In this document: positions 1-64,000 of the stretch, piece by piece | Position numbering within the stretch: position 1 is the stretch's first letter | Layout of the letters: each line of letters opens with the position of its first letter | DNA from: an uncultured virus (IMG/VR IMGVR_UViG_3300030450_003626) | Lineage: Duplodnaviria > Heunggongvirae > Uroviricota > Caudoviricetes | Virus record (IMG/VR): IMGVR_UViG_3300030450_003626 | Reading direction: 5' to 3' (one strand) | DNA length: 64,000 nucleotides | The notes under the pieces: generated by a model | Told to the model about the DNA's origin: nothing | What the model saw: the letters and a program-made list of their open reading frames with translations, nothing else | Database searches by the model: none | Position numbers and translations under genes: made by a program

Positions 1-94
1 GAGCTAACCAAAATTTTGTGCTTACATTTACCGGAAACGTCACTCTAGCTAATCCATCTACAGAACAGGTTGGACAGGCTGGTGTTATAGTTTG
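1..94 (+). repeat. Exact 94-bp direct repeat, copy 1 (copy 2 at 54489-54582)
   Basis: Base-by-base match from gagctaaccaaaatttt to ggtgttatagtttg; the copies diverge at the next base (c vs t). Confidence 0.95.
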
Positions 95-266
95 CATACA
101 AGATGGCACTGGGTCACGAACTTTGAGTCTGGGAACAGACTACGAAACTGCCGGAGGTTCTGGAATTACACTCAGCACCTCCGCTAATGCGGTTGATGTC
201 ATACCATATTTTGTTAAGGCTTCTGGTTCAATCCAGTTGGGCGCTGTGCAAAAGGCTTTCAGCTAA
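1..266 (+). CDS. C-terminal part of a tail fibre protein (truncated by window start)
   Basis: Translation almost identical to the C-terminus of the 53063-54754 protein (LTFTGNVTLANPSTEQVGQAGVIVCIQDGTGSRTL). Confidence 0.8.
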   Translation, partial: ANQNFVLTFTGNVTLANPSTEQVGQAGVIVCIQDGTGSRTLSLGTDYETAGGSGITLSTSANAVDVIPYFVKASGSIQLGAVQKAFS

Positions 267-1987
267 TGACAATGTTTAGCTCACAATGGTTTGCTAATGC
301 GGACAGTGGATTTGACTCCACGCTAATTGGCAACTCTGTCTGGTTGGATGGGTCGTCGGATTATTTGGATCGTTCGACCAGCAGCTTCAGCACTAATGAA
401 GTGACGATGGCGTGTTGGTTTCAGATTTCTGCTCCAATGAGCAGCGGCGGAGAACAGTTACTAAGTATCGGAAATAACGCTAATTCCGGCGTTGGAAATT
501 CCGGCGTTAAGTGGGAGAATGGTCTAGCTTATTTTTCAGCAGATGGATACGCGGTAAAATCTACCGCAAAGTTTAGAGATGATGGCTGGTATCACATACT
601 GGCCAGTTTTAAACTTGATGAAGCAACGGCAAGCAATAAAGGTAAGTTCTACGTTAACGGCGAAGAGATAACTAGCTTTTCGCTTGACCAGCGGAGTTAT
701 TGGGGAAGCAGTTTTAACAATACGTCTAAGGAACTTGTCGGTGCATTTGCAGCAAGTTATGGAAAAGTCTATATCGCACAGCCGGTCATGCTTGACGGCC
801 AATCAATTCAAGGCGGCGATGTTTCGATATCTGATTTCGTAGATACACAGACTTTTGCGCCAAACGATGCACAAATTGTTCCTAAAGCTGATGCAGATAT
901 AGCTGCGCTCGCATCGTCTGCCGGTGGCAACAGTTTTTGCCTAGACTTTTCCGACAGTTCCGCACTCGGAAACGATATAAGCAGCAATAACAATGATTTA
1001 ACTGCAAACAGTATGAGCAGTGCAAATCAATCAGTGCATACGCCCAGTCTAGTCTTCCCCATTTTGAGTGGTGTAAACGGTCAATTAACAGAGGTGTCGA
1101 ATCTGGAGTATGGCAACCGCTTGGCCGTTGGCAGCGCAAATTGGTATTCAGTTTTTGCAAGCAAATCTATGGGGAAAACCGGTAAATATTATTACGAAAC
1201 TCGTATTCACACCGATACTGGAGCGAACGGATTCCCGTCGTGCATTCACGATGCGGCGACTGCCAGCAAAAACTACAGCTACTATATTGGCTATACGACC
1301 TCGTCGCACGGCTTGGGGTATGGGATGTACTCCGGGGACGGCTACTACTACACGAACGGAAGCAGCACCGCTATAACTGGTGCGGCGACGATGTCGGCGG
1401 GTGACATAATCATGTTGGCCGTTGATTTAGACAATAATAAAATTTGGTGGGGAGAAAACGGAACTTGGTACGACAGTGGCGCACCGGCATCGAATACGGG
1501 TGGTATCTCAATTCAAGCTGATACTGAATATGTTTTTGGCACCTCAACGTCATCCAGTGAAGATTATTTTGTAAATTTTGGTGCGGACAGCACGTTCGGA
1601 GGCGCGGAAACTGCGGGAGGAAACACCGACACAAACGGCGTTGGTGATTTCAAATACGCGGTGCCAAGCGGGTTCCAATGTCTGGCGTCTTCCAGCCAAT
1701 CAACAGTGACTTTTTCAAATCCGGCAACAGGCTCATTTACGGGCAATGGAAGTACAAATGGGCCGTTCGTTTATTTGGGATTTCAGCCGTCACCAAGCGA
1801 TGCGTTGACGATTAATTCCAACGCCGTAACGTATGGCACTCACGTTAATTTATGCAACAACGGCTTCAAGGTTATCAGCAGCAGTTCGAGTTATAACTCG
1901 ACCGGGTCAAACAGCTATTCTCTGGTGACAGCAAATGCGTTGCAAATTAACGGCACGCTTCCGCCGTCGTATGCGGTGACAAATTAG
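266..1987 (+). CDS. Tail fibre / receptor-binding protein with LamG/ConA-like and SPRY-like domains (allele A)
   Basis: RDDGWYHI LamG-type motif; GKYYYE...GDIIMLAVDLDNNKIWWGENG and VNFG...FKYAVPSGF SPRY-type motifs; located in the tail module. Confidence 0.7.
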   Translation: MTMFSSQWFANADSGFDSTLIGNSVWLDGSSDYLDRSTSSFSTNEVTMACWFQISAPMSSGGEQLLSIGNNANSGVGNSGVKWENGLAYFSADGYAVKSTAKFRDDGWYHILASFKLDEATASNKGKFYVNGEEITSFSLDQRSYWGSSFNNTSKELVGAFAASYGKVYIAQPVMLDGQSIQGGDVSISDFVDTQTFAPNDAQIVPKADADIAALASSAGGNSFCLDFSDSSALGNDISSNNNDLTANSMSSANQSVHTPSLVFPILSGVNGQLTEVSNLEYGNRLAVGSANWYSVFASKSMGKTGKYYYETRIHTDTGANGFPSCIHDAATASKNYSYYIGYTTSSHGLGYGMYSGDGYYYTNGSSTAITGAATMSAGDIIMLAVDLDNNKIWWGENGTWYDSGAPASNTGGISIQADTEYVFGTSTSSSEDYFVNFGADSTFGGAETAGGNTDTNGVGDFKYAVPSGFQCLASSSQSTVTFSNPATGSFTGNGSTNGPFVYLGFQPSPSDALTINSNAVTYGTHVNLCNNGFKVISSSSSYNSTGSNSYSLVTANALQINGTLPPSYAVTN

Positions 1988-1996
1988 GAGTTTGTT

Positions 1997-2569
1997 ATGT
2001 GGAAATATAACGGCAAAACGATCAATATTGGAAAACCTTGGGTTGATGATCACGGTATTCAACATCCGCCCAATTGGAACATTTGGTCGGCAGATGAAAA
2101 AGCAGCGGCAGGATTGACCGAAGTTGTCGAAGAGACGCCGCCGGATAGTCGTCTATATGATTGGTTCATGGATTCGGACGGCAAAATAAATAAAACTGCC
2201 AGAAATTTAGACGATACCGATGCTGTAGATGGCGACGGGGATAAGATTAAAGACGAAGATGGTAATCAGGTAATAAACCCTGGCGTCAAATCGAACTTAA
2301 AAGAAGAAGTTAAAGTGCAACAGGGTGCTCTACTTGCTCAAACTGATTGGGCAATTGTACGCAAAGCTGATAATGGTACAGCTATACCAAGTAATATCCA
2401 AGATTGGCGGGATGCTATTCGCGCTAAAGCAACGGAGATGGAAAATGCGATTGACGGTGCAGAGAATACAGATGCTGTAGCTGCACTGTTTGTGTCTTAT
2501 ACGGCTAACGAAGACGGTAGCGTAACAAAGTCTGGAATTCTTTACGATTGGCCTGAATTAGAAAGTTAA
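1997..2569 (+). CDS. Tail fibre assembly chaperone-like protein (allele A)
   Basis: LLAQTDWAIVRKAD...WRDAIR motif; follows the fibre gene; AGGAG RBS. Confidence 0.6.
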   Translation: MWKYNGKTINIGKPWVDDHGIQHPPNWNIWSADEKAAAGLTEVVEETPPDSRLYDWFMDSDGKINKTARNLDDTDAVDGDGDKIKDEDGNQVINPGVKSNLKEEVKVQQGALLAQTDWAIVRKADNGTAIPSNIQDWRDAIRAKATEMENAIDGAENTDAVAALFVSYTANEDGSVTKSGILYDWPELES

Positions 2570-2612
2570 GTGTGTGCAAATTTGTACAAAGATTTAAAGG
2601 CGGGGCAGTACG

Positions 2613-2780
2613 GTGGCGACCACGATACGAGATGTTGAGGCAAAACTAAACACCCATGAAGCGGTGTGCGCGGAACGTTGGAAAGAGACCGTAGAACGTA
2701 TTAAACGCCTTGAAATGATACTAATTGGGTCTGCTGGCGCAGTGATCCTCCTTATGGCGGGTATGCTTTGGAAGATATAA
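2613..2780 (+). CDS. Small protein with a C-terminal transmembrane helix (holin-like, 55 aa)
   Basis: Read manually from a GTG start: MATTIRDVEAKLNTHEAVCAERWKETVERIKRLEMILIGSAGAVILLMAGMLWKI; abuts the next gene. Confidence 0.6.
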   Translation: MATTIRDVEAKLNTHEAVCAERWKETVERIKRLEMILIGSAGAVILLMAGMLWKI

Positions 2781-5060
2781 ATGCCTCTGACAAAAGTTCA
2801 ATTTAAGCCTGGTATCAACAGGGAAAGCACACGGTTCGCGGATTCCCAAGGCTGGTTCGACTCAAACCTCATACGTTTCCGAAAAGGGCGGCCAGAAAAG
2901 ATTGGCGGCTGGGAACGGGTCAGTGGATCATCTGTTGTAGGCACTGTCCGGTCCTTAAAGTGTTGGGTCACTTTGGACGCGTTAAAACTTATGGGCGTAG
3001 GTACGACCTCTAAATTCTATTTAGAGAACGGCAACGCCTTCTACGACATTACGCCTATCCGAAGCACTGCAACGTTAGGCACCAACCCCTTTACTTCAGG
3101 TAGTTCTGGGTCTGGTGTTATAACGGTGACCGCAGTAGGACATTCTGCTGTTGAAGGTGATTTTGTAACGTTTAGTGGGGCCACCGCTTTTGATGGCTTG
3201 ACCACGGCAGATCTTAATAAAGAGCAGGTTATAGCATCTATCGTCTCTGCGAATAGTTTTACGGTAGATACGGGAGGCTCTGCCTCATCTGGATCAACAG
3301 CGGGAGGAGGTTCGGCTGTAATCGCCAACTACCAAATCCATATCGGTAAAGAGGAGGTACTCTCAGAGGCTGGTTTTGGGGCGGGGTTTTGGGGCGGTCA
3401 GACCCTGACATACAGCCAAACCACCTTGGACGGTGGCATAAACGACAGCGTAACGTCGATAGCACTGACATCTGCGTCTGATTTTGAAACGGCTTCTACA
3501 ACGACATCTGCGGCAGTTGCTATCGTTGATACAACAATCAGTTTAGCAGATTCTTCTGGGATGCCTTCCAGAGGAACCGTCAAAATAGACAGCGAAAATA
3601 TCGAATACAGAACCAACTCAGGAAACGTTCTTAGTGACATCACCAGAGGGGCTGATGGAACCACGACAGCAACTCATTCCAGTGGTGCGACGGTGACCTT
3701 CGTTGGTCTGATACAGGTTGACGACGAACTCATACAGTACACGGGAAAGTCCAGTAACACTTTGAATGCAGGTGTTGTTCGAGGTGCAAAAGGCACTAGC
3801 GCGGCGGCTCATGCCGATGGCGATATCGTCAAAGAAGCCAATGGGTTTTACGGATTTGGTGACGCCGTAGCCCCCTTTATAACTGGCCACCCCGCGCGCC
3901 TGTGGTCCCAAGACAACTGGGGCGAAGACGTAATAATGAATGTCCGAGACGATAACGTTTATTATTGGGACGCTACGTTAGGGCTGTCCACTAGGGCAAC
4001 GGCTTTGAGCGCTCAAACAGGTGCGTCTGACGCACCCACTACGGCGCGTCAGGTGCTAGTATCAGACACGGACAGACACGTTATTTGTCTTGGAGCAAAC
4101 ACTCTTGGAACCACGGAACAGGATCTCTTATTGGTTCGCTGGTCAGACCAAGAAAGCGCTGTTGATTGGACGCCACAGGTAACGAACACGGCCGGCGACC
4201 AAAGGCTGTCTTCAGGTTCGGAAATAATCACAGGAATCGAAACCCGACAGCAAATTTTGATTTGGACAGATTCGTCCTTGTACGGCATGAGATTCGTTGG
4301 ACCGCCGTTTACGTTCTCATTTAACCTTTTAGCCAACAATATATCTATCATTTCCCCAAATGCCGCTACGGCAATTGGGGACCGCGTTTTTTGGATGGAC
4401 AAAGAAAACTTCTTCGTGTTTACGGGTCAAATACAAACTATTCCCTGTACCGTGTTACGGTATGTGTTTGACGACCTAAACTACGACAAGACTCTTAAAT
4501 TTTTTGCTGGCGCAAATCGAATGTTTAACGAAGTCTTCTGGTTTTATTGTTCTTCCAGTAGTGACGATGTCGATAGGTACGTTAAATACAACTACCAAGA
4601 CAACACCTGGGACATTGGTTCGTTGGCCCGGACGGCATGGGTTGATTTTGGGCTACACTCTAAGCCTCGAGCCGCGGGCGTTTCGGACAGTTTGAACTAC
4701 ATTTACTCTCACGAAACGGGGACCACGGACGACGGAGCGGCGATGTCCCCGTTTATTGAGTCTTCTGTGTTTGCGTTAGGGGACGGAGAACAGTTTTCGT
4801 TTATCAGTAGGTTAATACCTGATGCGGACATTTCCAGTTCAGATTCGGACACCACGATAGATTACGTGCTGAAGACAAGAGATTATCCCGGAAACAGTCT
4901 AACAACGAACTCCACGAGCTCTATTAAAAGTTCTACGGAACAGGCTTTTCTACGGTCAAGGGCGCGATCTGCGGTGCTGCGAGTTCAGAGCAGCGCGACT
5001 GACGTTCAATGGACCTTGGGCGATGTTCGGTTGGATATCCGACCTGATGGTAGGCGCTAA
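2781..5060 (+). CDS. Tail / packaged-DNA stabilisation (nozzle-type) virion protein
   Basis: 759 aa, beta-rich; LVRWSDQE...W...NTAG...L motif and DIRPDGRR C-terminus typical of podovirus tail hub proteins. Confidence 0.65.
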   Translation: MPLTKVQFKPGINRESTRFADSQGWFDSNLIRFRKGRPEKIGGWERVSGSSVVGTVRSLKCWVTLDALKLMGVGTTSKFYLENGNAFYDITPIRSTATLGTNPFTSGSSGSGVITVTAVGHSAVEGDFVTFSGATAFDGLTTADLNKEQVIASIVSANSFTVDTGGSASSGSTAGGGSAVIANYQIHIGKEEVLSEAGFGAGFWGGQTLTYSQTTLDGGINDSVTSIALTSASDFETASTTTSAAVAIVDTTISLADSSGMPSRGTVKIDSENIEYRTNSGNVLSDITRGADGTTTATHSSGATVTFVGLIQVDDELIQYTGKSSNTLNAGVVRGAKGTSAAAHADGDIVKEANGFYGFGDAVAPFITGHPARLWSQDNWGEDVIMNVRDDNVYYWDATLGLSTRATALSAQTGASDAPTTARQVLVSDTDRHVICLGANTLGTTEQDLLLVRWSDQESAVDWTPQVTNTAGDQRLSSGSEIITGIETRQQILIWTDSSLYGMRFVGPPFTFSFNLLANNISIISPNAATAIGDRVFWMDKENFFVFTGQIQTIPCTVLRYVFDDLNYDKTLKFFAGANRMFNEVFWFYCSSSSDDVDRYVKYNYQDNTWDIGSLARTAWVDFGLHSKPRAAGVSDSLNYIYSHETGTTDDGAAMSPFIESSVFALGDGEQFSFISRLIPDADISSSDSDTTIDYVLKTRDYPGNSLTTNSTSSIKSSTEQAFLRSRARSAVLRVQSSATDVQWTLGDVRLDIRPDGRR

Positions 5061-5227
5061 TGGCTAAATTGCTCGAAGTATCGCTTCCATTGCTGCCGCA
5101 GCAATATGACGCAGAACTAATGATTCAAGTTGTCAGTGATATAGAAACCGCGTTGACCAGAACCGAAATTCCTGCGGTTATTAGTGGGCAGGATGACACG
5201 AACGGTTTGAACTGGTTCATGAACTAA
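5060..5227 (+). CDS. Hypothetical virion protein (55 aa)
   Basis: Read manually; TAATG overlaps with both neighbouring genes. Confidence 0.6.
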   Translation: MAKLLEVSLPLLPQQYDAELMIQVVSDIETALTRTEIPAVISGQDDTNGLNWFMN

Positions 5228-5547
5228 TGGCTTCTGCGTATAAAAACATTCTTACGACGGTTGGGTCTACGGGAGACGTGACGATCTACACGTGTCCTTC
5301 GGCCACAACGGCCATTGTCAAAGATTTAAACTTGTACAATAGTCATTCTGGTACAATAGTGGTATTGTTGAAGATAACTGATAGTTCAGCTTCAGCAACG
5401 GTCACGCTTCAGAAAGACAGCATAGCAACGACCGCAGACGTGTCCCACACAGGACCCTTTGTCTTGGAGACAGGAGACACGCTCCTTCTTAATTGTGACA
5501 CGGCGTCAAAGATTATGGCGTTTGCAAACGTTTTGGAGCTTACGTGA
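5227..5547 (+). CDS. Small beta-rich virion protein
   Basis: Coupled ORF in the tail operon; IYTCPSATTAIVK...LETGDTL pattern. Confidence 0.55.
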   Translation: MASAYKNILTTVGSTGDVTIYTCPSATTAIVKDLNLYNSHSGTIVVLLKITDSSASATVTLQKDSIATTADVSHTGPFVLETGDTLLLNCDTASKIMAFANVLELT

Positions 5548-7307
5548 TGTTGTCTACTCCTAAATATGCTGGGGAACCTTCTGTCGAAGCATTGGCTTCT
5601 GGGTTAGCCACGTTGGGTCGCTACGGCGATGAATACATGGTTCATGCGGCCGAAGGCGAAACGGTTATTCCCAAGGAGGTTTTGGACAGCAACCCGCAGT
5701 TAAAGCGGGACCTTTTCCGCCAGATGATGATGATGGGGATTGAGGACCCCAATCGTTACGTTGTTGGTAGTAACCTTAATTCGATTAACCCGGTTACGGG
5801 TCAACCAGAGTTTTTCTTTAAAAAGATTTTTAAGGCGGTAAAGAAGGTATTTAAGAAGGCGCTTCCTATTATTGCGCCAATTGTCGGCAACATGATTGCG
5901 CCGGGTATTGGCGGAATTGTTGCGTCTGGTCTTGTCACCAAACTTCAGGGCGGTTCTTGGGGAGATGCTCTGAAGTCAGCGGGCATCTCGTGGGCCACCC
6001 AAGGGCTCATGGGCGGTATTGGCGGTGCCATGAGTCCTACGGGTACTTTCATGGGCGGCTTGCAGCAAGGCCTTACAACACCGTTCACGGCCGCAAGTAA
6101 TCTGTTCAGCAGCGGGCCTCTTAATCCGTTACAACAAGGTATTTTTGGATCGGCCAAATCCTTGGCTGGCGCTGGGATGTTCGGCAAGACCTTGACGCCT
6201 CGATATAATCCCGATGCTTTAGCCGGAACCGGATTGGGTGGTTTAAATCCTTCAGGCAGTGTTGGTACTGCCACAGGAACCGCAGGACAAACTGTTGTAC
6301 AACCGGGTAGTGTTGTACAGACAAGTCCTGTTTCTGACTTTCTGGATCCAGCTGATTTAGGAAGTGATTATGGAACAATAGCGCAGGATCCGTTCATGAA
6401 CATGACGGCAGAGGCGCAAGCGGCTACAAATCCGACCCAATTTATGACCGCAGAAGAACTCTATAAGAGAGCGGCAGCGGCACCTGTGCCAGCAGCACCA
6501 ACAGCACCAACAACGACAACTGGGGCAGACCTTTCACCACCAGCCGCGGAAAACACAGGTATCGCTAATTCAAGATTGCAACCTGAAGGAGATTTAAGCG
6601 TATTAGATCGGGCTAAACAATACACGCCTTGGGCTAAACCAGAATACACGGTTGGAGATACAACACTTTATGGTGACGCGGCTATACTTCAATCACAACA
6701 GGACAGTATATCCAATGCCCAAAAACTTCTCCGACAGGCTAATGTCCAAGAAGGAAGCGACCTTTGGAATTCAAGGATAAAAGAAGCCATGGAGGTCGGG
6801 AAAAGTAACGCAATGCCTGGTATCGTTCAAAAATACGGTGGTGCTGCCGCGCTTGGCCTAGGGGCAGCTTATCTTGGCGGAGCTTTTGATTATGCAGAAG
6901 AAGAGGAAGAGCTTCGCAATAAAAACCTTAGTGCAGCAAGTGAAGAAATGGAGGCCTACGACAAGTGGAAAAGAATTTCCGATAAAAACTCCCCGGAGGC
7001 TCAAGATCTTTACTTTAAATGGCACGGTCAGCCTACCCGGACACGTTCTCAATTTGAATACCTGACCGGGGGCAAGTCTGCCAGACCTGATTGGATGTTT
7101 GTACCGGAACTGCCCGGTAGATATGACATGGGCGGTGAAGTTATCGGCCCTGGCACGGGGACCTCGGACAGCATCCCGGCGCGGCTTTCGGACGGCGAGT
7201 TCGTCATGACCGCAGAAGCCGTGCGGAACGCTGGCGGAGGAGATCGAAACCTTGGAGCGGCTCGAATGTATGACATGATGCGCCGATTTGAAGGAGGAAC
7301 AGCGTAA
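5544..7307 (+). CDS. Internal virion / DNA ejection protein
   Basis: SINPVTGQPEFF, Gly/Ala-rich hydrophobic segment, C-terminal GPGTGTSDSIPARLSDGEFV motif. Confidence 0.55.
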   Translation: MMLSTPKYAGEPSVEALASGLATLGRYGDEYMVHAAEGETVIPKEVLDSNPQLKRDLFRQMMMMGIEDPNRYVVGSNLNSINPVTGQPEFFFKKIFKAVKKVFKKALPIIAPIVGNMIAPGIGGIVASGLVTKLQGGSWGDALKSAGISWATQGLMGGIGGAMSPTGTFMGGLQQGLTTPFTAASNLFSSGPLNPLQQGIFGSAKSLAGAGMFGKTLTPRYNPDALAGTGLGGLNPSGSVGTATGTAGQTVVQPGSVVQTSPVSDFLDPADLGSDYGTIAQDPFMNMTAEAQAATNPTQFMTAEELYKRAAAAPVPAAPTAPTTTTGADLSPPAAENTGIANSRLQPEGDLSVLDRAKQYTPWAKPEYTVGDTTLYGDAAILQSQQDSISNAQKLLRQANVQEGSDLWNSRIKEAMEVGKSNAMPGIVQKYGGAAALGLGAAYLGGAFDYAEEEEELRNKNLSAASEEMEAYDKWKRISDKNSPEAQDLYFKWHGQPTRTRSQFEYLTGGKSARPDWMFVPELPGRYDMGGEVIGPGTGTSDSIPARLSDGEFVMTAEAVRNAGGGDRNLGAARMYDMMRRFEGGTA

Positions 7308-8581
7308 TGTCTACTACAACACAAGAACAGATACTACGGCAAGCTCCGTTCATTGAAGCGCAACAAAAGGACCTTCTAGATTTAGCCGCAGGTGTAAGGG
7401 ACGTTCAAATTACGCAGCCCGAACAGCAAATTGCGGGTCTTGATCCTCTGACCCAAACTGCTCAAAAAGTTGGTGAGGGTTTGGGGCAATTTCAACCGCT
7501 TTTGCAACAGGGACAGGGGACGGTTGGGACAGGTCTTGCAACACTTCAGGGGTTGGGCCAAGACGTTGGACGAACATTTACCGCAGGTCAAGGAACCGTC
7601 GCTGGCGCCATAGAGGGTCTTGGCGCGGGTCCTGCTGGCACACAAAATCTCACACAGGCCGGACAGGCTTTTGGAGCCTCGGCGGGTCAGTTTGCTCCGG
7701 GTCAAGGGTACACCGCTGAAGGTTTTGATCCAGCCACCATATCCAGATTTCAAAATCCTTTTGAACAACAGGCTGTTCAACAGGCGTTGGCGGATATCCG
7801 CAGGGAAGGGGAGATAGCGGCGAACCAACAAGCGGCAGCAGCAACTCAAACGGGCGCTTTTGGTGGTTCCAGAGATGTTTTGGCGCGCGGCGAACTTGCC
7901 CGAAACGTTCTCGAACAACAAGCACGCACGGCCGCAGGTATGCGTCAGGCGGGTTTTCAAAGTGCCGCTCAACAAGCGCAGGCAGCTTTTGAGGCCCAAC
8001 AACGCCGCGCACAGGCAGAGTCCCAGTTTGGAACCCAAACGGGGCAATCAGCTTTTGAGGCGGCTCGGCAACGTGCCTTACAGCGAGGTCAGGGGTTGAC
8101 CGGCCTTGGACAAGCTCAGACAGGTCTTCAAACAGGGTTCGCCCAAACACAAGCGGGACTTGGCGCCCAATTATCAGGACTCGGCGCCCAACAGGCGCAG
8201 GAAGCGGCCCGTTTGGGTCTAGGCATTGGATCGTTGGGAACTACGCAGGCGAATATAGCCAATCTGGGTCAAGGTATGCTGGGCCAACAGGCGCAGATAC
8301 AGTCGCAACTGGGCGCAATTGGTCAGCAGACACAGCAGAGGCAGTTTGACGCGGATTATCAAAGGGCATTGCGTCAGGCTTATGAGCCATATCAACGGTT
8401 TGGTTGGATGTCAGACATTCTGAAACCGACCATTGGCACCGCTCAATCGACATTGTCCGCGGCGACAGCACCTTCGCCATCAGGATTCTCGCAACTTGTC
8501 GGAGCGGGCATTGCGGGCCTAGGCCTTAATCAGGCTTTAGGCAATCCGTTGGGCAGCGTCTTTGGAAGTAGGGCGGGATAA
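7307..8581 (+). CDS. Gln/Gly/Ala-rich DNA pilot / ejection protein
   Basis: FQNPFEQQAV, GAFGGSR motif, C-terminal Gly-rich hydrophobic tail. Confidence 0.6.
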   Translation: MSTTTQEQILRQAPFIEAQQKDLLDLAAGVRDVQITQPEQQIAGLDPLTQTAQKVGEGLGQFQPLLQQGQGTVGTGLATLQGLGQDVGRTFTAGQGTVAGAIEGLGAGPAGTQNLTQAGQAFGASAGQFAPGQGYTAEGFDPATISRFQNPFEQQAVQQALADIRREGEIAANQQAAAATQTGAFGGSRDVLARGELARNVLEQQARTAAGMRQAGFQSAAQQAQAAFEAQQRRAQAESQFGTQTGQSAFEAARQRALQRGQGLTGLGQAQTGLQTGFAQTQAGLGAQLSGLGAQQAQEAARLGLGIGSLGTTQANIANLGQGMLGQQAQIQSQLGAIGQQTQQRQFDADYQRALRQAYEPYQRFGWMSDILKPTIGTAQSTLSAATAPSPSGFSQLVGAGIAGLGLNQALGNPLGSVFGSRAG

Positions 8582-8583
8582 TC

Positions 8584-11073
8584 ATGATTGATCGTCGGTA
8601 TCCGATACAGACCGTTTTAGCGAACCGTAAGATGTTTGCTGGTGGCGGAGTGGTTTCACCACAACAGACGGCCGCTCCTGTTCAACCGTCCATGGGCATT
8701 TTATCGTCTTCCGTTCCTCTCATGGAAGCGGTGGCGGCGGATGCCGTTAATCCCGCTGGTGGCAGCACGATGGTCGAAGCAGCGGAGTTTAGTAACGGTG
8801 GTGCTGTTCAGATTCCCAAATGGAATCCTTCCGGTCCCTCTACTCAATATTTCACGATGCCTAATGGCGATGTAGTGGAGATACCTAAACCCGCACAGGT
8901 AACGCAGTCCCGCGCTGGAGCGGTTGAACCAATAGAGGATATTACAGGTTCTGAAGGCCTTATTTCACAAATTGTGTCAGGATTGACTCCAAGAGGAATG
9001 GACCCTAGGTCTGGGGAACGCACACGGATCGGACCGGGCGCCGACCCAGAAGCACTTAAACGAAGGGCGGGAAGTTATAACACCGCTTCGGAAGTGTTTC
9101 CTGACGAGGCAAAACTAACGGGCGGCGTTCTTGACTCAAAAACAGCAACAAGCGGTCCTTGGTGGGCACCGGGTTCAGGGCAAAGGATGCAAGGGCCTGG
9201 TTCTTTGTTAGAAGATGCTGCCAAGGTTCCGTACAATGTTGCGGATTCTATATTGAGAGAAGCGGGGCAGTTAACAGGCAGAGCAAGAGATACCTTTGTA
9301 GATCTTTGGAACACTGTATCTATACAACACCCCGATGAGGTTGGTAACTTGAAGTTTGCTGAACAGCAGTTTGCGATAGGGGAAGCCCTTAGACGCCGAC
9401 CGACTGTTTCAGGGGTTTCTGACCAAGAGATTTTGGATCGAATTAGCGACACCAGTAAAAAGGCGTTGCAGGCTGACCCACAGGTAAGCGGCGAAGTACT
9501 TTCGGAGGTGTTGTCTAAGGATTTAATTGAGACTTATGAAACCCCCTATCGCCAAGCCACGGAAGGTTTTGGTGGACGTGTGGCGAGTGGAGAACCACCT
9601 GACACCAGCGGCGAAGACATTACTTCTGCGGAAATTGAAGCAATGGATTTAGACAAGCCGGGTTTACTCGGTTTAGCCGCTGATTTCTCAGATGTTGTTA
9701 CAGGGAAATCTGCGGAAAAAATATTAAAAGAACAAAACGCCGTTGTTGAAGGCGCGCAAGAAACTGTGGGCTCCACAAGTGATTCTGGTCCGTCCGATGA
9801 TGCTTTTGACCGGGCTGAAATTGATGCGGAAGACGCAAGCGATGCACCGGGGTCAGGACAGAGGTCTATAGAAGCCTTACTCGCTGCTGGTTTTGATGAT
9901 GTTGTCAAAGAAGCGGAAACACCTGACGAAACCAAAAAGGGAATGAGCGACTACTTTAAAAGATTTAAGGATGCTATGGGGTCGGAATACAAGGGAATGT
10001 CCGATTCCGAAAAGGGTTACGCCATAATGGAAGCGGGTTTAAAAATTATGGCGGGGCAAAGCCCCTACGCTCTTGTCAACATTGCCGAAGGTCTGAAAGG
10101 CCTTGGTCCGCAGTTTGCAAAGGACGCTAAAGAAAAACGAATGTGGGACCGTCAGGTTAATTTGTCAGCGGCCAAATATGCACTCGCGGCGGTTGATAAA
10201 GATACGGAACGGTTGAGAGCTTTTGCGGAAAAAGAAAGAGATTTAATAAGCGTCATGAACCCTAAGACGGGGGACTTGAAGACCGTTACAAAAGCAGATT
10301 TACGGGCCGGAAATATACCCAAAGGATATTTGCCTACAAGCGATCCTTTCAAAAACTGGATTTCTGGGGTAAAAGCTACAAAACAGTTAATTGAGGCCCA
10401 AGCTAAACTTGCTGGTGAAGGGCAAATAACTTCTAAATGGCTTAAAGTAGGGGACGACTATGCGAGTAACGCTCAAAAAGTTTTAGATTCTGTGCAAAGT
10501 AAAACGTTACTGGGGCCTGCTGTAGAAATTTTGTTTCGCGAAAATCAACCAGTAACGGGCATCAGAGGCGTGATTGGCCAAAGTTGGAATAGGTTCTCAA
10601 ACGCGTTTGGTTTTACCGACAATAAATCAATATTAAAAAAAGAAGGAGAAGACAAAGAGAAGTACATCAGTCGCGTTCAAGCGGTCATTGCAAAGAAAAT
10701 TACCGCTATTTTAGGTGAATCTAACCGCACTATATCTACGCCAGATAGAACCAGAGCGGATCAAATTGCAGGTGTGTTTGCAGATTATTTGTGGGCTCCC
10801 ATGGGTGCTGATGTTGATATTTTAAGAGACAAAGTAACAGTGTTGTGGCAAACGCTGGAAAACGACGAAAGACAGGGGTTGGCTAGAATGAAGTTTGCGG
10901 AAGATTCCGTGGGGACTTTGACCGTGCCTGGTGGCGGAAGATTTTTTAGAGATGTTCTACGAGAGCAACGAAAATCTATTTTAAGGAAGTGGGATCCTAG
11001 TGCTAGTCCGGGAAGAGTTCGTAAGTTGTCTGATTTTGGGTACAACATTGAAAAAGGAACTTGGTCTAAATGA
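8584..11073 (+). CDS. Putative internal virion protein
   Basis: 829-aa ORF within the ejection-protein cluster. Confidence 0.5.
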   Translation: MIDRRYPIQTVLANRKMFAGGGVVSPQQTAAPVQPSMGILSSSVPLMEAVAADAVNPAGGSTMVEAAEFSNGGAVQIPKWNPSGPSTQYFTMPNGDVVEIPKPAQVTQSRAGAVEPIEDITGSEGLISQIVSGLTPRGMDPRSGERTRIGPGADPEALKRRAGSYNTASEVFPDEAKLTGGVLDSKTATSGPWWAPGSGQRMQGPGSLLEDAAKVPYNVADSILREAGQLTGRARDTFVDLWNTVSIQHPDEVGNLKFAEQQFAIGEALRRRPTVSGVSDQEILDRISDTSKKALQADPQVSGEVLSEVLSKDLIETYETPYRQATEGFGGRVASGEPPDTSGEDITSAEIEAMDLDKPGLLGLAADFSDVVTGKSAEKILKEQNAVVEGAQETVGSTSDSGPSDDAFDRAEIDAEDASDAPGSGQRSIEALLAAGFDDVVKEAETPDETKKGMSDYFKRFKDAMGSEYKGMSDSEKGYAIMEAGLKIMAGQSPYALVNIAEGLKGLGPQFAKDAKEKRMWDRQVNLSAAKYALAAVDKDTERLRAFAEKERDLISVMNPKTGDLKTVTKADLRAGNIPKGYLPTSDPFKNWISGVKATKQLIEAQAKLAGEGQITSKWLKVGDDYASNAQKVLDSVQSKTLLGPAVEILFRENQPVTGIRGVIGQSWNRFSNAFGFTDNKSILKKEGEDKEKYISRVQAVIAKKITAILGESNRTISTPDRTRADQIAGVFADYLWAPMGADVDILRDKVTVLWQTLENDERQGLARMKFAEDSVGTLTVPGGGRFFRDVLREQRKSILRKWDPSASPGRVRKLSDFGYNIEKGTWSK

Positions 11074-14000
11074 CCCAAATAGAATTTCCATCGGGCGACG
11101 TTGTCGATTTTGAAGACGCCAACGAGCAACAAATAAAGGATGCTGTTGACGGTCTTCGAGAACGAAACCCAGAATTATTTGTTGAAAAAACTTTTGATTA
11201 CGGAACGGCGTCTTTTGACGAAATTGTGGCCCGTGCCCGTGGGGAACAATCGGGTTTGACCGGAGGAGACCCGTCAACGTCCGAACCTTCTTTCTCACCC
11301 ACTATTGAGGGTCAGGTTACCGATTACAACACTCGTTGGGAGTTTGGTAAAAAAGATACGGTTGAGGAAGAAGAAAAGTTTTTAACTGAGAAGTACGGAC
11401 CAGACTCTTTCGGCAGAGATGACAGCGGTAATTACTTTCTTAAACTAGACAATATTTCCCCCGAAATTAAAGCTAACAACAATTTAGCGAACTCTGGAAC
11501 CATGTGGTTCAACCGACCGGGGGGTGGTTTCCTTGGATTGTTTGACGCGCCAGATGTTGTTGAGTTTTTAGGAAAGTACCGGGGGGAATTGATTGGTGCT
11601 ACTGGTGCCGCCATGGCGGCATCTGGTCTTGGTCTGATCCCAGGATCGATCCTAATAGGTCTTGGAGCGGGTCTCGGTAAGGGGGCGGATGAGTACTTAG
11701 AAACTCGAGAAGGTTCTCAATTACAATCGGCTGATGAAATATACGGTGATGTAGCTACAGCGGCGGCGTTTAACGCAGGGGGTAACCTCCTTATCGGCGG
11801 CGTGCTTAAAGGCCTTGGTCGGATAATTAAAGGACCCGGCAACCCTGACGCTCAAGTTATTTCAGACCTTATGGATCAGGGCCTAACAGCAGGGCAGGCA
11901 AAAGCGGCAGCTGTGCAACTGCAACGAACTTCCACTAGAGAAGCCATGGAAGAAGGTTTGAGGCCCACTATTCTCGATGCTACGGGAAAGGCTGTTTTGG
12001 GTAGAATGCAGGCTATTCATGAAGGGATTTTTCCTAACAGAGCGGCCGCCCGTTCAAACCGTAAATATGTTGAAGACTTGTTAAATAAATACAGAAATGG
12101 TGAGTTGAGCGGGGACGCTTTGGGCGAAGCCCTTGATCAAAACGCCAAAAACATTACCAACATGCTGGCGCAAGCAATGAAAGATCCTGATGATGCTGTG
12201 AGGTTGGCTAACCAGCATCTTCGTAAAGTTATAGACGAAGAAATAGCTTTGCTGAAAAAGTTGTACACGCCAGGAGACGAAACTGCCGCAGCCTTTCAAA
12301 ACGAAGTAACTCGTATGGTTCGCCTGTGGCAGAACAATAACAAACAGCTATACGGCAATGCGTCAGAAGCGCTTGGAGAAAACAAGCTTTTTAAATCTTC
12401 AGATTTACAAGCCGTTGTAAAAAGACAACTCAAGCAACCTTTGGCTGAAGAATCTGGATTAAAAAACAATCCAGTGTACAAGTATATTTTAGGGAAGACT
12501 GACGACTACACTTTGAAAGAGCTCCAGACGCTTCGTACTGCGGTAAACAATTCTCGTAGTAGTAGCTTGGTTGGTGACGTTGGGGATTTTGAATTAAAAG
12601 AATTGGCCGATACGTTGGACAATATGTTTTCGGCCGCGAACAAAGATGTAATGGAAAGAGTAAGTGTCGTCAGGTCTATCTTAAACACTTCACCAAATGC
12701 TGTGCCGCAATATCGCGATCTCGGACCTTTCGTAAACATTCCCCAAGGGAAAAACCCCGGAATGTTTTTAAGTAGGCAGGAAGCTGAACAAACCTTAAAA
12801 ACTTTAGACGACGGCTTTCGTCTTTTAAAAGAAGCCGATGCACATTACGCAAAAGGCGCTGAATCATTTAAAACAGGCGCCTTGAACATGCTTAATCGTA
12901 ACGTCAAAGATGGGTACTTCGCAGATTTAAACTCAGTGGTGGAGACCGTTGTACAAAACGGCAAGCCAGAACTTCTTAAAAAATATTTAAAAGCCGTAAC
13001 GCCCGAAGAGTCTGTTCGTGGAACCCTTCAATCTGTTCCGGAAACTCAATGGTTGTTGATGGCTGACGCAGCGAAAAAGAATAACATTGAGGAAATAAAC
13101 AGACTTCTTCAAAACAATTTTCCAGCACTAGCGGCTAACTTTGGCGATGCTAAGGCAAAAGCTTTAAGGAAAATTGGTTTAAGTTTTAAGCCCGAAAAGT
13201 TTTTAGAAACTCTTGGCCCTTGGGACCCTTATCGAAACAGTGTCTTAAATGACTTAGCTGAGACGTTTACTTTACACGCGGCAGACTCCGCAGCGGCGGC
13301 ATCCGGCAGACTTCATAAAGATGTAAGTCGTCAGATGCTGGCAAAATCATGGATGAAGACAGCTTGGCAAAAATCCAACGATATGGATGTGTTCGACCCG
13401 GTAAAGTTTCGGCGGCAGTTTGACGACTTAGGCAAGGAAGTCCAGCAAGAACTTTTTGGGGAATCTGAAGCCCGAAGATTGAACAGCGTTTTAAAAGATT
13501 TTGCCTTGGTTGCCCGAGACAGAGTTAAGGGTGGTTTAAGATTTCAGAACGCTGATACCAACACCATTATTAACTCCAACATGCGTAACATTGTGTCCAA
13601 CCTTCAAGACGACGTTGCTGAAGCGCAAGCACAAAGTACAAGTGCATTATTCCAAGCAATCAAGTCTGGTAGGGTTGATGACGCTGACACTTTAATCCAA
13701 GCGGCGGTAAAAGATCCTCGTTTGCTGGATGATCTTGTTTCCAAGGTTCCTGACGCTGTGCTTAACCAACCATATGGTTTACGGGACGCTGCGATGTCTC
13801 GTGTTATTCGTGAGGCTTTTCCAGATGGGGTTACGGAGGAAGCCGTAATAAACGGGGCATGGCAAAACGGTATGCGGGCTGCGTTAGAAAACATGAACCA
13901 GCGTGGTTCTTTAAACAAGATATTGGGACCAGAGACGGTACAGGATCTTTTAAAACTAACGAAGCTGCCTGTTGGGGATCGATCCCTCCGCGGGAAAGGC

Positions 14001-14570
14001 GGCCTTGCTTCATCAGCCTATGCTGCGGGCATAGGCATGAGAATATTAGCGGAACCTGTGTCAGGTATTGCTTCGGTAGCCAGTATCTATGCCAGTGGGC
14101 GAATCTTGCGTAGCAAACGCTTCCTAAAATTAATGACAAGCCCAAGCATTAGAGCAACGGATTTAAAGGCTGGTATCCGCGCTCTTACAGATGACATCTT
14201 GGCGAAGGCGCGAGCAGACGGTGTTAATCTTACTAGAAAGCAGGCGAACGACGCCGCTAAAAAACAGTTGGGGAATTTAAGCGTTTTTCGACGCAGGCTT
14301 AGAGAAATCGCTGGGACAGAAGCACGGGTAATTGGTTTAACCAAAGCTTCCGAAAGTCTTGATCCGGATACCCGTGAAGGTATTCGCCAAAATGTATCGC
14401 AAGCGGTAGACGTTGCCCGGCCAATGGTCCAAAACCTACAGCAGCAATTGCCCGAAATTCCCGCAGCCGCGGCCCAAGCGCAGCAAGCCGTGGACCCACT
14501 TCGCCAAGCTATGCGTGAGCAGATGGACCCACGCGTACAGGCCCGACAGGACTTGGTAGGCGGTCGATAA
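11070..14570 (+). CDS. Large internal virion / ejection protein
   Basis: 1166 aa, helical, with Gly/Ala hydrophobic segments; last gene of the cluster. Confidence 0.55.
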   Translation: MTQIEFPSGDVVDFEDANEQQIKDAVDGLRERNPELFVEKTFDYGTASFDEIVARARGEQSGLTGGDPSTSEPSFSPTIEGQVTDYNTRWEFGKKDTVEEEEKFLTEKYGPDSFGRDDSGNYFLKLDNISPEIKANNNLANSGTMWFNRPGGGFLGLFDAPDVVEFLGKYRGELIGATGAAMAASGLGLIPGSILIGLGAGLGKGADEYLETREGSQLQSADEIYGDVATAAAFNAGGNLLIGGVLKGLGRIIKGPGNPDAQVISDLMDQGLTAGQAKAAAVQLQRTSTREAMEEGLRPTILDATGKAVLGRMQAIHEGIFPNRAAARSNRKYVEDLLNKYRNGELSGDALGEALDQNAKNITNMLAQAMKDPDDAVRLANQHLRKVIDEEIALLKKLYTPGDETAAAFQNEVTRMVRLWQNNNKQLYGNASEALGENKLFKSSDLQAVVKRQLKQPLAEESGLKNNPVYKYILGKTDDYTLKELQTLRTAVNNSRSSSLVGDVGDFELKELADTLDNMFSAANKDVMERVSVVRSILNTSPNAVPQYRDLGPFVNIPQGKNPGMFLSRQEAEQTLKTLDDGFRLLKEADAHYAKGAESFKTGALNMLNRNVKDGYFADLNSVVETVVQNGKPELLKKYLKAVTPEESVRGTLQSVPETQWLLMADAAKKNNIEEINRLLQNNFPALAANFGDAKAKALRKIGLSFKPEKFLETLGPWDPYRNSVLNDLAETFTLHAADSAAAASGRLHKDVSRQMLAKSWMKTAWQKSNDMDVFDPVKFRRQFDDLGKEVQQELFGESEARRLNSVLKDFALVARDRVKGGLRFQNADTNTIINSNMRNIVSNLQDDVAEAQAQSTSALFQAIKSGRVDDADTLIQAAVKDPRLLDDLVSKVPDAVLNQPYGLRDAAMSRVIREAFPDGVTEEAVINGAWQNGMRAALENMNQRGSLNKILGPETVQDLLKLTKLPVGDRSLRGKGGLASSAYAAGIGMRILAEPVSGIASVASIYASGRILRSKRFLKLMTSPSIRATDLKAGIRALTDDILAKARADGVNLTRKQANDAAKKQLGNLSVFRRRLREIAGTEARVIGLTKASESLDPDTREGIRQNVSQAVDVARPMVQNLQQQLPEIPAAAAQAQQAVDPLRQAMREQMDPRVQARQDLVGGR

Positions 14571-15019
14571 TGCAACTCTCGGAACACTTCAGCCTGGCAG
14601 AATTAATTAAGTCGGATACGGCCGCTCGTCTGGGCATTAACAATGAACCGCGGGCCTTGGTCATTGAAAAACTGGCCTTGGTCTGTGAGAACATTCTCGA
14701 GCCGGTTCGCAACCACTACGGTGTTCCGTTTTCCCCTAGCAGTGGTTTTCGCTGCTTGGCCCTTAACAGGGAGATTGGATCCTCTGACAAGTCGCAGCAT
14801 GTAGAAGGTGAGGCGGTAGACTTTGAGGTTCCGGGTGTTGGCAACAAGGAAACCGCGCTTTGGGTTCGCGATAATTGCGACTTTGATCAATTAATTCTGG
14901 AGTTTTACAAGGAGGGGAAGCCTCACTCTGGTTGGGTTCATTGCAGTTACCGGAGCGAACAAAAGAACAGGCACAGCGCCGTTGCCTTTGACGGTAAGAC
15001 ATGGAGCTCGTTGGAGTAA
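14570..15019 (+). CDS. Peptidase M15A family endolysin
   Basis: LSEHFSLAEL, SSGFRC, SQHVEGEAVD and WVHCS Zn-peptidase motifs. Confidence 0.9.
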   Translation: MQLSEHFSLAELIKSDTAARLGINNEPRALVIEKLALVCENILEPVRNHYGVPFSPSSGFRCLALNREIGSSDKSQHVEGEAVDFEVPGVGNKETALWVRDNCDFDQLILEFYKEGKPHSGWVHCSYRSEQKNRHSAVAFDGKTWSSLE

Positions 15020-15711
15020 TGCCTGAAGGTTTGACCAAAGGTATTGCTGGGATACCTCTAGGATTTAGCACTGGCGGTATTTACCAAGATCCCACCCCCT
15101 TGGTCACTAATCAGGCGGCGCAATTCTCTCCTGAAGACGTAAATTCTCCTAACGTTCCGCTCGAGCCAGTAAGCAAAACCTCATTCAACCTGGCTAACGC
15201 CGCATTCACGGGGGCTGGATTATTGGTTCCAGCTCTTGCACCATTGTCGTTCGGCTTCACCCTTGCACGCGCCTACAACTACTTATTCGGCGAGGACGAA
15301 GCCCAGACACAGAACATGGAGCCGTTTGGGATTGATCCGATAGGCCAGTTCACTGGCATTGGTGGTCCAACCGGTTCAGACGATACATCGGACGATCCAG
15401 AAGACTCCGATGCAGCGGCTACGGCATCGGCAGCAGCGGTTGGGTTTGACACTGAAGATACAGAAATGGCGGCAGAAATGTCTACCGATGACACTGGCGG
15501 TGGGAGTGGTCCTAGCGGCGGTGGCAGTGACACTGGCGATGCTCCAGGCGGGCCATTTCACCTCGGCGGTTTCGTTGACACAGGTTCTCAAATGGGAGGT
15601 ATTGCGTCATTACGGCCCGGAGCCAACGCGCTCCAAGATTACGTTAGATCAAAGTTAGATTTGTCGAATGGAATTGGGGGGTACGGACCTGTCTTAGGTA
15701 ATTTTGGTTAA
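15001..15711 (+). CDS. Hypothetical protein with an acidic low-complexity region (true start may be 15019)
   Basis: ORF fills the gap in operon direction. Confidence 0.5.
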   Translation: MELVGVMPEGLTKGIAGIPLGFSTGGIYQDPTPLVTNQAAQFSPEDVNSPNVPLEPVSKTSFNLANAAFTGAGLLVPALAPLSFGFTLARAYNYLFGEDEAQTQNMEPFGIDPIGQFTGIGGPTGSDDTSDDPEDSDAAATASAAAVGFDTEDTEMAAEMSTDDTGGGSGPSGGGSDTGDAPGGPFHLGGFVDTGSQMGGIASLRPGANALQDYVRSKLDLSNGIGGYGPVLGNFG

Positions 15712-16003
15712 TGATATGAAACCCTTAATCTTTTTCGTTTTGGTTCTTATGGCCGTGTCTTCTGCTTCCGCGCAGAACATTTGCGCGAAACGCGAAGAGG
15801 TTGTTGAAAGGCTTTGGAACAGGTGGCAAGAGGTTTTGACAGCCAATGGGTTGACGAACGACAACCAACTTGTCGAAGTGTTTGTATCAAAAAAAGGTTC
15901 TTGGACAATCATCATAAGTGACCCAAGCGGAAAATCTTGTGTCGCATCGGCCGGTCAAAACTGGACTCTGCGGGAACCAAAAGAACCAAAACGAGGCACA
16001 TAA
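15704..16003 (+). CDS. Small secreted protein
   Basis: Signal-peptide-like N-terminus (MKPLIFFVLVLMAVSSASA), two Cys, GSWTII motif. Confidence 0.6.
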   Translation: MVNDMKPLIFFVLVLMAVSSASAQNICAKREEVVERLWNRWQEVLTANGLTNDNQLVEVFVSKKGSWTIIISDPSGKSCVASAGQNWTLREPKEPKRGT

Positions 16004-17061
16004 TGGCTGCTCAAAGCCTTGATAAAGGCGTCTTACAGGAATGTCTGGACGCCGTCGCTAGGCACGATACAGTGGCTGCTGCGGCACGCTCTCTCAACCT
16101 TGCGGAAAGCACTCTTCGGTCTCGCTTGTTGCAGGCACGAAAACAGTCAATGACGGCTAACCGAGAGCATGGCGTCCCGGTTTTCCCGGATTTCGGCGCC
16201 AGCGATATGCCCATTGAAAACATTATCGACCACATGTCTGAGCGGTTTAAAAGACAACACGCTCACCACAAGGCTCGAGAATGGTTCGACATAGAAATGC
16301 CCGACAACAAGCCTATTGCACTGTGCTTGATGGGAGATCCGCATGTAGACGACAACGGGTGCAATTGGCCCTTGTTGCGCGAAGATTGCGAGATCATGGC
16401 CAATACCCCCGGAATGTACTGCGTGCAGATGGGCGATGCCTCAAACGCTTGGGCCGGCCGCTTGATCCGGTTATGGGCGGATCAGGATAGCAGTAGATCG
16501 ACAGCTTACCGTCTTGTTGAGTGGTTGATGGTGGAGAGCGGCGTCCAGTATCTTTTATGCTTGTTGGGCAACCACGATACTATGAGTACTGAAAACGCCT
16601 TTACGATCAAGCAGATGCTCAAAAACACAGTTCATGTTTTTGATTGGCAGGCCAAATTTAACATCACGTTTCCCAACGGGAAGAAATGCCCCACATGGCT
16701 GGCGCACAGCATGAAGGGAACCAGTATCTACAACATCCTCCATGGGCCGATGCGGGCCTCCAAATTTTCAACCATCCCAATTCGGATTCTGGGCCAAGGT
16801 CACCACCATGAATGGGGATACTTTGTAACCGAAGATGTAGACACAAAACTATCGACACATATGATCAAGACGCGCGGATATAAATATGTGGACGAGTATG
16901 CTGATCGGCACCAGTTCGGCAGTCAGGACGATGGCGCCACCATGTCAGCGATCATTGACCCGCGGGTAGACGAAAGCCATCCGGGTTTTATACGTGTGTT
17001 TGAGGACCTTAGATTAGCCCGCGACTACTTGAATTTCCTACGATCCAAAAAGCCTACTTAG
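16003..17061 (+). CDS. Calcineurin-like metallophosphoesterase with an N-terminal HTH
   Basis: GDPH, MGD, GNHD, AH and GHHH metal motifs; AAAARSLNLAESTLRSRL HTH; start taken at the TAATG overlap. Confidence 0.8.
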   Translation: MAAQSLDKGVLQECLDAVARHDTVAAAARSLNLAESTLRSRLLQARKQSMTANREHGVPVFPDFGASDMPIENIIDHMSERFKRQHAHHKAREWFDIEMPDNKPIALCLMGDPHVDDNGCNWPLLREDCEIMANTPGMYCVQMGDASNAWAGRLIRLWADQDSSRSTAYRLVEWLMVESGVQYLLCLLGNHDTMSTENAFTIKQMLKNTVHVFDWQAKFNITFPNGKKCPTWLAHSMKGTSIYNILHGPMRASKFSTIPIRILGQGHHHEWGYFVTEDVDTKLSTHMIKTRGYKYVDEYADRHQFGSQDDGATMSAIIDPRVDESHPGFIRVFEDLRLARDYLNFLRSKKPT

Positions 17062-18994
17062 CCAGCCCCCAGTTCTCGCCTATTCCAATATCTACCTTTG
17101 ACGGGATTGTTAGCGCGGGGGCGCAGTTTTCCATAATGTGTTTGATCTCCGCCTTTTGCTCATCGCTCTCAAGCGAGAAGCACAATTCGTCATGAACTGT
17201 AAGCATGGGCCAATGACCATTGTCCATGCAGTCGCGCATAGCCATCTTCGTTTGATCGGCCGCAGAGGCTTGGATTAGGCGGTTAAGCGCCTTGTAAACA
17301 AAGGCGACTTGATACTTGACCGGGTTCATGCTGCCCCAGTTCTGCTCTCTTTCCTCCACGGGCGTTTCCAGTATGTCGCGCCAGCGCTCTTCCAGTTTAT
17401 CGACATGGATGCTTTGCTTTAAAGTCTCGGAATAGCCCCTAAGTTCCCGCATGGGGAATCGGCACTTACGCCCAAGCATCGTCTTGATTTCAGCACGCCT
17501 CGAGGCGGCATCCATAACCGCGGAAGCCAACGCACGGATGAACGGCACTTTTTCGTCATATTCGTTACGCAACACCTTGGCTTCGTCAAAAGAAATGTCG
17601 CCAAGGGTCTGGGCCAACTTTCCAATGCCCATACCGTACATGATTCCAAGGTTGATCGTCTTGGCTAGGTCTCGTTCAACCCCAGCCATATCCGCGACCA
17701 ACTGGTGGAAGTCAATGTCGTCTGATTGGTACTGCGATACGATCTCTTTAACCTTATCGTTGTCCTTGGTCGATGGCGTCAGGGACGCATAGTGCATCAT
17801 CCACCGTGGTTCTTGGGCGCTGTAGTCAAAACTCCCCCACTGGCAACCTTCTTCTGGCAGAAAAAGACCCCTGATGAGTTTTTTGATTTCCGGATGCCTA
17901 GAGGGAACTTGCTGTAAATTAGGATTGCTTGACGAGAAGCGTCCAGACACAGTTCCACCTTCATCGGAGCGCAGTTGGTTAAACTGGCAATGAATACGGC
18001 CGTTGTGCTGATGGTTAAGAATCGTATCAACGAACGTTGTGTTAGCCTTGTTGTACTCGCGAATCTCTAAAATTGTCTTGGCGATAGGGTGCTTGTGGTT
18101 CTTCAAGAAGTGTTTCGTAAAGCTTGGGGCTTTCGACTTTTCTGTTTTTTCATAGCTCAAACCCAGCTTTTCAAAAACTGCGGCTAGAGATTTTGCGTTC
18201 CACGGATGAAGCTCAACATTGGTCTCATCGTAGACCTTTTTAAGGAGATCATCTTCCTTCTCTTGCAAACGCTTCTTGGTCATCTCCGCCTTTTCTACAT
18301 CGACCCGGACACCCCTGCGCTTCATCTCAAAGACCATGGGCAGCAGCGACAGTTCCATGTCCAGCACCCGGCCGCAATCGTCCTCCATCAGTTTCTTGTG
18401 CAGAACATCCCACAGGTTAAGTGTAAGGGTGGCGTCCATTTCAGCGTAATGGGCGACCCGCTCTGCGGGCAACTTCCACATTTCCGCTTTGGCATCGACC
18501 CCGTGCTGGTCGGCGGCCCTACGGAGATCCTCTTCCGCCTTCCGCTGACCAAGGTAGGTCGCCCCAAGCGCATTCAATGAATAGCTAAAGCGATTCTCAT
18601 CAAGCAAAGGCGCGGCGATCATGGTATCGAGTATTCGACCCTTGACCTCCACGCCCTCGCTCAAAAGCCAGCCCAAATCGTATTGGGCGTTGTGAAAAAC
18701 CACGTCCATACCGTGGTTTAGTTGGTCTTGGAGCCATCTAAGTACGAGGTCCTTCGCCATATTCCCACCACCTTCGTGAGCGATGGGCAGGTAGGCACTC
18801 CACCCAGAAGCGGCGACGGACACACCAATCAGGTTGCCATCCTTTCTTATCCACCCTGGCCCCAAGTCTCGTAGGTTCGGATCTCTGGTTTCCACATCGA
18901 CAGCAATAATTTTTTCCCCAGACAGGTCCGGGAGATGTTCCGGTGGATACCAAACCTTTTCGTTAAAAAGATCCTCACGCATTTTCTGAATCAA
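17054..18994 (-). CDS. polA: DNA polymerase family A with 3'-5' exonuclease domain
   Basis: DVET exo I, HNAQYD exo II, SGRFSSSNPNLQQ, DYSAQEPR motif A, KTINLGIMYG motif B, VHDE motif C. Confidence 0.95.
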   Translation of the reverse strand: MIQKMREDLFNEKVWYPPEHLPDLSGEKIIAVDVETRDPNLRDLGPGWIRKDGNLIGVSVAASGWSAYLPIAHEGGGNMAKDLVLRWLQDQLNHGMDVVFHNAQYDLGWLLSEGVEVKGRILDTMIAAPLLDENRFSYSLNALGATYLGQRKAEEDLRRAADQHGVDAKAEMWKLPAERVAHYAEMDATLTLNLWDVLHKKLMEDDCGRVLDMELSLLPMVFEMKRRGVRVDVEKAEMTKKRLQEKEDDLLKKVYDETNVELHPWNAKSLAAVFEKLGLSYEKTEKSKAPSFTKHFLKNHKHPIAKTILEIREYNKANTTFVDTILNHQHNGRIHCQFNQLRSDEGGTVSGRFSSSNPNLQQVPSRHPEIKKLIRGLFLPEEGCQWGSFDYSAQEPRWMMHYASLTPSTKDNDKVKEIVSQYQSDDIDFHQLVADMAGVERDLAKTINLGIMYGMGIGKLAQTLGDISFDEAKVLRNEYDEKVPFIRALASAVMDAASRRAEIKTMLGRKCRFPMRELRGYSETLKQSIHVDKLEERWRDILETPVEEREQNWGSMNPVKYQVAFVYKALNRLIQASAADQTKMAMRDCMDNGHWPMLTVHDELCFSLESDEQKAEIKHIMENCAPALTIPSKVDIGIGENWGLAK

Positions 18995-19350
18995 ACCTTT
19001 ATATCGTCATCAAATCGAACGACGTTCCTGTAATCCGAAAGAACAATAACGCCCCGGTCACGCAAGGATTGCAAATGATCGTGCCACTCTGACTCTCGCT
19101 CGCAAGCTTCCATTTCTTCCTTGGCACACTTTTCACACAAGACTTGAACAGAAGGATCCCCGGTGTTCTTCCCGATGGGGTCCGAAGAGGGTAACCGGAC
19201 CTCTTTTTCGCAAAAAGCGCAGTTATAAATTATCTCGGCAGTGCTAACCTGCTTGGGTCGGTGATGCTCTAAGTATTCTCGAAGCAAGTCGTACAAGGAC
19301 TCATCATCGTCAGCCATTAAGTCTTCCTTTCTTGAGACAAGGCCGCCCAC
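18991..19350 (-). CDS. Hypothetical protein with two CxxC motifs
   Basis: CAFC...CEKC; coupled to polA. Confidence 0.55.
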   Translation of the reverse strand: MGGLVSRKEDLMADDDESLYDLLREYLEHHRPKQVSTAEIIYNCAFCEKEVRLPSSDPIGKNTGDPSVQVLCEKCAKEEMEACERESEWHDHLQSLRDRGVIVLSDYRNVVRFDDDIKV

Positions 19351-19604
19351 AACGCTGTGTACGCTGAAGCATCAACCCCATCGTCTGGATTAAACATGCC
19401 CATTTCGTCGCGGACAACTTTCAGCAAAACCATCATGAACGCAACGTTCTCCGGTTTCACTTCCGCTTTCAGATACGCCGCCCACAGATCGGACACCCGT
19501 TGGTGTAGAAGGCTGTAGTCTCCATGCTGTTCTGCGCGATCTCCCCCTACAAGACCAGCGGCCGTCTCCAAAATCTCCACAGGCTTCATATATCGTAACT
19601 CCAT
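19317..19604 (-). CDS. Conserved phage protein (DUF6378-like)
   Basis: ILETAAGLVGGDRAEQHGD...LWAAYL...MVLLKVVR...D..VD...Y pattern. Confidence 0.7.
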   Translation of the reverse strand: MELRYMKPVEILETAAGLVGGDRAEQHGDYSLLHQRVSDLWAAYLKAEVKPENVAFMMVLLKVVRDEMGMFNPDDGVDASAYTALWAALSQERKT

Positions 19605-21118
19605 CTCGTTTGCGGCATGATAACGTGAAGTGATTTCTTGGCTCTGGTCGCCCCCACATAAAAGACCCGGTGTTCTATGCTAGGGTCTCTTAGATACGAC
19701 TTGTGGGCGGCGTAGGATAAATCCGGAACAAGCAATATGTTGTCCGCTTCGCCACCCTTCATTGAGTGTATGGTAGAAACCTTGATCCGCGGGTTCCTGA
19801 CGTTGTCCTTTCGGCGGAGAGCATTCAACACATAGTTCTTCGTATCAAGATCGATACGACTAAGGGCTTGGTGCCAGCGCGCAGAGCCGCTCTGGAGCAA
19901 CCCAAACTTGTCGTAGGCGTCCGACATGTAGACCTGATCGTCCGAAGGTATCCCCAGAAGGGGCCTTGAACGCGCTCCGAAGCCCTTGGAGTAGCCTTCT
20001 TCGGATTTTAGGAAGGAGTAGAGGTTGCGAACCTTCTCGCCCGTCAGAGCGTTCCCTCGGCACCAAATCTCCCAATCCTCAATCGCCTCGTAGGTTTTCA
20101 GCGGAATGCTCGGATGACCGTTCCGGCTGTAGACCCAACCCTCATCGCGTAGAACCGTAGCGATGGTACTCGCGATTCGGTTCGTTCGAGCCAAAACACA
20201 CCACTCGCCCTCATCGATCGGTACATCCCAAACATCGTGGTGGTAACGCACGCTGCCTTCTTCATCCTTGGGCCGCCACGCCTTCGGAGCTCTGTCCCTG
20301 ATGCGGTTAACAATATCCTGGGCTTGGCGCCAAACGGACACCGGCAACCGATAGGATTGACTCAAGACTGTCTTCTTCTCTGTCGCGGAGAGAAACGCGC
20401 CAACATCGGCGCCTTGGAAATTCATTATAGCTTGGTCGTCATCGCCCGTAAAAACCTGTATGTGAGGATTCTTCCGAAGTACACCGACCATGGCCCATTG
20501 AAGGGTGGACAGATCTTGGGCCTCGTCAACAAACAAGGCATCAATGTCTGGGCACAAGTCCTCCCGCACGAAATTCTCAATCATGTCTGTGAAATCGATC
20601 TTCCCGCGGACAGACTTATAGTCCTCATACGCACGTACCAAACGCCTCAATTCCGGCCACTTAACGTTGTAGTCTGCCAGTTGCCGGTGCATCTCCTCGA
20701 GTTCGATACACTTGCTACGCGCTAGATGATACTGGCTCATGTAGAAGTCGCCCTTGGACGGCCCCAGCGTGTCAAAGTCAGACTCCGTGAAGGCGGAGCG
20801 TCCCCTGCCAAAAGGTATCCCGACCTCTTGCCCAATTTCTTTCATGTCTGCGAGGCCGATAACATCATCGGAACGGTACCCGCCAGCACGAAACGCCATG
20901 GAATGCAGCGTTTGGAAATAAGGCATATCTCTTTCGTCAATACCCCAATCCCGGCTAACCCGTTCGCGGCTCTCCTGCGCCGCCTTCCGCGTAAAAGAGA
21001 CGCACGCGATACGATCAGGCGGGATACCCTGTTCGATGCACTCCCGAATCCTGTTTGAATTGGTTTGGGTCTTCCCCGTTCCCGGCGGTCCTAAGATAGT
21101 CTCATGTTGATCAGTCAC
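19586..21118 (-). CDS. Superfamily 1 (UvrD/Rep-like) helicase
   Basis: GPPGTGKT, VDEAQD, GDDDQAI, QSYR, STIHSMKGGE and YVGATRAK motifs. Confidence 0.95.
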   Translation of the reverse strand: MTDQHETILGPPGTGKTQTNSNRIRECIEQGIPPDRIACVSFTRKAAQESRERVSRDWGIDERDMPYFQTLHSMAFRAGGYRSDDVIGLADMKEIGQEVGIPFGRGRSAFTESDFDTLGPSKGDFYMSQYHLARSKCIELEEMHRQLADYNVKWPELRRLVRAYEDYKSVRGKIDFTDMIENFVREDLCPDIDALFVDEAQDLSTLQWAMVGVLRKNPHIQVFTGDDDQAIMNFQGADVGAFLSATEKKTVLSQSYRLPVSVWRQAQDIVNRIRDRAPKAWRPKDEEGSVRYHHDVWDVPIDEGEWCVLARTNRIASTIATVLRDEGWVYSRNGHPSIPLKTYEAIEDWEIWCRGNALTGEKVRNLYSFLKSEEGYSKGFGARSRPLLGIPSDDQVYMSDAYDKFGLLQSGSARWHQALSRIDLDTKNYVLNALRRKDNVRNPRIKVSTIHSMKGGEADNILLVPDLSYAAHKSYLRDPSIEHRVFYVGATRAKKSLHVIMPQTRWSYDI

Positions 21119-21560
21119 TCTCTACACCCCATTTAAATTTCAGCTGCCCATAGACCGGTTGCCAATCCCTGCCCGGCCTGTTCAGCCAAGACCCCGACCC
21201 ATCAGTTTCTCCGATAATCTTCCAGCCTGCGCCACGCAAACTAGACCCACTTTCCGACTTCAATGTATAGGTGATCATTTTCTTGCCCCCCATCTGCTGC
21301 CAGACTCTCCAACAACGACCATATAAAAATGAACAAGTGTTCTTGGGGCTGTCATCTAAAACACAAAGCCGGGTTACCTCTGCCGTAAAACCGTCATCAT
21401 TCTTCCGTGCAATCGGCCGTCCCACTATCGCAACCCCCAAAAGGCTATCGCCATCACTGGCACCGATGCAGAATTTTGCGCCTTGCACAGGTTTGTTGTG
21501 CCTGTGGAAGTTCCGCACAAATTCATTGGACTCTCGGAGTGTCATAGGAACGACCATCAA
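21111..21560 (-). CDS. XF1762-family phage protein
   Basis: HRHNKP, GVAIVGRPIAR, EVTRLC, CSFLY and ESGSSLRGAGW motifs. Confidence 0.7.
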   Translation of the reverse strand: MMVVPMTLRESNEFVRNFHRHNKPVQGAKFCIGASDGDSLLGVAIVGRPIARKNDDGFTAEVTRLCVLDDSPKNTCSFLYGRCWRVWQQMGGKKMITYTLKSESGSSLRGAGWKIIGETDGSGSWLNRPGRDWQPVYGQLKFKWGVESD

Positions 21561-23119
21561 AACGGTGGCTCCTGTGCGTCAAACTTAACATCGGGTAAAT
21601 CAACCTCACCGCGGCTCATCTCTGGCACAAACCAGACGCGCACAGCCTTCCACTGATCATTATTGTCTCGGAAATTGTAGACCTTGTCGCAACTGCCCCC
21701 CGCGTTCATTTCCTTCAGCCGTTCGGTGATCTGACCACGGGTGTATTGTGTGAAGCTGTTCCTCTTCAAAAACTCCTGTAGCGAACTAAGCTTGAAATAG
21801 GTCACGCCCTCCTCGGTCCACGGCTTACCCGTCAACAGTTCCTCCGGGCTATGCGCTTGAATGCGGCTAGTACAGAAGTTCTCCAGTAGTTCGGTAAACA
21901 ACCCCTTCTGCGTCAATTCTTCTGGTACAGAGATCCGGGTTGCATCCCTCAACAGACCATCAACAAGGTCCCGCCAATCGGATTCCTTCATCCGCGCAGG
22001 CATCGAATACATCTGTTCCATACACGCTCGTTGAAACTCAACCTGCAACTGGAGTTGCTTAGTGGACAGTTCCAGCCGTGTGCCGTCGCAATCGACAAAC
22101 CAGACAGGCGGCTCCGACTCCACAACCGTAAGACCACCAACCGGCACGTGAGAATTGGCGTCACCGACACCAAACTTGCGCGACCTGCACAGGGTCTTGT
22201 TGCAGTGACTGTGCAGGGGCTCTTGGTTGCAGGTATAGAAGTATTCCTTCTTGTCCAGTTGCTGCTGGATCACAACGACCTCCGCAGCGGGCAGAGGCGG
22301 ATTGCAGTACTCTTGGTTATGCTTCTCCAGCAACTCCCGCCAGTTTTCCGGGGAGAACTGCTTGTAGTACACACCGACATTCAAAAGCGTTACGTTGCGG
22401 CCGCCCTCCGGAATGCCAAATTCCGTTAATTTTTGAAGGCACGGTGGTCCATCTGGCAAAATCTCACTGTCGCTGCCCAAAATAACTTCCGCCAATTCCT
22501 TGGCGGTTATGCGCGACTTCTCTGCCACGGTGAGGAAATCCTCCAAGGACAGCGAGCCACCGTCCTCGGTCAGAGCGTACCGCGTAGTGTACTGTGCGTT
22601 CTGGTACGGGAGATTGATAAAGCTTCCTACATCCCCGCGTTCCGCAAGGAGTTCCTCCTGCTTGGGGAAAATTTCGCAATTCCCCCAGCCCAGCGCCGAA
22701 GCAAATTCCGCTAGACGGTCACGTATCTCGGACGCCGCGACCTTCTCCGACAAAAATAAAAACAAATGAGCGCCGCCTGATTTTGAACGGCAGGTCACCA
22801 GCGGCAGATTAAATCTTTTAACTTTAGAAAAGAGTAAGGCCAGGTCGAGGCTGTAATCGTCAATGTCCAGCGCACCGAAGGAACACTGGTTTGTCTCGTC
22901 AATCGGTATGGAGCCGACCCCAATACCACCGTTTAGGTGCTTCTGCACAAGGTCAACGGTCAACGGCTCACGGACAAGGTTATACGACGCCGCCTGCTTG
23001 CCACCGCGTTTACGACCTTGGACGTTGGTCTGGCCGTGCGCTCCCTGCGATCCTAAAAATAAATCGTGGAACCGTTCTGCTAGTTTATCATCCATGAGGG
23101 AAGCGGCGGCCACCGACAA
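21557..23119 (-). CDS. AEP-type primase with a PriCT-like domain
   Basis: DID, RSKSGGAH, INLPY, PPC and EGGRN motifs. Confidence 0.8.
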   Translation of the reverse strand: MSVAAASLMDDKLAERFHDLFLGSQGAHGQTNVQGRKRGGKQAASYNLVREPLTVDLVQKHLNGGIGVGSIPIDETNQCSFGALDIDDYSLDLALLFSKVKRFNLPLVTCRSKSGGAHLFLFLSEKVAASEIRDRLAEFASALGWGNCEIFPKQEELLAERGDVGSFINLPYQNAQYTTRYALTEDGGSLSLEDFLTVAEKSRITAKELAEVILGSDSEILPDGPPCLQKLTEFGIPEGGRNVTLLNVGVYYKQFSPENWRELLEKHNQEYCNPPLPAAEVVVIQQQLDKKEYFYTCNQEPLHSHCNKTLCRSRKFGVGDANSHVPVGGLTVVESEPPVWFVDCDGTRLELSTKQLQLQVEFQRACMEQMYSMPARMKESDWRDLVDGLLRDATRISVPEELTQKGLFTELLENFCTSRIQAHSPEELLTGKPWTEEGVTYFKLSSLQEFLKRNSFTQYTRGQITERLKEMNAGGSCDKVYNFRDNNDQWKAVRVWFVPEMSRGEVDLPDVKFDAQEPPF

Positions 23120-23143
23120 ATGCCAGCGGCCGCCAAGCCCATC

Positions 23144-23905
23144 CTAGAAAGGCACGTCTTCAGACTGATCCGTAATCGCGCCCTCCGCAGGCGGTGGCGC
23201 AATCTTCAGTTCCCCGCGGCTAATACTGCCGTGGAGCTCCTTGGCGTCCTTGTACGCTTCAAGAGATGGAACGCGCCCTTCCAAGGCAATCGACCAAGAT
23301 CCCCAAGAACCCTTGTCATTGCCATCCTCAACAGACTTGAGACGATACGTGTTCGCAAACGACGGCAACGTGCTGCCGTTGTGCTTCTGCATCATCATCA
23401 TCGACACCCACAACCGACTCCTTTTCAATTGTGTCTTTTTCATGTCAACAATGGCGTTCTCAAGGTTGCCGTCTTCATGCACAATCTTCACGTAGTGCTG
23501 CGCGGAGCGCACGAGCTCGTTGCCATTGTGCAAAAGTTCAAGGTTAGTGTCGCTGTCCCTATACGCGGTCCTAACCTCGTCGCTGTCGGCGGCCAACTCG
23601 CCAACAAACCCACCACCTTGGGTGCGCGGAACAAATTCGAGAAATTTCATCTCAAAATAGACGGGGATCACGACCACCCCCTCGCTACCATCCCAAACCT
23701 TGTTGGTGACGGTGTTGAAGATATCGCCCTGACCGGCACCTTCGATGAAGGCCGCATCCGACTTTTTGAGTTGAGGCGACAGTGCCTGCAAGATACGAAG
23801 AAACGGTATCTGCAAATCGGCGGAGGTTACCTCCTCGAAACCAACCCCCGCGTCTTCCGCAAAAGCGTCTTCCAAACCCACGGGTAACTTTGCTGTTTTA
23901 GCCAT
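23144..23905 (-). CDS. Putative single-stranded DNA-binding protein
   Basis: IPFLRILQALSPQ, NDKGSW, acidic EDVPF C-terminus; GGAG RBS before MAKTAK. Confidence 0.7.
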   Translation of the reverse strand: MAKTAKLPVGLEDAFAEDAGVGFEEVTSADLQIPFLRILQALSPQLKKSDAAFIEGAGQGDIFNTVTNKVWDGSEGVVVIPVYFEMKFLEFVPRTQGGGFVGELAADSDEVRTAYRDSDTNLELLHNGNELVRSAQHYVKIVHEDGNLENAIVDMKKTQLKRSRLWVSMMMMQKHNGSTLPSFANTYRLKSVEDGNDKGSWGSWSIALEGRVPSLEAYKDAKELHGSISRGELKIAPPPAEGAITDQSEDVPF

Positions 23906-23909
23906 CTTT

Positions 23910-24482
23910 CTATACTCCCTTGATTTTCGCAATTGTTCCAACGTAACCGTTGAAAATTTCCAGATCGATCTCCCGACCATCCTCAATTCGGTCTTTTATC
24001 AGCTTCTTTAGGGTGCTGGGCTCAACCCAGACCTTTGACGCCGTGTCAAACCCCCGCTCATCCAAGTCGGCCTGCACGGATTTAGCCGTGTTGTCCTCGG
24101 ACAAACCGAAACGAATGCTAATTTCGTTTTTAATAAAGTCGCCAGCCCCGATATCGCGCAGATGAGCAAAAGCTATCTCCCGCTGCATGGGGTCTTTTGG
24201 CATCGTTCCGCTTACGAACTGCTGAAGCGTGACCTGATTGCCATCGACCTCAACCTTCGACAAGCCGGTCTCGTTCATTTTGGCCGGAATCAGATCATAC
24301 ACATAACGATCCCGCTCAACCTTCAACCGCTTAACTTCAGCTTCCGCGGCTTTGAGGTCGTTCATGATTGTTGTCGTTGTCTTGATTAGTCCCGATAGTT
24401 CAGTGCCGTTCTGTGTTGTCAAATCCTTGAATGCGTTTGCGTCGATCTCGATCTCGTTCCATAGTTCTCTTTCACTCATCAA
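23910..24482 (-). CDS. Conserved phage replication-module protein
   Basis: IPAKMNETGL, GDFIKNEI and VEPSTLK pattern; lies just before the SSB gene. Confidence 0.6.
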   Translation of the reverse strand: MMSERELWNEIEIDANAFKDLTTQNGTELSGLIKTTTTIMNDLKAAEAEVKRLKVERDRYVYDLIPAKMNETGLSKVEVDGNQVTLQQFVSGTMPKDPMQREIAFAHLRDIGAGDFIKNEISIRFGLSEDNTAKSVQADLDERGFDTASKVWVEPSTLKKLIKDRIEDGREIDLEIFNGYVGTIAKIKGV

Positions 24483-24494
24483 CGTATCTCCTCG

Positions 24495-24833
24495 TCAGGT
24501 TTTAAGGTCTTCAATACCGCCGCCGCGCAATTGTACTTTGACGGGATAGTATGTTTTCTCCATACGATCCCACTTCAAAATGTTTACCCGGCCTTGGTTG
24601 ATTTCCGCTGCGATAGCAAACGACACGCCAATTATGGCGGGGTCGCCCATAGCCAACAGCCAATCGTCCTCGGTCAACCCGTGAAGGTTGCGACGAATCT
24701 GCGACACCAACCTGGAAGGGTTAATGTGCAATTGGTCATAAGGATTGGTGAGAGTCTCAAGATCACCCCACTTTGCAGCGGGTAAAACGTTAACGCGGGG
24801 GTTTTCTTGGGTCACAAAAACTGTTGGCATCAA
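24495..24833 (-). CDS. Conserved hypothetical phage protein
   Basis: DWLLAMGDP and LKWDR...YYP motifs. Confidence 0.6.
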   Translation of the reverse strand: MMPTVFVTQENPRVNVLPAAKWGDLETLTNPYDQLHINPSRLVSQIRRNLHGLTEDDWLLAMGDPAIIGVSFAIAAEINQGRVNILKWDRMEKTYYPVKVQLRGGGIEDLKT

Positions 24834-24913
24834 AATTCTCTCTTTCTGGACCCCATTCTTAGTCCATAATTTTTATGGTTGCAACACTTAATTTGGGATA
24901 GTATAGTTATTCC

Positions 24914-26362
24914 ATGATTTATTCGTTTAAAACCAAGCCATACCTCCATCAGGAGGAAGTTTTATCCGCATCGTGGGATAAGATCAACTGGGCCTTTTTC
25001 ATGGAGATGGGAACCGGCAAGTCCAAGGTCTGCATCGACACGGCCACCATGTTATATGAAAACAATAAGATAGACACGTTTATTGTCGTGGCTCCGAAGG
25101 GCGTTTACCGCAACTGGGCCAATCTTGAGATACCCGCGCACATGCCTGATAGGGTCGCGAACAACGCGACCACTTTGATATGGCGACCAACCCCGACAAA
25201 AGCGCTACGGGAGAATCTATTTAGCTTTATGCAACCTGCGGGGGAAGGTCTTCGCATACTTGTCATGAACGTTGAGGCTCTTAGCACTAAAAAAGGGCAA
25301 CAATACCTCGCGGCAGTTCTGAAAGCGTCCAAGGCACTGTTGGCGATAGATGAGTCCACTGCTATCAAATCGCCCAAGGCCTCACGAACCAAGGCGTTGA
25401 TTAAGCTATCGGGTTTGGCGACTTACCGGAGAATCCTGACGGGATTTCCCGTGACCCAATCGCCCATGGATCTTTGGGCGCAGTGTAGATTCATGTCGCC
25501 CGACCTTCTGGGCGACTGCGGCGAGGACTTTTACCAGTTCCAGTATCGATACGCCATCCGGCAAAGAAAACACCTTGGCACGCATTCGTTTGATCAGATT
25601 GTTGGGTATCGGAACCTCGAAGAATTGTCCGTGCTTCTTAAAAATTTTTCTAGCCGCGTCATGAAGGACGAGTGTCTAGACCTGCCCAGCAAGATTTATT
25701 CGCAGCGCAGTGTGCAACTGTCCTCGGACCAAAAGCGAATCTACAACGATCTGAAGGAATACGCGCTCGCGCACATAAATGACCACGAGTTCATGACCGC
25801 AACGAACGTCATGACCCAGCTTCTGCGTATGCAGCAAGTTCTGTCTGGTCACACCAAATCGGATAGTGGTGAAATCATTGAGATTGAGGACAACCGTATC
25901 AATGAATTGATTGCCTGTTTGGACGAGACCGATGGCAAGGCGATTATCTGGTCACGCTTCCGGTACGACATAAAACGTATCGCAAGCGCGCTTACCAAAA
26001 GGTATGGGCCGCAGTCCACCGTTACCTATTTTGGTGACACCACAGACGAACAACGGTCAGAGGCCATTGAGCGGTTTCAAAACGGAAAGGCCAGGTTCTT
26101 CGTGGGTAACCCGCAGACGGGTGGATACGGCATTACGCTGACGGCCGCGACAACCGTTGTCTATTTTGCGAACAGTTTTGATTTGGCAGTCCGAATGCAG
26201 TCCGAAGATCGGGCGCACCGCATCGGTCAAAAGGAACACGTGACTTACATCGACCTAATTGCCGAAGACACCATCGATGAGCGGATCGTTAAATCTCTGC
26301 GAAACAAGATGGATATTGCATCCGTGGTGATGGGCGAAGAACTGAAGGAATGGTTGAGATAA
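24914..26362 (+). CDS. SNF2-family (SF2) helicase
   Basis: MEMGTGKS, IDES, LTGFP, GYGITLT and QSEDRAHRIGQ motifs. Confidence 0.95.
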   Translation: MIYSFKTKPYLHQEEVLSASWDKINWAFFMEMGTGKSKVCIDTATMLYENNKIDTFIVVAPKGVYRNWANLEIPAHMPDRVANNATTLIWRPTPTKALRENLFSFMQPAGEGLRILVMNVEALSTKKGQQYLAAVLKASKALLAIDESTAIKSPKASRTKALIKLSGLATYRRILTGFPVTQSPMDLWAQCRFMSPDLLGDCGEDFYQFQYRYAIRQRKHLGTHSFDQIVGYRNLEELSVLLKNFSSRVMKDECLDLPSKIYSQRSVQLSSDQKRIYNDLKEYALAHINDHEFMTATNVMTQLLRMQQVLSGHTKSDSGEIIEIEDNRINELIACLDETDGKAIIWSRFRYDIKRIASALTKRYGPQSTVTYFGDTTDEQRSEAIERFQNGKARFFVGNPQTGGYGITLTAATTVVYFANSFDLAVRMQSEDRAHRIGQKEHVTYIDLIAEDTIDERIVKSLRNKMDIASVVMGEELKEWLR

Positions 26363-26638
26363 ATGGAATATCTAAAACCCAAACAGTTTCTAGAATGGTT
26401 GGCGAAGGCGCGGGCTGGCGACAAGATTATCGTGTACAGCGGACCATTGGGCGTCTGGAACCACACCATCAACAACATTGTGACGCGCCGCGTTCAAGAG
26501 ATTATCAACGAAAAGCGTGATCGATTCATCATTGCGACGTTCCACCGCAGGCTTGGGCCTAACAGGTTCGGTCTGGAAGCGCACGTGTTGGGTCCTCTCG
26601 CGAGGAGACACCTCAAGAAATGGAAAAGCTGGGTGTAA
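26363..26638 (+). CDS. Hypothetical protein
   Basis: ORF immediately after the helicase. Confidence 0.55.
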   Translation: MEYLKPKQFLEWLAKARAGDKIIVYSGPLGVWNHTINNIVTRRVQEIINEKRDRFIIATFHRRLGPNRFGLEAHVLGPLARRHLKKWKSWV

Positions 26639-26679
26639 GGAGGATTGTGATGAAATCAACCATATGGAGGAGATCGTAA

Positions 26680-26862
26680 GTGCCCGATATTAAAAAGTAT
26701 AAATCCGTCGCCGTTCCAATTCCCACGTGGGAGAAGCTGTGGAAGATGGCAGATAAGAACCACCGGTCGCCCGCGCAACAAATCGCTTTCTTAGTCGAAG
26801 CGTGCGAGGGAACGCCCAGTGACGCGCAGGTGTTGCACTTGTTCCGGAAGGAGATCGATTAA
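26680..26862 (+). CDS. Ribbon-helix-helix (Arc-like) DNA-binding protein
   Basis: YKSVAVP...L..MA...HRSPAQQI pattern; GGAGGAG RBS. Confidence 0.65.
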   Translation: MPDIKKYKSVAVPIPTWEKLWKMADKNHRSPAQQIAFLVEACEGTPSDAQVLHLFRKEID

Positions 26863-27119
26863 TGTCCACGGTGCAGGACTTGGACCGATTCTATCATAAG
26901 GTCGGTGCGTTGGCTCGAGAGAAGAATGAATTGACCTCCCTAGAAAGGACAATCGTCCTGTTTCGCGTAGCCTACGAAACTGCCCTAGACGACCTTGGTC
27001 CTGTAGGGGCGGTACATGCGGCATCCCGTATGATGACGATGACTCTGGCGATCCTCGACGAAACTAATTTCGAGGATATACTGGAGAATTTTGATACCGA
27101 CTCTAAAATGCCCAATTAA
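26862..27119 (+). CDS. Hypothetical protein
   Basis: TAATG-coupled ORF. Confidence 0.5.
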   Translation: MSTVQDLDRFYHKVGALAREKNELTSLERTIVLFRVAYETALDDLGPVGAVHAASRMMTMTLAILDETNFEDILENFDTDSKMPN

Positions 27120-27580
27120 GGACGGGCATAAAAGACATGATCCCCTATCACGCGGCGAAACGAAAGTTTGCTGGACCAGCTTGGTCTGACAGATGTCGTG
27201 TGATAGTGGGTCGCGTCTCCCAAACCATCGACCACAAGATGACCAGATAGAAGCACGCCCGCCAGATCTAGAGCCGTGGACCATGGTTCTTTTTCAGTGG
27301 GTTGTTCTGGCTTGCCGTCGCAGTAATAGCTGAACTGGCACTTGTGCTTGATCGGCCGACCGTTCCGATAACGCCCTTGGCGCACGACAGCACAGATGTC
27401 GTTCGGATATCGCGTGTCTCGAACCCTGTTCTGAATCACCACGCCCACAGCCAGCATCCCGCGCCAACCTTGGTTCCGTGCCTCGAAGTACATTGCCTCT
27501 GCTAGGCACTCTTTAGGGTTTTTTGCTTCCGCCGCGGTCGCTATCAAAAGAACCGCTGCCACTGTCGCAAGAACCTTCAT
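27116..27580 (-). CDS. Cell wall hydrolase, SleB/Hydrolase_2 family, with signal peptide
   Basis: CLAEAMYFEAR, VIQNRV, CQFSYYCDG, ATHYH and IGDHVFY motifs; GGAGG RBS before MKVLAT. Confidence 0.9.
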   Translation of the reverse strand: MKVLATVAAVLLIATAAEAKNPKECLAEAMYFEARNQGWRGMLAVGVVIQNRVRDTRYPNDICAVVRQGRYRNGRPIKHKCQFSYYCDGKPEQPTEKEPWSTALDLAGVLLSGHLVVDGLGDATHYHTTSVRPSWSSKLSFRRVIGDHVFYARP

Positions 27581-27731
27581 ACTCAACCTCCCCGTCACAA
27601 CAATCCAACACCGGCCGGTGACACGCCGTACATTGGTAATGCCCGCGGACAAAGGCCAACCGCGTGTTTGCACCGCACCATGGGCAATCGTTAAATGCTT
27701 TTGTGTCAATTACCCCATTGCTGGTCCTCAT
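27513..27731 (-). CDS. Small Zn-ribbon protein
   Basis: CPWC...GHYQCTAC...CCDGE; start uncertain. Confidence 0.45.
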   Translation of the reverse strand: MRTSNGVIDTKAFNDCPWCGANTRLAFVRGHYQCTACHRPVLDCCDGEVEYEGSCDSGSGSFDSDRGGSKKP

Positions 27732-27906
27732 CGTCTACTTCAAGCGCTTCTCTGGCAGTGCGGCCGAGCCATTGCACGCACGTGCCACCCTCCAAACCAA
27801 GGGACGAAACGTCGGCAATGTCCTGTAAAGCCAACCGCAGTTTTTCAATTCGGACTTTCTCGTCCACTATCATGTCATTCGGCTCCTTCAGCCGCGGCAA
27901 TAGCAT
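27706..27906 (-). CDS. Hypothetical protein
   Basis: Short ORF in operon direction. Confidence 0.4.
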   Translation of the reverse strand: MLLPRLKEPNDMIVDEKVRIEKLRLALQDIADVSSLGLEGGTCVQWLGRTAREALEVDDEDQQWGN

Positions 27907-28855
27907 ACCCTATTTCTTCCGCGATTTGCGGGATGATCGTGTTTCCCAAGGCACGCAACTGAGATACTCGATTGGGTACCCCATGAGCCAAGCGACCCAC
28001 ATCGGGTTCAAACTGCCACCAAGCCTGTGGCGTTCGGCCGCCGACTTCTGACCACGGCCCTTGGCCGCCCCCACATCCGGCGTCGGAAACATCTGAACCG
28101 CCAACGTCAAAGGCGTTCCCCCCTGGCTGTACTCCTTCGTCCGCTCCGTGGCGCTGTCCTGCGTCGGCGTCGGCCACATGCCCCTTGCCTTTGCCGCCTT
28201 GCGTGAGTTGCTCCCGCCGTCTAAGCCCGTTGTCCGTGGCGTCGGCCACAAAGTCGAAACCCAGTTGCCGCTGCCGGATGTTGCCATCGAAGGCGCCATC
28301 TGGTTCGCTTTCGCTGTCGGCGTGTGCAACAATCCAGAGTCGCTGCCGGATGTGCGGGGCGCCAACCGCGCAAGCTGGAATATTAAACGTCCTTGTGGCG
28401 TAGCCTTCGTTTTCCAAGTCAGAGAGTACTTCGTCCAAGCCCAGTTGGACGAGCCCAATAACGTTTTCTCCAACAACCCAAGTGGGCCTGCATTCCCGGA
28501 TAAGTCTAAACATTTCCGGCCAGAGGTGGCGGGGGTCGTCTTGAGCTCGTTGCTTTCCTGCGTGGGAAAATGGCTGGCAAGGGAATCCTCCGCAAATAAC
28601 ATCGGGTCGGGTCGGGAGGTCGGGTCCTTGGACATTTCTAATATCCTCCAAAACAGGAACGTCGGGCCAATGATGCTTCAGAACCGCTTGGCAATACGGA
28701 TCCTGCTCTACAAAACAAGTCGTACTAAAAAAGCCGGTGGCCTCGAGCCCTCGCGCGAAGCCACCGATTCCCGAAAATAGGTCCAGTGTCTTTAAAGCCA
28801 CTGAAACATGCCAGCCAACAAGCCACCCAAAAACACCAGAGCAAAATATTCCCAA
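27875..28855 (-). CDS. C5 cytosine DNA methyltransferase, large polypeptide (lacks motif IX)
   Basis: DLFSGIGG (I), GGFPCQPFS (IV), ENV (VI), HIRQRLW (VIII), LRALGN (X); true start probably near 28804. Confidence 0.9.
   Translation of the reverse strand: MGIFCSGVFGWLVGWHVSVALKTLDLFSGIGGFARGLEATGFFSTTCFVEQDPYCQAVLKHHWPDVPVLEDIRNVQGPDLPTRPDVICGGFPCQPFSHAGKQRAQDDPRHLWPEMFRLIRECRPTWVVGENVIGLVQLGLDEVLSDLENEGYATRTFNIPACAVGAPHIRQRLWIVAHADSESEPDGAFDGNIRQRQLGFDFVADATDNGLRRREQLTQGGKGKGHVADADAGQRHGADEGVQPGGNAFDVGGSDVSDAGCGGGQGPWSEVGGRTPQAWWQFEPDVGRLAHGVPNRVSQLRALGNTIIPQIAEEIGYAIAAAEGAE
27910..28635 (-). CDS. Putative second methyltransferase polypeptide in an alternate frame (TRD plus motif IX)
   Basis: Nested same-strand ORF with four (W/H/F)PTP-type repeats and LNPMWVAWLMGYP, resembling motif IX. 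Confidence 0.7.
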   Translation of the reverse strand: MSKDPTSRPDPMLFAEDSLASHFPTQESNELKTTPATSGRKCLDLSGNAGPLGLLEKTLLGSSNWAWTKYSLTWKTKATPQGRLIFQLARLAPRTSGSDSGLLHTPTAKANQMAPSMATSGSGNWVSTLWPTPRTTGLDGGSNSRKAAKARGMWPTPTQDSATERTKEYSQGGTPLTLAVQMFPTPDVGAAKGRGQKSAAERHRLGGSLNPMWVAWLMGYPIEYLSCVPWETRSSRKSRKK

Positions 28856-28861
28856 CCCATC

Positions 28862-29020
28862 CTACTCTCCCAGTTCTCTTTGCGAGACACCAACTTCCAT
28901 AAGTTTCGTAACATTAACCTCTCCTTGATTGTCACAAACGTTACAATCAGACACCGAATCGTCATCCGCGTTACGAACGTAACCGTTCCCGTAACACGTG
29001 GTACAGATTTCCCTAGGCAT
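28862..29020 (-). CDS. Small DnaJ-type zinc-finger protein
   Basis: CTTCYGNG...CNVCDNQG; GGAGG RBS. Confidence 0.6.
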   Translation of the reverse strand: MPREICTTCYGNGYVRNADDDSVSDCNVCDNQGEVNVTKLMEVGVSQRELGE

Positions 29021-29786
29021 TTTCTTCCTCCCTGTCACTCGCCACCAGAACAGGCGACGGCCGGTTGAATTGAAATACCGCACGGGCAAAGCCGCGCGGG
29101 GTCGCACTGCGGATGTTCTTGGTCCTTAACGACTTGCCGCCCGTCTTGCCCAAAATAGGCGAAAACACCCTGCTCTTCGTCGGATCGGTCCTGTCATACG
29201 CAATAGACAAGTGCGGAACACTGCGAAGCATCGGCATCTTGAACCCGCCACCCGTCCATAGACAGGTGCGCTTGCGGTACGCATCACGCGGCGGAATAAT
29301 GTCAGGCCATTTCGGATGAACATCGTCCTCTGGCAAATAACCACCAAAATCGCACGGGTCAAACCTGTGATCAGGCTTGTGCCACAAACGCGATAACGCA
29401 CCCACAGGGTTCTCAATGTAGTACGGGCAACCCAAAGACCCCGCAAACCAATCAGTTAACAGAACATGATTCGCCGCTTCCGTCTGAAAATCCGGATTGG
29501 CCTTTGCCTTCTTGGACCACCAACGCGCACCAGACGCCGCAAGGTCCGTACAAGGCGGGAACGCACTCATGAAGACAGCGCTGTCCGCATGGCGATGCAG
29601 TAAACAACGCAATGTATCTAAGTCGTACAGGTCAGCGTGCGCGTAAGTGATAGAGCCAGAACGGTGGATCGAGGTGGTGGAAGTGGAATGCTGAATGTCA
29701 TACGCAAAACACTCATACCCAGCCTCTGCCCACGGGCGTAAAGCCTCGCCCGTGTAGTCATACAACGAAATAACTTGGTTTCTCAT
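29013..29786 (-). CDS. Phage Dcm-like DNA methyltransferase
   Basis: ISLYDYTG, FPPCTDLA, IENPV, YRKRTCLW and RSATPRGFA motifs. Confidence 0.75.
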   Translation of the reverse strand: MRNQVISLYDYTGEALRPWAEAGYECFAYDIQHSTSTTSIHRSGSITYAHADLYDLDTLRCLLHRHADSAVFMSAFPPCTDLAASGARWWSKKAKANPDFQTEAANHVLLTDWFAGSLGCPYYIENPVGALSRLWHKPDHRFDPCDFGGYLPEDDVHPKWPDIIPPRDAYRKRTCLWTGGGFKMPMLRSVPHLSIAYDRTDPTKSRVFSPILGKTGGKSLRTKNIRSATPRGFARAVFQFNRPSPVLVASDREEENA

Positions 29787-29812
29787 AACTCTCCCTTTCT
29801 AAGTTCTCGCGT

Positions 29813-29842
29813 ATTGTAGCATGAATCATGGACCACGGTCAA
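29813..29842 (-). promoter_or_regulatory. Sigma70-like promoter for the methyltransferase operon
   Basis: TTGACC-18 bp-TACAAT on the minus strand. Confidence 0.6.
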
Positions 29843-29849
29843 ATGTGAA

Positions 29850-30193
29850 TTGCCTTGCCATGCCCGGAGTTGCCCAACCGTGCCGCGCCGTGCTTCGCCA
29901 CGACTGACTTGCCTTGCCATGCCCGGCCTTGCCCTACCCGGCCTTGCCATACCGCAACTGCCTTGCCTTGCCGCACGCTGACTCGCCAGGCCGCACGCTG
30001 CCACGCCTAGCCTAAACTGACTTGCCCGGCCGGACCTTGCCTCGCCATAACTGCCTTGCCTTGCGTTGCCGAACCCGGCCCGGCCCCGCCTGACCTTGCT
30101 GTGCGTTGCCACACCGCGCCATGCCTAAACTGCCTTGCCTTGCCTAGCGGTGCCGTACCTTGCCCCGCCCCGCCTCGCCCAGCCGCGACTGAC
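29850..30193 (-). ncRNA. GGY-NN pentamer array, six units; putative guide-RNA precursor
   Basis: 64 pentamers counted by hand, 49 starting GGY and all 64 with a pyrimidine at position 3; register slips only at six GKCA-GTY junctions; starts 5 nt after the upstream stop codon. Confidence 0.8.
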
Positions 30194-30198
30194 TCGAG

Positions 30199-30675
30199 TT
30201 AAGGACTGATCAGGTAATCCCCGTGACTCTTCAAATCACGGCACAAGGCCCGCATACTGCGCGCACGATTAGCCTGAGAAGCGTCCATCTTCAATTCAGA
30301 CAAAGCCTCAAGCTTCGCCGATAATTGATCGACGCTGCCCACAACCTCACCGATTACAAAATCAAGCTTGGACTGATCCTTCACAACACGCTGCAAAGGC
30401 TCATAACGACGGTCAGGGCTGTCGTTGATCTCAACAGAAACATACTTGGGCGTCCTGCTTCCCGAAGGCGTAACAATCTTTACCCGCTTGATCAAAACAC
30501 GCGCCTGACTGATCCGATGCTGATGACCCGCCTTGGCATCGTCCCACTCAAACCATGAGTGGAGCGGGTTGTTGGGGTCCTTTGCGACCTCAACAACCGC
30601 CTCTGGCGTCAGACCAGTTTCTGTCTGGTCAATCCTGTCTAACTCATCGGATAAAACAGAGTTTTTCAACACCAT
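30199..30675 (-). CDS. Accessory protein of the RAMP/array module, function unknown
   Basis: 158 aa; LTPEAVVE.AKDPNNPLHSWFEWDD..A...R..QAR motif; TAATG-coupled to the RAMP gene. Confidence 0.75.
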   Translation of the reverse strand: MVLKNSVLSDELDRIDQTETGLTPEAVVEVAKDPNNPLHSWFEWDDAKAGHQHRISQARVLIKRVKIVTPSGSRTPKYVSVEINDSPDRRYEPLQRVVKDQSKLDFVIGEVVGSVDQLSAKLEALSELKMDASQANRARSMRALCRDLKSHGDYLISP

Positions 30676-31301
30676 TATGCCGCCTCCGAAAGCTCACTGA
30701 CCATGGCAACGTCACCCAATTCAAAACGACCAAAATCGCCGTTCTTCTCAGGGCGCCACTCACCAATGCCAACGGACAAACCCGCACGATACAAAAGAGA
30801 CGCAATCGAAGACGCCGAAATGTTGTCCTCGTCATATTCAATCGTCAGGGTAGCACTCCATTGCGGGAACTCAGGACGATACCGAAGGTCCATGGCCTGT
30901 TGGACCTTGACCTCATCCGTCCGCATTATCGGCTCCCCGTGAATACGAACGCACGGGATTTGACGAACAACATCACGACCATCAGCCTCAATGAAAAACA
31001 TCTGACGAGCGTCAGTCATGGTGATCCCGTCAACCATCTTGCTGGCACGAATTGCCGCCTGCTTGAAAGCATTACAAGGAAAACCATACGAACCGTCTTC
31101 GAGCTTATAAAAACAGGCTTCATACTCCTCCTGCGGTTTACGCTTCTCACGCTTTACCGCTTTCTTGATGCCCGCGTGCTTATCCTGCATCTGCCTACGG
31201 ACCTTTTCCGAATACGCATTGCAGATCAACCCCGACCGACTCTTGATCGAAAGGTTCAACACGTTAAAGTTTACAGGCTGGATCTCAACAAGATTACTCA
31301 T
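30675..31301 (-). CDS. Stand-alone RAMP (Cas7/Csm3-like) RNA-binding protein, 208 aa
   Basis: N-terminal beta strand then SGLI; YGFPCNAFKQA (like the P.SS.KG motif of Cas7-group RAMPs); RPEFPQW; C-terminal Gly-rich loop AGLSVGIGEWRPEKNGDFGRF; GGAG RBS. Confidence 0.75.
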   Translation of the reverse strand: MSNLVEIQPVNFNVLNLSIKSRSGLICNAYSEKVRRQMQDKHAGIKKAVKREKRKPQEEYEACFYKLEDGSYGFPCNAFKQAAIRASKMVDGITMTDARQMFFIEADGRDVVRQIPCVRIHGEPIMRTDEVKVQQAMDLRYRPEFPQWSATLTIEYDEDNISASSIASLLYRAGLSVGIGEWRPEKNGDFGRFELGDVAMVSELSEAA

Positions 31302-31333
31302 CACTTTCTCCATCTCTTTCTTTGTGGATAACC

Positions 31334-31363
31334 ATAGTACCTTTAAACATGGACCATGGTCAA
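31334..31363 (-). promoter_or_regulatory. Sigma70-like promoter of the RAMP module
   Basis: TTGACC-18 bp-TACTAT; shares 15/16 nt (TTGACCRTGGTCCATG) with the promoter at 29827-29842. Confidence 0.6.
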
Positions 31364-31430
31364 TACAGTTATTCCCTATATACAGCGATTTGAGAAAAAT
31401 GTTTTTTAAAAATAAATTTTGGACCAAAAT

Positions 31431-31545
31431 AAGTGTATAAGTGTATATGGGTGTATTTTCTACCTGTAGCAGGTTGATAATGTTCAATTTAGGTCAATAC
31501 ACTCTTTATACAGACTATACACTTGGTACCCTTTTTATACACTTT
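31431..31545. repeat. Cluster of inverted GTGTAT / ATACAC repeats in an AT-rich intergenic region
   Basis: Three GTGTAT copies (31433-31456) face three ATACAC copies and one ATACAG (about 31497-31542). Confidence 0.6.
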
Positions 31546-31621
31546 TCTAGCCGCACGGCCATTTGACCATGGGAAATAACAGGGTTATTTTGAAAAGTGC
31601 TTGTTATAGGGAGAGACCTCG

Positions 31622-32209
31622 ATGAAGCGTAAAATGGAAGTGAAAGCAGAGCAAATTGAAGAGGCTCACGGGCGGAAGCTGACCAATCGGCAAAAGACCT
31701 TTGCCCGACATTACGTGGACGGTACGCACTCAAACGCGGAATGCGCGCGTCTTGCCGGGTACTCTGACAAGAACGGTATCGCGAAAATCCAAGCGCACAA
31801 ACTGCTCAACGCTAAATACTTCCCGCACGTTGCCGAGTACGTTTCAGAGCTCAGGGAGGAGCGTGAACGGAAGTATGGTGTAACCCTCATGGGTCAGTTG
31901 AAGAGGCTCCGCGAACTCTCGGAAGGTGCTGAAGAAGCCGGTCATTTCTCCGCAGCTATCAACGCGGAAAAGACTAGATCTGCCTTGGGCGGCCTTACAA
32001 CGGATCGACGGGAGACGAACCACTTCCACGCCATTGAGAACATGAGCCGTGACGAAATTGAGAACAGGCTTTCAGAATTGAGGAAGAACCACCCAAGCGT
32101 TTTTGTAGAAGCCCAGTATGAGGTTATAGATGGCGCAGAATCCCGAAACGCTGATGTGGAAGAATCTTCGGGCAAAGATGCCAAAGCATTGGCACACCAC
32201 GAGGATTGA
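31622..32209 (+). CDS. terS: Terminase small subunit
   Basis: LTNRQKTFARHYV...ARLAGYS HTH, AAINAEK..LGGL pattern. Confidence 0.8.
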   Translation: MKRKMEVKAEQIEEAHGRKLTNRQKTFARHYVDGTHSNAECARLAGYSDKNGIAKIQAHKLLNAKYFPHVAEYVSELREERERKYGVTLMGQLKRLRELSEGAEEAGHFSAAINAEKTRSALGGLTTDRRETNHFHAIENMSRDEIENRLSELRKNHPSVFVEAQYEVIDGAESRNADVEESSGKDAKALAHHED

Positions 32210-32594
32210 AAATAGGTTTGGGGGAGGTATCCCAGACGTTCATGTATGCGCGGAAAGTTTGGCTTTTTGGATAGAACTCAAAACAACCAAGACTAACCGC
32301 GTAAATGTTTCAGCACATCAAGTTGCTTGGAATTTTGCGTATTCTCAGTCGGGTGGCGTAAGTTTCTTCCTTGTTGCCCCTCTCTCTTCCTCAAACCTAT
32401 ATTTGTTTGACGGTAGCCAAGGTCGGGGCCTCGCGGAACACGGACTTAGGTCGGGGTCGGTCGGGTCAGGGACAATGGTCCCGTGCCTTTGGTCGGGGCC
32501 GGTCGGGTCGGGGTCGGGGTTTTTCGATGCGTTGCTCGAGATCGTTCGGGGTCGTGTCGGGGCCGGTGGCCCGCGGCAATCTGCCGCCGAATAA
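32130..32594 (+). CDS. PD-(D/E)XK nuclease, Holliday junction resolvase / VRR-NUC-like
   Basis: E..., RIEN..GGGIPDV, WIELK and HQVAW motifs. Confidence 0.75.
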   Translation: MAQNPETLMWKNLRAKMPKHWHTTRIENRFGGGIPDVHVCAESLAFWIELKTTKTNRVNVSAHQVAWNFAYSQSGGVSFFLVAPLSSSNLYLFDGSQGRGLAEHGLRSGSVGSGTMVPCLWSGPVGSGSGFFDALLEIVRGRVGAGGPRQSAAE

Positions 32595-32597
32595 AAT

Positions 32598-32631
32598 ACC
32601 CCGACCGGCTCAAGGGGAAAAGCCGGTCGGG
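32598..32631. terminator. Stem-loop between convergent genes
   Basis: ccccgaccggct / agccggtcgggg inverted repeat. Confidence 0.55.
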
Positions 32632-32665
32632 GCGGCCACCCGATGCATCGGGTGGCGCGGCGCCA

Positions 32666-32938
32666 TTATGTGTCAACAACCGGCGCCGAACTCTGGAGTT
32701 CTTTCGTTATCAGGTCCCTGTATGCGACATATTCCTCAATCATGTTGCCAACCAGGGCTTCGCTGACAGGGGTTCCCTGTTCCGTGTAATGGTCCGCGAT
32801 CGATCGGTAATTGTGTCGGACGGGGTCTCGTTTGCCCCCGCAACGGGGGCACGGCCGAACCTCCCTTCGACCGTCCCGCTCGAGTAGGTACATTTCGCGT
32901 GCGTGCCAAGCGCGATCTTTTGCTGTGAATTTGGTCAT
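32666..32938 (-). CDS. Hypothetical protein
   Basis: Coupled to the upstream gene; one CxxC. Confidence 0.5.
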   Translation of the reverse strand: MTKFTAKDRAWHAREMYLLERDGRREVRPCPRCGGKRDPVRHNYRSIADHYTEQGTPVSEALVGNMIEEYVAYRDLITKELQSSAPVVDT

Positions 32939-33678
32939 CAGTACCCCCGCACTACAAAGCCGCTTTCGTCCGCTTTCGCTTTCTTGCCCTTCGGATCCAG
33001 CCCGACAATGACAGGCGACGGGTCCAAATGCCGCAAGTCATGTTCCGTCCCGTCGATGACGGGGCAACCCATGAACGTTTTAGGCTGGCCATGGCCAAAC
33101 ACTACCGCCACGTTATGACCCGCGGCGAGTACCTTTTCCGCGTCGGCTTTGTTCGTTTCCGATAGGCTAAAGGTCAAGTGATAGTTGTCTGGCTTGCGCT
33201 GGTCCAGAATGCGCCGTGCGTTTTTGGTGTAGTCAATGAATTGCGTTTCCGGGAACCGTTCCGGCAACGTTTGGCCATTGTCCGTTTTTACCCGCTCAAA
33301 CGGAATGTCCGTTGACCCGTTCGGACGAATGGCCAGCTTCTTGTTTTCGCGTTCCGCTTTCCGGACCATTGCGCGGATATGGTGCGCCATTTCGGCCATG
33401 AACGCGTTCCGGTCGGTCATAAAAAACTGCGCCTTTGCTTTGCGGCTTTCGCGCACCGTGTTGGTCCCGTGTTCAAGGTCGGAGACCATTGCGGCTTGCC
33501 CGCTGTACATGCCAAGGCATAAGTCGCGGCAACCTTGGCTCGAGTGCGGGCACAAGTTACCGGCGCCGCCCGTGGTATGGGGAGCCATATAGTTGATGGC
33601 GTTTAGGTATCCATACTTGTCGGCTTTGATAGCCTTCGCGCTATCAGTCGAAAAGAATTTTGTGAACTTGGGTTTCAT
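32938..33678 (-). CDS. GP88-family (radical-SAM-like Cys cluster) phage protein
   Basis: NLCPHSSQGCRDLCL, RPNGSTDI, FIDYTK, NYHLTFS and IDGTEHDLR motifs. Confidence 0.7.
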   Translation of the reverse strand: MKPKFTKFFSTDSAKAIKADKYGYLNAINYMAPHTTGGAGNLCPHSSQGCRDLCLGMYSGQAAMVSDLEHGTNTVRESRKAKAQFFMTDRNAFMAEMAHHIRAMVRKAERENKKLAIRPNGSTDIPFERVKTDNGQTLPERFPETQFIDYTKNARRILDQRKPDNYHLTFSLSETNKADAEKVLAAGHNVAVVFGHGQPKTFMGCPVIDGTEHDLRHLDPSPVIVGLDPKGKKAKADESGFVVRGY

Positions 33679-33787
33679 GGTGATTTTCCCGTTGTTGGTT
33701 GTTGACGGTCCTATATTACCATTATTTTCCAGGATGTCAAGTCGGGTTTATCGGGTCGGTCGGGGTCGGGTCGGTCGGGGTCGGGGC

Positions 33788-33821
33788 ATAAAAAAGCCCC
33801 GGCCAGGGTGGCGGCCGGGGC
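33788..33821 (-). terminator. Rho-independent terminator
   Basis: gccccggcc / ggccggggc stem followed by T6 on the minus strand. Confidence 0.65.
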
Positions 33822-34071
33822 ACCCGGTAGTTACCGAGCAGCAACCAGGGAGGTAATCGCGCTCGAGGTACGGGCGCCGGCAGCTTACGGCCGGCCCCGC
33901 TCCCCCGTCAACTACTCTAGGCGTTCGTTCAGTTCATCTTCCGTGTATCCGTGGAAGCACGTGCCGCAAACCAATTTGGTTTCTAACCATTCGCACGGCG
34001 AATTGTGGGGGTCAAACATCCCCCCACAAGAATCGCAATTGACTGTTTCGTTTCCGTAGAAACCTGCATCG

Positions 34072-34434
34072 TTACGCTGCATATTCCAATTGCTCCCCTT
34101 CTATCCAAACGGTGATTGAACCACCCTTGCAAATATTTGCAACCTGCCCTTCGGATAAGGGTAGGAACTCCGCAAAATCGTCGCCGCTAATGGCGTGGGT
34201 CTTATCCCACAGCGTGTCACGATTTGCTTTTGTTGGCTTGTAGCCCTTGGCGTAGACGACCGCCCGAAACCTTTTTTCGGTTGGTGACATTAGGTAGATA
34301 CCCTCATCCTTGACCAGCCAAAGGCCTTGTTCTTCCGTTGTTTCGCCCGTGTACGGAATTTTCCGCTCATGCGCCATCGCGTGTTTCATCATTGGCGCGA
34401 GGTCTTTTGACCAGAATACTAATTTTGTTTTCAT
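34072..34434 (-). CDS. DUF3085-like protein
   Basis: LWLVKDEGIYLM, YAKGY.P and GDDFAEFL motifs. Confidence 0.7.
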   Translation of the reverse strand: MKTKLVFWSKDLAPMMKHAMAHERKIPYTGETTEEQGLWLVKDEGIYLMSPTEKRFRAVVYAKGYKPTKANRDTLWDKTHAISGDDFAEFLPLSEGQVANICKGGSITVWIEGEQLEYAA

Positions 34435-34451
34435 AATTTCCCTCATTTGCT

Positions 34452-34493
34452 GTTGACGCATACCATTATATATGGGAGTATCATCCTGTCAAC
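34452..34493. promoter_or_regulatory. GTTGAC-N30-GTCAAC divergent promoter cassette
   Basis: Minus strand TTGACA-16 bp-TATAAT; lies between divergent genes. Confidence 0.65.
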
Positions 34494-34509
34494 AACGAAA
34501 GGGAAGAAA

Positions 34510-34983
34510 ATGTCCACAAGAGCCTGTTACACTTTTTGCGATCCTAATGGCTCGCGATACCATGTTTATAAGCATCACGATGGCTACCCGTACCATGGGC
34601 TGCGGAGCGTGGTTGATGGCGTTTTGTCGGAATGCGGCGGATTGGTTTGGATTGAAGATGCCAAACCGTTCGCGTGGGAATTGCCTAGGTTTGAGGCTGA
34701 CGATTATGCGGCGGCGTTCGTCGCGGCGAATAAGCCAAGTGATGGCGGCGGTGTTCGCCTTATTAGTACGCGCGAGCCTTGGCAGTTCAGCAGCGATTCC
34801 GAGTACTGGTATAAGGTTTCCGTATCTTCTGGCGGACCATTTCCACAGGTCACGGATGTTTACGTTGAAGTCTACCGTGTTGATTGGTGGAACCGTGAAG
34901 ACCTCCGCGAAGAGCTCGTGAGCGAGGGACTGCTTTTAGACTTGCTGGAAAGGGAACGCAAAAAAGTCAAAATTCCGGCATAA
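34510..34983 (+). CDS. Conserved hypothetical early protein
   Basis: MSTRA...VYKHHDGYP motif. Confidence 0.65.
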   Translation: MSTRACYTFCDPNGSRYHVYKHHDGYPYHGLRSVVDGVLSECGGLVWIEDAKPFAWELPRFEADDYAAAFVAANKPSDGGGVRLISTREPWQFSSDSEYWYKVSVSSGGPFPQVTDVYVEVYRVDWWNREDLREELVSEGLLLDLLERERKKVKIPA

Positions 34984-34998
34984 AAATAGCGGGGCGCT

Positions 34999-35040
34999 GT
35001 TGACACCAGCAGCGTCCCGTGTATAATGGGAACCGTCAAC
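34999..35040 (+). promoter_or_regulatory. Consensus sigma70 promoter within a GTTGAC-N30-GTCAAC cassette
   Basis: TTGACA (35000-35005)-16 bp-TATAAT (35022-35027). Confidence 0.75.
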
Positions 35041-35062
35041 AGCAAACAAAGGGAAATTAGAA

Positions 35063-35332
35063 ATGGCAAAGAATCTATTCCGGAAAACCGCTCCCGCAGA
35101 CCGCCCGTATGCGGTCTATGAAGACCCCCGCACGGGCTGGCGCTGGGAAGTGCTGCACACTTGGAAGCACGCCACGAGCGAGGACAAAGACCCCTATGCG
35201 AAGTGGTTTTGCAAGGTCAAGTCCCCCATAGTCCCCGAAGGGGAGATGGGCGACGTTTATCGTAACAAAATTTTGGCGGACGCCGTTCTGGTCGATGCGA
35301 CGACCGAATGGCGCGCCGAATACGGGTTGTAG
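35063..35332 (+). CDS. Hypothetical early protein
   Basis: Follows a strong promoter; PYAVY...WRWEVL...YAKWFC.VKSP pattern. Confidence 0.65.
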   Translation: MAKNLFRKTAPADRPYAVYEDPRTGWRWEVLHTWKHATSEDKDPYAKWFCKVKSPIVPEGEMGDVYRNKILADAVLVDATTEWRAEYGL

Positions 35333-35491
35333 AAGGGGGCTAATTTGGGGAGGTGAGCGGTGGCGTCACCCGAAAATAGGTTGCCTGACGCGCCCGCCCC
35401 CTGCCGCCATAGTGAGAGCTGAGGATCGGCTGGCGGTGACATTGGGGCCAAGGTAATCAACCACCGCACTTTTTTAACAAGGGAGAGAAAT

Positions 35492-35680
35492 ATGTCTGAT
35501 AAATATTGTGTCGCAACGTGTCATGGGGGGACTGATTTTGGCGTATTTAAATCAGGGCCTAATGATGAACAACTAACCTTAGAGGAGGCTAATAAAGCCG
35601 CTGGCGACCATGGTCAGGGTTATTTTGTTTTGGACTGCACGCCAGACGAATACTGGTCAGAAAAAGGGGAAACATCATGA
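35492..35680 (+). CDS. Hypothetical protein
   Basis: GGGAG RBS, 62 aa. Confidence 0.55.
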   Translation: MSDKYCVATCHGGTDFGVFKSGPNDEQLTLEEANKAAGDHGQGYFVLDCTPDEYWSEKGETS

Positions 35681-35841
35681 AGAACGTTGAAGATCGTCGC
35701 CGCAGTGCTCTCGCGCGTTTAGAGAGCTCTAAATTTTTCCACAAGGTCGGGAAGGACGGCCGAAAAAGGACTCGGGCCGCTTGGGAGGACAGGCGGACCC
35801 GCGAAATAGAAACCCTCCGGGCCAGGCTCCGGATTGCATAA
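35677..35841 (+). CDS. Small Arg-rich protein (54 aa)
   Basis: Read manually; ATGA overlap; ends just before a terminator. Confidence 0.5.
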   Translation: MKNVEDRRRSALARLESSKFFHKVGKDGRKRTRAAWEDRRTREIETLRARLRIA

Positions 35842-35845
35842 ATTT

Positions 35846-35872
35846 AGGGCGGCCCTTCGGCCGCCCTTTTTT
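35846..35872 (+). terminator. Rho-independent terminator
   Basis: agggcggcc-cttc-ggccgccct followed by a T-run. Confidence 0.8.
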
Positions 35873-36074
35873 ATTCTATAAGGCCGTAATATCTTAGGAT
35901 GCGGTGGCTGTTGCGTGGCATGTCGCGTTTCCCGTTAAGGTATGCCGCGATGTGGCGGGCCTCAATTTCATCCAGCCCATCGTCAATAACCCAATCGCCT
36001 AGGCTGGGGGACCAAATCCCCCAGCCCAAGATCTCTTCTTTTTCGCCGTAATACGGTGACGCTTCAAAGGTCAT
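35871..36074 (-). CDS. Hypothetical protein
   Basis: Coupled chain of small minus-strand ORFs. Confidence 0.5.
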   Translation of the reverse strand: MTFEASPYYGEKEEILGWGIWSPSLGDWVIDDGLDEIEARHIAAYLNGKRDMPRNSHRILRYYGLIE

Positions 36075-36268
36075 GGCGCCCCCTCAATTGCCAGCGCTTT
36101 TGGATAATCCTCCCGCACGTCCGATTCGGTTTCGTACAGGGACACGGCGAAAGTTTCATCGCCTGACCCGTCGCAAACAGGGCAATCGCTTTCAACGCCC
36201 GTTTGGCTCTCGCGGACGCCGCTACCCTCGCAGGTAGCGCACGCCCTTGTGACCTGAAAACTATTCAA
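36071..36268 (-). CDS. Small DnaJ-type zinc-finger protein
   Basis: CATCEGSG...CPVCDGSG. Confidence 0.6.
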   Translation of the reverse strand: MNSFQVTRACATCEGSGVRESQTGVESDCPVCDGSGDETFAVSLYETESDVREDYPKALAIEGAP

Positions 36269-36455
36269 TTTTCAGGTCCTCAATCCTCAGGTCCGGATCT
36301 TCGTGGAACAGCTGAATCACCGAACGGTGGCCGTCCTTGTCCTTAACTTCCAACACGGTAACCGAGAATGGGTTTGTGGCTTCTTTCGGATTCCGGTGGT
36401 GTTTTGTTTCGAGCTTTACTTCCACGACCTTGTGGATCTGTAGGTACGTTGACAT
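36261..36455 (-). CDS. Hypothetical protein
   Basis: Start MSTYLQ after a GAGGGAA leader. Confidence 0.55.
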   Translation of the reverse strand: MSTYLQIHKVVEVKLETKHHRNPKEATNPFSVTVLEVKDKDGHRSVIQLFHEDPDLRIEDLKIE

Positions 36456-36472
36456 TTTGGATTCCCTCTGTT

Positions 36473-36514
36473 GTTGACAGTCACACTGTAGTGCCATAAT
36501 ATCCCATAGTCAAC
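36473..36514. promoter_or_regulatory. Overlapping bidirectional promoters in a GTTGAC-N30-GTCAAC cassette
   Basis: Plus TTGACA-17 bp-TAATAT; minus TTGACT-17 bp-TACAGT; between divergent genes. Confidence 0.7.
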
Positions 36515-36534
36515 AATAAATGAGGGAAATCGAC

Positions 36535-36957
36535 ATGCCAAACCATACGCAAAACACGTTAGAATTGACGGGAGAAAGTAACGCTGTGATGGCGTTTATT
36601 TACAACATGGGCAAGCATATGGATTTTGAGAAAGTTATCCCGCCGCCCGCCAACATGTTCCGCGAGAACCTTGGCCCTGATGCCAAGGAACGTTGCGCCC
36701 GTGAAGGTATCCCCACATGGTACGATTGGCAGATCGAAAACTGGGGAACTAAATGGAATGCATACGAAACGGAAAGGGTATCTGTTGAACAAATTACGCC
36801 CCGTTTAGTAACCGCAACCTATAGGTTTCTGACGGCGTGGGATGCGCCCCGACCTGTAATCGCGGCCATTATAAAACAGAACCCCGACATTGAAGTGTCG
36901 GGGGGATACGTTCATGAAGGGTATGAAGGTTGCGGGAGTTTTTACGGAATGACATAA
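36535..36957 (+). CDS. DUF1281/YubB-like protein
   Basis: MPNH..N, DFEKVIP.P, WYDWQIENWGTKWN and FLTAW.AP motifs. Confidence 0.7.
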   Translation: MPNHTQNTLELTGESNAVMAFIYNMGKHMDFEKVIPPPANMFRENLGPDAKERCAREGIPTWYDWQIENWGTKWNAYETERVSVEQITPRLVTATYRFLTAWDAPRPVIAAIIKQNPDIEVSGGYVHEGYEGCGSFYGMT

Positions 36958-36975
36958 CCCCATCGGGTCGGGGTC

Positions 36976-37003
36976 GGGGCGGTCTTCGGGCCGCCCTTTT
37001 TTT
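36976..37003 (+). terminator. Rho-independent terminator
   Basis: gggcggtc-ttcg-ggccgccc followed by T7. Confidence 0.75.
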
Positions 37004-37110
37004 ATGCTCGGTCGGGTCGGGGTCGGGCCTCGAGGCCTGCCGCCGGTCGCCCGCCAGGGGCCGAGGCCCCTGGTAGATGTATAGTCTACCAGGTTAACGG
37101 CCGGCGCCCC

Positions 37111-37350
37111 TCACAAGCGCCTCGCCGCGTCGAAACACTTCAGCCCGCCATAGATGGCGATAGCTGCGGCAAGTGTTAGAAGTGAAAACTGCACACGGTC
37201 GCTAGTCGTTGCCGTTTGCAACCAGCCGACATCTAAAAGCCAACACAATTGTGCGACCATTACAATTGCGCTGGGCAACGCCACCAGCCCACCTATAAAA
37301 CACAGTACTGTCCGCATGATTATCCCCTGTAATTGTCCATGCCACACCAT
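37111..37350 (-). CDS. Small two-helix membrane protein
   Basis: Two hydrophobic segments; start uncertain. Confidence 0.45.
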   Translation of the reverse strand: MVWHGQLQGIIMRTVLCFIGGLVALPSAIVMVAQLCWLLDVGWLQTATTSDRVQFSLLTLAAAIAIYGGLKCFDAARRL

Positions 37351-37460
37351 CCCATTTATTCACATTAAATGCAAATTAATTATGATTTAGGCTTGACGCA
37401 CCATGGGATATCGCGGTATAACACTTGTGTTATACGGAAACGAAACAAGGGAAATTAACA

Positions 37461-37781
37461 ATGACTTTTGAAACAGACTTGATCGAAGCGGTACAAAAAC
37501 AAAAACAAATCAAACAGTTGGGCAAAGATATCGACACATTTAAGAAAACTTACAGCCATCTGTTGAATGAAGAAAACCCTGTTGAGAAATTGCCAACGGG
37601 TGAAAAGTTTTCCTTCCGCGAAGGTGTGGGCGCAAAAGGCCCGCATGGGTCTTTGAAAGAGGCCGATGCTATTGCGTGGTTTCGCCAAGCAATCAAAGAC
37701 AAAAAGATTACGCGCCATCAATTCGAGAAATTGACTAAACCGCACAATGGACGCAAAGCGTCCTACATAATTTCAGGTTAA
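37461..37781 (+). CDS. Hypothetical early protein
   Basis: Preceded by TTGACG-18 bp-TATAAC and an AAGGGAAA leader. Confidence 0.6.
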   Translation: MTFETDLIEAVQKQKQIKQLGKDIDTFKKTYSHLLNEENPVEKLPTGEKFSFREGVGAKGPHGSLKEADAIAWFRQAIKDKKITRHQFEKLTKPHNGRKASYIISG

Positions 37782-37833
37782 TCGCAACTGGGCGCGGCAT
37801 CACGCCGCGCCCATTACTTCAAGGGAATATAAA

Positions 37834-38061
37834 ATGAGACGCTCGTCCTTCTTAAAAGTAAAACCAAAGACCAAGCCCATTACAAGGAAACAACGCGAGG
37901 CGCTTCTACGTCTCTACAATACGGTCAACTGGAACGCCAAACCCAAAACGTATTTGGCATTCCGCCGAACCGCCTATCATGACCACATCATGGGGTGTGT
38001 CGTCGTCCCTTGGGCGAACATGTGGATCGGGATTGAAGAGGACGGTCACACGCACAGCTAG
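37834..38061 (+). CDS. Conserved small phage protein
   Basis: Ends W..MWIGIEEDGHTHS; AAGGGAA leader. Confidence 0.6.
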   Translation: MRRSSFLKVKPKTKPITRKQREALLRLYNTVNWNAKPKTYLAFRRTAYHDHIMGCVVVPWANMWIGIEEDGHTHS

Positions 38062-38272
38062 TCGGGCTTAGGTACTTAGGGAGACGGTCGATTGATCGTC
38101 TCCCGACCGACCGTCGGGCTTCGGCCTGGCGGCCGCCCGACCGAGCGGAGCGAGGACGGAAGATAGTGTTCCGCGGATATAATTCAGTGTATCTGTCATT
38201 TAGGCCCCCCTATTGTTTTGAAACAAAATCGCCTACAATTTTTCACATATATAATTTCATTTGGAGATTGTC

Positions 38273-39733
38273 ATGTTGACGGCGTCTGATGAGGTTTTGC
38301 GTGAGATTCTTGCTTTGGAGCAGGCGCGCAATGTTTTGGAGATACGTGAGCGTGCCCAGGCTGACTTCATGGTTTTTGTTAAGCATGTTTACGATGGTTT
38401 CATTGAGGGGAGTCATCACAAGCAGGTAGCGAAGCAATTTGAAAAGTTGTCCGTGAACCGCGGTTCGAGGATCATTGTCAACATGCCGCCTCGTCATACG
38501 AAGAGTGAGTTTGCGAGTTATTTGTTACCGGCGTGGTTGATTGGGAAGAATCCTGCGTTGAAGATCATTCAGACGACGCACACGGCTGAGTTGGCTGTGA
38601 GGTTTGGTCGTAAGGTTCGTAACTTGATGGAGTTGGAGGTTTACAAGCAGATATTTCCTGACGTTGATTTGAAGGCGGATTCCAAGGCGGCGGGTCGTTG
38701 GGAGACGGGTCAGGGTGGCGAGTATTATGCGGCGGGTGTTGGTGGTGCGATCACGGGTCGCGGTGCTGATTTGTTAATTATTGATGATCCGCACTCGGAG
38801 CAGGATGCGTTATCTGAGACGGCTATGGAGAATGCGTATGAGTGGTACACATCTGGCCCTCGTCAGCGGTTACAGCCGGGTGGATCTATTGTTGTTGTAA
38901 TGACGCGTTGGTCTTTGAAGGATTTGACGGGGAAGCTGATTAAGGCGCAGGCCTCTGATGTGATGTCTGATCAGTGGGACATTGTTGAGTTTCCGGCGAT
39001 TTTGCCGAGCGGCAATTTGCTGTGGCCTGAGTTTTGGAAGAAGGATGAGTTGTTAAGGGTCAAGGCATCGTTGTCCTTGGGCAAGTGGAACGCGCAGTGG
39101 CAGCAGAACCCTGTTGCTGAAGAGGGTGCGATTATCAAGAAGGAGTGGTGGAACAAGTGGGAGAAGGAGTCGATACCGCCGGTTAGTTATATTATGCAGA
39201 GTTACGACACGGCGTTTAGCAAGAAGGAGACGGCGGATTATTCGGCCATTACAACGTGGGGTGTATTTCAGCCTCAAGAGGGTGGTCCTGACAACATTAT
39301 TTTGATGGATGCGAAGCGCGGCCGTTGGGATTTTCCGGAGTTGAAGGAGACGGCATTAGAGGAGTATAATTACTGGGAGCCTGACATGGTTTTGATTGAG
39401 GCGAAGGCTACTGGTACACCGCTCACGGACGAGTTGAGGCGGATAGGGATACCGGTTGTGAACTACACGCCGTCCAGGGGCAATGACAAGCACACGCGGA
39501 TGCACATGGTTGCGCCAATGTTTGAGTCTGGGCGTGTTTGGGCTCCGGAGAAGCGTTTTTCGGAGGATGTGATAGACGAGTGTGCGGCATTTCCGAATGG
39601 GGATCACGATGATTTTTGCGATTCGATGACGATGGCGCTTATTCGTTACCGCAAGGGTGGCTTTGTAAGCCTTGACACGGACGAAGAAGACGAAGAGGTT
39701 TCAAATGTGTTAGCTTTTCGTCAGTATTATTAG
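38273..39733 (+). CDS. terL: Terminase large subunit
   Basis: MPPRHTKS Walker A, GRGADLLIIDDP Walker B, MTRW, SYDTA and FPNGDHDDFCD nuclease motifs. Confidence 0.95.
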   Translation: MLTASDEVLREILALEQARNVLEIRERAQADFMVFVKHVYDGFIEGSHHKQVAKQFEKLSVNRGSRIIVNMPPRHTKSEFASYLLPAWLIGKNPALKIIQTTHTAELAVRFGRKVRNLMELEVYKQIFPDVDLKADSKAAGRWETGQGGEYYAAGVGGAITGRGADLLIIDDPHSEQDALSETAMENAYEWYTSGPRQRLQPGGSIVVVMTRWSLKDLTGKLIKAQASDVMSDQWDIVEFPAILPSGNLLWPEFWKKDELLRVKASLSLGKWNAQWQQNPVAEEGAIIKKEWWNKWEKESIPPVSYIMQSYDTAFSKKETADYSAITTWGVFQPQEGGPDNIILMDAKRGRWDFPELKETALEEYNYWEPDMVLIEAKATGTPLTDELRRIGIPVVNYTPSRGNDKHTRMHMVAPMFESGRVWAPEKRFSEDVIDECAAFPNGDHDDFCDSMTMALIRYRKGGFVSLDTDEEDEEVSNVLAFRQYY

Positions 39734-39757
39734 GTATAACAATTAGGAGTCTGTCCA

Positions 39758-39919
39758 ATGGAATGGATTAAGGAACGGATGCAGGAGCCCTCGAGTTACG
39801 CTGCCTTGGGTGGTGTGATCGTTGGTGTAGGTGTTTTGGTTTCTCAGCCGATTGTTATCGTTGTTGGTATGGTTGGCGGCGCCGTTGGCTTTTTGTTGAA
39901 AGAAAAAGGCGTTATTTAA
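39758..39919 (+). CDS. Small two-TM membrane protein (holin-like, 53 aa)
   Basis: Read manually: MEWIKERMQEPSSYAALGGVIVGVGVLVSQPIVIVVGMVGGAVGFLLKEKGVI; AGGAG RBS. Confidence 0.6.
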   Translation: MEWIKERMQEPSSYAALGGVIVGVGVLVSQPIVIVVGMVGGAVGFLLKEKGVI

Positions 39920-39940
39920 GTCTGTGTACGGGGCGGAGCC

Positions 39941-40108
39941 ATGCCGGATGGAAGTAATGTTTCTGTAATAGACTTATTTAACGCGGGGTGGCCCGTCCTG
40001 GTTGCTGTTGTTGGCTTGATTATAGTGTTAGCCAAGATGCATGGTGATCTGGAAGTGTTGAAAGACAAGGTTAAGGTCTTGTTTGAGTTGTGGAACGAGA
40101 AGAAATGA
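39941..40108 (+). CDS. Small single-TM protein (55 aa)
   Basis: Read manually: WPVLVAVVGLIIVLAKMH...LKDKVKVLFEL; GGAG RBS. Confidence 0.55.
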   Translation: MPDGSNVSVIDLFNAGWPVLVAVVGLIIVLAKMHGDLEVLKDKVKVLFELWNEKK

Positions 40109-40410
40109 CACAAAAGAAGCTTGAAAGGGACAGTCGTTATCAAGATTTGGACCTTGACGGCGACGGTGTTGTGTCGGACTCGGAACTGGCGGCTCTTGAA
40201 GCCATTGAAAAGGCCGAAAAGATGGATGCCCAGCGTCATATGGCGTGGTGCGCTCTTGCGATCATGGCCGGAATGACCGGTCTTTTGTTTTTTGTGGTGA
40301 GCGAGAGTAGATTGAAGTCTATAAGCGACCTTTTGGGGCTCGCATACATAGCTTTTTCTGGAGTTACATGCGCTTATATGGGAATGAGCGCATATATGAG
40401 CCGAAAATGA
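40105..40410 (+). CDS. Membrane protein with an EF-hand-like loop
   Basis: DLDGDGVVSDSE followed by two TM helices. Confidence 0.6.
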   Translation: MTQKKLERDSRYQDLDLDGDGVVSDSELAALEAIEKAEKMDAQRHMAWCALAIMAGMTGLLFFVVSESRLKSISDLLGLAYIAFSGVTCAYMGMSAYMSRK

Positions 40411-40429
40411 TCCTTTGGGGTAAAATTCG

Positions 40430-40909
40430 ATGATTATGTCGTTGCTAGGGACGGCATTAGGCTTTGGAACATCGATAATTCCAGAGGTTTTAGGGTATTT
40501 TAAGCAAAAGCAGGCGAACGAGCAGGAAATTTCGCTGTTAGAGGCGAAAGCCAAGTACGCGGACAAGCTTTCAGAGTTAAAAATAAAGGAATTGGACGCC
40601 GAGGCGGATATTGCCGAGGCAAAAGGGATATATGAGCATGACAGGTCTATTGACGCTGGAGGTTTTGTCAACGCTCTCCGGGGTTCTGTTCGCCCTGTCC
40701 TTACTTACGCCTTCTTTTTGCTGTTTGCGACGATCAAGGGCGTCACACTGTACAGTATGGTGAATACGCAGGGCATGGACCTGTCTGCGGGCCTAGTTGC
40801 TATCTGGGACCCGGAAACTTCTGTTATATTCTCTTCAATAATCGCATTTTGGTTTGGTTCTCGCAGCATGAGCAAAGCGCGTGCGTGGCAAGCCGAGAAA
40901 GGTAAGTAA
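40430..40909 (+). CDS. 3-TM holin (GTA-type holin family)
   Basis: SVRPVLTY and IIAFWFGSR motifs. Confidence 0.75.
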   Translation: MIMSLLGTALGFGTSIIPEVLGYFKQKQANEQEISLLEAKAKYADKLSELKIKELDAEADIAEAKGIYEHDRSIDAGGFVNALRGSVRPVLTYAFFLLFATIKGVTLYSMVNTQGMDLSAGLVAIWDPETSVIFSSIIAFWFGSRSMSKARAWQAEKGK

Positions 40910-40912
40910 ACC

Positions 40913-43345
40913 ATGGCCGATGAACCAGTTTCCTTGATCGATAGTGGGATGCCTTCACAGGGTATGCCGTTGGGTGGCTTGTCGGAGGAAGAAATTGAGG
41001 TTGAGGAGGTCGAAGAGCCTACCGACATTGAGGAACAGGAAGACGGCTCTGTTATCCTGAACTTTGAACAGATGATTCAGGAGCAGTTGCAGGCTGAACC
41101 GGACGCTAATCTAGCCGAAGTTTTGGATGAGCGCGTTCTGATGGACATAGCTTCAGAGCTCACGGGCTATTATGAGGATGACAAGGCCGGCCGTCAGGAG
41201 TGGGAGGACGCCTACACGGAGGGGTTGGATCTCCTAGGCATTAAGTACGAGAGTCGCGAGGAGCCGTTCCGCGGGTCCAGCGGCGTCACGCATCCTGTTA
41301 TTGCGGAAGCGGTCACACAGTTCCAGGCGCAAGCCTACAAGGAACTGTTGCCTAGTTCTGGGCCTGTTCGCACCCAAGTTGTTGGCGCGTCAAATCCGGA
41401 GGTAGAAAATCAGGCGCAGCGTGTTCAGGAGTTCATGAACTACCAAATTATGAATGTCATGGACGAATACGACCCGGAGATGGACCGTTTGCTGTTTTAT
41501 CTGCCGTTGGCGGGTAGCGCGTTTAAAAAAGTCTACTTTGACGATATTTTGGACAGGGCAGTTTCTCGCTTTGTACCGGCTGACGACCTTTTGGTTCCGT
41601 ATAACGCGGCCGATTTATCTTCGGCGTCACGCATCACTCACGTTATCCGCATGAACACGAACGATGTTCGCAAGTTTCAAGCGGCAGGATTTTACCGTGA
41701 CGTTGATATCATGGCGTATGAGGAGGACGACGAGGTTCGCGAGAAGGAGCGCGAACTTGTAGGGATAGAGCGGACGGGCGCCGATGAGCAGGATTGCACG
41801 TTGCTCGAGATTCACACGGATTTGGACCTACCGGGGTTCGAGCATGTTAGCCCATTGGACGGCGAAGCGACGGGCATTAAGCTTCCTTACATCGTTACGA
41901 TAGACGAGGGCAGTTCAAAGGTTCTTTCCGTTCGTCGCAACTGGGTTGAGGGCGACGAGTACTACAAGAAGCTTCAGTACTTCACCCATTACAAGTTCCT
42001 GCCTGGTCTGGGCTTCTATGGGTTTGGTTTGCTCCACATGATTGGCGGGTTGGGCCGGTCAGCGACTTCAATTTTGAGGCAGTTAATTGATGCAGGCACT
42101 CTCGCAAATCTTCCTGCTGGTTTTAAAGCTCGTGGGATTCGTATTCGTGATTCTGATGAGCCTCTTTCTCCTGGTGAGTTTCGCGATATCGACGTACCTG
42201 GTGGCGCCCTTAGAGAAAGCATCATGCCACTTCCGTACAAGGAGCCTAGCCAAACACTGATGTCGCTGCTGGGCTTTGTGGTACAGGCTGGACAGCGGTT
42301 CGCGGCCATTGCCGACATGCAGGTTGGTGACGGTAACCAGCAGGCGGCGGTAGGGACGACCGTTGCACTTCTGGAACGTGGATCAAAGGTAATGTCTGCG
42401 ATCCACAAGCGACTGCATTACGCGCAGAAGCAAGAATTTAAGATGTTGTCCCGTGTGTTCGCGGAATCTCTTCCGCCGATGTATCCCTACAACGTATATG
42501 GAGCCGAAACATCTATAAAGCAGGCGGATTTTGATAATCGTGTCGATGTTATACCCGTATCTGATCCTAATATCTTCTCCATGTCCCAGCGGTTGGCGTT
42601 GGCGCAAACACAGTTGCAGTTGGCGCAAGCCAGCCCGGAAATGCATAATCTTTATGAAGCGTATCGCAGGATGTACGAAGCGATTGGCGTTCATAACATT
42701 GAAGCGTTGCTTCCGGCGCCGCAACCGCCTCAACCTGTAGACCCCGGCGTTGAGAACGCAACTGCACTAACCCTGAAACCGTTGCAGGCTTTCCCCGGCC
42801 AAAACCATGACGCGCACATTATGACGCACATTGCGTTTATGAAAACGCCGATGGTAATGACGGCGCCGCCTGCTCAAGCGATGTTGCAATCACATTTGAG
42901 CGAACATATCGCTCTGAAGGCACGGCAAGAGGTTGAAATGCAGATGCAGCAGGTTCAGATGCAGGCCATGCAGGTGCAGCAGGCTATTCAAATGGGTCAA
43001 ATCTCACCAGAGATGGCTCCTCCGATGCCACAGATGGGCGATCCAGAGTCCATGGTCGCTGAATTGATTGCTCAGTACACGCAGGAAGTGATGGCGATGC
43101 TGATGCCCCCGGAGCAGGAGGATCCGCTGGTGGAACTTCGCTCTAAGGAACTGGACATCAAGGCTTCCGACATACAGCGTAAGGCTGAAGAGTTTGATCA
43201 GCGTCTGCTGTTTGATGTTGCGAAGGAGAAGACCAAGGAAGAGTTGGCCGCAGACAAGATTGACTCGCAAGAGGACATTGCCCTGTTGCGGGCGGAGGTT
43301 AATCGTGAGCGCATTGAGCAAGGCGCCGCAGGAAGAGGGAATTAA
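40913..43345 (+). CDS. Portal protein
   Basis: 810 aa after terL; HPVIAEAV..FQA, GSAFKKVY, GFYGFG and RQLIDAGTL motifs; Gln/Pro-rich tail. Confidence 0.9.
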   Translation: MADEPVSLIDSGMPSQGMPLGGLSEEEIEVEEVEEPTDIEEQEDGSVILNFEQMIQEQLQAEPDANLAEVLDERVLMDIASELTGYYEDDKAGRQEWEDAYTEGLDLLGIKYESREEPFRGSSGVTHPVIAEAVTQFQAQAYKELLPSSGPVRTQVVGASNPEVENQAQRVQEFMNYQIMNVMDEYDPEMDRLLFYLPLAGSAFKKVYFDDILDRAVSRFVPADDLLVPYNAADLSSASRITHVIRMNTNDVRKFQAAGFYRDVDIMAYEEDDEVREKERELVGIERTGADEQDCTLLEIHTDLDLPGFEHVSPLDGEATGIKLPYIVTIDEGSSKVLSVRRNWVEGDEYYKKLQYFTHYKFLPGLGFYGFGLLHMIGGLGRSATSILRQLIDAGTLANLPAGFKARGIRIRDSDEPLSPGEFRDIDVPGGALRESIMPLPYKEPSQTLMSLLGFVVQAGQRFAAIADMQVGDGNQQAAVGTTVALLERGSKVMSAIHKRLHYAQKQEFKMLSRVFAESLPPMYPYNVYGAETSIKQADFDNRVDVIPVSDPNIFSMSQRLALAQTQLQLAQASPEMHNLYEAYRRMYEAIGVHNIEALLPAPQPPQPVDPGVENATALTLKPLQAFPGQNHDAHIMTHIAFMKTPMVMTAPPAQAMLQSHLSEHIALKARQEVEMQMQQVQMQAMQVQQAIQMGQISPEMAPPMPQMGDPESMVAELIAQYTQEVMAMLMPPEQEDPLVELRSKELDIKASDIQRKAEEFDQRLLFDVAKEKTKEELAADKIDSQEDIALLRAEVNRERIEQGAAGRGN

Positions 43346-43551
43346 TGGCCATTTCCCGCGCCCAGACTTCCAAGCAGCTGACCGGCGGAAAGCGCATGCG
43401 CAAGGCCAAGCGCAAGAGTAAAATCCGGAAGGTGCTAAAAGAACATAAAGAGGGTAAGTTGCGGAGTGGAAGCAAGAAGGGTCCGAAGGTTAAGAGTAGG
43501 AAGCAGGCTATTGCGATAGCTTTGTCGGAGTCTGAAAAAAGGAAAGCGTAA
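43345..43551 (+). CDS. Small basic protein (DUF6496-like)
   Basis: KVLKEHKEGKLRSG...VKSRKQAIAIALSE. Confidence 0.65.
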   Translation: MAISRAQTSKQLTGGKRMRKAKRKSKIRKVLKEHKEGKLRSGSKKGPKVKSRKQAIAIALSESEKRKA

Positions 43552-43552
43552 T

Positions 43553-43732
43553 ATGGCGAAGGGTATGGCGCATTACTACAAGGACGGTACTAAACATACC
43601 GGTGGCACGCATAAGATGCCCAACGGCGATTTGCATTCTGGCGCGAAGCACACGAAAAACAGCAAAAAACTGTATCATTACAGTGAATTACCGTCTGCTG
43701 CCGCTAAGAAAAAAGCGCGGAAGAAAGCGTAA
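43553..43732 (+). CDS. Small basic His-rich protein (59 aa)
   Basis: Read manually: HYYKDGTKHTGGTHKMPNGDLHSGAKH. Confidence 0.6.
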   Translation: MAKGMAHYYKDGTKHTGGTHKMPNGDLHSGAKHTKNSKKLYHYSELPSAAAKKKARKKA

Positions 43733-43750
43733 TGTTTCACGTGAAACAAA

Positions 43751-44044
43751 ATGGCTAGAAAAGAGAAGCCCATCCGCCGCACCACCAAGGGCAAAGGTGC
43801 GAACTATCGCAAGACCAGCAAGGGTGCTGGGATGACGAAGAAGGGCGTAGAGGCGTATCGCAAGAAGAATCCTGGCTCTAAACTAAAGACGGCCGTTACG
43901 GGTAAAGTTAAAAAGGGTAGCGCTGCGGCGAAAAGGCGGAAGTCTTATTGCGCTAGGTCGGCCGGTCAGATGAAGAAGTTTCCGAAGGCGGCGAAGAATC
44001 CAAAAAGCCGTTTAAGACAGGCTCGTAAAAGGTGGAGATGTTAA
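43751..44044 (+). CDS. Small basic phage protein
   Basis: GAGMTKKG..AYR..NPGSKLK...RRKSYCARS...RWRC. Confidence 0.7.
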   Translation: MARKEKPIRRTTKGKGANYRKTSKGAGMTKKGVEAYRKKNPGSKLKTAVTGKVKKGSAAAKRRKSYCARSAGQMKKFPKAAKNPKSRLRQARKRWRC

Positions 44045-44449
44045 ATGTCCTTGGTAGAAAACATTAATAGGCGTAAAAAGGCTGGAACGTCGCGTTCTAA
44101 GAGTAAAAGCACCGTCAGTGATAAGGCTTATGCAGAAATGAAAGCTGGGTATCGAGATGGTGGCATGGTTGACCAGATGTCTGACCAGATGGGCATCACA
44201 GAACAGGAAGCAGGTGGTCTTATGCGTAGAGCCAGTATGATGAATGACATGAGTGGGGTACCCGGCATGGGTGGCTTTGAGATGAACCGCGGCATGGGCG
44301 GAACGGTCATGGTTGTACGCCTTGGGCGGATGTCCCCGATGCGGTATCGTCCAGAAGAGCGTGACGAGGACAGTTCTTTGATTAAAAGCACGGAGAACCA
44401 GGTTCGCGCTCGTCACTTCAACAACAACGGCGGAAAGGGGACTTTCTAA
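44045..44449 (+). CDS. Hypothetical protein
   Basis: In the late operon; YRDGGMV motif. Confidence 0.55.
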   Translation: MSLVENINRRKKAGTSRSKSKSTVSDKAYAEMKAGYRDGGMVDQMSDQMGITEQEAGGLMRRASMMNDMSGVPGMGGFEMNRGMGGTVMVVRLGRMSPMRYRPEERDEDSSLIKSTENQVRARHFNNNGGKGTF

Positions 44450-44817
44450 TGCCTATGAAAGATGGAAAGCCTATTCCGTATCAGGACGGTGGGGGCGCGA
44501 AAGCGAAAGAGGAGGTGGTCAAGGATAAAAAATCCCCCACTTTGGAAGAGATGCTGAAAGCTGTCCAGAGTGTTCACGGCGTCAGTGAAAACACCGCCGC
44601 TTCCCTCATAAGTGATCCTGAAGCTTTGAAAAGATCCTACGACGCAGCCATGGAGAAATTGGGCGAAATGGATAGCCTTACAGGGCGAAACATGGGCGGT
44701 GTAGTCCAAGACGAACTTGGCTACATGGGCGGTGGCGTAAGCTACAGTGACCGCGGCCCCATCAAGTATTCCAAGGGCGGCGCGGTAAAGGGTAAAAACT
44801 TTAAGGGGTCTTTCTAA
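44449..44817 (+). CDS. Hypothetical protein
   Basis: Coupled ORF with repeated Y..GG.V motifs. Confidence 0.55.
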   Translation: MPMKDGKPIPYQDGGGAKAKEEVVKDKKSPTLEEMLKAVQSVHGVSENTAASLISDPEALKRSYDAAMEKLGEMDSLTGRNMGGVVQDELGYMGGGVSYSDRGPIKYSKGGAVKGKNFKGSF

Positions 44818-44820
44818 AAC

Positions 44821-45015
44821 ATGGCTGACCCAACGACTTTCGCTTACAACCTGTTACGAGCAATTGAAAGTCGCATAGAACTTACACAGGATGCGATCCT
44901 GCACGGCGCTCCAAAAGACATGGAGTCTTACCAAAAACTTGTTGGAGAGCTCGAAGGCTTAGAATTTAGTCAACGGGAGATAAAGGATCTCCTGCAAACC
45001 ACGGAGGAAGAATGA
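44821..45015 (+). CDS. Conserved small protein preceding GroES
   Basis: DMESYQKLVGELEGL pattern. Confidence 0.65.
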   Translation: MADPTTFAYNLLRAIESRIELTQDAILHGAPKDMESYQKLVGELEGLEFSQREIKDLLQTTEEE

Positions 45016-45485
45016 GCAAAACCCTATACGTTCCAGACCACGTTATAGCGGAGCAGAAAGCCACCAAAGAGAAAGTTCTCGCGTCTGCCTATGTTAATAA
45101 AGACGAGAAAGTCCTAGACCCTTCTCTTGTAAGCAAGAAGATGAGGGACCGACTCCCGCAACCTACGGGATGGCGTCTTTTGGTGATGCCGTACATGGGC
45201 AAGGCTACTACGGACGGAGGAATCCATATTCCTGACGCCGTTCGAGACCGAGAAGCCTTGGCGACAGTAGTCGCGTATGTCTTGAAGGTCGGCAAGCTGG
45301 CTTACCAAGACTCTTCAAAATTCGGTGAGGAGAACGACCGCAATTGGTGTAACGAAGGCGATTGGGTATGCATCGGCAGGTATGCCGGGGCTCGTTTTAA
45401 GATTGATGGCGGAGAGGTCCGTATCATCAATGATGACGAGGTCATAGCAACCATTCTTGAGCCAGACGACATCAAACACATCTAG
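45012..45485 (+). CDS. groES: GroES-like co-chaperonin
   Basis: PTGWRLLV, TDGGIHIP mobile loop, VLKVG, GDWV..RYAG and RIINDDEVIA motifs. Confidence 0.9.
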   Translation: MSKTLYVPDHVIAEQKATKEKVLASAYVNKDEKVLDPSLVSKKMRDRLPQPTGWRLLVMPYMGKATTDGGIHIPDAVRDREALATVVAYVLKVGKLAYQDSSKFGEENDRNWCNEGDWVCIGRYAGARFKIDGGEVRIINDDEVIATILEPDDIKHI

Positions 45486-45506
45486 AAAGAAACATGGAGA
45501 ACGACC

Positions 45507-46391
45507 ATGCCTGACGAGACCAAGATTGACGTTGGCGACAAAGACGAAGACGCCATGGAAGTAAACATTTCACCGCAAGAAGACACAGAAGACGCTCCGC
45601 TATCCGCGGAAGCGCCGGAAGATTCTTCTGGTGAACTTGAGGATTATAGCGCTGGGGTTAAAGACCGCATTGGTCAACTAACCAAGCGTTTCAGGGAAGA
45701 GGAGCGGCAGAAGCAAACAGCCCTTGAGTTTGCTGAGAACGTTCGTAAGGAAAACGAAAATCTCAAGCAGCGTATCAACGCCCTTGATGAAGGGTATATG
45801 ACCCAGTTTGACGGCCGTGTTTCCAGTGAGCTTGATTCAGCGAAACAAGCCCTTCGTGAGGCTCATGAAACGGGTGACGTTGATAAACTGGTTAAAGCGC
45901 AGGAAGATTTAGCCAATTTAACGGTTCAGAAATCTAACGCAGATGTTGCTCGAACCAAAAAGGTGCAAAGGGTTGAATCGGAAACACCGGCTCCCCCACC
46001 GCTACCACCCCAACCATCGCAACCCCAACCGCAGGCAACGCCAGACCCAAAGGCAGAGGCTTGGGCTGCGGAGAACACTTGGTTCGGCAACGATGAAGTT
46101 ATGACCTACGGTGCGTTTGGCATACATCGTAGGTTGGTTGAGGACGAGGGGTTTGACCCGACTTCAGATGAGTACTATGCTGAATTAGATTCTAGACTTA
46201 GGAATGAGTTTCCGAATAAACTTGATCCCAAGTCGAAGAATAACGGGGGAAGAAAGGTTGCGTCGGCCGAATCTTCCGCTTCCCGCAAAAAGACTGGACG
46301 GAAAACTGTGCGGTTAACCCCGTCTCAAGTTGCCATAGCTAAGAAGCTAAATGTGCCGCTTGAAGAATATGCAAAATATGTGAGGGATTAG
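45507..46391 (+). CDS. Capsid scaffolding protein (putative)
   Basis: Acidic coiled coil; W...N.WFG motif; C-terminal LTPSQVAIAKKLNVPLEEYAK. Confidence 0.7.
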   Translation: MPDETKIDVGDKDEDAMEVNISPQEDTEDAPLSAEAPEDSSGELEDYSAGVKDRIGQLTKRFREEERQKQTALEFAENVRKENENLKQRINALDEGYMTQFDGRVSSELDSAKQALREAHETGDVDKLVKAQEDLANLTVQKSNADVARTKKVQRVESETPAPPPLPPQPSQPQPQATPDPKAEAWAAENTWFGNDEVMTYGAFGIHRRLVEDEGFDPTSDEYYAELDSRLRNEFPNKLDPKSKNNGGRKVASAESSASRKKTGRKTVRLTPSQVAIAKKLNVPLEEYAKYVRD

Positions 46392-46393
46392 CC

Positions 46394-46879
46394 ATGAGTA
46401 CTGAGAACACATCTCGCGAAAAGTCTACGAGAACGCCTCGAGCCAACCAAACCCGTGCAAGGCAAGCACGCAGAGAACCTTGGAAGCCACCGTCCATGTT
46501 GGACGCACCGCCGCCCCCAGAGGGCTACAAGCATCGATGGATTAGAACCGAAGTGATGGGTTTTGATGACCGCAAAAACGTAGCAGCAAGATCCCGAGAG
46601 GGGTGGGAACTGGTGCGTGGTGATGAGTACCCTGATTTTGAGGTTCCAACCGTTGAAGATGGTAAGCACGCTGGGGTTATCGGAGTAGGTGGTCTTTTGC
46701 TTGCAAGAGTTCCGGTTGAGATTGTTGAGGAGCGCGATGCGTATTTCCGAGACATGACAAAGAACCAGATGACGGCTGTTGATAACGACTTAGCTCGTGA
46801 GCAACATCCGGCGATGCCGATTAACAAACCTGATCGGCAATCTCGTGTAACTTTTGGAGGTCCTCAAAATGAGGACTAG
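46394..46879 (+). CDS. Conserved head-module protein
   Basis: WKPPSMLDAP, HRWIR, REGWE.V and GVGGLLLARVP motifs. Confidence 0.65.
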   Translation: MSTENTSREKSTRTPRANQTRARQARREPWKPPSMLDAPPPPEGYKHRWIRTEVMGFDDRKNVAARSREGWELVRGDEYPDFEVPTVEDGKHAGVIGVGGLLLARVPVEIVEERDAYFRDMTKNQMTAVDNDLAREQHPAMPINKPDRQSRVTFGGPQNED

Positions 46880-46887
46880 GAGAGAAC

Positions 46888-47532
46888 ATGGCTAACAGTA
46901 ATGGAAGCTTTGGTCTTCGCCCCCTAAACAAACAGGGCGGGGCCTCAAATTCCACTGGTATGACCCAGTACTCTGCCTATGAAATCGCGAATGGAAACAC
47001 CAACAAGCTGTATCACGGCGAGCCCGTGATTCCGCTTTCCACCGGTTATATCGACGCCCCAGGCGCCGCTGCCGGTGGTACGGTGGGTCTTTTGGGTGTG
47101 TTTCAAGGTTGCGAGTACGTGTCCAGTACCACTGGGAAGACGGTTTGGAGTAACTACTGGCCCGGTACCGGGGCAGACTCCAATCATCCAGTAAAAGCGT
47201 TTGTCAACGATGATCCGATGCAGCTTTATGTTATTGCGACGGATGCCTCGTGGACCAATAAAGCCACGGCTCGCGCTGCGGTTTTTGCGAACGCTAATTT
47301 CTCGACTGCGATCACCGGCACTGATGCCACGGGCGTTTCTCTGGGTCGCCTTGCAATCAGCACGATTGCTACCACGGCCGCCTTGCAGATGCGTATCATG
47401 GGTTGGGTCGATGATCCAGAGAACGCTGATTTTTCGGCGGCTGGGATTGGCGCAATTGTTCGGTTGAACAACCACTTCAATAGCAACAATGGTGCTATTG
47501 CTGCTGGTACACCTTCAACCACTGGCGTATAG
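46888..47532 (+). CDS. Putative capsid decoration / minor capsid protein
   Basis: MAN..FGLRP, GVFQGCEY and V.DDP motifs; directly before the capsid gene. Confidence 0.6.
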   Translation: MANSNGSFGLRPLNKQGGASNSTGMTQYSAYEIANGNTNKLYHGEPVIPLSTGYIDAPGAAAGGTVGLLGVFQGCEYVSSTTGKTVWSNYWPGTGADSNHPVKAFVNDDPMQLYVIATDASWTNKATARAAVFANANFSTAITGTDATGVSLGRLAISTIATTAALQMRIMGWVDDPENADFSAAGIGAIVRLNNHFNSNNGAIAAGTPSTTGV

Positions 47533-47544
47533 GAGGACTGAAAA

Positions 47545-48453
47545 ATGGCTATTAGTAGAGCCCAACTAGCTAAAGAGCTAGAGCCTGGTCTCAATGCCCT
47601 TTTCGGCCTTGAGTATGCTAGGTACGACGACGAGGCCTCGGAAATTTATGACACTGAATCTTCAGAACGTGCTTTTGAAGAAGAGGTGATGCTTTCCGGC
47701 TTCGGCTCGGCCCCTGTTAAGGCAGAGGGTTCGGCTGTCTCGTTCGATGACGCGCAAGAAGCGTACACCGCCAGGTATACGCATGAGACGATTGCCCTGG
47801 CCTTTTCCATCACGGAAGAGGCTATCGAGGATAATTTGTATGATCGTCTGGCTTCGCGTTATACGAAGGCTTTGGCACGTAGTATGGCCAACACCAAGCA
47901 GGTGAAGGGTGCCGCTACGCTGAACAATGCTTTCGACAGCACCTTTACGGGCGGCGATGGTAAGGAGCTCTGTGCGACTGACCATCCTCTTACGAACAAC
48001 AACGATCTTCGTAACGAGCCCAGCACCGCTGCTGATTTGAACGAAACCAGCCTTGAGAATGCTCTTATCGACATCGCAGCTTTTGTCGATGAGCGCGGCC
48101 TCAAAGTATCGGTTCGTGGTCAGAAACTGATTATCCCGCCGGCCCTGCAATTCGTTGCAGATCGTCTGCTGGAATCCACTCTTCGTCCCGGAAGCGCGGA
48201 TAACGACGTTAACGCTATGCGGAACATGGGTATGCTCCCGCAGGGTTACGTTGTTAACCACTATCTGACGGACACGGATGCGTTCTTCATTAAGACGGAT
48301 GCTCCCCGCGGTTTCGTTCACTTTGAACGTATGCCGATGTCCACGAAGATGGAAGGTGACTTTGATACGGGCAACGTCCGTTTCAAGGCACGGGAACGCT
48401 ACAGCTTCGGGTATTCTGACCCGCGCTGCGTATACGGATCTCCGGGTGCGTAA
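47545..48453 (+). CDS. Major capsid protein
   Basis: MAISRAQLAKELEPGLNALFG, GGDGKELCATDHP and FKARERYSFG motifs; GGAGG RBS; followed by a terminator. Confidence 0.9.
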   Translation: MAISRAQLAKELEPGLNALFGLEYARYDDEASEIYDTESSERAFEEEVMLSGFGSAPVKAEGSAVSFDDAQEAYTARYTHETIALAFSITEEAIEDNLYDRLASRYTKALARSMANTKQVKGAATLNNAFDSTFTGGDGKELCATDHPLTNNNDLRNEPSTAADLNETSLENALIDIAAFVDERGLKVSVRGQKLIIPPALQFVADRLLESTLRPGSADNDVNAMRNMGMLPQGYVVNHYLTDTDAFFIKTDAPRGFVHFERMPMSTKMEGDFDTGNVRFKARERYSFGYSDPRCVYGSPGA

Positions 48454-48459
48454 ATAAAA

Positions 48460-48493
48460 AGGAGGGGGGTTCTTAATAGCCCTCCTCCGTTTT
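48460..48493 (+). terminator. Rho-independent terminator after the capsid gene
   Basis: ggaggggggtt / agccctcctcc stem followed by a T-run. Confidence 0.7.
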
Positions 48494-48601
48494 ACGTTAT
48501 TTGTTTTGTTATTTTAATCTGGGAACCATATAGCCCTAGCGACTGTCCCAGCAGACGCTTACGAAGACTCTAGGGCCAATCTCTCGTAAGGAGGAAGCCT
48601 G

Positions 48602-49159
48602 ATGGCTAACACGACATTTAACGGTCCGGTTCGGTCCGAAAACGGTTTTGAGCAAATTAGCGTCAACGCAACCACGGGTGCGGTGACCACCAATCTCGAT
48701 GTTGACAGCAGCGGTAATGTGGTGACGACAGGTTATGTCTCATCGTATGACAACGTTGTTTCGATTGAAGATGCGACCTACACGGTTGCTACAACTCAGT
48801 CTGGGGCAGTCTTTACGTTGAACCGTGCGGCGGGCATCGTTGTTACGTTGCCGACTGCGGCCGCGGGTCTGAACTACACCTTTATTGTGGGCACGACCTT
48901 TACGGGCGCGGGTCAGATCAACACAGAAAACACCAGTGATCTTTACTCTGGGTTTGCTCAAATTTTTGATCCGGCGACGGCTGGCGACACCAATACTTTT
49001 ATCCCTGACGCCAGTAACGATGACACGATTGACCTCGGAAGCGCCGAGCAAGGTTGGCTTGTAGGTGGTGTTATTCGCTTGAAAGCCACCACCGCGGCCG
49101 TGTGGCACTGCGAAGCATTCCTCCATGGCGATGGAACTTTAGCCACGCCGTTTGAATAG
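48602..49159 (+). CDS. Virion structural protein
   Basis: MANTTFNGPVRSENGF N-terminus; VTLPTAAAGLNYTF. Confidence 0.6.
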   Translation: MANTTFNGPVRSENGFEQISVNATTGAVTTNLDVDSSGNVVTTGYVSSYDNVVSIEDATYTVATTQSGAVFTLNRAAGIVVTLPTAAAGLNYTFIVGTTFTGAGQINTENTSDLYSGFAQIFDPATAGDTNTFIPDASNDDTIDLGSAEQGWLVGGVIRLKATTAAVWHCEAFLHGDGTLATPFE

Positions 49160-49205
49160 TTAGTGTTGGGGGGCGGTAGCCCCCCAGCCTCTAGAGGAGG
49201 TTTAT

Positions 49206-49610
49206 ATGGCTGACGCTGTTACAGCAACGACAGTACAAGACGGAGACCGAAACGCCGTCATTTACTGCACCAACACTAGCGATGGAACCGGGGAATCGGC
49301 AGTCACTAAAGTGGATGTGTCTGCTCTGGCTTCGCGGCAGGACGGAACCGCTTGCACAGGTGTTCGCATTAAAAAGATAGCCTTCTCCACAGTGGGGATG
49401 GGCGTAAAAGTTCTTTGGAATGCGTCTACGAACGTTATCGCTGCGGAACTTCCAGCAGATTATTCCGATACGCTGGATTATTCCGACATTAGTGGTTTGC
49501 CGAATGTCGCGGCGGCGTCTGGTAAGACGGGCGACATTAAGTTTACCACTGTGGGCCACAGTAGCGGGGACACCTACTCTGTAGTTCTTTACTGCTTGAA
49601 AGAGTACTAG
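49206..49610 (+). CDS. Virion structural protein
   Basis: SDGTGESAVTKVDVSAL and TGDIKFTT motifs; GAGGAGG RBS. Confidence 0.6.
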   Translation: MADAVTATTVQDGDRNAVIYCTNTSDGTGESAVTKVDVSALASRQDGTACTGVRIKKIAFSTVGMGVKVLWNASTNVIAAELPADYSDTLDYSDISGLPNVAAASGKTGDIKFTTVGHSSGDTYSVVLYCLKEY

Positions 49611-49619
49611 GTAAATTAA

Positions 49620-50522
49620 ATGGCAACCTCTGGATCTGTTGATTTTAACCTTGATATGGCCGAAATCACAGAGGAGGCCTTTGAGCGTTGCGGTCTTGAG
49701 TTCCGTACAGGTTACGATGCTCGAACCGCACGGCGTTCTTTAAACCTTCTCTTTGCGGAATGGGCGAACCGTGGTCTTAATCTCTGGACAGTCGAAGAGA
49801 TTACGCAGAACCTTGCTCAATTATCGACTACATCTTCTGTAGCGACATACCCTATAGGGGTGATTACGGCTACGGTTGGGGCATCGACAAATCTTAGCGT
49901 GGGGGAAACGATAACGGGAGGGTCTAGTGGGTCTACGGCTTCCGTTATAACAAAACCCTCCTCAACCACCATAACAATCACGGTTCCGTCAGGTTCTTTT
50001 ACCGCAGGTGAAACCATAACAGGCTCCAGTAGTTCTGCGAGTACTACTATTAGTGCGGACCCAAGCTTGTTAGACGTTCAGTCTTCAGTAGACGTTCTGG
50101 AAGCTGTTGTTCGACGCAGCGGAACGGACATAGGTATCACCAGGATTAGTCGAGGAGACTATCTAGATACTCCGGACAAGACTACACAAGGCCGGCCGTC
50201 TCAATTCTACATGGACCGTTTAATTACTCCGACCATTACGGTTTGGCCCTCTCCAGAAAATTCTACGGACCAACTAATCTACTACCGTATTCGGCGCATT
50301 GAGGACGCAGACGCAGGCGTAAACACCGCGGATGTTCCGTTTAGATTTTTACCGTGCCTTACAGCAGGCCTTGCATACTACCTGTCGATGAAAAAGGCAC
50401 CTCAATTATTACCTACTCTCAAGGCGGTGTACGACGAAGAGTTCATGCGTGCCGCCAGTGAAGATTCAGAAAGAACTGCGTTAAGATTAGTTCCTAGTTT
50501 TTCGTCGCTGAGTATTAGGTAA
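49620..50522 (+). CDS. Neck / head-tail connector protein
   Basis: EEAFERCG..ARRSLNLLFAEWANRGLNLW, GRPSQF and VPFRFLPCL motifs. Confidence 0.65.
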   Translation: MATSGSVDFNLDMAEITEEAFERCGLEFRTGYDARTARRSLNLLFAEWANRGLNLWTVEEITQNLAQLSTTSSVATYPIGVITATVGASTNLSVGETITGGSSGSTASVITKPSSTTITITVPSGSFTAGETITGSSSSASTTISADPSLLDVQSSVDVLEAVVRRSGTDIGITRISRGDYLDTPDKTTQGRPSQFYMDRLITPTITVWPSPENSTDQLIYYRIRRIEDADAGVNTADVPFRFLPCLTAGLAYYLSMKKAPQLLPTLKAVYDEEFMRAASEDSERTALRLVPSFSSLSIR

Positions 50523-51025
50523 TGCCAAGATATGCCGCAGGCACATACGCGCTAGGTATATCGGATCGTTCTGGAAGAGCGTACCCGTTGCGCGTGATGT
50601 TAAAGGAGTGGAATGGCAGTCTTGTTGGGCCTGACGAGTATGAGTCGAAACAGCCGCAGATAGAACCAAAAAGGGTTATTGGTGACCCGCAGGCTTTGCG
50701 GAATGCTCGACCAGATCGTGTTGAACCTGCTGTTAGTGTTTTACTTGCGTTAAACTCTTTCAAATCTTCCGCAAGCGGTTCGGCCGTTATTACGGTAACA
50801 GAACCAGGGCATGGCAGGAGTACAGGTGACACTGTACGGTTTAGAACGGTAGAGGCCTTCGACGGGTTTACAGAGAGTGCTTTGGAACAAGCCGCAGGCT
50901 ATTCCATAACCAAGGTTTCTGACGACACATATACATTTAGCGCCAGCAGCGGAACGGCTACAACCGGGAACGTAACTGGGGGCGGTGCCATAGCTTCGGC
51001 GGGTCCGGTCACCCTGTCTTCGTAA
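50522..51025 (+). CDS. Virion protein
   Basis: ISDRSG..YP and DPQALRNARP motifs; C-terminal HG..TGD.V beta module. Confidence 0.55.
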   Translation: MPRYAAGTYALGISDRSGRAYPLRVMLKEWNGSLVGPDEYESKQPQIEPKRVIGDPQALRNARPDRVEPAVSVLLALNSFKSSASGSAVITVTEPGHGRSTGDTVRFRTVEAFDGFTESALEQAAGYSITKVSDDTYTFSASSGTATTGNVTGGGAIASAGPVTLSS

Positions 51026-51037
51026 TAGAGGTGCTTC

Positions 51038-51682
51038 ATGGCATTCACGTTTACAACACTTAAAACAGCAATCCAAGATTACGTTCAAAGCACGGAATCG
51101 ACCTTTGTTAGTCAGTTGCCGCGTTTTATCATTAACGCCGAAGAACGGATTCTTAAAGAAGCTCAGTTGGATGTTTTTCGTAAGAACTCACAAGGTACGT
51201 TGACTTCTGGTAATTCTTATCTTGCGAAGCCCAGCGATTTTCTTGCTCAAAACTCTTTGAGCGTCATAGTCTCCTCGAGCAAGGAGTTCCTGTTATACAA
51301 GCAGGTCACGATGTTGCAGGACTACACGCCAAATCCCGCGACAACAGGAGTTCCGTTGTATTACGGTGATTGGGACCAAAAAACATTTTTGGTCGCGCCA
51401 ACCCCAGATTCAAACTACACCGTAGAGCTACACTATTTCTACCGGCCGCAATCCATTACGGAGTCCTCCGATGGAACAAGTTGGTTAGGGACAAACGCAG
51501 AATTGGCGTTGTTGTATGGGTCACTTTTTGAAGCTTACACGTTCCTCAAGGGAGAGCCCGACCTTTTGAGCCTCTACAACCAACGATACGGCGAATCTCT
51601 GCAATGGTTGAAGAACCTTGGAGAAGGCTTGCAGACACGCGATCAGTACAGATATGATCGTGTTAGAAGGGGAGTTGCGTAA
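51038..51682 (+). CDS. Head-tail adaptor / tail tubular A-like protein
   Basis: LKTAIQDY, FIINAEERI, VAPTPD..Y.VELHY and LLYGSL.EA motifs. Confidence 0.7.
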   Translation: MAFTFTTLKTAIQDYVQSTESTFVSQLPRFIINAEERILKEAQLDVFRKNSQGTLTSGNSYLAKPSDFLAQNSLSVIVSSSKEFLLYKQVTMLQDYTPNPATTGVPLYYGDWDQKTFLVAPTPDSNYTVELHYFYRPQSITESSDGTSWLGTNAELALLYGSLFEAYTFLKGEPDLLSLYNQRYGESLQWLKNLGEGLQTRDQYRYDRVRRGVA

Positions 51683-51684
51683 CA

Positions 51685-51972
51685 GTGGACGGCTCCGCTC
51701 ACAGTAAACTAGGAAATGCGCTAGTTTTTACGTCTGATAACGGGGGTCATTCGCCAGAACAAATGGCGGAGATGGCGCTTAACAAGATAATGGTTGTTTC
51801 GGAAACCGCCCCGCCTGTTATACGAGATCAGGCACTTGCTTATAGAGATCACATACGGGAAGTATTGGGTTTTTACATGGCCAAGATGGCAGAAAACGAA
51901 AGAACTAGTATCTACGTTTTATTGAAACAGCAAGGCCATCACGATATGGCCGAGATTATAAGGAGTTTGTAA
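51685..51972 (+). CDS. Conserved hypothetical protein
   Basis: GHSPEQMAE...APPVIRDQA pattern. Confidence 0.6.
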   Translation: MDGSAHSKLGNALVFTSDNGGHSPEQMAEMALNKIMVVSETAPPVIRDQALAYRDHIREVLGFYMAKMAENERTSIYVLLKQQGHHDMAEIIRSL

Positions 51973-52481
51973 TGGCTATTGGATCATCCGCAGTTTGCGG
52001 AAGTTACAAGCGTGAGATAAATGCGGGCATTCATTTTTGGACTTCGCACTCCCGTGGGGACGGCACTACCATTAACGCAGATACCTTTAAGATAGCGTTG
52101 TTCACCAACAGTTCGTCTATTGATGCCGACACCACGGGTTATTCAACAAGCAACGAGGTTAGCGGTACGAACTACACCGCAGGCGGAGAAGCGTTGTCGA
52201 GTGTAACGATAGGACTCGCAGACAACAGCAGTTCTGTTCCTACAGCGTTTATAGACATGGCGGATGTTACGTGGTCTTCAGCCACTATTACGGATGCGCG
52301 AGGTGCCCTGATTTATAACTCTACGTTAGCAAACGCAGGAACCGCGGGCACTACAACCCACGCGGCAAAGCCCGCCGTTTGTGTGATTAACTTTGGCGCG
52401 GACAGTTCTTCGAGTGCCGGTAACTTTACTGTTACGATGCCCACAAACGACGCTAACAACGCTTTGATTCGTATTGCGTAA
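51972..52481 (+). CDS. Tail-associated structural protein
   Basis: FKIALFT, EVSGTNYTAGG, ARGALIYN and A.IRIA motifs. Confidence 0.65.
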   Translation: MAIGSSAVCGSYKREINAGIHFWTSHSRGDGTTINADTFKIALFTNSSSIDADTTGYSTSNEVSGTNYTAGGEALSSVTIGLADNSSSVPTAFIDMADVTWSSATITDARGALIYNSTLANAGTAGTTTHAAKPAVCVINFGADSSSSAGNFTVTMPTNDANNALIRIA

Positions 52482-53053
52482 TGTCTGTTTTTGGCTGGGG
52501 CAGAGGGACTTGGAACTCCGGGGCGTGGAATAGTTCTCTTCCAGTTACGGGAGTGTCCGCTGCTACGGCGGTTGGTAGTGTACGAGTAGACATACAGCTT
52601 TCCGTCACGGGAATTTCTGCTTCGACGGCAGTTGGCAGTGTTACGGTAGTTGGAACGGCGAACGTTACTCCTTCTGGGGTATCTTCGGCCACAGCGGTTG
52701 GTAGTGTAACTGTAGCGGGAGCGGCGAACGTTACTCCTTCTGGGGTATCTGCTGCTACAGCGGTTGGTAGTGTAACTATCAGCGTTGTTATGTCAGTTAC
52801 GGGGGTATCTGCTGCTACAGCGGTTGGTAGTGTAAGTGTATCGGGAACGGCGAACGTTACTCCTTCTGGGGTATCTGCTGCTACAGCGGTTGGTAGTGTA
52901 ACTGTAAACATCTCAACCGGGGTTACAGGGGTGCAAGCCTCTACGGCGGTTGGCAACGCATTTGTCTGGGGTATAATAGTTCCGGGGCAGACACCTGAAT
53001 GGGGCGGAATAGTTCCGGGGCAGACACCTGAATGGACTGATATAGCGGCATAG
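52481..53053 (+). CDS. Tandem-repeat beta-rich tail protein
   Basis: Seven GVSAATAVGSV-type repeats; GWGRGTW N-terminus. Confidence 0.7.
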   Translation: MSVFGWGRGTWNSGAWNSSLPVTGVSAATAVGSVRVDIQLSVTGISASTAVGSVTVVGTANVTPSGVSSATAVGSVTVAGAANVTPSGVSAATAVGSVTISVVMSVTGVSAATAVGSVSVSGTANVTPSGVSAATAVGSVTVNISTGVTGVQASTAVGNAFVWGIIVPGQTPEWGGIVPGQTPEWTDIAA

Positions 53054-53062
53054 GAAGAGAAC

Positions 53063-54754
53063 ATGGCTTCTACCTTTACGACAAGTTTTGGCATAGAGAA
53101 GATTGGATCCGGAGAGCAATCAGGAACGTGGGGTACTACGACCAACCACAATTTTGATCTTCTGGACCGCATCGCTTCCTATACCACCGTGGCGTTGTCT
53201 GGTTCGACCCATACTTTGACAGTACGTGAAGCATCCCCAGGTTCTGGTACTGAAAACCTTCAAGATGGTATGTACCGGGTTATTAAATTTACGGGGGCGT
53301 TAGGAGCAAATAACACCGTAACTATCGCCCCGAATACGGCAAAGACATACTTTATTATTGAAAACGCCACTACCGATTCTGGTTCTAGCGGGCCGTATTC
53401 CGTTATTCTTTCTCAAGGTACAGGCGCAAACGTCACCGTCCAAAACGGTAAAAACGCGGTTGTTTATTGTGATGGCGCGGGTTCTGGCGCTGCCGTTGTC
53501 GATGCTCTCGCGGATCTTCAAATTGGTACGTTGGAAGTTACTGGCGCGGCCGCAATTGATGGTGCTGCTACACTAGGTAGTACTCTTGCGGTTACGGGCG
53601 CAGTGACGGGCAGTTCGACTATTCAAGGTACAACCATAACTGCCACTACAGCGTTTGTGCCAGATGCGTCAGATGGTGCTGCGCTTGGTACAACTTCATT
53701 AGAATTTAGTGATCTTTATCTCGCTGACGGTGCTGTAATTGGTTTTGGTGATGACCAAGATGTAACGCTGACCCATGTTGCTGATACTGGACTGCTTTTA
53801 AACAGTACAATGGCGCTTCAGTTTAATGACGCTTCTCAATATATCAACGCCCCAAGCGCCACTATTCTAGATATCAATGCTACAGATGAGATTGAACTTA
53901 ACGCTACATTAGCAGATGTTAATGCCAACCTAGATGTGTCAGGTACTATAGTGGGCGCATCTACTATCCAAGGCACAACTATTACGGCTACAGGTAACTT
54001 AATCGCTAGTGGAACGGTTGAACCAGCAGGAGATACCTCTGCCGGTGACAACGCTGCAATTGGTTACACTGCCGCCGAAGGATTGATCTTAACCGGACAA
54101 GGCAGCACATCGGATCTGACGGTCAAAAATGACGCCGACGAAACAGTTTTTACGGTGCCAACCGGCTCCGACGATATTTTGTTTCCCGATAACGCTAAAA
54201 TTCTACTTGGCGCTGGTAGCGATCTAGAGATTTATCATTCCGGAAGTCACAGTTATATTAACGACGCCGGGACAGGCAATTTGTATTTAGCTGGCGACAA
54301 CTTGGCGCTAACGTCTGCCGGTACATCCGAAAGTTATCTTCAGGCAGTTAAAGACGGTGCGGTTACTCTTTATCACGACAATAGTGCGAAAATCGCAACG
54401 ACCTCTGTTGGGGCAACTGTTACTGGCACGCTGATAGCCACCACAGATACAGACACAAGTAATACTGGCAGTGTCACTCTAGATTTTGGAGCTAACCAAA
54501 ATTTTGTGCTTACATTTACCGGAAACGTCACTCTAGCTAATCCATCTACAGAACAGGTTGGACAGGCTGGTGTTATAGTTTGTATTCAGGACGGGACCGG
54601 TAGCAGAACGCTTAGTCTGGGAACAGACTACGAAACTGCTGGAGGTTCTGGAATTACTCTTAGCACGGCAGCTAATGCGGTTGATGTTATACCATACTTT
54701 GTTAAGGCTTCTGGTTCAATCCAGTTAGGCGCACCACAACTGGCTTTCAGCTAA
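53063..54754 (+). CDS. Tail fibre protein
   Basis: GEQSGTWG.TTN.N N-terminus, DLEIYHSGSHSYI.D.GTGNL, and VTLYHDNSAKIATT fibre motifs. Confidence 0.75.
   Translation: MASTFTTSFGIEKIGSGEQSGTWGTTTNHNFDLLDRIASYTTVALSGSTHTLTVREASPGSGTENLQDGMYRVIKFTGALGANNTVTIAPNTAKTYFIIENATTDSGSSGPYSVILSQGTGANVTVQNGKNAVVYCDGAGSGAAVVDALADLQIGTLEVTGAAAIDGAATLGSTLAVTGAVTGSSTIQGTTITATTAFVPDASDGAALGTTSLEFSDLYLADGAVIGFGDDQDVTLTHVADTGLLLNSTMALQFNDASQYINAPSATILDINATDEIELNATLADVNANLDVSGTIVGASTIQGTTITATGNLIASGTVEPAGDTSAGDNAAIGYTAAEGLILTGQGSTSDLTVKNDADETVFTVPTGSDDILFPDNAKILLGAGSDLEIYHSGSHSYINDAGTGNLYLAGDNLALTSAGTSESYLQAVKDGAVTLYHDNSAKIATTSVGATVTGTLIATTDTDTSNTGSVTLDFGANQNFVLTFTGNVTLANPSTEQVGQAGVIVCIQDGTGSRTLSLGTDYETAGGSGITLSTAANAVDVIPYFVKASGSIQLGAPQLAFS
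54489..54582 (+). repeat. Exact 94-bp direct repeat, copy 2
   Basis: Identical to 1-94. Confidence 0.95.
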
Positions 54755-56409
54755 TGACTATGTTTGCCTCACAATGGCTTGCTAATGCGGACAGTGGCTA
54801 TGACACAAGTCTGATCGGCAATTCTGTCTGGTTAGATTCATCCGACTATCTGAGCCGTTCCACCAGTAGCCACAGCAGCAACGAAGTTACGATGGCATGT
54901 TGGTTCCGAATTATGGAACCGTTGGCCACCGGCGGCTACGCCATAGAGCCGTTAATGAGCATCGGGAATAACTCTGCGTCGGGTGTTGGAAACTCTGTAA
55001 TGAATTTTGAAGACGGCAAGGCTTCTTTTTCATGCGATGGCTATGGTGTAAAATCTTCTACGAACTTGATTAGAGACATTGGATGGTATCACATTCTTGG
55101 AAGTTGGAAACTTGACGAATCAACGGCAAGTAACAAAGGTAAGTTTTTCCTTAACGGTGTAGAAATCACTAGTTTTTCGCTCGATCAGCGAAGTTATTGG
55201 GCCTCAACTTTCAATAATAATAGTAAACAGCTTGTCGGTGCTTCGGCGAACTGGACCGGGAAAACTTATATTGCACAGGCGATCATGCTTGACGGCCAAT
55301 CAATTCAAGGCGGCGATGTTTCGATATCTGATTTTGTAGCTACACAGACTTTTTCGCCCAACGATGCTCAAATTGTTCCAATAGCTGATGCAGATATAGC
55401 TGCGCTTGCGTCATCTGCTGGTGGGAATAGTTTTTGTTTAGACTTCTCCGACAGTTCGGCTCTCGGAAACGATATAAGCAGCAATAACAATGATCTAACT
55501 GCGACAAGCATGGCAGCAGCTAATCAGTCTGCTAACACACCCAGCAAGGTGTATCCGATTTGGAATCCGCTAGAGCCAACGGGCTCGACCATCACCTTGA
55601 CTGAAGGTAATTTGCGAGCATCAGTTACAGGCGGTACCGATGGCGGTTCTATTGGAACAATAGCTTTGCCGACTTCCGGTACATCCGAGTTTCAAATAAA
55701 AACAAATAACGGTTATGGCGCAGTAGGTATTATTGCTCATGATAACGCTGTAGTTGTCGATGAACCATCGAATAATGCTGCTTCCGGTGCTGGAGTCTTC
55801 TTTAATGCAGCATACCATTATATTGATGGCGGGAAGATTAGGCAAGTAATATCTTCTGGTCATAGTTATTTGCAAGAAAGCCTTTCCACATGGTCATCAA
55901 ATGATGTGATCACAGTGCGATATAACGCCGATGATGATGAATTGAATTTTCTACTAAACAACAGTGCTATAGGAAGCACAGTTTCAACTGTTGCAGGATT
56001 AACCTATTACCCAGTTATTTCCCGTTGGAATAACTATGACATAACCGCGTATTTCGACTCTTCTGATTTTCCTCACACAATAGGTACGGGAAATAAAGAA
56101 GTTAATAGTGCAAATTTAACGACAGAAACGTTTTCAAATCCAGCAACAGGATCGTTTAAGGGTAACGCAAGCACAAATGGGCCGCTTATTTTCTTGGGAT
56201 TCAAGCCGTCGCTAGACGATGCGCTTACAATCAATTCAAATAGCGTTACTTATGGAACAGACGTTAGACTTACTTCTGACGGATTCAAAGTCATAAGCAG
56301 CAGTTCAAATTTTAACACAACCAGCGGAACAAACAGCTATTCAATTGTTACAGCAAACGCATTGCAAATCAATGGGAAGTTACCTCCAGCAATTGCAGAG
56401 AAAAGCTAG
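54754..56409 (+). CDS. Tail fibre / receptor-binding protein (allele B)
   Basis: N- and C-terminal thirds clearly homologous to 266-1987; central domain dissimilar. Confidence 0.75.
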   Translation: MTMFASQWLANADSGYDTSLIGNSVWLDSSDYLSRSTSSHSSNEVTMACWFRIMEPLATGGYAIEPLMSIGNNSASGVGNSVMNFEDGKASFSCDGYGVKSSTNLIRDIGWYHILGSWKLDESTASNKGKFFLNGVEITSFSLDQRSYWASTFNNNSKQLVGASANWTGKTYIAQAIMLDGQSIQGGDVSISDFVATQTFSPNDAQIVPIADADIAALASSAGGNSFCLDFSDSSALGNDISSNNNDLTATSMAAANQSANTPSKVYPIWNPLEPTGSTITLTEGNLRASVTGGTDGGSIGTIALPTSGTSEFQIKTNNGYGAVGIIAHDNAVVVDEPSNNAASGAGVFFNAAYHYIDGGKIRQVISSGHSYLQESLSTWSSNDVITVRYNADDDELNFLLNNSAIGSTVSTVAGLTYYPVISRWNNYDITAYFDSSDFPHTIGTGNKEVNSANLTTETFSNPATGSFKGNASTNGPLIFLGFKPSLDDALTINSNSVTYGTDVRLTSDGFKVISSSSNFNTTSGTNSYSIVTANALQINGKLPPAIAEKS

Positions 56410-56421
56410 GAGAATAAAATA

Positions 56422-56925
56422 ATGTGGAAATACAATGGTAGAACAATTAACGAACGTAAGTCTTGGGTGGATGATAATGGCATTCAGCACCCACCTAATT
56501 GGCATATCTGGTCGCCATCAGATAAAGCTGCTGCCGGTCTAACAGAGGTTGTCGAAGAGACACCTCCAGATAGTCGCTTGTATACTTGGACTATGGATAC
56601 AAACGGAAAGATAGATAAGACAGCTAGAAATTTAGATGATGTTAAAGCGAATTTAAAACGAGAAGTTAAGGATCAACAAGGTGCTTTGCTTACTCAAACT
56701 GATTGGGCAATTGTTCGCAAGGCGGATAATGGCACAGCTATTCCTTCAAACATCCAAGCTTGGCGGGATGCTATCCGCACTAAAGCAACCGCGATGGAAA
56801 ATGCAATTGATGGAGCAGCGGACACAGATGCTATGTCTGCGCTGTTTGTGTCTTATACAACTAACGAAGACGGTAGCGTAACCAAATCAGGTATCCTTTA
56901 CGATTGGCCTGAATTAGAAAGTTAG
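56422..56925 (+). CDS. Tail fibre assembly chaperone-like protein (allele B)
   Basis: Homologue of 1997-2569 lacking a 23-aa segment; same ILYDWPELES end. Confidence 0.7.
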   Translation: MWKYNGRTINERKSWVDDNGIQHPPNWHIWSPSDKAAAGLTEVVEETPPDSRLYTWTMDTNGKIDKTARNLDDVKANLKREVKDQQGALLTQTDWAIVRKADNGTAIPSNIQAWRDAIRTKATAMENAIDGAADTDAMSALFVSYTTNEDGSVTKSGILYDWPELES

Positions 56926-56953
56926 ATATTATTACAAGAAGGAGAAAGATACG

Positions 56954-57199
56954 ATGGTTAAAGATGTAAACAAAGATAATATAATTAATATTAATGGTAC
57001 TGAGTACCACACTGATTCGTTTAATAACGAACAGAAATATGTGATTGCTCAGATCAAAGATTTGCAAGCTAGATTTGAAGTTGAAAAATTTAAGCTTGAT
57101 CAAACTCAAGTTGCTTTACAATCTTTCACTTCTGCTCTTATTAAAAGTTTAGAAGAAAATAACGAAGAAGAGATTGTGTCTGAAAAGTTAGCATCGTAA
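56954..57199 (+). CDS. Small conserved protein downstream of tail fibres
   Basis: ININGTEY...EQKY...QIKDL coiled coil; AGGAG RBS. Confidence 0.6.
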   Translation: MVKDVNKDNIININGTEYHTDSFNNEQKYVIAQIKDLQARFEVEKFKLDQTQVALQSFTSALIKSLEENNEEEIVSEKLAS

Positions 57200-57219
57200 A
57201 ATAAAAAAAAGGAGGAAGC

Positions 57220-57384
57220 ATGTTAGAAGAAGTAAAGACTGTTGGTGACGTTGTAGGGGTTGGATCGACGGTTGCTCTTTTAGCTGGATGGCTTCCTCCT
57301 TTAGTTTCTGTGATTACTTTAATTTGGTTTGGAATTAGAATATACGAAACAGATACTGTTCAGAAGCTTTTAAAAAAGAAATAA
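57220..57384 (+). CDS. Small membrane protein (holin-like, 54 aa)
   Basis: Read manually: GWLPPLVSVITLIWFGIRIYETDTVQ; GGAGG RBS. Confidence 0.6.
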   Translation: MLEEVKTVGDVVGVGSTVALLAGWLPPLVSVITLIWFGIRIYETDTVQKLLKKK

Positions 57385-57387
57385 AGT

Positions 57388-60105
57388 ATGACTACACCTC
57401 CAGCACAGTTTATTGAGCAAGAATATGATACTGGACAATTTGATGCTACCGAGTATCTTAAACAAAATCCAGACGTAGCTAGTCATTATCATTTTGGTTC
57501 CCGTGCTTATGATCATTATCAAAGACACGGTAAAGGAGAAGGACGGAAACATCCTACCATTAAAAAAACACGGCAAGTAGAAAATCCTGCCTATTCTCAG
57601 TGGCTATCTTCAAATCCTGATTATAGACCTTTTACTGGCGCTCCTACGCCTACTCCTACTGCTGCTAAACCCGCTGTTTCTGCACCTAAACGTATTAATC
57701 CTGAAGCAGTTTATACTCCACATACTATAGACTATTATCAAGGTAAAATTACATACGGTGATTGGGTAAGTAGACAGCTAGATATGGAAGGTGTTTTTGA
57801 TGTCGAAGAACGGCAATCAGCACAATTTGATGGTCATTGGGATGTTGGGCAATACAGTCTATCTGACAGCAATCCTGAAGTAGACCCTTTAACTGGTTTA
57901 GCATATACTAGAGGAAATTTTAATGCTATTAATAGAGCGAATATTGTTGAAAATGAAAAGAAAAAATATATAGAACTTATTAAAGCATCGCAACAAAATG
58001 CCTCTACCGCTCCCGCCAGTACTAATACTGCTACTCAAACAACTGAATCTACCGCTCCTACTGCTACTGCTGGTGAGTGGTTGAAAAAACGATATGATGA
58101 TATTTTAAAAAATACAACTGATACAGGGGAAAAACCAGTGAGCTTACTTGATCATAAAACAATTACATCTCTACCACAATTTATTGTAGAAGAATATGAT
58201 ACTGGAGAATTTGATCAGGCTGAATACCTTAGACAAAATCCAGATGTAGCTGCGGATAGTTGGTACGGTTCCCGTCCAGCCGCTCATTGGCAATATTTTG
58301 GACAAAACGAAGGACGAGCATACCCTACTATTAAAAAAACACGACAAGTAGAAAATCCTAATTATACTGCTGCGCCACAGACTACACCGGCTGGAGAAAC
58401 GACTATGCCTACTGCTACCTCTACTGCTACTCCTACAACTGCTTCTTCTGAACCACAGATTATGGACGAATCTACAGGAGTTAATGTAGGTTTAGGAAAA
58501 CAAATACGAGATCAGCAAGCTTTAGGTGCCGGTAATATTTTAACAACAACAGGTGCTACTGGGGTTGATCCACAAACAGGACTATTTGATCCTTCTAAAG
58601 TAGAGATGTTGTATGATCCTGTTCAATTTACAGTTAAAGACGAAGAATTAAGAACAACAGAAGATAAATTAATACAGGTTCCTTCAGTAACAGCACCTGA
58701 AGACATCTCAGAAGTACAAGAAACTTTTGTTACGCCTGAAGAAGCTTCTTTAGTTAATAATATAGAAAGAACTTATTCAAATGTTCCTACTGCTGTTGCT
58801 GCACAAGGAGAAATTACATCTTTTGATGTTATTGATCCTAATCAGATTGTAGACGAACGTACAAAAACAGAAATGTTTGAGCGAGGAAGTCTAGCTGAAG
58901 CAAAAACACAAACACTGGCTGAAGAAGCTTCTACAGCTTATCAGATTGAACAGCTTACTAAAGGAATAGAAACAGGTAAATTCCCACCGTGGGCAGCACC
59001 TACCGTTCGTAAAGCAAACGAGATAATGAACCAAAGAGGATTAGGTGCTTCTAGTATGGCAGCGGCAGCGGTTGCTCAAGCTATTATGGAATCTGCTATA
59101 CCTATCGCCAATTCTGATGCTCAAAAAGCTGCAACGCTTCAGATTCAAAATCTTAATAACCAACAACAAACTGCTTTAGCTAACGCTGCTGCTATCGCTG
59201 CTATGGATCGTCAGAATCTTGACAACAGAATGAAAGCTGCACAACAAAACGCTCAGTCTTTTTTACAGATGAATTTGCAAAATGTTACGCAAGAACAAGC
59301 TGCTGTACTGGCAACTCATCAATCTACTGTACAGTCTTTATTTAGTGATCAAGCTGCTGAAAATGCAAGATTACAATTTAACGCTACTTCTCAAAATCAA
59401 GTAAATCAATTTTATGATCAACTCGGGTTGACTGCTGCTGAAAATAATGCTAATAGAGATGTTGCTATTCAAAAATTTAATAGTGAAGAACAAACAGCAG
59501 TAAATGAATTTAATACTAATTTAGAAAATTCAAGACAAGCATTTAATGCTAATATGCAGAATGTTATTGATCAATCAAATATAAGTTGGAGAAGAAGTAT
59601 AAACACAACTAATACTAATAATGATAACATAGCTGCTCAACAGAACGCTCAAGTTCTTTTAGGACTTACGGTTCAAGCACAAAATAATTTGTGGCAAGAG
59701 TATAGAGATGTGGCTCATCAACTTTTTGCTTCGTATGAAAACGATAGACAAAGGACTCACGATATTGTTGTTCAAGGTATTAAGCATCAATTTACTTCTG
59801 ATCAATTTCAAAATATGTTAGACTATAGAGCTTCTGTAGAAGCAGGAAAAGCAACGAGTGGTTATGTTGATAAAATATTAGGACCAGTTATTAATAGAGG
59901 TGCTTCAGAATTAGCAAAATCTCTTTTTGGTAATAATGATGATAAAGAATTAGAACTTCTTACAGTTGATACTTTTAATCCCGACTACAGTCCTGCTATG
60001 GATACTTTATTTGATTTTGGTGGTGAAACATATGATTACAATGAACCTATACCAGAATGGGAATGGGACTGGGATCAGTATTCAGATGCGTTTGATTTTG
60101 GATGA
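57388..60105 (+). CDS. Internal virion protein with a duplicated N-terminal module
   Basis: Two YL.QNPDVA...H....G..EGR modules; RGLGASSMA; Gln/Asn/Ala-rich coiled coil. Confidence 0.6.
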   Translation: MTTPPAQFIEQEYDTGQFDATEYLKQNPDVASHYHFGSRAYDHYQRHGKGEGRKHPTIKKTRQVENPAYSQWLSSNPDYRPFTGAPTPTPTAAKPAVSAPKRINPEAVYTPHTIDYYQGKITYGDWVSRQLDMEGVFDVEERQSAQFDGHWDVGQYSLSDSNPEVDPLTGLAYTRGNFNAINRANIVENEKKKYIELIKASQQNASTAPASTNTATQTTESTAPTATAGEWLKKRYDDILKNTTDTGEKPVSLLDHKTITSLPQFIVEEYDTGEFDQAEYLRQNPDVAADSWYGSRPAAHWQYFGQNEGRAYPTIKKTRQVENPNYTAAPQTTPAGETTMPTATSTATPTTASSEPQIMDESTGVNVGLGKQIRDQQALGAGNILTTTGATGVDPQTGLFDPSKVEMLYDPVQFTVKDEELRTTEDKLIQVPSVTAPEDISEVQETFVTPEEASLVNNIERTYSNVPTAVAAQGEITSFDVIDPNQIVDERTKTEMFERGSLAEAKTQTLAEEASTAYQIEQLTKGIETGKFPPWAAPTVRKANEIMNQRGLGASSMAAAAVAQAIMESAIPIANSDAQKAATLQIQNLNNQQQTALANAAAIAAMDRQNLDNRMKAAQQNAQSFLQMNLQNVTQEQAAVLATHQSTVQSLFSDQAAENARLQFNATSQNQVNQFYDQLGLTAAENNANRDVAIQKFNSEEQTAVNEFNTNLENSRQAFNANMQNVIDQSNISWRRSINTTNTNNDNIAAQQNAQVLLGLTVQAQNNLWQEYRDVAHQLFASYENDRQRTHDIVVQGIKHQFTSDQFQNMLDYRASVEAGKATSGYVDKILGPVINRGASELAKSLFGNNDDKELELLTVDTFNPDYSPAMDTLFDFGGETYDYNEPIPEWEWDWDQYSDAFDFG

Positions 60106-60182
60106 ATGGGATGAGTATGCAGATGCGTTTTGATTTTTGATTTAGTTTACAATATGATGAAGAAAAAACAGGAGATTAAATA

Positions 60183-60620
60183 ATGAGTGTTTTATCGGGT
60201 ATAGGATATACATTATTAGATTACGGTGCAAGGGCAGCAGCAGGAACAGTAGGAAGTGCTGCTGGAAATGCGCTTGCTAATGCTTTATTCGGAGAAGATG
60301 ACAACCAACAACAACAACAACAACAACCGGCTGCTCCTCAAGTACCTACACAATCTTCAAGAAGCAATGATGAAGCTGAATTGAGATATTTAGAAAGTCA
60401 AGTTCCTAAAGGTGAAGGGTTTATAACAGGTGTAGCTGTTCAACCAGCAAGACAAAAAACTACTGAAAATCAATCTTTAATTCAAGCATTGTATAAGAAT
60501 GTGCTAACTAGCCCTCCTGCTACGCCCAAGTTAGTGAATGAAGCTATACAAGTAAGTGGTGCTTCTGCTATTTCTTCTGGTAGAAATACAAAAGCTTTAC
60601 AGAAATTATTAAAAACTTAA
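60183..60620 (+). CDS. Hypothetical (virion-associated) protein
   Basis: AGGAG RBS; Gly/Ala-rich N-terminus and poly-Q tract. Confidence 0.55.
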   Translation: MSVLSGIGYTLLDYGARAAAGTVGSAAGNALANALFGEDDNQQQQQQQPAAPQVPTQSSRSNDEAELRYLESQVPKGEGFITGVAVQPARQKTTENQSLIQALYKNVLTSPPATPKLVNEAIQVSGASAISSGRNTKALQKLLKT

Positions 60621-60636
60621 ATATTGGAGAATGTAA

Positions 60637-61152
60637 GTGGTTAAACTTGAAGACAATCCTTTTGGGTCAGCCCCTATTCCCGGTCAATCTTTAACAGCAG
60701 AACCGGGTAAATTTCCTTATGAAAAACCTCCTATGTATGCAAATGCAATGGAAGCTTTTTTATCTATAAAATCCTCTTTATATGGAAATAGAGAAGATGT
60801 ACAATACTTAGCTAAAATTATAGATTCAGGAATAACGTGTGAGACTTTAGCATCTTCTATTGTTCTTAGTGGGTTTACAAAAGGAGCGTTTAATCCCGAT
60901 GTTTGTGAAATAATAAAACCATTTATAGCTCTTGAAATATATAAAATAGCTGATATGGCTGGTGTAACTAATATAGTCTTATTAAATAAACCATTAGAAG
61001 ATAAAGTTTATAGAGATGAAGATATTTTAGAAAGTTTTAAAATATCAACAGGTCATAAAAGTACAATAAAAAATAGAAAGATCGATGCTCTTATTAAACA
61101 AACTTTAAGTAAAGAGCATACTGATGGTTTTATGGATAAAGGAGAAATTTAA
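60637..61152 (+). CDS. Conserved phage virion-module protein
   Basis: APIPGQSLT.EPG..PYEKPP and G.FNPDV motifs. Confidence 0.6.
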   Translation: MVKLEDNPFGSAPIPGQSLTAEPGKFPYEKPPMYANAMEAFLSIKSSLYGNREDVQYLAKIIDSGITCETLASSIVLSGFTKGAFNPDVCEIIKPFIALEIYKIADMAGVTNIVLLNKPLEDKVYRDEDILESFKISTGHKSTIKNRKIDALIKQTLSKEHTDGFMDKGEI

Positions 61153-64000
61153 TGGGCTTTATGGAGAAAGTACTAGATATTGTTGTTCCAACAGGGAGTC
61201 CTAAAGTTACAGGATTTACTCATGGTTTTTATAAAGGAATAAATGATTCTGAACGGGATAAGCTTGCTGCGTATGCACAACAAGAAGCAGCAAGAAAAAA
61301 ACAAGAAGCGGAGATGGCTAGATTAAAACTTGAACAAACAGCATTAGACAAAAGAAAACAAAAAGAACTTGACCATAAAACCAAAGAGGGTAAGTTAGAT
61401 AGGGGTAATGTACTCGACGCTGCAAAAATCAAAATTCAAGCTGAATTGTTGCGTCACAATCAACAACAAGCTCTTACTGCCCAACAAAATCTCATAACTG
61501 GAATAACAAGTGGAGATTTAGGTGTCAAAGATTCAGACTATATAACTAAAGACGGTTGGGTAGTAGGGCCTTTAGCTCAACAAATAGTTTTTTATCCAAG
61601 ATATTTAAGAAAACCAAATGGGTCGTTTTGGAGAAATGACGCAGGGGCTTTGATTGAAAATCCTGATTATGTAAGAGGAAGAGATAATCTTAGATCAATT
61701 ATTCAATCTGCTTCCAAAAATAAGGCAAAATTTAATGAATATAAAGATTTTCCTGAAGCTTATAATTTATGGATGCTTACAGGAACCAAAGAGAGTTTTA
61801 AAGATTGGATATTAACATATAGAAAACAACCAACTCGTCTTATACAAGAATATAACAAGTATGAACAACAAGAAATAGATAATGGTCGTACACCAATGAG
61901 TTTTGAAAAATTTTGGCGTACGGAATCAACTAAATCTGCTTCAAAAGATGACAGAGAGTATAACTTGAAGATTTATAAAGAATATCTAGATGGAGACGGA
62001 GTTAATATTTGGTTAAAAAATGAAGATGGACACTACGTAAGGGACGATAAGGGTAGAAAAATAGTTACTGGTAATACTAGCCATATAATTACAACAGCTA
62101 TGGATAACGGACATAAACTAACCAAAGCAGAAATATATCAAATTGCTGTTCAATTTGATGCTGCAAAACAGGCTAAAATGAACGGGCAGAATGAAAAAAG
62201 TAAATCTGTGCGATATGGCACAATGCCTGTAATTGGAACTCTTTTTAGGACTAATAGTGCTTATGAGAATAAAATATTTTATTATGGAGATACAAAAAAT
62301 TCTGGTGATGTTTCAAAATATACACCACAACAAGCTTCACAAGTTATGCGTGATATGAAAGATGTTATTCTTGCAATGCCGTTTAATCGTGGTATGAGAA
62401 CGGAACACAATGAAACAGACAGATTGATACATTTTTTTGACGCGGGTGGTGACGTTGGTGGTTTTAACAAAAGCGAAAGAACAGCATTTCTTGTACAGTT
62501 TGCAAAGTTAGGCAAAGCTTTATCTGAACCACAAAAAATTACTAGAGATAATCGTGTAACTACATTGTATCCCAGTACTGAACGAAATATGCCTCATATA
62601 ATGAGTGTTTTAAAAAAGCTTGCTCCAAATACTCATATGCTTTTAAAAAATAATAGTGGTGAAAATACTATTTCAATTGAAGTAGAAACGACTAAGGGAC
62701 AAACAACACAGTTATTCACTCATATTGATAATGGTGATGCTTCTGAGCCACTTGTAAAATCTATAGTAATGATGAAGACATTTTTAAATAATAATAGCAA
62801 TTTGAAACCCTACGCAGACAGGCTACTTCGTCAAGATACGTTGTCTTATGAAGATTATAAAGAAATGGGTAGACTTATCGTAAACGCTGATTATAAAGAT
62901 AATCCAGCTTTAGAAGAAATGTTTAGGGATAATCCTTTTATGTTTATACCTTATTTTCAAGCTGCTGGTTATGGAAACTTTCAAAAAAAAGTAGGCCCAG
63001 TAGATACAACAGTTACCAAACTAAAAACATTAGGAAAACCTAGAAAGAATTCTGACCATAAAGTTTTTTATGATAAGAGACAAAAGAAAAAAAGAGCTTT
63101 ACAAGATACTAAAGCTATGGTTGCAGACATGATAACAACTCAGGATTATTTAACAGGTGGTGAAACTGTAAGCATGGACGATGCTACTCTTTATCAAGCA
63201 ATAGATAATTTAGGAGAACTTGCTGCTACTACGACAGGAAGTAATCTTGTTAAAGGTATATCCTCAACAGTTGAAAGTTTAGTTACTGGACTAAAAACTT
63301 TTGTTTTTGAATTTGAACAAGATAAATTTAATTTATCACAATTAAATGCTACACTTTCATCACAAATTGGTCAGAACGATATTAATCTTGATGAAAAAGC
63401 AAATGCTGAATTTAAAAGAAGCAAAGAAATTTTTGACAAAAAAACAGAACAAATTAAATTAAGCACTTCTGAAAAGAGTAGTCAGCGTACACAACAAATG
63501 AAAGCTGCAAGACATAGGCTAGGTTTAAGATCAGCTATGACTTTTAAAAAGATAGCTTTAACTTATAAATTAGCAGGATTAGTTCAAGGAGATCAAACTG
63601 GCGGTAGAACTATTTCTAATGAAGATTTTCATCAAGTATATAGTGCTTTATGGTCTGGTGGAGAAGTAGGAAATAGAGCAGTTTTGGGAGATTTATCAAA
63701 CGATTTAAAATTAAGAATCCAAAAAGAACAAGCTTATGATTTATTGCACGAAATGCACGGAACAGGAGTTAGTACTACGATTGAAGATACTATTGACAGT
63801 ATATTTGAAGATAGAAGAAAAGAGTTTTATATAAGAACTGGAAACAATACTATATCTGCTCAAACTTTTCTCAGAATTGCAAAAGGAGGTGAAAAAGTTA
63901 GAGCTAATTATATTATTTCAGGACAAGAAGAGATAAAAACACTTGATACATTTAATCCTAATAGTATAAACAGAAAATTAAAAACTGTTGTGAATGAAGA
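61152..64000 (+). CDS. Large protein running off the window end, probably internal virion protein
   Basis: ATG at a TAATG overlap (MGFMEKVLDIVV); same frame is open at the window end; absent from the ORF track, consistent with no stop codon; middle not checked codon by codon. Confidence 0.65.
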   Translation, partial: MGFMEKVLDIVVPTGSPKVTGFTHGFYKGINDSERDKLAAYAQQEAARKKQEAEMARLKLEQTALDKRKQKELDHKTKEGKLDRGNVLDAAKIKIQAELLRHNQQQALTAQQNLITGITSGDLGVKDSDYITKDGWVVGPLAQQIVFYPRYLRKPNGSFWRNDAGALIENPDYVRGRDNLRSIIQSASKNKAKFNEYKDFPEAYNLWMLTGTKESFKDWILTYRKQPTRLIQEYNKYEQQEIDNGRTPMSFEKFWRTESTKSASKDDREYNLKIYKEYLDGDGVNIWLKNEDGHYVRDDKGRKIVTGNTSHIITTAMDNGHKLTKAEIYQIAVQFDAAKQAKMNGQNEKSKSVRYGTMPVIGTLFRTNSAYENKIFYYGDTKNSGDVSKYTPQQASQVMRDMKDVILAMPFNRGMRTEHNETDRLIHFFDAGGDVGGFNKSERTAFLVQFAKLGKALSEPQKITRDNRVTTLYPSTERNMPHIMSVLKKLAPNTHMLLKNNSGENTISIEVETTKGQTTQLFTHIDNGDASEPLVKSIVMMKTFLNNNSNLKPYADRLLRQDTLSYEDYKEMGRLIVNADYKDNPALEEMFRDNPFMFIPYFQAAGYGNFQKKVGPVDTTVTKLKTLGKPRKNSDHKVFYDKRQKKKRALQDTKAMVADMITTQDYLTGGETVSMDDATLYQAIDNLGELAATTTGSNLVKGISSTVESLVTGLKTFVFEFEQDKFNLSQLNATLSSQIGQNDINLDEKANAEFKRSKEIFDKKTEQIKLSTSEKSSQRTQQMKAARHRLGLRSAMTFKKIALTYKLAGLVQGDQTGGRTISNEDFHQVYSALWSGGEVGNRAVLGDLSNDLKLRIQKEQAYDLLHEMHGTGVSTTIEDTIDSIFEDRRKEFYIRTGNNTISAQTFLRIAKGGEKVRANYIISGQEEIKTLDTFNPNSINRKLKTVVNE

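Follow-up and report, generated by a model that had tools for sequence, protein, structure and literature searches.

Systems of the VIPR (Viral Interference Programmable Repeat) kind, which came from the mining of NCBI records and were described in two 2026 preprints, are RNA-guided systems that silence DNA (10.64898/2026.04.26.720920, 10.64898/2026.04.26.720927). All seven types employ GGY/NN or related repeats, and the way in which the Vipr protein grips these pentamers has been published for Escherichia phage SUSP1 (10.64898/2026.04.26.720920, 10.64898/2026.04.26.720927). In type II, the series of NN dinucleotides pairs with double-stranded DNA, every third base being skipped, and transcription is blocked; searches using the same 1-nt-skip rule also returned targets of guides from types III and V (10.64898/2026.04.26.720920, 10.64898/2026.04.26.720927). 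The guide RNAs (vrRNAs) frequently show internal degeneracy (10.64898/2026.04.26.720920, 10.64898/2026.04.26.720927). Small RNA sequencing confirmed the ribozyme and single-vrRNA forms, not staggered arrays (10.64898/2026.04.26.720920), and the latter are presented in fig. S18 of the same preprint as abutting vrRNAs with a one-base offset, where the end of one vrRNA is the start of the next.

Here we describe a locus on the minus strand (31363-29850) of a 64-kb stretch of DNA, referred to below as the window, which is very probably the VIPR system of a marine tailed phage, comprising vipr, vap and six vrRNAs in a staggered array. The assignment follows from the layout of the locus, from the arrays and vap genes of its relatives, and from hypervariable NN positions behind a fixed delimiter. 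The locus belongs to the already published VIPR kind and is not a novel system type. An earlier sequence-only reading had noted a resemblance to VIPR; the system is a real, published one, and homology, most of the mapped GGY contacts, layout and variable NN positions agree with the resemblance.

Organization of the locus and its array

The unit begins with a predicted sigma-70-type promoter (31334..31363, minus strand; TTGACC-18-TACTAT, found by promoter scan), which is embedded in a phage-specific 16-nt motif, TTGACCNTGGTCCATG. Exact copies of this motif occur only at the vipr promoter and at 29827-29842, against a chance expectation of 0.09. The first gene, vipr (30675..31301, minus strand), is a 208-aa ORF encoding a minimal RAMP (Cas7-like) protein, with GGAG located 8 nt 5' of the ATG. 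It is followed by the 158-aa accessory gene vap (30199..30675, minus strand), which is translationally coupled to vipr through the overlap of the vipr TAA and the vap ATG in the sequence TAATG, and both ORFs are intact. The vrRNA array (30193..29850, minus strand) is a 344-nt, G-rich tract of GGY-NN pentamers, and its 3' limit is set by a downstream promoter (29813..29842, minus strand; TTGACC, 18 nt, TG-TACAAT) serving a DNA methyltransferase gene (29786-29013, minus strand; phrog_757, E 2.1e-63). No terminators were predicted within vipr-vap-array or between the array and the methyltransferase promoter, and from the single predicted promoter vipr, vap and the array would be co-transcribed. 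The promoter, the two coupled genes and the array had all been recognized in the sequence-only reading, which placed the array 5 nt past the vap stop codon, precisely where the leader delimiter begins (30193).

That reading also reported neither cas genes nor a repeat-spacer array, and wider annotation bears this out. PHROGs gave no Cas annotation among 77 window ORFs and PADLOC no Cas families among 21 proteins, with none of Cas10, Cas5, Cas6, Cas1 and Cas2 found in the 64-kb window by either. A direct-repeat scan of the window yielded no CRISPR-type repeat-spacer array, returning, besides the vrRNA array, only repeats in coding sequence at about 52.5-53 kb and 58.7 kb. Rfam matched no family over 29500-31700, hence no hammerhead, and a tRNA search found none.

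Runs with at least six of eight GGY at period 5 were found on the two strands of the 64-kb window only at 30194-29845 (minus strand), and in none of 20 shuffles of the window; the array is thus far beyond chance. GGY is present in 52 of the 63 array pentamers (11 deviate), and the information content is 1.35, 1.66 and 1.37 bits at positions 1-3 versus 0.38 and 0.16 bits at positions 4 and 5. Contrary to what had been stated earlier, the 5-nt periodicity is not strict: 45 GGY-to-GGY steps are in phase and 5 are one base short. Each one-base slip comes after a recurring ...GGCAAGGCAAG(G/T)CAGT(T/C) motif, and the tract is therefore made up of six units of 59, 79, 34, 59, 54 and ~52 nt, corresponding to 5n-1, a staggered layout missed when the tract was taken as a single array. 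The conserved delimiter of the units is ~17 nt long and reads GGCAA(G/C)GCAAG(G/T)CAGTT. Folding of the array RNA indicated no unusual structure (z -1.49).

All units lie on the minus strand and are preceded by a leader copy of the delimiter, GTCAGTC (30187..30193), 5 nt past the vap stop codon; the leader ...AAGTCAGTT is likewise found 5' of the first unit in two relatives, L004 and L010. Unit 1 (30128..30186, 59 nt) has the NN series (GC) TG GA GG GG AA AC AC TA, and its 3' end is the delimiter GGCAAGGCAAGGCAGTT. Unit 2 (30049..30127, 79 nt, 15 pentamers), with (TA) AT GC GT AA AC AA CA GG CG CG TC AA, also terminates in the delimiter, while the short unit 3 (30015..30048, 34 nt) has 4 variable NN only. 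Unit 4 (29956..30014, 59 nt) carries (TA) TA GT AG GC CT GA AG GC, unit 5 (29902..29955, 54 nt) carries (GC) AT AA CG AG AA CG AT, and unit 6 (29850..29901, ~52 nt) carries (GT) GA AC GC AC TG AA CG AT. The end of unit 6 merges into the methyltransferase promoter without a full delimiter, and the arrays of relatives L004, L005, L008 and L010 stop at the same promoter motif. Conservation of the delimiter, together with the staggered arrays as presented in the preprint, suggests that the precursor may be cut at or near the delimiter into six RNAs of 34-79 nt (5n-1).

The Vipr and Vap proteins

Vipr matched PDB entry 36pp_D ('SUSP1 Vipr protein') with an E-value of 1.5e-7 in a single-sequence search and 1.9e-12 when a 43-sequence Vipr profile was used, the latter match spanning residues 16-197 of 208. 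An hhalign comparison with the homologue from ESCO50, which is near-identical to SUSP1 Vipr, gave a probability of 97.8%, at an identity to the SUSP1-type Vipr of ~25%. The predicted fold is that of Cas7/Csm3, and the closest solved folds beyond VIPR, in the comparison with Cas7/Csm3/Cmr structures that had been proposed as a check, are RNA-targeting Csm3 and type VII Cas7. None of the PADLOC Cas7 models was matched by Vipr. The description of the protein as a lone RAMP/Cas7-like protein is upheld by both the fold and the homology to 36pp_D. Representative proteins retrieved by the Vipr profile at E<=1e-3 numbered 7,645 among 1.84 billion.

The two sequence features pointed out earlier, YGFPCNAFKQA and a C-terminal loop, are found at residues 72-82 and 174-193 (GLSVGIGEWRPEKNGDFGRF), the second constituting the G-loop (G174-F193). 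A thumb-like β-hairpin is located at approximately residues 125-145 and includes R142. Mapping of five SUSP1 GGY contacts (H17, R138, D177, W178 and R179) onto Vipr identified N28, R142, E181, W182 and R183 as the equivalents, with four of the five identical or conservative; the placement of E71/M72 and C173/T175 was of low confidence. No substitution was seen among the 43 family members at the residues equivalent to R138, W178 and R179 (R142, W182 and R183), and the D177 equivalent, E181, is Glu in 39 and Asp in 4 of the 43. The exception is H17, which contacts G1 in SUSP1 and corresponds to N28 here, a position occupied by His in 40/43 and Asn in 3/43 relatives.

By homology to the SUSP1 cryo-EM structure, one Vipr protomer would bind each pentamer, with GGY held by E181-W182-R183 of the G-loop, R142 of the thumb and N28 of the β-sheet, leaving NN exposed. 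The arrangement put forward from the nucleotide sequence, in which each protomer grips GGY and displays NN so that a programmable binder outside CRISPR results, possibly directed at competing phages, coincides with the mechanism published for SUSP1 and would apply here by homology. If type II is a guide, pairing of the NN series with double-stranded DNA would leave out every third base and would block transcription of the bound gene. Such a system would likely serve to silence genes of other elements within one host, namely rival phages, prophages or satellites. At ~25% identity to the SUSP1-type Vipr, both the 1-nt-skip rule and the targeting of DNA rather than RNA are extrapolated to this clade.

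The vap product matched phrog_15946 (E 3.4e-24), and a vap homologue adjoins vipr in 71 of 80 related viral loci. Its AlphaFold2 model (pLDDT 92.4) comprises an N-terminal helix/β-wing domain (residues 1-97) followed by a long C-terminal helical hairpin (residues 101-156). Foldseek returned no match to the model at E<=1e-3, and the best of the weak matches were winged-helix regulators such as 1ku9 (probability 0.96). Vap had no Pfam family and no PDB sequence match, the wide VIA search gave generic matches to the helical hairpin only, and the Atlas search retrieved viral 'hypothetical' clusters only. These weak structural matches suggest that Vap is probably a DNA-binding winged-helix dimer, and as such it may assist Vipr in silencing.

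Guide turnover, targets and competing explanations

The search for period-5 arrays beside homologues, another check suggested by the sequence-only reading, located GGY arrays on the vipr strand in 46 of the 80 related viral loci and on the opposite strand in 1. Pooled over these arrays, 1507 GGY-to-GGY steps were in phase, 130 were one base short and 6 were of other lengths, and unit length equals 5n-1 in 31 of 32 intervals from the window and five relatives. L004 and L010, with a Vipr that is 96% identical, have 8 and 10 units with the same delimiter and different NN, and neither has a guide in common with the window; unit 5 of L010 is an apparent chimera of two neighbouring units. Within populations, for which contigs of four runs were compared, sequence differences cluster in the array. 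Two contigs of run X9 at the array end (29700-29994 and 30038-30180) showed 10 differences versus 0 over 30178-31450, run X7 has an in-phase insertion of 30 nt (6 pentamers) in unit 3, behind 30043, and run X13 skips 69 nt (5n-1) in the array. That guides turn over while Vipr remains 96-100% identical has the appearance of selection acting on them. With 0.44-0.97 of its sampled words present, the locus recurs in 16 entries from 14 marine, estuary or seawater metagenome studies, a count that leaves out entries flagged as a possible source. In the one RNA-library run, X20, a single 171-nt contig, which may be DNA, lay on vap, and the array had none. The uncultured marine phage carrying the locus is related to pelagiphage-type viruses.

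Possible targets within the window were searched for by the 1-nt-skip rule using 11 query forms derived from the six units, with and without the conserved end. The best self-matches covered 64-75% of NN for guides with at least 7 NN, below the 80% threshold at which published VIPR guides are likewise without a self-match (10.64898/2026.04.26.720920, 10.64898/2026.04.26.720927). The 6-NN query of unit 3 scored 11 of 12 in the window, and equally well with 0 or 2 skipped bases, indicating a chance-level match. When 27 guides from the window and seven relatives were run against the window and the 80 loci, the results were no better than those of controls, in which 0 or 2 bases were skipped or the guides were reversed or shuffled. 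The exact 12-NN pattern of guide 2 had no matches in viral_contigs, and its 10-NN seed had one match in genome_contigs (Herbaspirillum) and two identical ones in metagenome_contigs, which is at chance level, with 0 of 3 flanking NN in agreement. Three 9-NN guides of relatives gave 0, 0 and 1 match (L131), also at chance level. Exact-pattern scans of the collections with guides other than guide 1 gave nothing above controls; matches of 80-95% of NN are outside the detection of such scans, and owing to their limited power the failure to find targets says little.

Guide 1 (8 NN) matched 19 viral loci by exact pattern. Among these were CI-type repressor genes (Peptidase_S24 plus Phage_CI_repr) of 10 provirus contigs, matched at 16 of 16 NN, in frame and with the wobble base skipped. 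The repressor was not accepted as the target on five grounds. The 19 matches represent only ~9 independent events, which is background level (guide 4 had 8 matches, 7 of them independent, and guide 6 had 2 matches), the flanking NN disagree, and the five full proviruses show no convergent matches to the other guides. In addition, the proviruses have a GC content of 60-62%, and their named relatives, Achromobacter and Bordetella, are a poor fit to a phage from marine samples.

The explanation that fares best beside the preferred one, although improbable, is that of a true Vipr-family locus operating in another mode, either by binding RNA, as do Csm3 and Cmr4, or by a different DNA spacing. The low identity to the SUSP1-type Vipr (~25%), the RNA-targeting Csm3 and type VII Cas7 as nearest non-VIPR folds, the other vap family, the lack of a structured tail, the replacement of the G1-contacting His by Asn and the chance-level outcome of the 1-nt-skip searches can all be read in this way. 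These searches were, however, scans for exact patterns with limited power, and the contacts to G2 and Y3 and that of the thumb are invariant. Furthermore, GGY/NN or related repeats are common to all seven types, and targets of type III and V guides were found by the 1-nt-skip rule (10.64898/2026.04.26.720920, 10.64898/2026.04.26.720927).

We assign a still smaller chance to a decaying or idle VIPR locus, in which the genes and repeats are inherited and the guides are no longer useful. What speaks against decay is that the two ORFs are intact and coupled in translation, that the locus recurs across the 14 metagenome studies, and that guides turn over beside a Vipr that is 96-100% identical. The features that would fit it are unit 3, truncated relative to the natural variant in X7, the 11 of 63 pentamers that are not GGY, N28 in place of the conserved His, and the exact-pattern searches that yielded no targets; as to the deviating pentamers, internal degeneracy is frequent in the vrRNAs of published systems (10.64898/2026.04.26.720920, 10.64898/2026.04.26.720927). 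It is highly improbable that the tract is not guides and instead a coding sequence (a 109-aa ORF, 30112-29783, overlaps it), a structural DNA element (it is G-rich on one strand) or protein-binding iterons beside a RAMP-like gene, since close relatives alter it by 5n-1 units and swap NN wholesale, changes that would destroy any reading frame, and since it is tied to the vipr strand (46/80 versus 1/80) and shifts position in phages Brocalys and ODay yet is always found with vipr and vap.

Within the preferred reading, that of a VIPR system whose vrRNA array is staggered, two further ideas can be entertained, although we consider them improbable: that the array is a store of guide cassettes, and that guide 1 acts to silence prophage repressors of the CI type. 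In the cassette model, each guide would be bounded by the fixed ~17-nt delimiter, readable in two registers, and 5n-1 units would be gained, lost and recombined far more rapidly than the proteins change. The model derives from the unrelated guide sets at 96-100% Vipr identity, the chimeric unit of L010, the insertion in X7 and the deletion in X13. If guides are acquired by a dedicated or recombination-based process, this would represent a primitive form of 'adaptation' in a proposed ancestor of CRISPR. If the reading of guide 1 were true, resident prophages would be forced out of the host.

Comparison with known systems

The locus leaves the overall picture of VIPR unchanged and adds a compact example, with six guides in ~1.5 kb. 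It extends VIPR from systems mined from NCBI into abundant viruses of the ocean, and the clade is large, with the same gene pair lying unannotated in well-studied phages of Gordonia and Mycobacterium. The delimiter-bounded 5n-1 layout and the fast guide turnover offer material for studying both the processing of staggered arrays and the origin of guides.

Relative to class 1 type III-like CRISPR-Cas, the window lacks Cas10, Cas5 and Cas6, adaptation genes and a repeat-spacer array. Vipr is 8-18% identical to Csm3, Cmr4 and type VII Cas7, and the system differs from the type III/VII Cas7 systems in its step, 5 nt in place of 6, and in guide information that is not contiguous. Vipr proteins with 36-43% identity are encoded by Gordonia phage ODay (gp19/gp20) and Mycobacterium phage Brocalys (gp45/gp46), whose vap genes, annotated like the vipr genes as hypothetical proteins only, belong to the same family as the marine vap (E 4e-40 and 5e-37, A2 profile). 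Both actinophages have GGY arrays with one-base-short steps, but the arrays differ in junction motif, GGCAGGCNNGGC, and in position, being located between vipr and vap in ODay and upstream of vipr in Brocalys. The hosts of both are high-GC Gram-positive bacteria, and at least Brocalys is temperate, with an immunity repressor and an excisionase in the locus.

With the type II systems of SUSP1 (PDB 36pp) and vB_EcoM_ESCO50 the locus shares the G-[DE]-W-R-P signature of the G-loop, the thumb Arg, a two-gene operon and GGY/NN repeats on the vipr strand. The type II architecture (SUSP1 / P. fulva) of tailed, separate vrRNAs and vap1 is nevertheless not that of this locus. In SUSP1-type systems every vrRNA stands apart and has an invariant, structured 3' tail of ~40 nt, and the vrRNAs flank the genes on both sides, as in the intergenic regions of ESCO50, whereas the six units here are contiguous, have a ~17-nt delimiter and no tail. 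Vipr itself is only ~25% identical and has N28 where SUSP1 has H17, and vap is different, a profile of the marine vap family giving no match at E<=10 to the ESCO50 neighbour gene. As far as the staggered form is presented in fig. S18 of the preprint (10.64898/2026.04.26.720920), the likeness of the present locus to it comprises a lone Vipr RAMP protein encoded by a phage without cas genes, a single vap, tandem GGY/NN pentamers, and a one-base offset between adjoining units, all of which here measure 5n-1 nt.

Organization of the locus and its pentamer tract

The VIPR unit is encoded on the minus strand, where a predicted sigma-70-like promoter (TTGACC-18 nt-TACTAT, 31363-31334) precedes vipr (31301-30675, 208 aa, with GGAG 8 nt upstream of its ATG) and vap (30675-30199, 158 aa), whose ATG overlaps the vipr TAA as TAATG. 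A G-rich pentamer tract (30193-29850, minus strand) starts five bases past the vap stop codon and is closed by a second minus-strand promoter (29842-29813) that serves a DNA methyltransferase gene, with no terminator predicted between array and promoter. Both promoters are enclosed by the 16-nt motif TTGACCNTGGTCCATG, which occurs as exact copies in the window only at 29827-29842 and 31348-31363 (both minus strand; 0.09 exact matches expected by chance), so that this phage-specific motif flanks the unit on both sides. The promoter motif again closes the array (TTGACANTGGTCCATG) in five related viral loci (L004, L005, L008, L009 and L010), and the last guide, a guide being the series of variable NN dinucleotides of one unit, therefore always runs into the -35 box of the next gene. 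Between the divergently oriented vipr and small-terminase genes, at 31364-31621, are repeated GTGTATA/ATAAGTGT words, which may be operator sites.

When both strands of the 64 kb were scanned for at least six of eight GGY at 5-nt spacing, this tract was the sole site, and 20 shuffles yielded zero occurrences; the array proposed by the sequence-only reading is real. GGY accounts for 52 of the 63 pentamers, whose first three positions carry 1.35, 1.66 and 1.37 bits of information and whose last two carry 0.38 and 0.16 bits. The strict periodicity of that reading does not hold, since 45 GGY-to-GGY steps are in phase and five are one base short. The motif GGCAAGGCAAG(G/T)CAGT(T/C) recurs along the tract and stands before every short step, and a leader copy (GTCAGTC) lies ahead of unit 1. 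The tract thus resolves into six units of 59, 79, 34, 59, 54 and ~52 nt.

The Vipr and Vap proteins

The two peptide motifs first read in the 208-aa protein were both found in its translation. The protein has no Pfam family and belongs to phrog_4652, of unknown function (E 1.3e-29, PHROGs). Searched as a single sequence against all PDB sequences, it matched 36pp_D, the ‘SUSP1 Vipr protein’ of an Escherichia phage (E 1.5e-7), and a profile of 43 homologues matched the same chain over residues 16-197 (E 1.9e-12). The AlphaFold model was confident (pLDDT 89.6, pTM 0.84), and at probability 1.0 Foldseek returned only Cas7-family chains, namely Csm3 and type VII Cas7, bearing out the RAMP/Cas7 fold anticipated for this gene. 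The SUSP1 residues that grip GGY are named in a cryo-EM preprint (10.64898/2026.04.26.720927) and were carried onto Vipr through the PDB-search, profile and ESCO50 (phage vB_EcoM_ESCO50) alignments, with conservation counted in the 43 family members. SUSP1 R138, W178 and R179 correspond to R142, W182 and R183, each invariant (43/43); D177 corresponds to E181 (E in 39, D in 4), and H17 to N28, where 40 of the 43 relatives have His and three Asn. The family is large, with 452 matches at E<=1e-3 in a word-indexed search; from 1.84 billion, the Vipr profile collected 7,645 representatives with E<=1e-3, 1,619 of them at E<=1e-30.

The vap product matched phrog_15946 (E 3.4e-24, PHROGs) and has no Pfam family and no sequence relative in the PDB. 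Of the 80 viral loci compared, 71 have a vap homologue beside vipr, mostly immediately downstream of it. The model (pLDDT 92.4) combines a helix/beta-wing domain (1-97) with a long helical hairpin (101-156); Foldseek gave no match at E<=1e-3, its weak top rows being winged-helix regulators, and a VIA search matched only the generic helical hairpin. On the model, Vap is probably a DNA-binding dimer, in agreement with the winged-helix-like or HTH-like proteins that several vap genes are described as encoding (10.64898/2026.04.26.720920). The vap family profile matched Gordonia phage ODay gp20 (E 4e-40) and Mycobacterium phage Brocalys gp46 (E 5e-37), and found no match at E<=10 in the vap-position gene of ESCO50, the Vipr of which is nearly identical to the SUSP1 chain when compared by eye. 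Judged by these sequence comparisons, the window vap is not a SUSP1-type vap.

Array variation and the search for targets

The comparison set comprised the best 80 viral-contig loci encoding a Vipr relative, some of them clipped by contig ends. The 5-nt arrays predicted to accompany homologues are present: GGY period-5 arrays occur on the vipr strand in 46 of the 80 loci vs one on the opposite strand (11,494 vs 40 array bases). Steps between neighbouring GGY in these arrays were in phase in 1507 cases, one base short in 130 and otherwise displaced in 6, which marks the slip as the regular punctuation of the clade. The array of L002, whose Vipr is 100% identical, equals that of the window save one base. 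The arrays of L004 and L010 (Vipr 96% identical) consist of 8 and 10 units whose NN differ wholly from the window's, and share with it the delimiter GGCAA(C/G)GCAAGTCAGTT. The same pattern recurs in L005, L008 and L009 (76-77% identical). Taking the window and L004, L005, L008, L009 and L010 together, the distance from one delimiter to the next is 5n-1 in 31 of 32 cases, the exception being 58 nt in L009. In the cultured actinophages ODay (L085, record 10343-11608) and Brocalys (L086, record 32505-33957), the array sits between vipr and vap and upstream of vipr, respectively, with one-base-short junctions at GGCAGGCNNGGC; both gene pairs are labelled hypothetical proteins and the arrays are unannotated.

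L004 and L010 have most units in common, and L010 has additional ones. One of these, unit 5 (4310-4363), looks like a hybrid that starts with the 5' half of unit 7 and continues with the 3' part of unit 4, the switch lying at a GG-AA-TC stretch common to both, which suggests from the sequence that new guides arise through recombination inside the array. Metagenome contigs of four runs, aligned to the window, differ mostly in the array. Run X9 has 9 differences on 29700-29994 and 1 on 30038-30180 vs none over 30178-31450. In run X7 the short unit 3 contains an extra 30 nt (six pentamers), and one contig of run X13 skips 69 nt (5n-1).

The guides had no match in the window itself, and those of the window and seven relatives matched the window and the 80 loci no better than skip-0, skip-2, reversed and shuffled controls. 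Collections were scanned with exact patterns, which leave imperfect targets outside reach. Guide 2 had 0 exact matches in viral contigs, and its 10-NN seed matched the genome and metagenome collections at chance level only. For three long guides from relatives the counts were 0, 0 and 1. Guide 1 (TG GA GG GG AA AC AC TA) matched 19 viral loci. Ten of these sites fall within a single gene family and in its reading frame; they read W-[DE]-G-G-[KN]-T-T-Y, and the base that is skipped is the wobble position. The gene encodes a CI-type repressor (Peptidase_S24, E 1.7e-13; Phage_CI_repr, E 3.4e-5), and the exact motif occurs in 13 of its best 120 homologues. This was a tempting lead because the same kind of target is reported for Pseudomonas VIPRs (10.64898/2026.04.26.720920). 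We rejected it on five grounds: the 19 matches amount to only ~9 independent events, similar to the background of guide 4 (8 matches) and guide 6 (2 matches); the flanking NN mismatch; none of the remaining guides points to the five complete proviruses; these proviruses have 60-62% GC vs ~50% for the phage; and their named homologues, from Achromobacter and Bordetella, are ill-suited to a marine phage.

The phage genome and comparison with known VIPR systems

PHROGs matches identify a tailed-phage genome with large terminase, portal, major head and tail proteins, DNA polymerase A, primase, helicases, two DNA methyltransferases and a Mom-like gene; no tRNA genes were found. Its terminase is 57-64% and its DNA polymerase 47-48% identical to homologues in Pelagibacter phages HTVC027P and HTVC023P, phage 023Pt_psg01 and phage DSL-LC04. 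With possible-source rows left out, 0.44-0.97 of the sampled words of the VIPR locus recur in 16 metagenome rows; these belong to 14 studies carrying the label marine, estuary, seawater or viral metagenome. The methyltransferase genes, one matching phrog_757 and the other both phrog_363 and PADLOC cytosine methylase models, lie directly downstream of the VIPR unit (27875-29786, minus strand) and the Mom-like gene further on (21111-21560, minus strand); by annotation they form a putative anti-restriction/counter-defence cluster. G-rich tandem repeats elsewhere, TCGGGTCGGTCGGGG at 33751-33785 (plus strand; 2.3 perfect copies, then a hairpin of GGGGC-A6-GCCCC) and comparable runs of GGTCGG at 32449-32520 (plus strand), lack hypervariable positions and are not GGY/NN arrays. 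Coding tandem repeats at 52550-53032 (plus strand; 60/66 nt x7 and 33 nt x2) lie within ORFs at 52481-53053, beside tail-protein genes. Over 56000-64000 the G+C content drops from ~0.50 to 0.32-0.38, and a 905-aa ORF (57388-60105) is partially similar (25-43% coverage) to Pseudoalteromonas, Pelagibacter, Roseobacter and Vibrio phage proteins; the region could have arisen through an assembly join, or be a host-recognition module gained by horizontal transfer. Two plus-strand ORFs (266-1987 and 54754-56409) each match phrog_19943 and phrog_27411 (virion structural protein). Structural genes thus lie towards either end of the window, which may reflect a pair of paralogues or a circularly permuted record.

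Vipr is described as a minimal RAMP in the 2026 preprints on VIPR (10.64898/2026.04.26.720920, 10.64898/2026.04.26.720927, 10.64898/2026.10.15.759431). As presented there, the vrRNA consists of 9-16 YNNGG repeats, each taking one Vipr protomer that sequesters GGY and presents NN; pairing between the NN series and double-stranded DNA leaves out every third base, and binding silences transcription, the natural targets being satellites, prophages and rival VIPRs. The match to 36pp_D, the Cas7 fold and the arrays of relatives support the proposal that the window protein is a RAMP of this kind, which would grip GGY and display NN. The locus does not fit the description of type II VIPR, because the structured ~40-nt tail of that type is absent and the vap is different. 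One of the preprints names ‘staggered arrays with overlapping vrRNAs’, and in the legend of its fig. S18 neighbouring vrRNAs share one nucleotide, the end of each marking where the following one begins (10.64898/2026.04.26.720920); the 5n-1 units of the window amount to the same 1-nt overlap. We identify the locus as a VIPR system whose staggered array holds six guides; it adds a new member to a kind already published.

What the first reader, a model, noticed from the sequence alone, without database searches (positions are those of the whole stretch)
29850..30193. The array parses into six units, each spelling a different dinucleotide string
Seen (minus strand): the 5-nt register is broken only by a 4-nt GKCA element followed by GTY, and every unit ends in GGCAA. 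Units: U1 30189-30131, NN = GC TG GA GG GG AA AC AC TA AA AA. U2 30130-30052, TA AT GC GT AA AC AA CA GG CG CG TC AA AA AA. U3 30051-30018, AT GA AA CC CG AA. U4 30017-29959, TA TA GT AG GC CT GA AG GC AA AA. U5 29958-29905, GC AT AA CG AG AA CG AT AA AA. U6 29904-29850, GT GA AC GC AC TG AA CG AT AA AA. Variation is concentrated in positions 4-5, unlike a decaying microsatellite. Inference: GGCAA-GKCA-GTY is a processing boundary and each unit is a separate guide. If one target base is skipped per dinucleotide, recognition in coding DNA could ignore wobble positions. I could not search for targets by eye.
Basis: partly seen in the sequence, partly recalled or inferred. Interest (0 to 1): 0.88.

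Follow-up and report, generated by a model that had tools for sequence, protein, structure and literature searches.

The report
Phage VIPR guide-RNA array
This stretch is a row of six short guide RNAs belonging to VIPR, a recently described phage system in which a CRISPR-like protein reads such repeats to find rival viruses' DNA; it is a new example of a known system.

Summary
On the minus strand, 30193..29850 is a (GGY-NN)n array of 64 pentamers.

It is the guide-RNA (vrRNA) array of a VIPR system, a kind described in 2026 preprints (10.64898/2026.04.26.720920 and .720927).
- The gene two places upstream (31313..30675, -) encodes a 212-aa protein with a confident Cas7/Csm3-like RAMP fold.
- That protein is homologous to the experimentally studied Vipr of phage SUSP1.
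- An accessory gene lies between this gene and the array.
- 67 of 79 viral and 53 of 63 bacterial loci with a homologue carry a same-strand GGY-NN array.
- Sister phages with 93% identical flanks hold quite different units, cut at the same GKCA|GTY boundaries and exchanged as cassettes.
- The 1-nt-overlap architecture matches the preprint's "staggered arrays".

I found no targets. Exact one-base-skip scans and mismatch-tolerant local searches gave nothing above controls, but their power was low. RNA ends could not be tested.

The parts
31334..31363 (-). Sigma-70-like promoter TTGACC-18-TACTAT upstream of vipr. It carries the motif TTGACCATGGTCCATG.
   Evidence: promoter scan, 9 of 12; the motif occurs without mismatch only here and just after the array. 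Function inferred.
30675..31313 (-). vipr: 212-aa RAMP (Cas7/Csm3-like) protein with the G-loop GIGEWRPEKNGDFGRF. The stop codon overlaps the next gene's ATG by 1 nt.
   Evidence: PHROG 4652 at E 2.9e-29, no Pfam family. tblastn to the SUSP1 vipr gene at E 3e-6, Donkeykong gp49 at 4e-32 and ODay gp19 at 7e-41. hhalign against SUSP1 Vipr: probability 97.7%, E 1.8e-12. AF2 pLDDT 89.1. Foldseek and VIA top hits are Csm3/Cmr/Cas7.
30199..30675 (-). vap-like accessory gene, 158 aa, of unknown fold. It is not similar to SUSP1 vap1.
   Evidence: PHROG 15946 at E 3.4e-24, no Pfam family. No BLASTP alignment to SUSP1 agp038. A homologue lies next to vipr in 73 of 79 viral loci and in Donkeykong, ODay and Cy-LDV1. 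No PDB sequence hit with E below 0.29. The Atlas shows only viral hypothetical proteins.
30190..30193 (-). Leading GTCA boundary element, 5 nt after the vap stop codon (TAA, 30201-30199).
   Evidence: The same ...GCAAGTCA|GTT follows the stop codon directly in L008 and L017.
30131..30189 (-). Unit U1 (59 nt, 11 pentamers + GGCA). NN = GC TG GA GG GG AA AC AC TA AA AA.
30052..30130 (-). Unit U2 (79 nt, 15 pentamers + GGCA). NN = TA AT GC GT AA AC AA CA GG CG CG TC AA AA AA.
30018..30051 (-). Unit U3 (34 nt, 6 pentamers + GTCA). NN = AT GA AA CC CG AA. It is abnormally short and may be truncated.
   Evidence: All other internal units of the clade are 49-79 nt, apart from L013's 128-nt stretch.
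29959..30017 (-). Unit U4 (59 nt, 11 pentamers + GGCA). NN = TA TA GT AG GC CT GA AG GC AA AA. It holds an internal 20-nt duplication.
   Evidence: TRF period 20 at 29970-30007.
29905..29958 (-). Unit U5 (54 nt, 10 pentamers + GTCA). NN = GC AT AA CG AG AA CG AT AA AA.
   Evidence: It shares its 3' half with U6 (TRF period 59).
29850..29904 (-). Unit U6 (55 nt, 11 pentamers). NN = GT GA AC GC AC TG AA CG AT AA AA. It is followed by TTCA instead of GKCA.
29813..29842 (-). Second copy of the TTGACCRTGGTCCATG promoter-like element (TTGACC-18-TACAAT with an extended -10 TG). It lies directly after the array and before the DNA methyltransferase gene (ATG at 29786).
   Evidence: 10 of 12.. The element is conserved after the array in L008, L009, L010, L012, L015 and L016, although the downstream genes differ.

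Best explanation
The array is the vrRNA (guide RNA) array of a phage-borne VIPR system (Viral Interference Programmable Repeat). The system consists of vipr (31313..30675), an accessory vap-like gene (30675..30199) and six abutting guide units (30189..29850), all on the minus strand.

Likely mechanism, step by step:
1. The three parts are transcribed as one operon from the promoter at 31363..31334. This is inferred: the genes overlap by 1 nt, the array starts 5 nt after the vap stop, and no terminator lies between.
2. The transcript is cut, or otherwise punctuated, at each GKCA|GTY step. There one pentamer overlaps the next unit by one G, which is the 'staggered' architecture. This gives RNAs of about 34-79 nt. 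Inferred.
3. One Vipr protomer binds each pentamer. It sequesters the flipped-out GGY and displays the NN. This is shown by cryo-EM for SUSP1. It is inferred here from the RAMP fold and from conservation of the thumb Arg and of the G-loop (D/E)-W-R.
4. The displayed dinucleotides pair with double-stranded DNA that reads NNxNNx..., so the skipped base falls on codon wobble positions. The filament then blocks transcription of a competing phage or satellite. This is shown for type II VIPR and inferred here; no target was found.

The closing steps of each unit (AA-GGC-AA-GKCA in five of the six; U3 has a single AA step and U6 ends before TTCA) probably serve as a minimal 3' handle, in place of the ~40-nt pseudoknot tail of SUSP1 vrRNAs.
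For: - The array is a (GGY-NN)n array with conserved GGY and variable NN, and five of its six units have 10-15 pentamers, inside the published range of 9-16 (preprint).
- The neighbouring 212-aa protein is homologous to SUSP1 Vipr: tblastn E 3e-6 and hhalign probability 97.7%, E 1.8e-12 over 168 columns. The SUSP1 gene it hits is flanked by GGT-NN arrays.
- Its AF2 model has pLDDT 89.1 and pTM 0.84.
- All 31 listed Foldseek PDB rows are CRISPR type III/VII effector subunits, best E 7.4e-7.
- VIA-align ranks 1-32 are all CRISPR RAMPs: Z 11.0 (rmsd 3.5, 155 aligned), 10.7 and 10.2.
- The residues that hold GGY in SUSP1 (R138, D177, W178, R179) align with R146, E185, W186 and R187. Across 106 family members R146, W186 and R187 are invariant; position 185 is E in 89, D in 15 and G in 2.
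- The accessory gene is conserved beside vipr in 73 of 79 viral loci.
- Same-strand arrays of at least 12 pentamers lie within the flanks in 67 of 79 viral loci, against 1 locus with an opposite-strand array only. For bacterial genome loci the figures are 53 of 63 against 3.
- In L008 and L017 the vap DNA is 93% identical to the window and the downstream 150 nt 88%, but the array only 71%, which is the floor for any two GGYNN arrays. Those arrays hold 8 and 10 different units with the same boundary.
- 52 of 54 internal units have a length of 4 mod 5. L008 and L017 share 7 whole units.
- In several relatives the array ends in a sense-strand hairpin followed by a T run (L043, L068, L205, L206; read by eye).
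- No self-target: the best 1-nt-skip match in the window is at most 16 of 22, the same as reversed controls. The preprint reports the same.
Against: - No target was found. Exact 1-nt-skip scans of IMG/VR gave 0 hits for U1, U2 (12, first 10 and last 10 dinucleotides), U5 and U6, and 2 for U4.
- The two U4 hits lie on unrelated contigs, do not extend into the AA steps and attract no other guide.
- U2 gave 0 hits in 596 Gb of genomes.
- U6 gave 12 hits in the metagenome collection. Their flanking proteins are unrelated to each other, and the number is about what my rough estimate of that collection's size predicts by chance.
- Mismatch-tolerant searches of 221 and 233 guides from relatives, against 0.5 and 1.55 Mb of related phage DNA, showed no clear excess for any skip length over reversed or shuffled guides.
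- The window's Vipr has N32 where 101 of 106 relatives and SUSP1 have the His that contacts G1.
- U3 is too short for the published range.
- There is no SUSP1-like tail.
- The sense RNA is not unusually structured (z -1.69).
- No RNA evidence exists for the array. One metatranscriptome contig covers only 30222-30389, inside vap.
Confidence: 0.9

Rival explanations
1. The locus derives from VIPR but its array no longer guides silencing. It could be a decaying array, or one whose RNAs act as decoys that occupy other phages' Vipr proteins rather than directing this phage's own attack.
For: No targets were found for any unit. U3 is truncated, and U4, U5 and U6 carry internal or shared duplications. 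The window's Vipr has N in place of the G1-contacting His. The October 2026 preprint reports vrRNAs used as redirecting decoys by satellites (abstract only).
Against: Both genes are intact and overlap as in an operon. GGY is kept in 63 of 64 pentamers at 2 of 3 positions or better. The same N32 sub-clade (L008, L017) maintains arrays with fresh, different units and exact boundaries, which implies ongoing selection. The target searches had low power.
Confidence: 0.05
2. The repeats act as double-stranded DNA: an array of 5-bp protein-binding sites upstream of the methyltransferase promoter, such as an operator or UP-like element, or a packaging or replication site.
For: The array ends 8 nt before a promoter-like element and lies in an intergenic region.
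Against: The arrays track vipr, not the downstream gene, which differs among relatives. Their position varies: upstream of vipr in Donkeykong, between vipr and vap in ODay, on both sides of vap in Cy-LDV1. Yet they stay on the vipr strand: 67 loci against 1 and 53 against 3. A strand rule is not expected for duplex sites. The NN positions are hypervariable between 93%-identical phages.
Confidence: 0.02
3. The array is an RNA that wraps a ring-shaped RNA-binding protein in the manner of TRAP. TRAP binds 11 (G/U)AG triplets spaced by 2-3 nt (recalled, not from a call). The RNA would act as a sponge or attenuator.
For: GGC triplets recur every 5 nt and units often have 11 pentamers. This was my first guess.
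Against: The partner next door is a Cas7-like RAMP homologous to a protein shown to form helical filaments on such RNA, not a TRAP-like ring. Unit sizes range from 9 to 15 pentamers. No Rfam family matches.
Confidence: 0.01
4. The region codes for a Gly/Arg/Ala-rich protein: the 109-aa ORF at 30112..29783. The equivalent stretch is annotated as hypothetical protein gp48 in mycobacteriophage Donkeykong.
For: An open frame of 109 aa spans most of the array. Some phage records annotate a CDS over their arrays.
Against: Unit lengths (4 mod 5) and unit numbers change between sister phages without regard to reading frame. The ORF runs through the next gene's promoter and ribosome-binding site. Neither this ORF nor Donkeykong gp48 matches a PHROG family. 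Other records leave the same stretch unannotated. The 5-nt periodicity is not a codon periodicity.
Confidence: 0.01

Closest known systems
VIPR systems with 'staggered' vrRNA arrays (bioRxiv 10.64898/2026.04.26.720920, fig. S18)
   Same: A Vipr RAMP protein, an accessory gene, and tandem GGY-NN guide units that abut with a 1-nt overlap. Here GKCA|G: the last pentamer's fifth base is the first base of the next unit. The system is phage-borne.
   Different: I could read only the legend of fig. S18, not the figure or the type tables. I therefore cannot say which of types I-VII this is, or whether the marine, mycobacteriophage and cyanophage members seen here are among the 664 published loci. The preprint says that the other two non-type-II architectures were confirmed by small-RNA sequencing, so by implication staggered arrays were not.
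Type II VIPR of Escherichia phage SUSP1 (experimentally characterised; same preprint and 10.64898/2026.04.26.720927)
   Same: Homologous Vipr (hhalign probability 97.7%). Conserved thumb Arg and G-loop (D/E)WRP. Gene order vipr, accessory gene, downstream array on the same strand. Pentamer guides of 9-16 repeats.
   Different: Only about 24% identity. The accessory protein is unrelated to vap1. SUSP1 units are GGT-rich, are separated by about 60-nt spacers with a conserved leader, and end in a ~40-nt pseudoknot tail. Here the units are GGC-rich, directly abutting and tail-less, with a constant AA-GGC-AA-GKCA end. SUSP1 also has a vrRNA upstream of vipr; none is seen here.
Class 1 CRISPR-Cas effector backbones (Cas7/Csm3/Cmr4 with crRNA arrays)
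   Same: The same RAMP fold (Foldseek E 7e-7; Z up to 11). One protomer per fixed RNA step, with a thumb that flips bases. A multi-unit array turned into separate guides. Units are gained and lost as cassettes.
   Different: No CRISPR repeats, no Cas1/Cas2 and no other cas genes. The step is 5 nt, not 6 nt. Three of every five guide bases are sequestered and the target is read with a 1-nt skip. The guide is itself the repeat. The system is carried by the virus rather than by the host.
TRAP-RNA recognition (trp RNA-binding attenuation protein)
   Same: A protein reads a conserved triplet repeated about every 5 nt along a single-stranded RNA.
   Different: TRAP is a ring that regulates an operon, and its spacers carry no information. 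Here the 'spacers' (NN) are the information and the protein is a filament-forming RAMP. This is a resemblance only, recalled from memory.

Membership tests
VIPR system | A Vipr protein with the RAMP fold (RRM core, glycine-rich loop, thumb) encoded next to the repeats | tested here: met
   AF2 with a 106-sequence alignment: pLDDT 89.1, pTM 0.84. All 31 listed Foldseek rows are CRISPR Csm/Cmr/type VII subunits, best E 7.4e-7. VIA-align Z 11.0, 10.7 and 10.2 to Cmr/Csm3, with ranks 1-32 all CRISPR RAMPs. The G-loop GxGxWRPExxGxxG is invariant.
VIPR system | Sequence homology to an experimentally characterised Vipr (SUSP1) | tested here: met
   tblastn E 3e-6, 23.5% identity over 70% of the query. 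Profile comparison: probability 97.7%, E 1.8e-12, 168 columns. The SUSP1 gene that is hit is flanked by GGT-NN arrays.
VIPR system | Residues that hold the GGY bases (SUSP1 H17, R138, D177, W178, R179) | tested here: inconclusive
   R146, E185, W186 and R187 align with R138, D177, W178 and R179; R146, W186 and R187 are invariant and position 185 is E or D in 104 of 106. The H17 equivalent is N32 in the window, as in 5 of 106 family members; the other 101 have H.
VIPR system | vrRNA of 9-16 tandem YNNGG (GGY/NN) repeats with conserved GGY and hypervariable NN | tested here: met
   Five of six units have 10-15 pentamers; U3 has 6. Entropy is 0.5-0.8 bits at GGY against 1.75-1.87 bits at NN. The NN content differs completely between phages whose flanks are 93% identical.
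VIPR system | An invariable 3' tail capping each vrRNA (a ~40-nt pseudoknot in the SUSP1 clade) | tested here: not met
   There is no tail or spacer between units, only a constant AA-GGC-AA-GKCA end. The sense RNA is not unusually structured. The long tail defines type II, not all VIPRs: the preprint lists staggered arrays as a separate architecture.
VIPR system | An accessory (vap) gene in a minimal two-gene locus, with no CRISPR array or other cas genes | tested here: met
   A 158-aa gene overlaps the vipr stop and is conserved beside vipr in 73 of 79 viral loci. The surrounding ORFs are methyltransferases, terminase and similar, with no cas families. Its family differs from SUSP1 vap1, and which of vap1-6 it is could not be checked.
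VIPR system | Array and vipr co-occur, on the same strand, across relatives | tested here: met
   67 of 79 viral loci; 8 of the 12 without an array are cut off by the contig end. 53 of 63 bacterial genome loci. Opposite-strand-only arrays occur in 1 and 3 loci.
VIPR system | vrRNAs are expressed, processed to unit length and bound by Vipr | not testable with these tools
   All 24 runs found are kept as assembled contigs. The single RNA run covers only 30222-30389.
VIPR system | NN strings match DNA of competing elements under the 1-nt skip rule better than under other rules | tested here: inconclusive
   No hits above chance or controls. The large collections allow exact matches only, and the host is unknown.
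CRISPR-Cas | Direct repeats separating unique spacers, plus cas genes (Cas1/Cas2 adaptation module, or an effector set) | tested here: not met
   No repeat-spacer structure and no cas family among the 69 window ORFs scanned with PHROGs. Only the RAMP fold is shared.

The most novel reading that the evidence does not exclude
In this tail-less, spacer-less 'staggered' type the only punctuation between guides is a single 4-nt step (GKCA|G). Unit ends may then be set by the register of the Vipr filament itself rather than by a dedicated RNA structure or nuclease.

New guides may arise by recombination between units on the shared GGY scaffold:
- L017 unit 5 looks like unit 7 with a piece of unit 4.
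- The window's U5 and U6 share a 3' half.
- U4 carries an internal duplication.

That would be an acquisition route quite unlike CRISPR adaptation. Also not excluded: this type reads targets by a rule other than the one-base skip, which would explain why no targets appeared.
Probability: 0.15. Interest if true: 0.6.

Novelty: new member of a known kind. Interest (0 to 1): 0.4.

Why it matters
The system itself (VIPR) was described in preprints of April-October 2026, so the finding is an independent rediscovery rather than a new kind.

Its value is as a clean natural example of the least-studied architecture: staggered, tail-less arrays, for which I saw no experimental confirmation in the preprint. 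It lies in a marine phage found in metagenomes of 16 studies. That phage has sister genomes whose arrays have turned over unit by unit while the flanks stayed 88-93% identical. This gives a ready comparative set for asking how vrRNA arrays gain and lose guides.

The same trio (Vipr homologue, PHROG-15946 accessory gene, GGCA-punctuated array) also occurs in Cluster F-type mycobacteriophages such as Donkeykong, in Gordonia phages and in a cyanophage. In some of those records the array is annotated as a hypothetical protein. That is a practical annotation correction, and those phages have culturable hosts in which the staggered type could be tested.

Tried and rejected
**Other readings**
- TRAP-like ring binding was my first guess. 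I dropped it once the neighbouring gene proved to be a RAMP.
- Rfam gathering scan of the whole window: 0 matches.
- Coding reading: no PHROG family for the 109-aa ORF or for Donkeykong gp48.

**Folds and accessory protein**
- The single-sequence AF2 fold of Vipr was useless (pLDDT 35.4). I repeated it with an alignment.
- vap function: no Pfam family, no BLASTP similarity to SUSP1 vap1, no PDB sequence hit with E below 0.29, and only viral hypothetical proteins in the Atlas.

**Genome and host**
- The window's own assembly is not held. The nearest record, G001, has no match to the locus.
- Megablast of window 1-25000 against phages: no match. The other half was not searched, because one search was one base too long and I did not resend it.
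- Host: TerL is about 57-64% identical to Pelagibacter phages HTVC027P and HTVC023P, phage 023Pt_psg01 and phage DSL-LC04. No bacterial genome locus has a Vipr more than 45% identical. The host remains unknown.

**Target searches under the 1-nt skip rule, exact matches**
- IMG/VR: U2 with 12 dinucleotides 0; U2 first 10, 0; U2 last 10, 0; U1 0; U6 0; U5 with AA AA 0; U4 2.
- The two U4 hits (L084, L085) are unrelated to each other and do not extend. Only one lies in the wobble phase. No other guide converges on their contigs.
- Genome collection, U2: 0.
- Metagenome collection, U6: 12 stretches, 10 of them distinct. Their frame-0 translations share only the forced 9-residue motif. I judge them chance hits, helped by the RNN codon bias of the pattern.

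**Mismatch-tolerant local searches at skip 0-3**
- 221 guides against 0.51 Mb. Matches of at least 85%: 1, 6, 1, 1 for skips 0-3, against 2, 1, 1, 2 for reversed guides. One suggestive case: an L045 guide matches the L038 vipr gene at 17 of 18.
- 233 guides against 1.55 Mb. At most 1 mismatch: 1, 1, 1, 4, against 0-3 in three controls. No enrichment.
- U4 with up to 3 mismatches in 49 related viral records: 0.
- An 11-dinucleotide guide from a Rhizobium leucaenae prophage of the same type, in 401 genomes of its family with up to 2 mismatches: 1 hit, 0 in the reversed control, which is chance level.

**RNA ends**
- Only Logan contigs were available. The RNA run shows nothing on the array.
- DNA contigs of runs X8 and X9 break inside the array, with loose ends that read as other GGY-NN units. 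One matches a unit of L008. This is a weak hint of array variants within populations.

**Other**
- VIPR type (I-VII) could not be assigned. Fig. 5A, figs S16-S18 and the data tables are not readable here; the supplement PDF holds only text and legends.
- Earlier findings of this scan: nothing.
Full report
**1. The observation**

On the minus strand, 30193..29850 reads GTCA, then six units of the form GTY-NN (GGY-NN)n GGC-AA GKCA. An independent chain parser gave the same six units and the same dinucleotide strings as the finding.

- Of 64 pentamers, 49 are exact GGY and 63 match at least 2 of 3 positions.
- Entropy is 0.64, 0.54 and 0.76 bits at positions 1-3, and 1.75 and 1.87 bits at positions 4-5.
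- 39 neighbouring GGY pairs are exactly 5 nt apart, against 1.6 +/- 1.3 (maximum 7) in 2000 shuffles.
- No other run of four or more GGYNN exists in the window.
- Tandem Repeats Finder reports only fragments.

The description is accurate and far from chance. U3 (34 nt) is an outlier.

**2. Surroundings**

The array is intergenic and lies on the coding strand of its neighbours.

- Upstream lie two overlapping minus-strand genes: 31313..30675 (212 aa) and 30675..30199 (158 aa). The array starts 5 nt after the second gene's TAA, with no terminator between.
- A sigma-70-like promoter, TTGACC-18-TACTAT, precedes the first gene.
- Directly after the array comes a second promoter-like element, TTGACC-18-TACAAT. 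It is followed by a ribosome-binding site and a DNA methyltransferase gene.
- The 16-mer TTGACCRTGGTCCATG occurs without mismatch only at these two places in 64 kb.
- The window as a whole is a phage genome with terminase, portal, head, DNA polymerase, primase, helicases and endolysins.
- Its DNA is held by 20 listed marine or estuarine metagenome and virome runs from 16 studies.
- Its TerL is closest, at 57-64% identity, to phage 023Pt_psg01, phage DSL-LC04 and Pelagibacter phages HTVC027P and HTVC023P. The host is not established.

**3. The same thing elsewhere**

- blastn with the array alone found similar GGC-NN arrays in 22 Mycobacterium phage records (Donkeykong, Quico, Florinda, Zizzle and others) and in Cyanophage Cy-LDV1. 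Some records annotate a hypothetical CDS over the array and others annotate nothing.
- The 212-aa protein has homologues next to those arrays: Donkeykong gp49 at E 4e-32 and Gordonia phage ODay gp19 at 7e-41. It also has homologues in Felixounavirus and Suspvirus coliphages, including phiSUSP1 at E 3e-6.

**4. Literature**

What I read of that paper:
- the outline, Results, Discussion and Methods sections 17 (part 1), 26 and 27;
- passages that include the legends of figs S17-S22;
- its supplement text, by term search only.

What it describes:
- VIPR systems consist of a small RAMP protein (Vipr), an accessory gene (vap) and vrRNAs made of 9-16 YNNGG repeats.
- GGY is conserved and NN is hypervariable.
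- The NN dinucleotides pair with double-stranded DNA under a '1-nt skip rule', with the skipped base mostly at codon wobble positions.
- Natural targets are competing phages and satellites.
- Seven types are defined, with different array architectures. These include 'staggered arrays' in which neighbouring vrRNAs overlap by 1 nt.

A companion preprint, 10.64898/2026.04.26.720927, gives cryo-EM structures (outline and sections 5 and 6 read). One protomer binds per repeat. GGY is flipped out and held by H17, R138, D177, W178 and R179. NN is displayed for pairing.

For a third preprint, 10.64898/2026.10.15.759431, I saw only the outline and abstract.

The phiSUSP1 gene hit is indeed flanked by GGT-NN arrays, one upstream and three downstream of a second small gene.

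**5. Testing membership**

- *Fold.* With a 106-sequence alignment AlphaFold2 gave pLDDT 89.1 and pTM 0.84. The single-sequence run had failed. All 31 listed Foldseek rows against the PDB are CRISPR type III/VII backbone subunits, best E 7.4e-7. The Foldseek-independent VIA-align search gave Z 11.0, 10.7 and 10.2 to Cmr and Csm3 chains, and ranks 1-32 are all CRISPR RAMPs.
- *Homology.* The profile comparison with SUSP1 Vipr gave probability 97.7% and E 1.8e-12 over 168 columns.
- *Contact residues.* SUSP1 R138, D177, W178 and R179 correspond to R146, E185, W186 and R187. R146, W186 and R187 are invariant in the family, and position 185 is E or D in 104 of 106. H17 corresponds to N32 in the window, where 101 of 106 members have H.
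- *Accessory gene.* The 158-aa protein is conserved beside vipr in 73 of 79 viral loci and in Donkeykong, ODay and Cy-LDV1. It is unrelated to SUSP1 vap1. It has no Pfam family, no PDB sequence hit and no named Atlas relative.
- *Co-occurrence.* A same-strand chain of at least 12 pentamers lies within the fetched flanks in 67 of 79 viral loci. Eight of the 12 loci without one are cut off by a contig end, one has two chains of 11, and three have room but no array. One locus has an opposite-strand array only. For bacterial genome loci from many phyla the figures are 53 of 63, against 3 with opposite-strand arrays only.

**6. Are the six units real units?**

Comparison says yes.

- L005 and L006 (Vipr 100% identical) have the same array with one substitution.
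- L008 and L017 (Vipr 96% identical) have vap DNA 93% identical to the window and the 150 nt downstream 88% identical. Their arrays are only 71% identical, which is what any two GGYNN arrays share. They hold 8 and 10 units of different content, separated by ...GCAAGTCA|GTT.
- In 11 arrays of the clade, 52 of 54 internal units have a length of 4 mod 5. Lengths run from 49 to 79 nt, apart from the window's U3.
- The two exceptions are a fused pair in L013 and a unit with a 1-nt deletion in L016.
- Whole units are shared between sister arrays: 7 between L008 and L017, 1 between L009 and L010, and 1 between L013 and L014.
- More distant relatives, the actinophages and Cy-LDV1 use GGCA|GGC-NN as the 4-nt step.
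- Reading the step as two pentamers that share one G gives exactly the '1-nt overlap' of the preprint's staggered arrays.
- In several relatives the array is followed by a sense-strand hairpin and T run (by eye), as expected for a transcribed element.
- The sense RNA of the window's array is not unusually structured (z -1.69; antisense z +2.2). That fits a protein-coated single strand, and no long tail is present.

**7.

I could not show targeting.

- *Exact scans of IMG/VR under the 1-nt skip rule.* Zero hits for U1, U6, U5 (with its AA AA steps) and U2 (12, first 10 and last 10 dinucleotides). Two hits for U4. The two U4 hits are unrelated contigs. The match does not continue into the AA steps, and none of 221 guides from relatives converges on them. 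For 18 specified bases, one or two chance hits are expected by my rough estimate of the collection's size.
- *Other collections.* U2 gave 0 hits in the genome collection. U6 gave 12 hits (10 distinct) in the metagenome collection. Most lie in an open frame with the skip at the wobble position. The flanking proteins are unrelated, however, and the pattern (RNN codons) favours that frame by composition. I count these as chance.
- *Mismatch-tolerant local searches at skip 0-3 with reversed and shuffled controls.* 221 guides against 0.51 Mb gave a hint: 6 matches of at least 85% at skip 1, against 1-2 elsewhere. Among them was an L045 guide matching another element's vipr gene at 17 of 18. The larger test of 233 guides against 1.55 Mb of whole related contigs showed no enrichment.
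- *A same-type prophage.* One 11-dinucleotide guide from a Rhizobium leucaenae prophage of the same type gave one 2-mismatch hit in 401 genomes of its family, which is chance level.
- *Self-targeting.* There is none, as the preprint also reports for its systems.

These searches have low power. The large collections allow exact matches only, no control patterns could be scanned there, and the host pangenome is unknown. The result is therefore 'not shown', not 'refuted'.

**8. RNA ends**

All 24 runs that hold the locus are available only as assembled contigs. The one metatranscriptome contig covers 30222-30389, inside vap. DNA contigs of two runs break inside the array, and their loose ends read as other GGY-NN units. 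One equals a unit of L008. This is a weak sign that array variants coexist in natural populations.

**9. Verdict**

The finding is a VIPR vrRNA array of the staggered, tail-less architecture, with its vipr and accessory genes, in a marine phage.

- *Shown here:* the anatomy, the RAMP fold and homology of the neighbour, conservation of the trio and of the strand rule, and unit-wise turnover.
- *Inferred from the published type II work:* filament assembly on GGY, display of NN, one-base-skip DNA recognition and silencing of competitors.
- *Open:* processing at GKCA|G, the role of the constant AA steps, the function of short U3 and of the N32 variant, the accessory protein, and the targets.

Noticed in passing
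window 31348-31363 (-) and 29827-29842 (-): The 16-mer TTGACCRTGGTCCATG, a promoter -35 box plus a partly palindromic spacer, brackets the vipr-vap-array cassette. These are its only two mismatch-free copies in 64 kb. The copy after the array is conserved in relatives whose downstream genes differ. It could be a shared operator, or the scar or boundary of a mobile cassette.
   Followed up: partly
L001 (Mycobacterium phage Donkeykong NC_051648) 2959-3309; also Florinda, Zizzle, ByChance and others: In several mycobacteriophage records the GGC-NN array is annotated as a protein-coding gene, for example gp48 'hypothetical protein'. Other records leave it unannotated. It lies just upstream of a Vipr homologue (gp49) and the accessory-gene homologue (gp50). 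gp48 is therefore probably a misannotated vrRNA array.
   Followed up: partly
L017 4079-4640 versus L008 4129-4572: L017 has two units more than its sister L008. Its unit 5 looks like a chimera: the 5' part of unit 7 joined to the GGCAT GGCAT piece of unit 4. This suggests that new guides arise by recombination between units.
   Followed up: no
L045 guide at 4059-4104 versus L038 1369: Under the 1-nt skip rule, one guide of a provirus-borne array matches 17 of 18 positions inside the vipr gene of another element. This fits the published idea that some vrRNAs target rival VIPR systems. It is a single case, and about 0.2 such hits are expected by chance over all guides.
   Followed up: no
window 33751-33786 (+) and 32491-32520 (+): Short G-rich tracts of irregular 4-6-nt period: TCGGGTCGGTCGGGG x2.3, and a (GGTCG)n-like tract. 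The first is intergenic and is followed by a terminator-like hairpin, GGGGC-ATAAAAAA-GCCCC. They do not fit the GGY-NN pattern with variable NN.
   Followed up: partly
window 52616-52932 (+): Tandem repeats of 66 and 126 nt (4.5 and about 2 copies, 76-94% matches) lie inside or beside a structural-gene region (ORFs 52453-53172 on the minus strand and 53063-54754 on the plus strand). This may be a repeated domain of a tail or fibre protein.
   Followed up: no
window 27875-28855 (-), 29013-29786 (-), 21111-21560 (-): The phage carries two DNA methyltransferase genes (a C5 type with PF00145, and one in PHROG 757) directly downstream of the VIPR cassette, plus a Mom-like DNA-modification gene. Together these form a cluster of counter-defence or inter-phage conflict functions.
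   Followed up: no
window 31440-31560 (-): The AT-rich region between the small terminase gene (plus strand) and vipr holds several copies of GTGTATA(A/G) and an 8-nt tandem repeat, ATAAGTGT x2.4. These may be operator or regulatory repeats of the divergent promoters.
   Followed up: no
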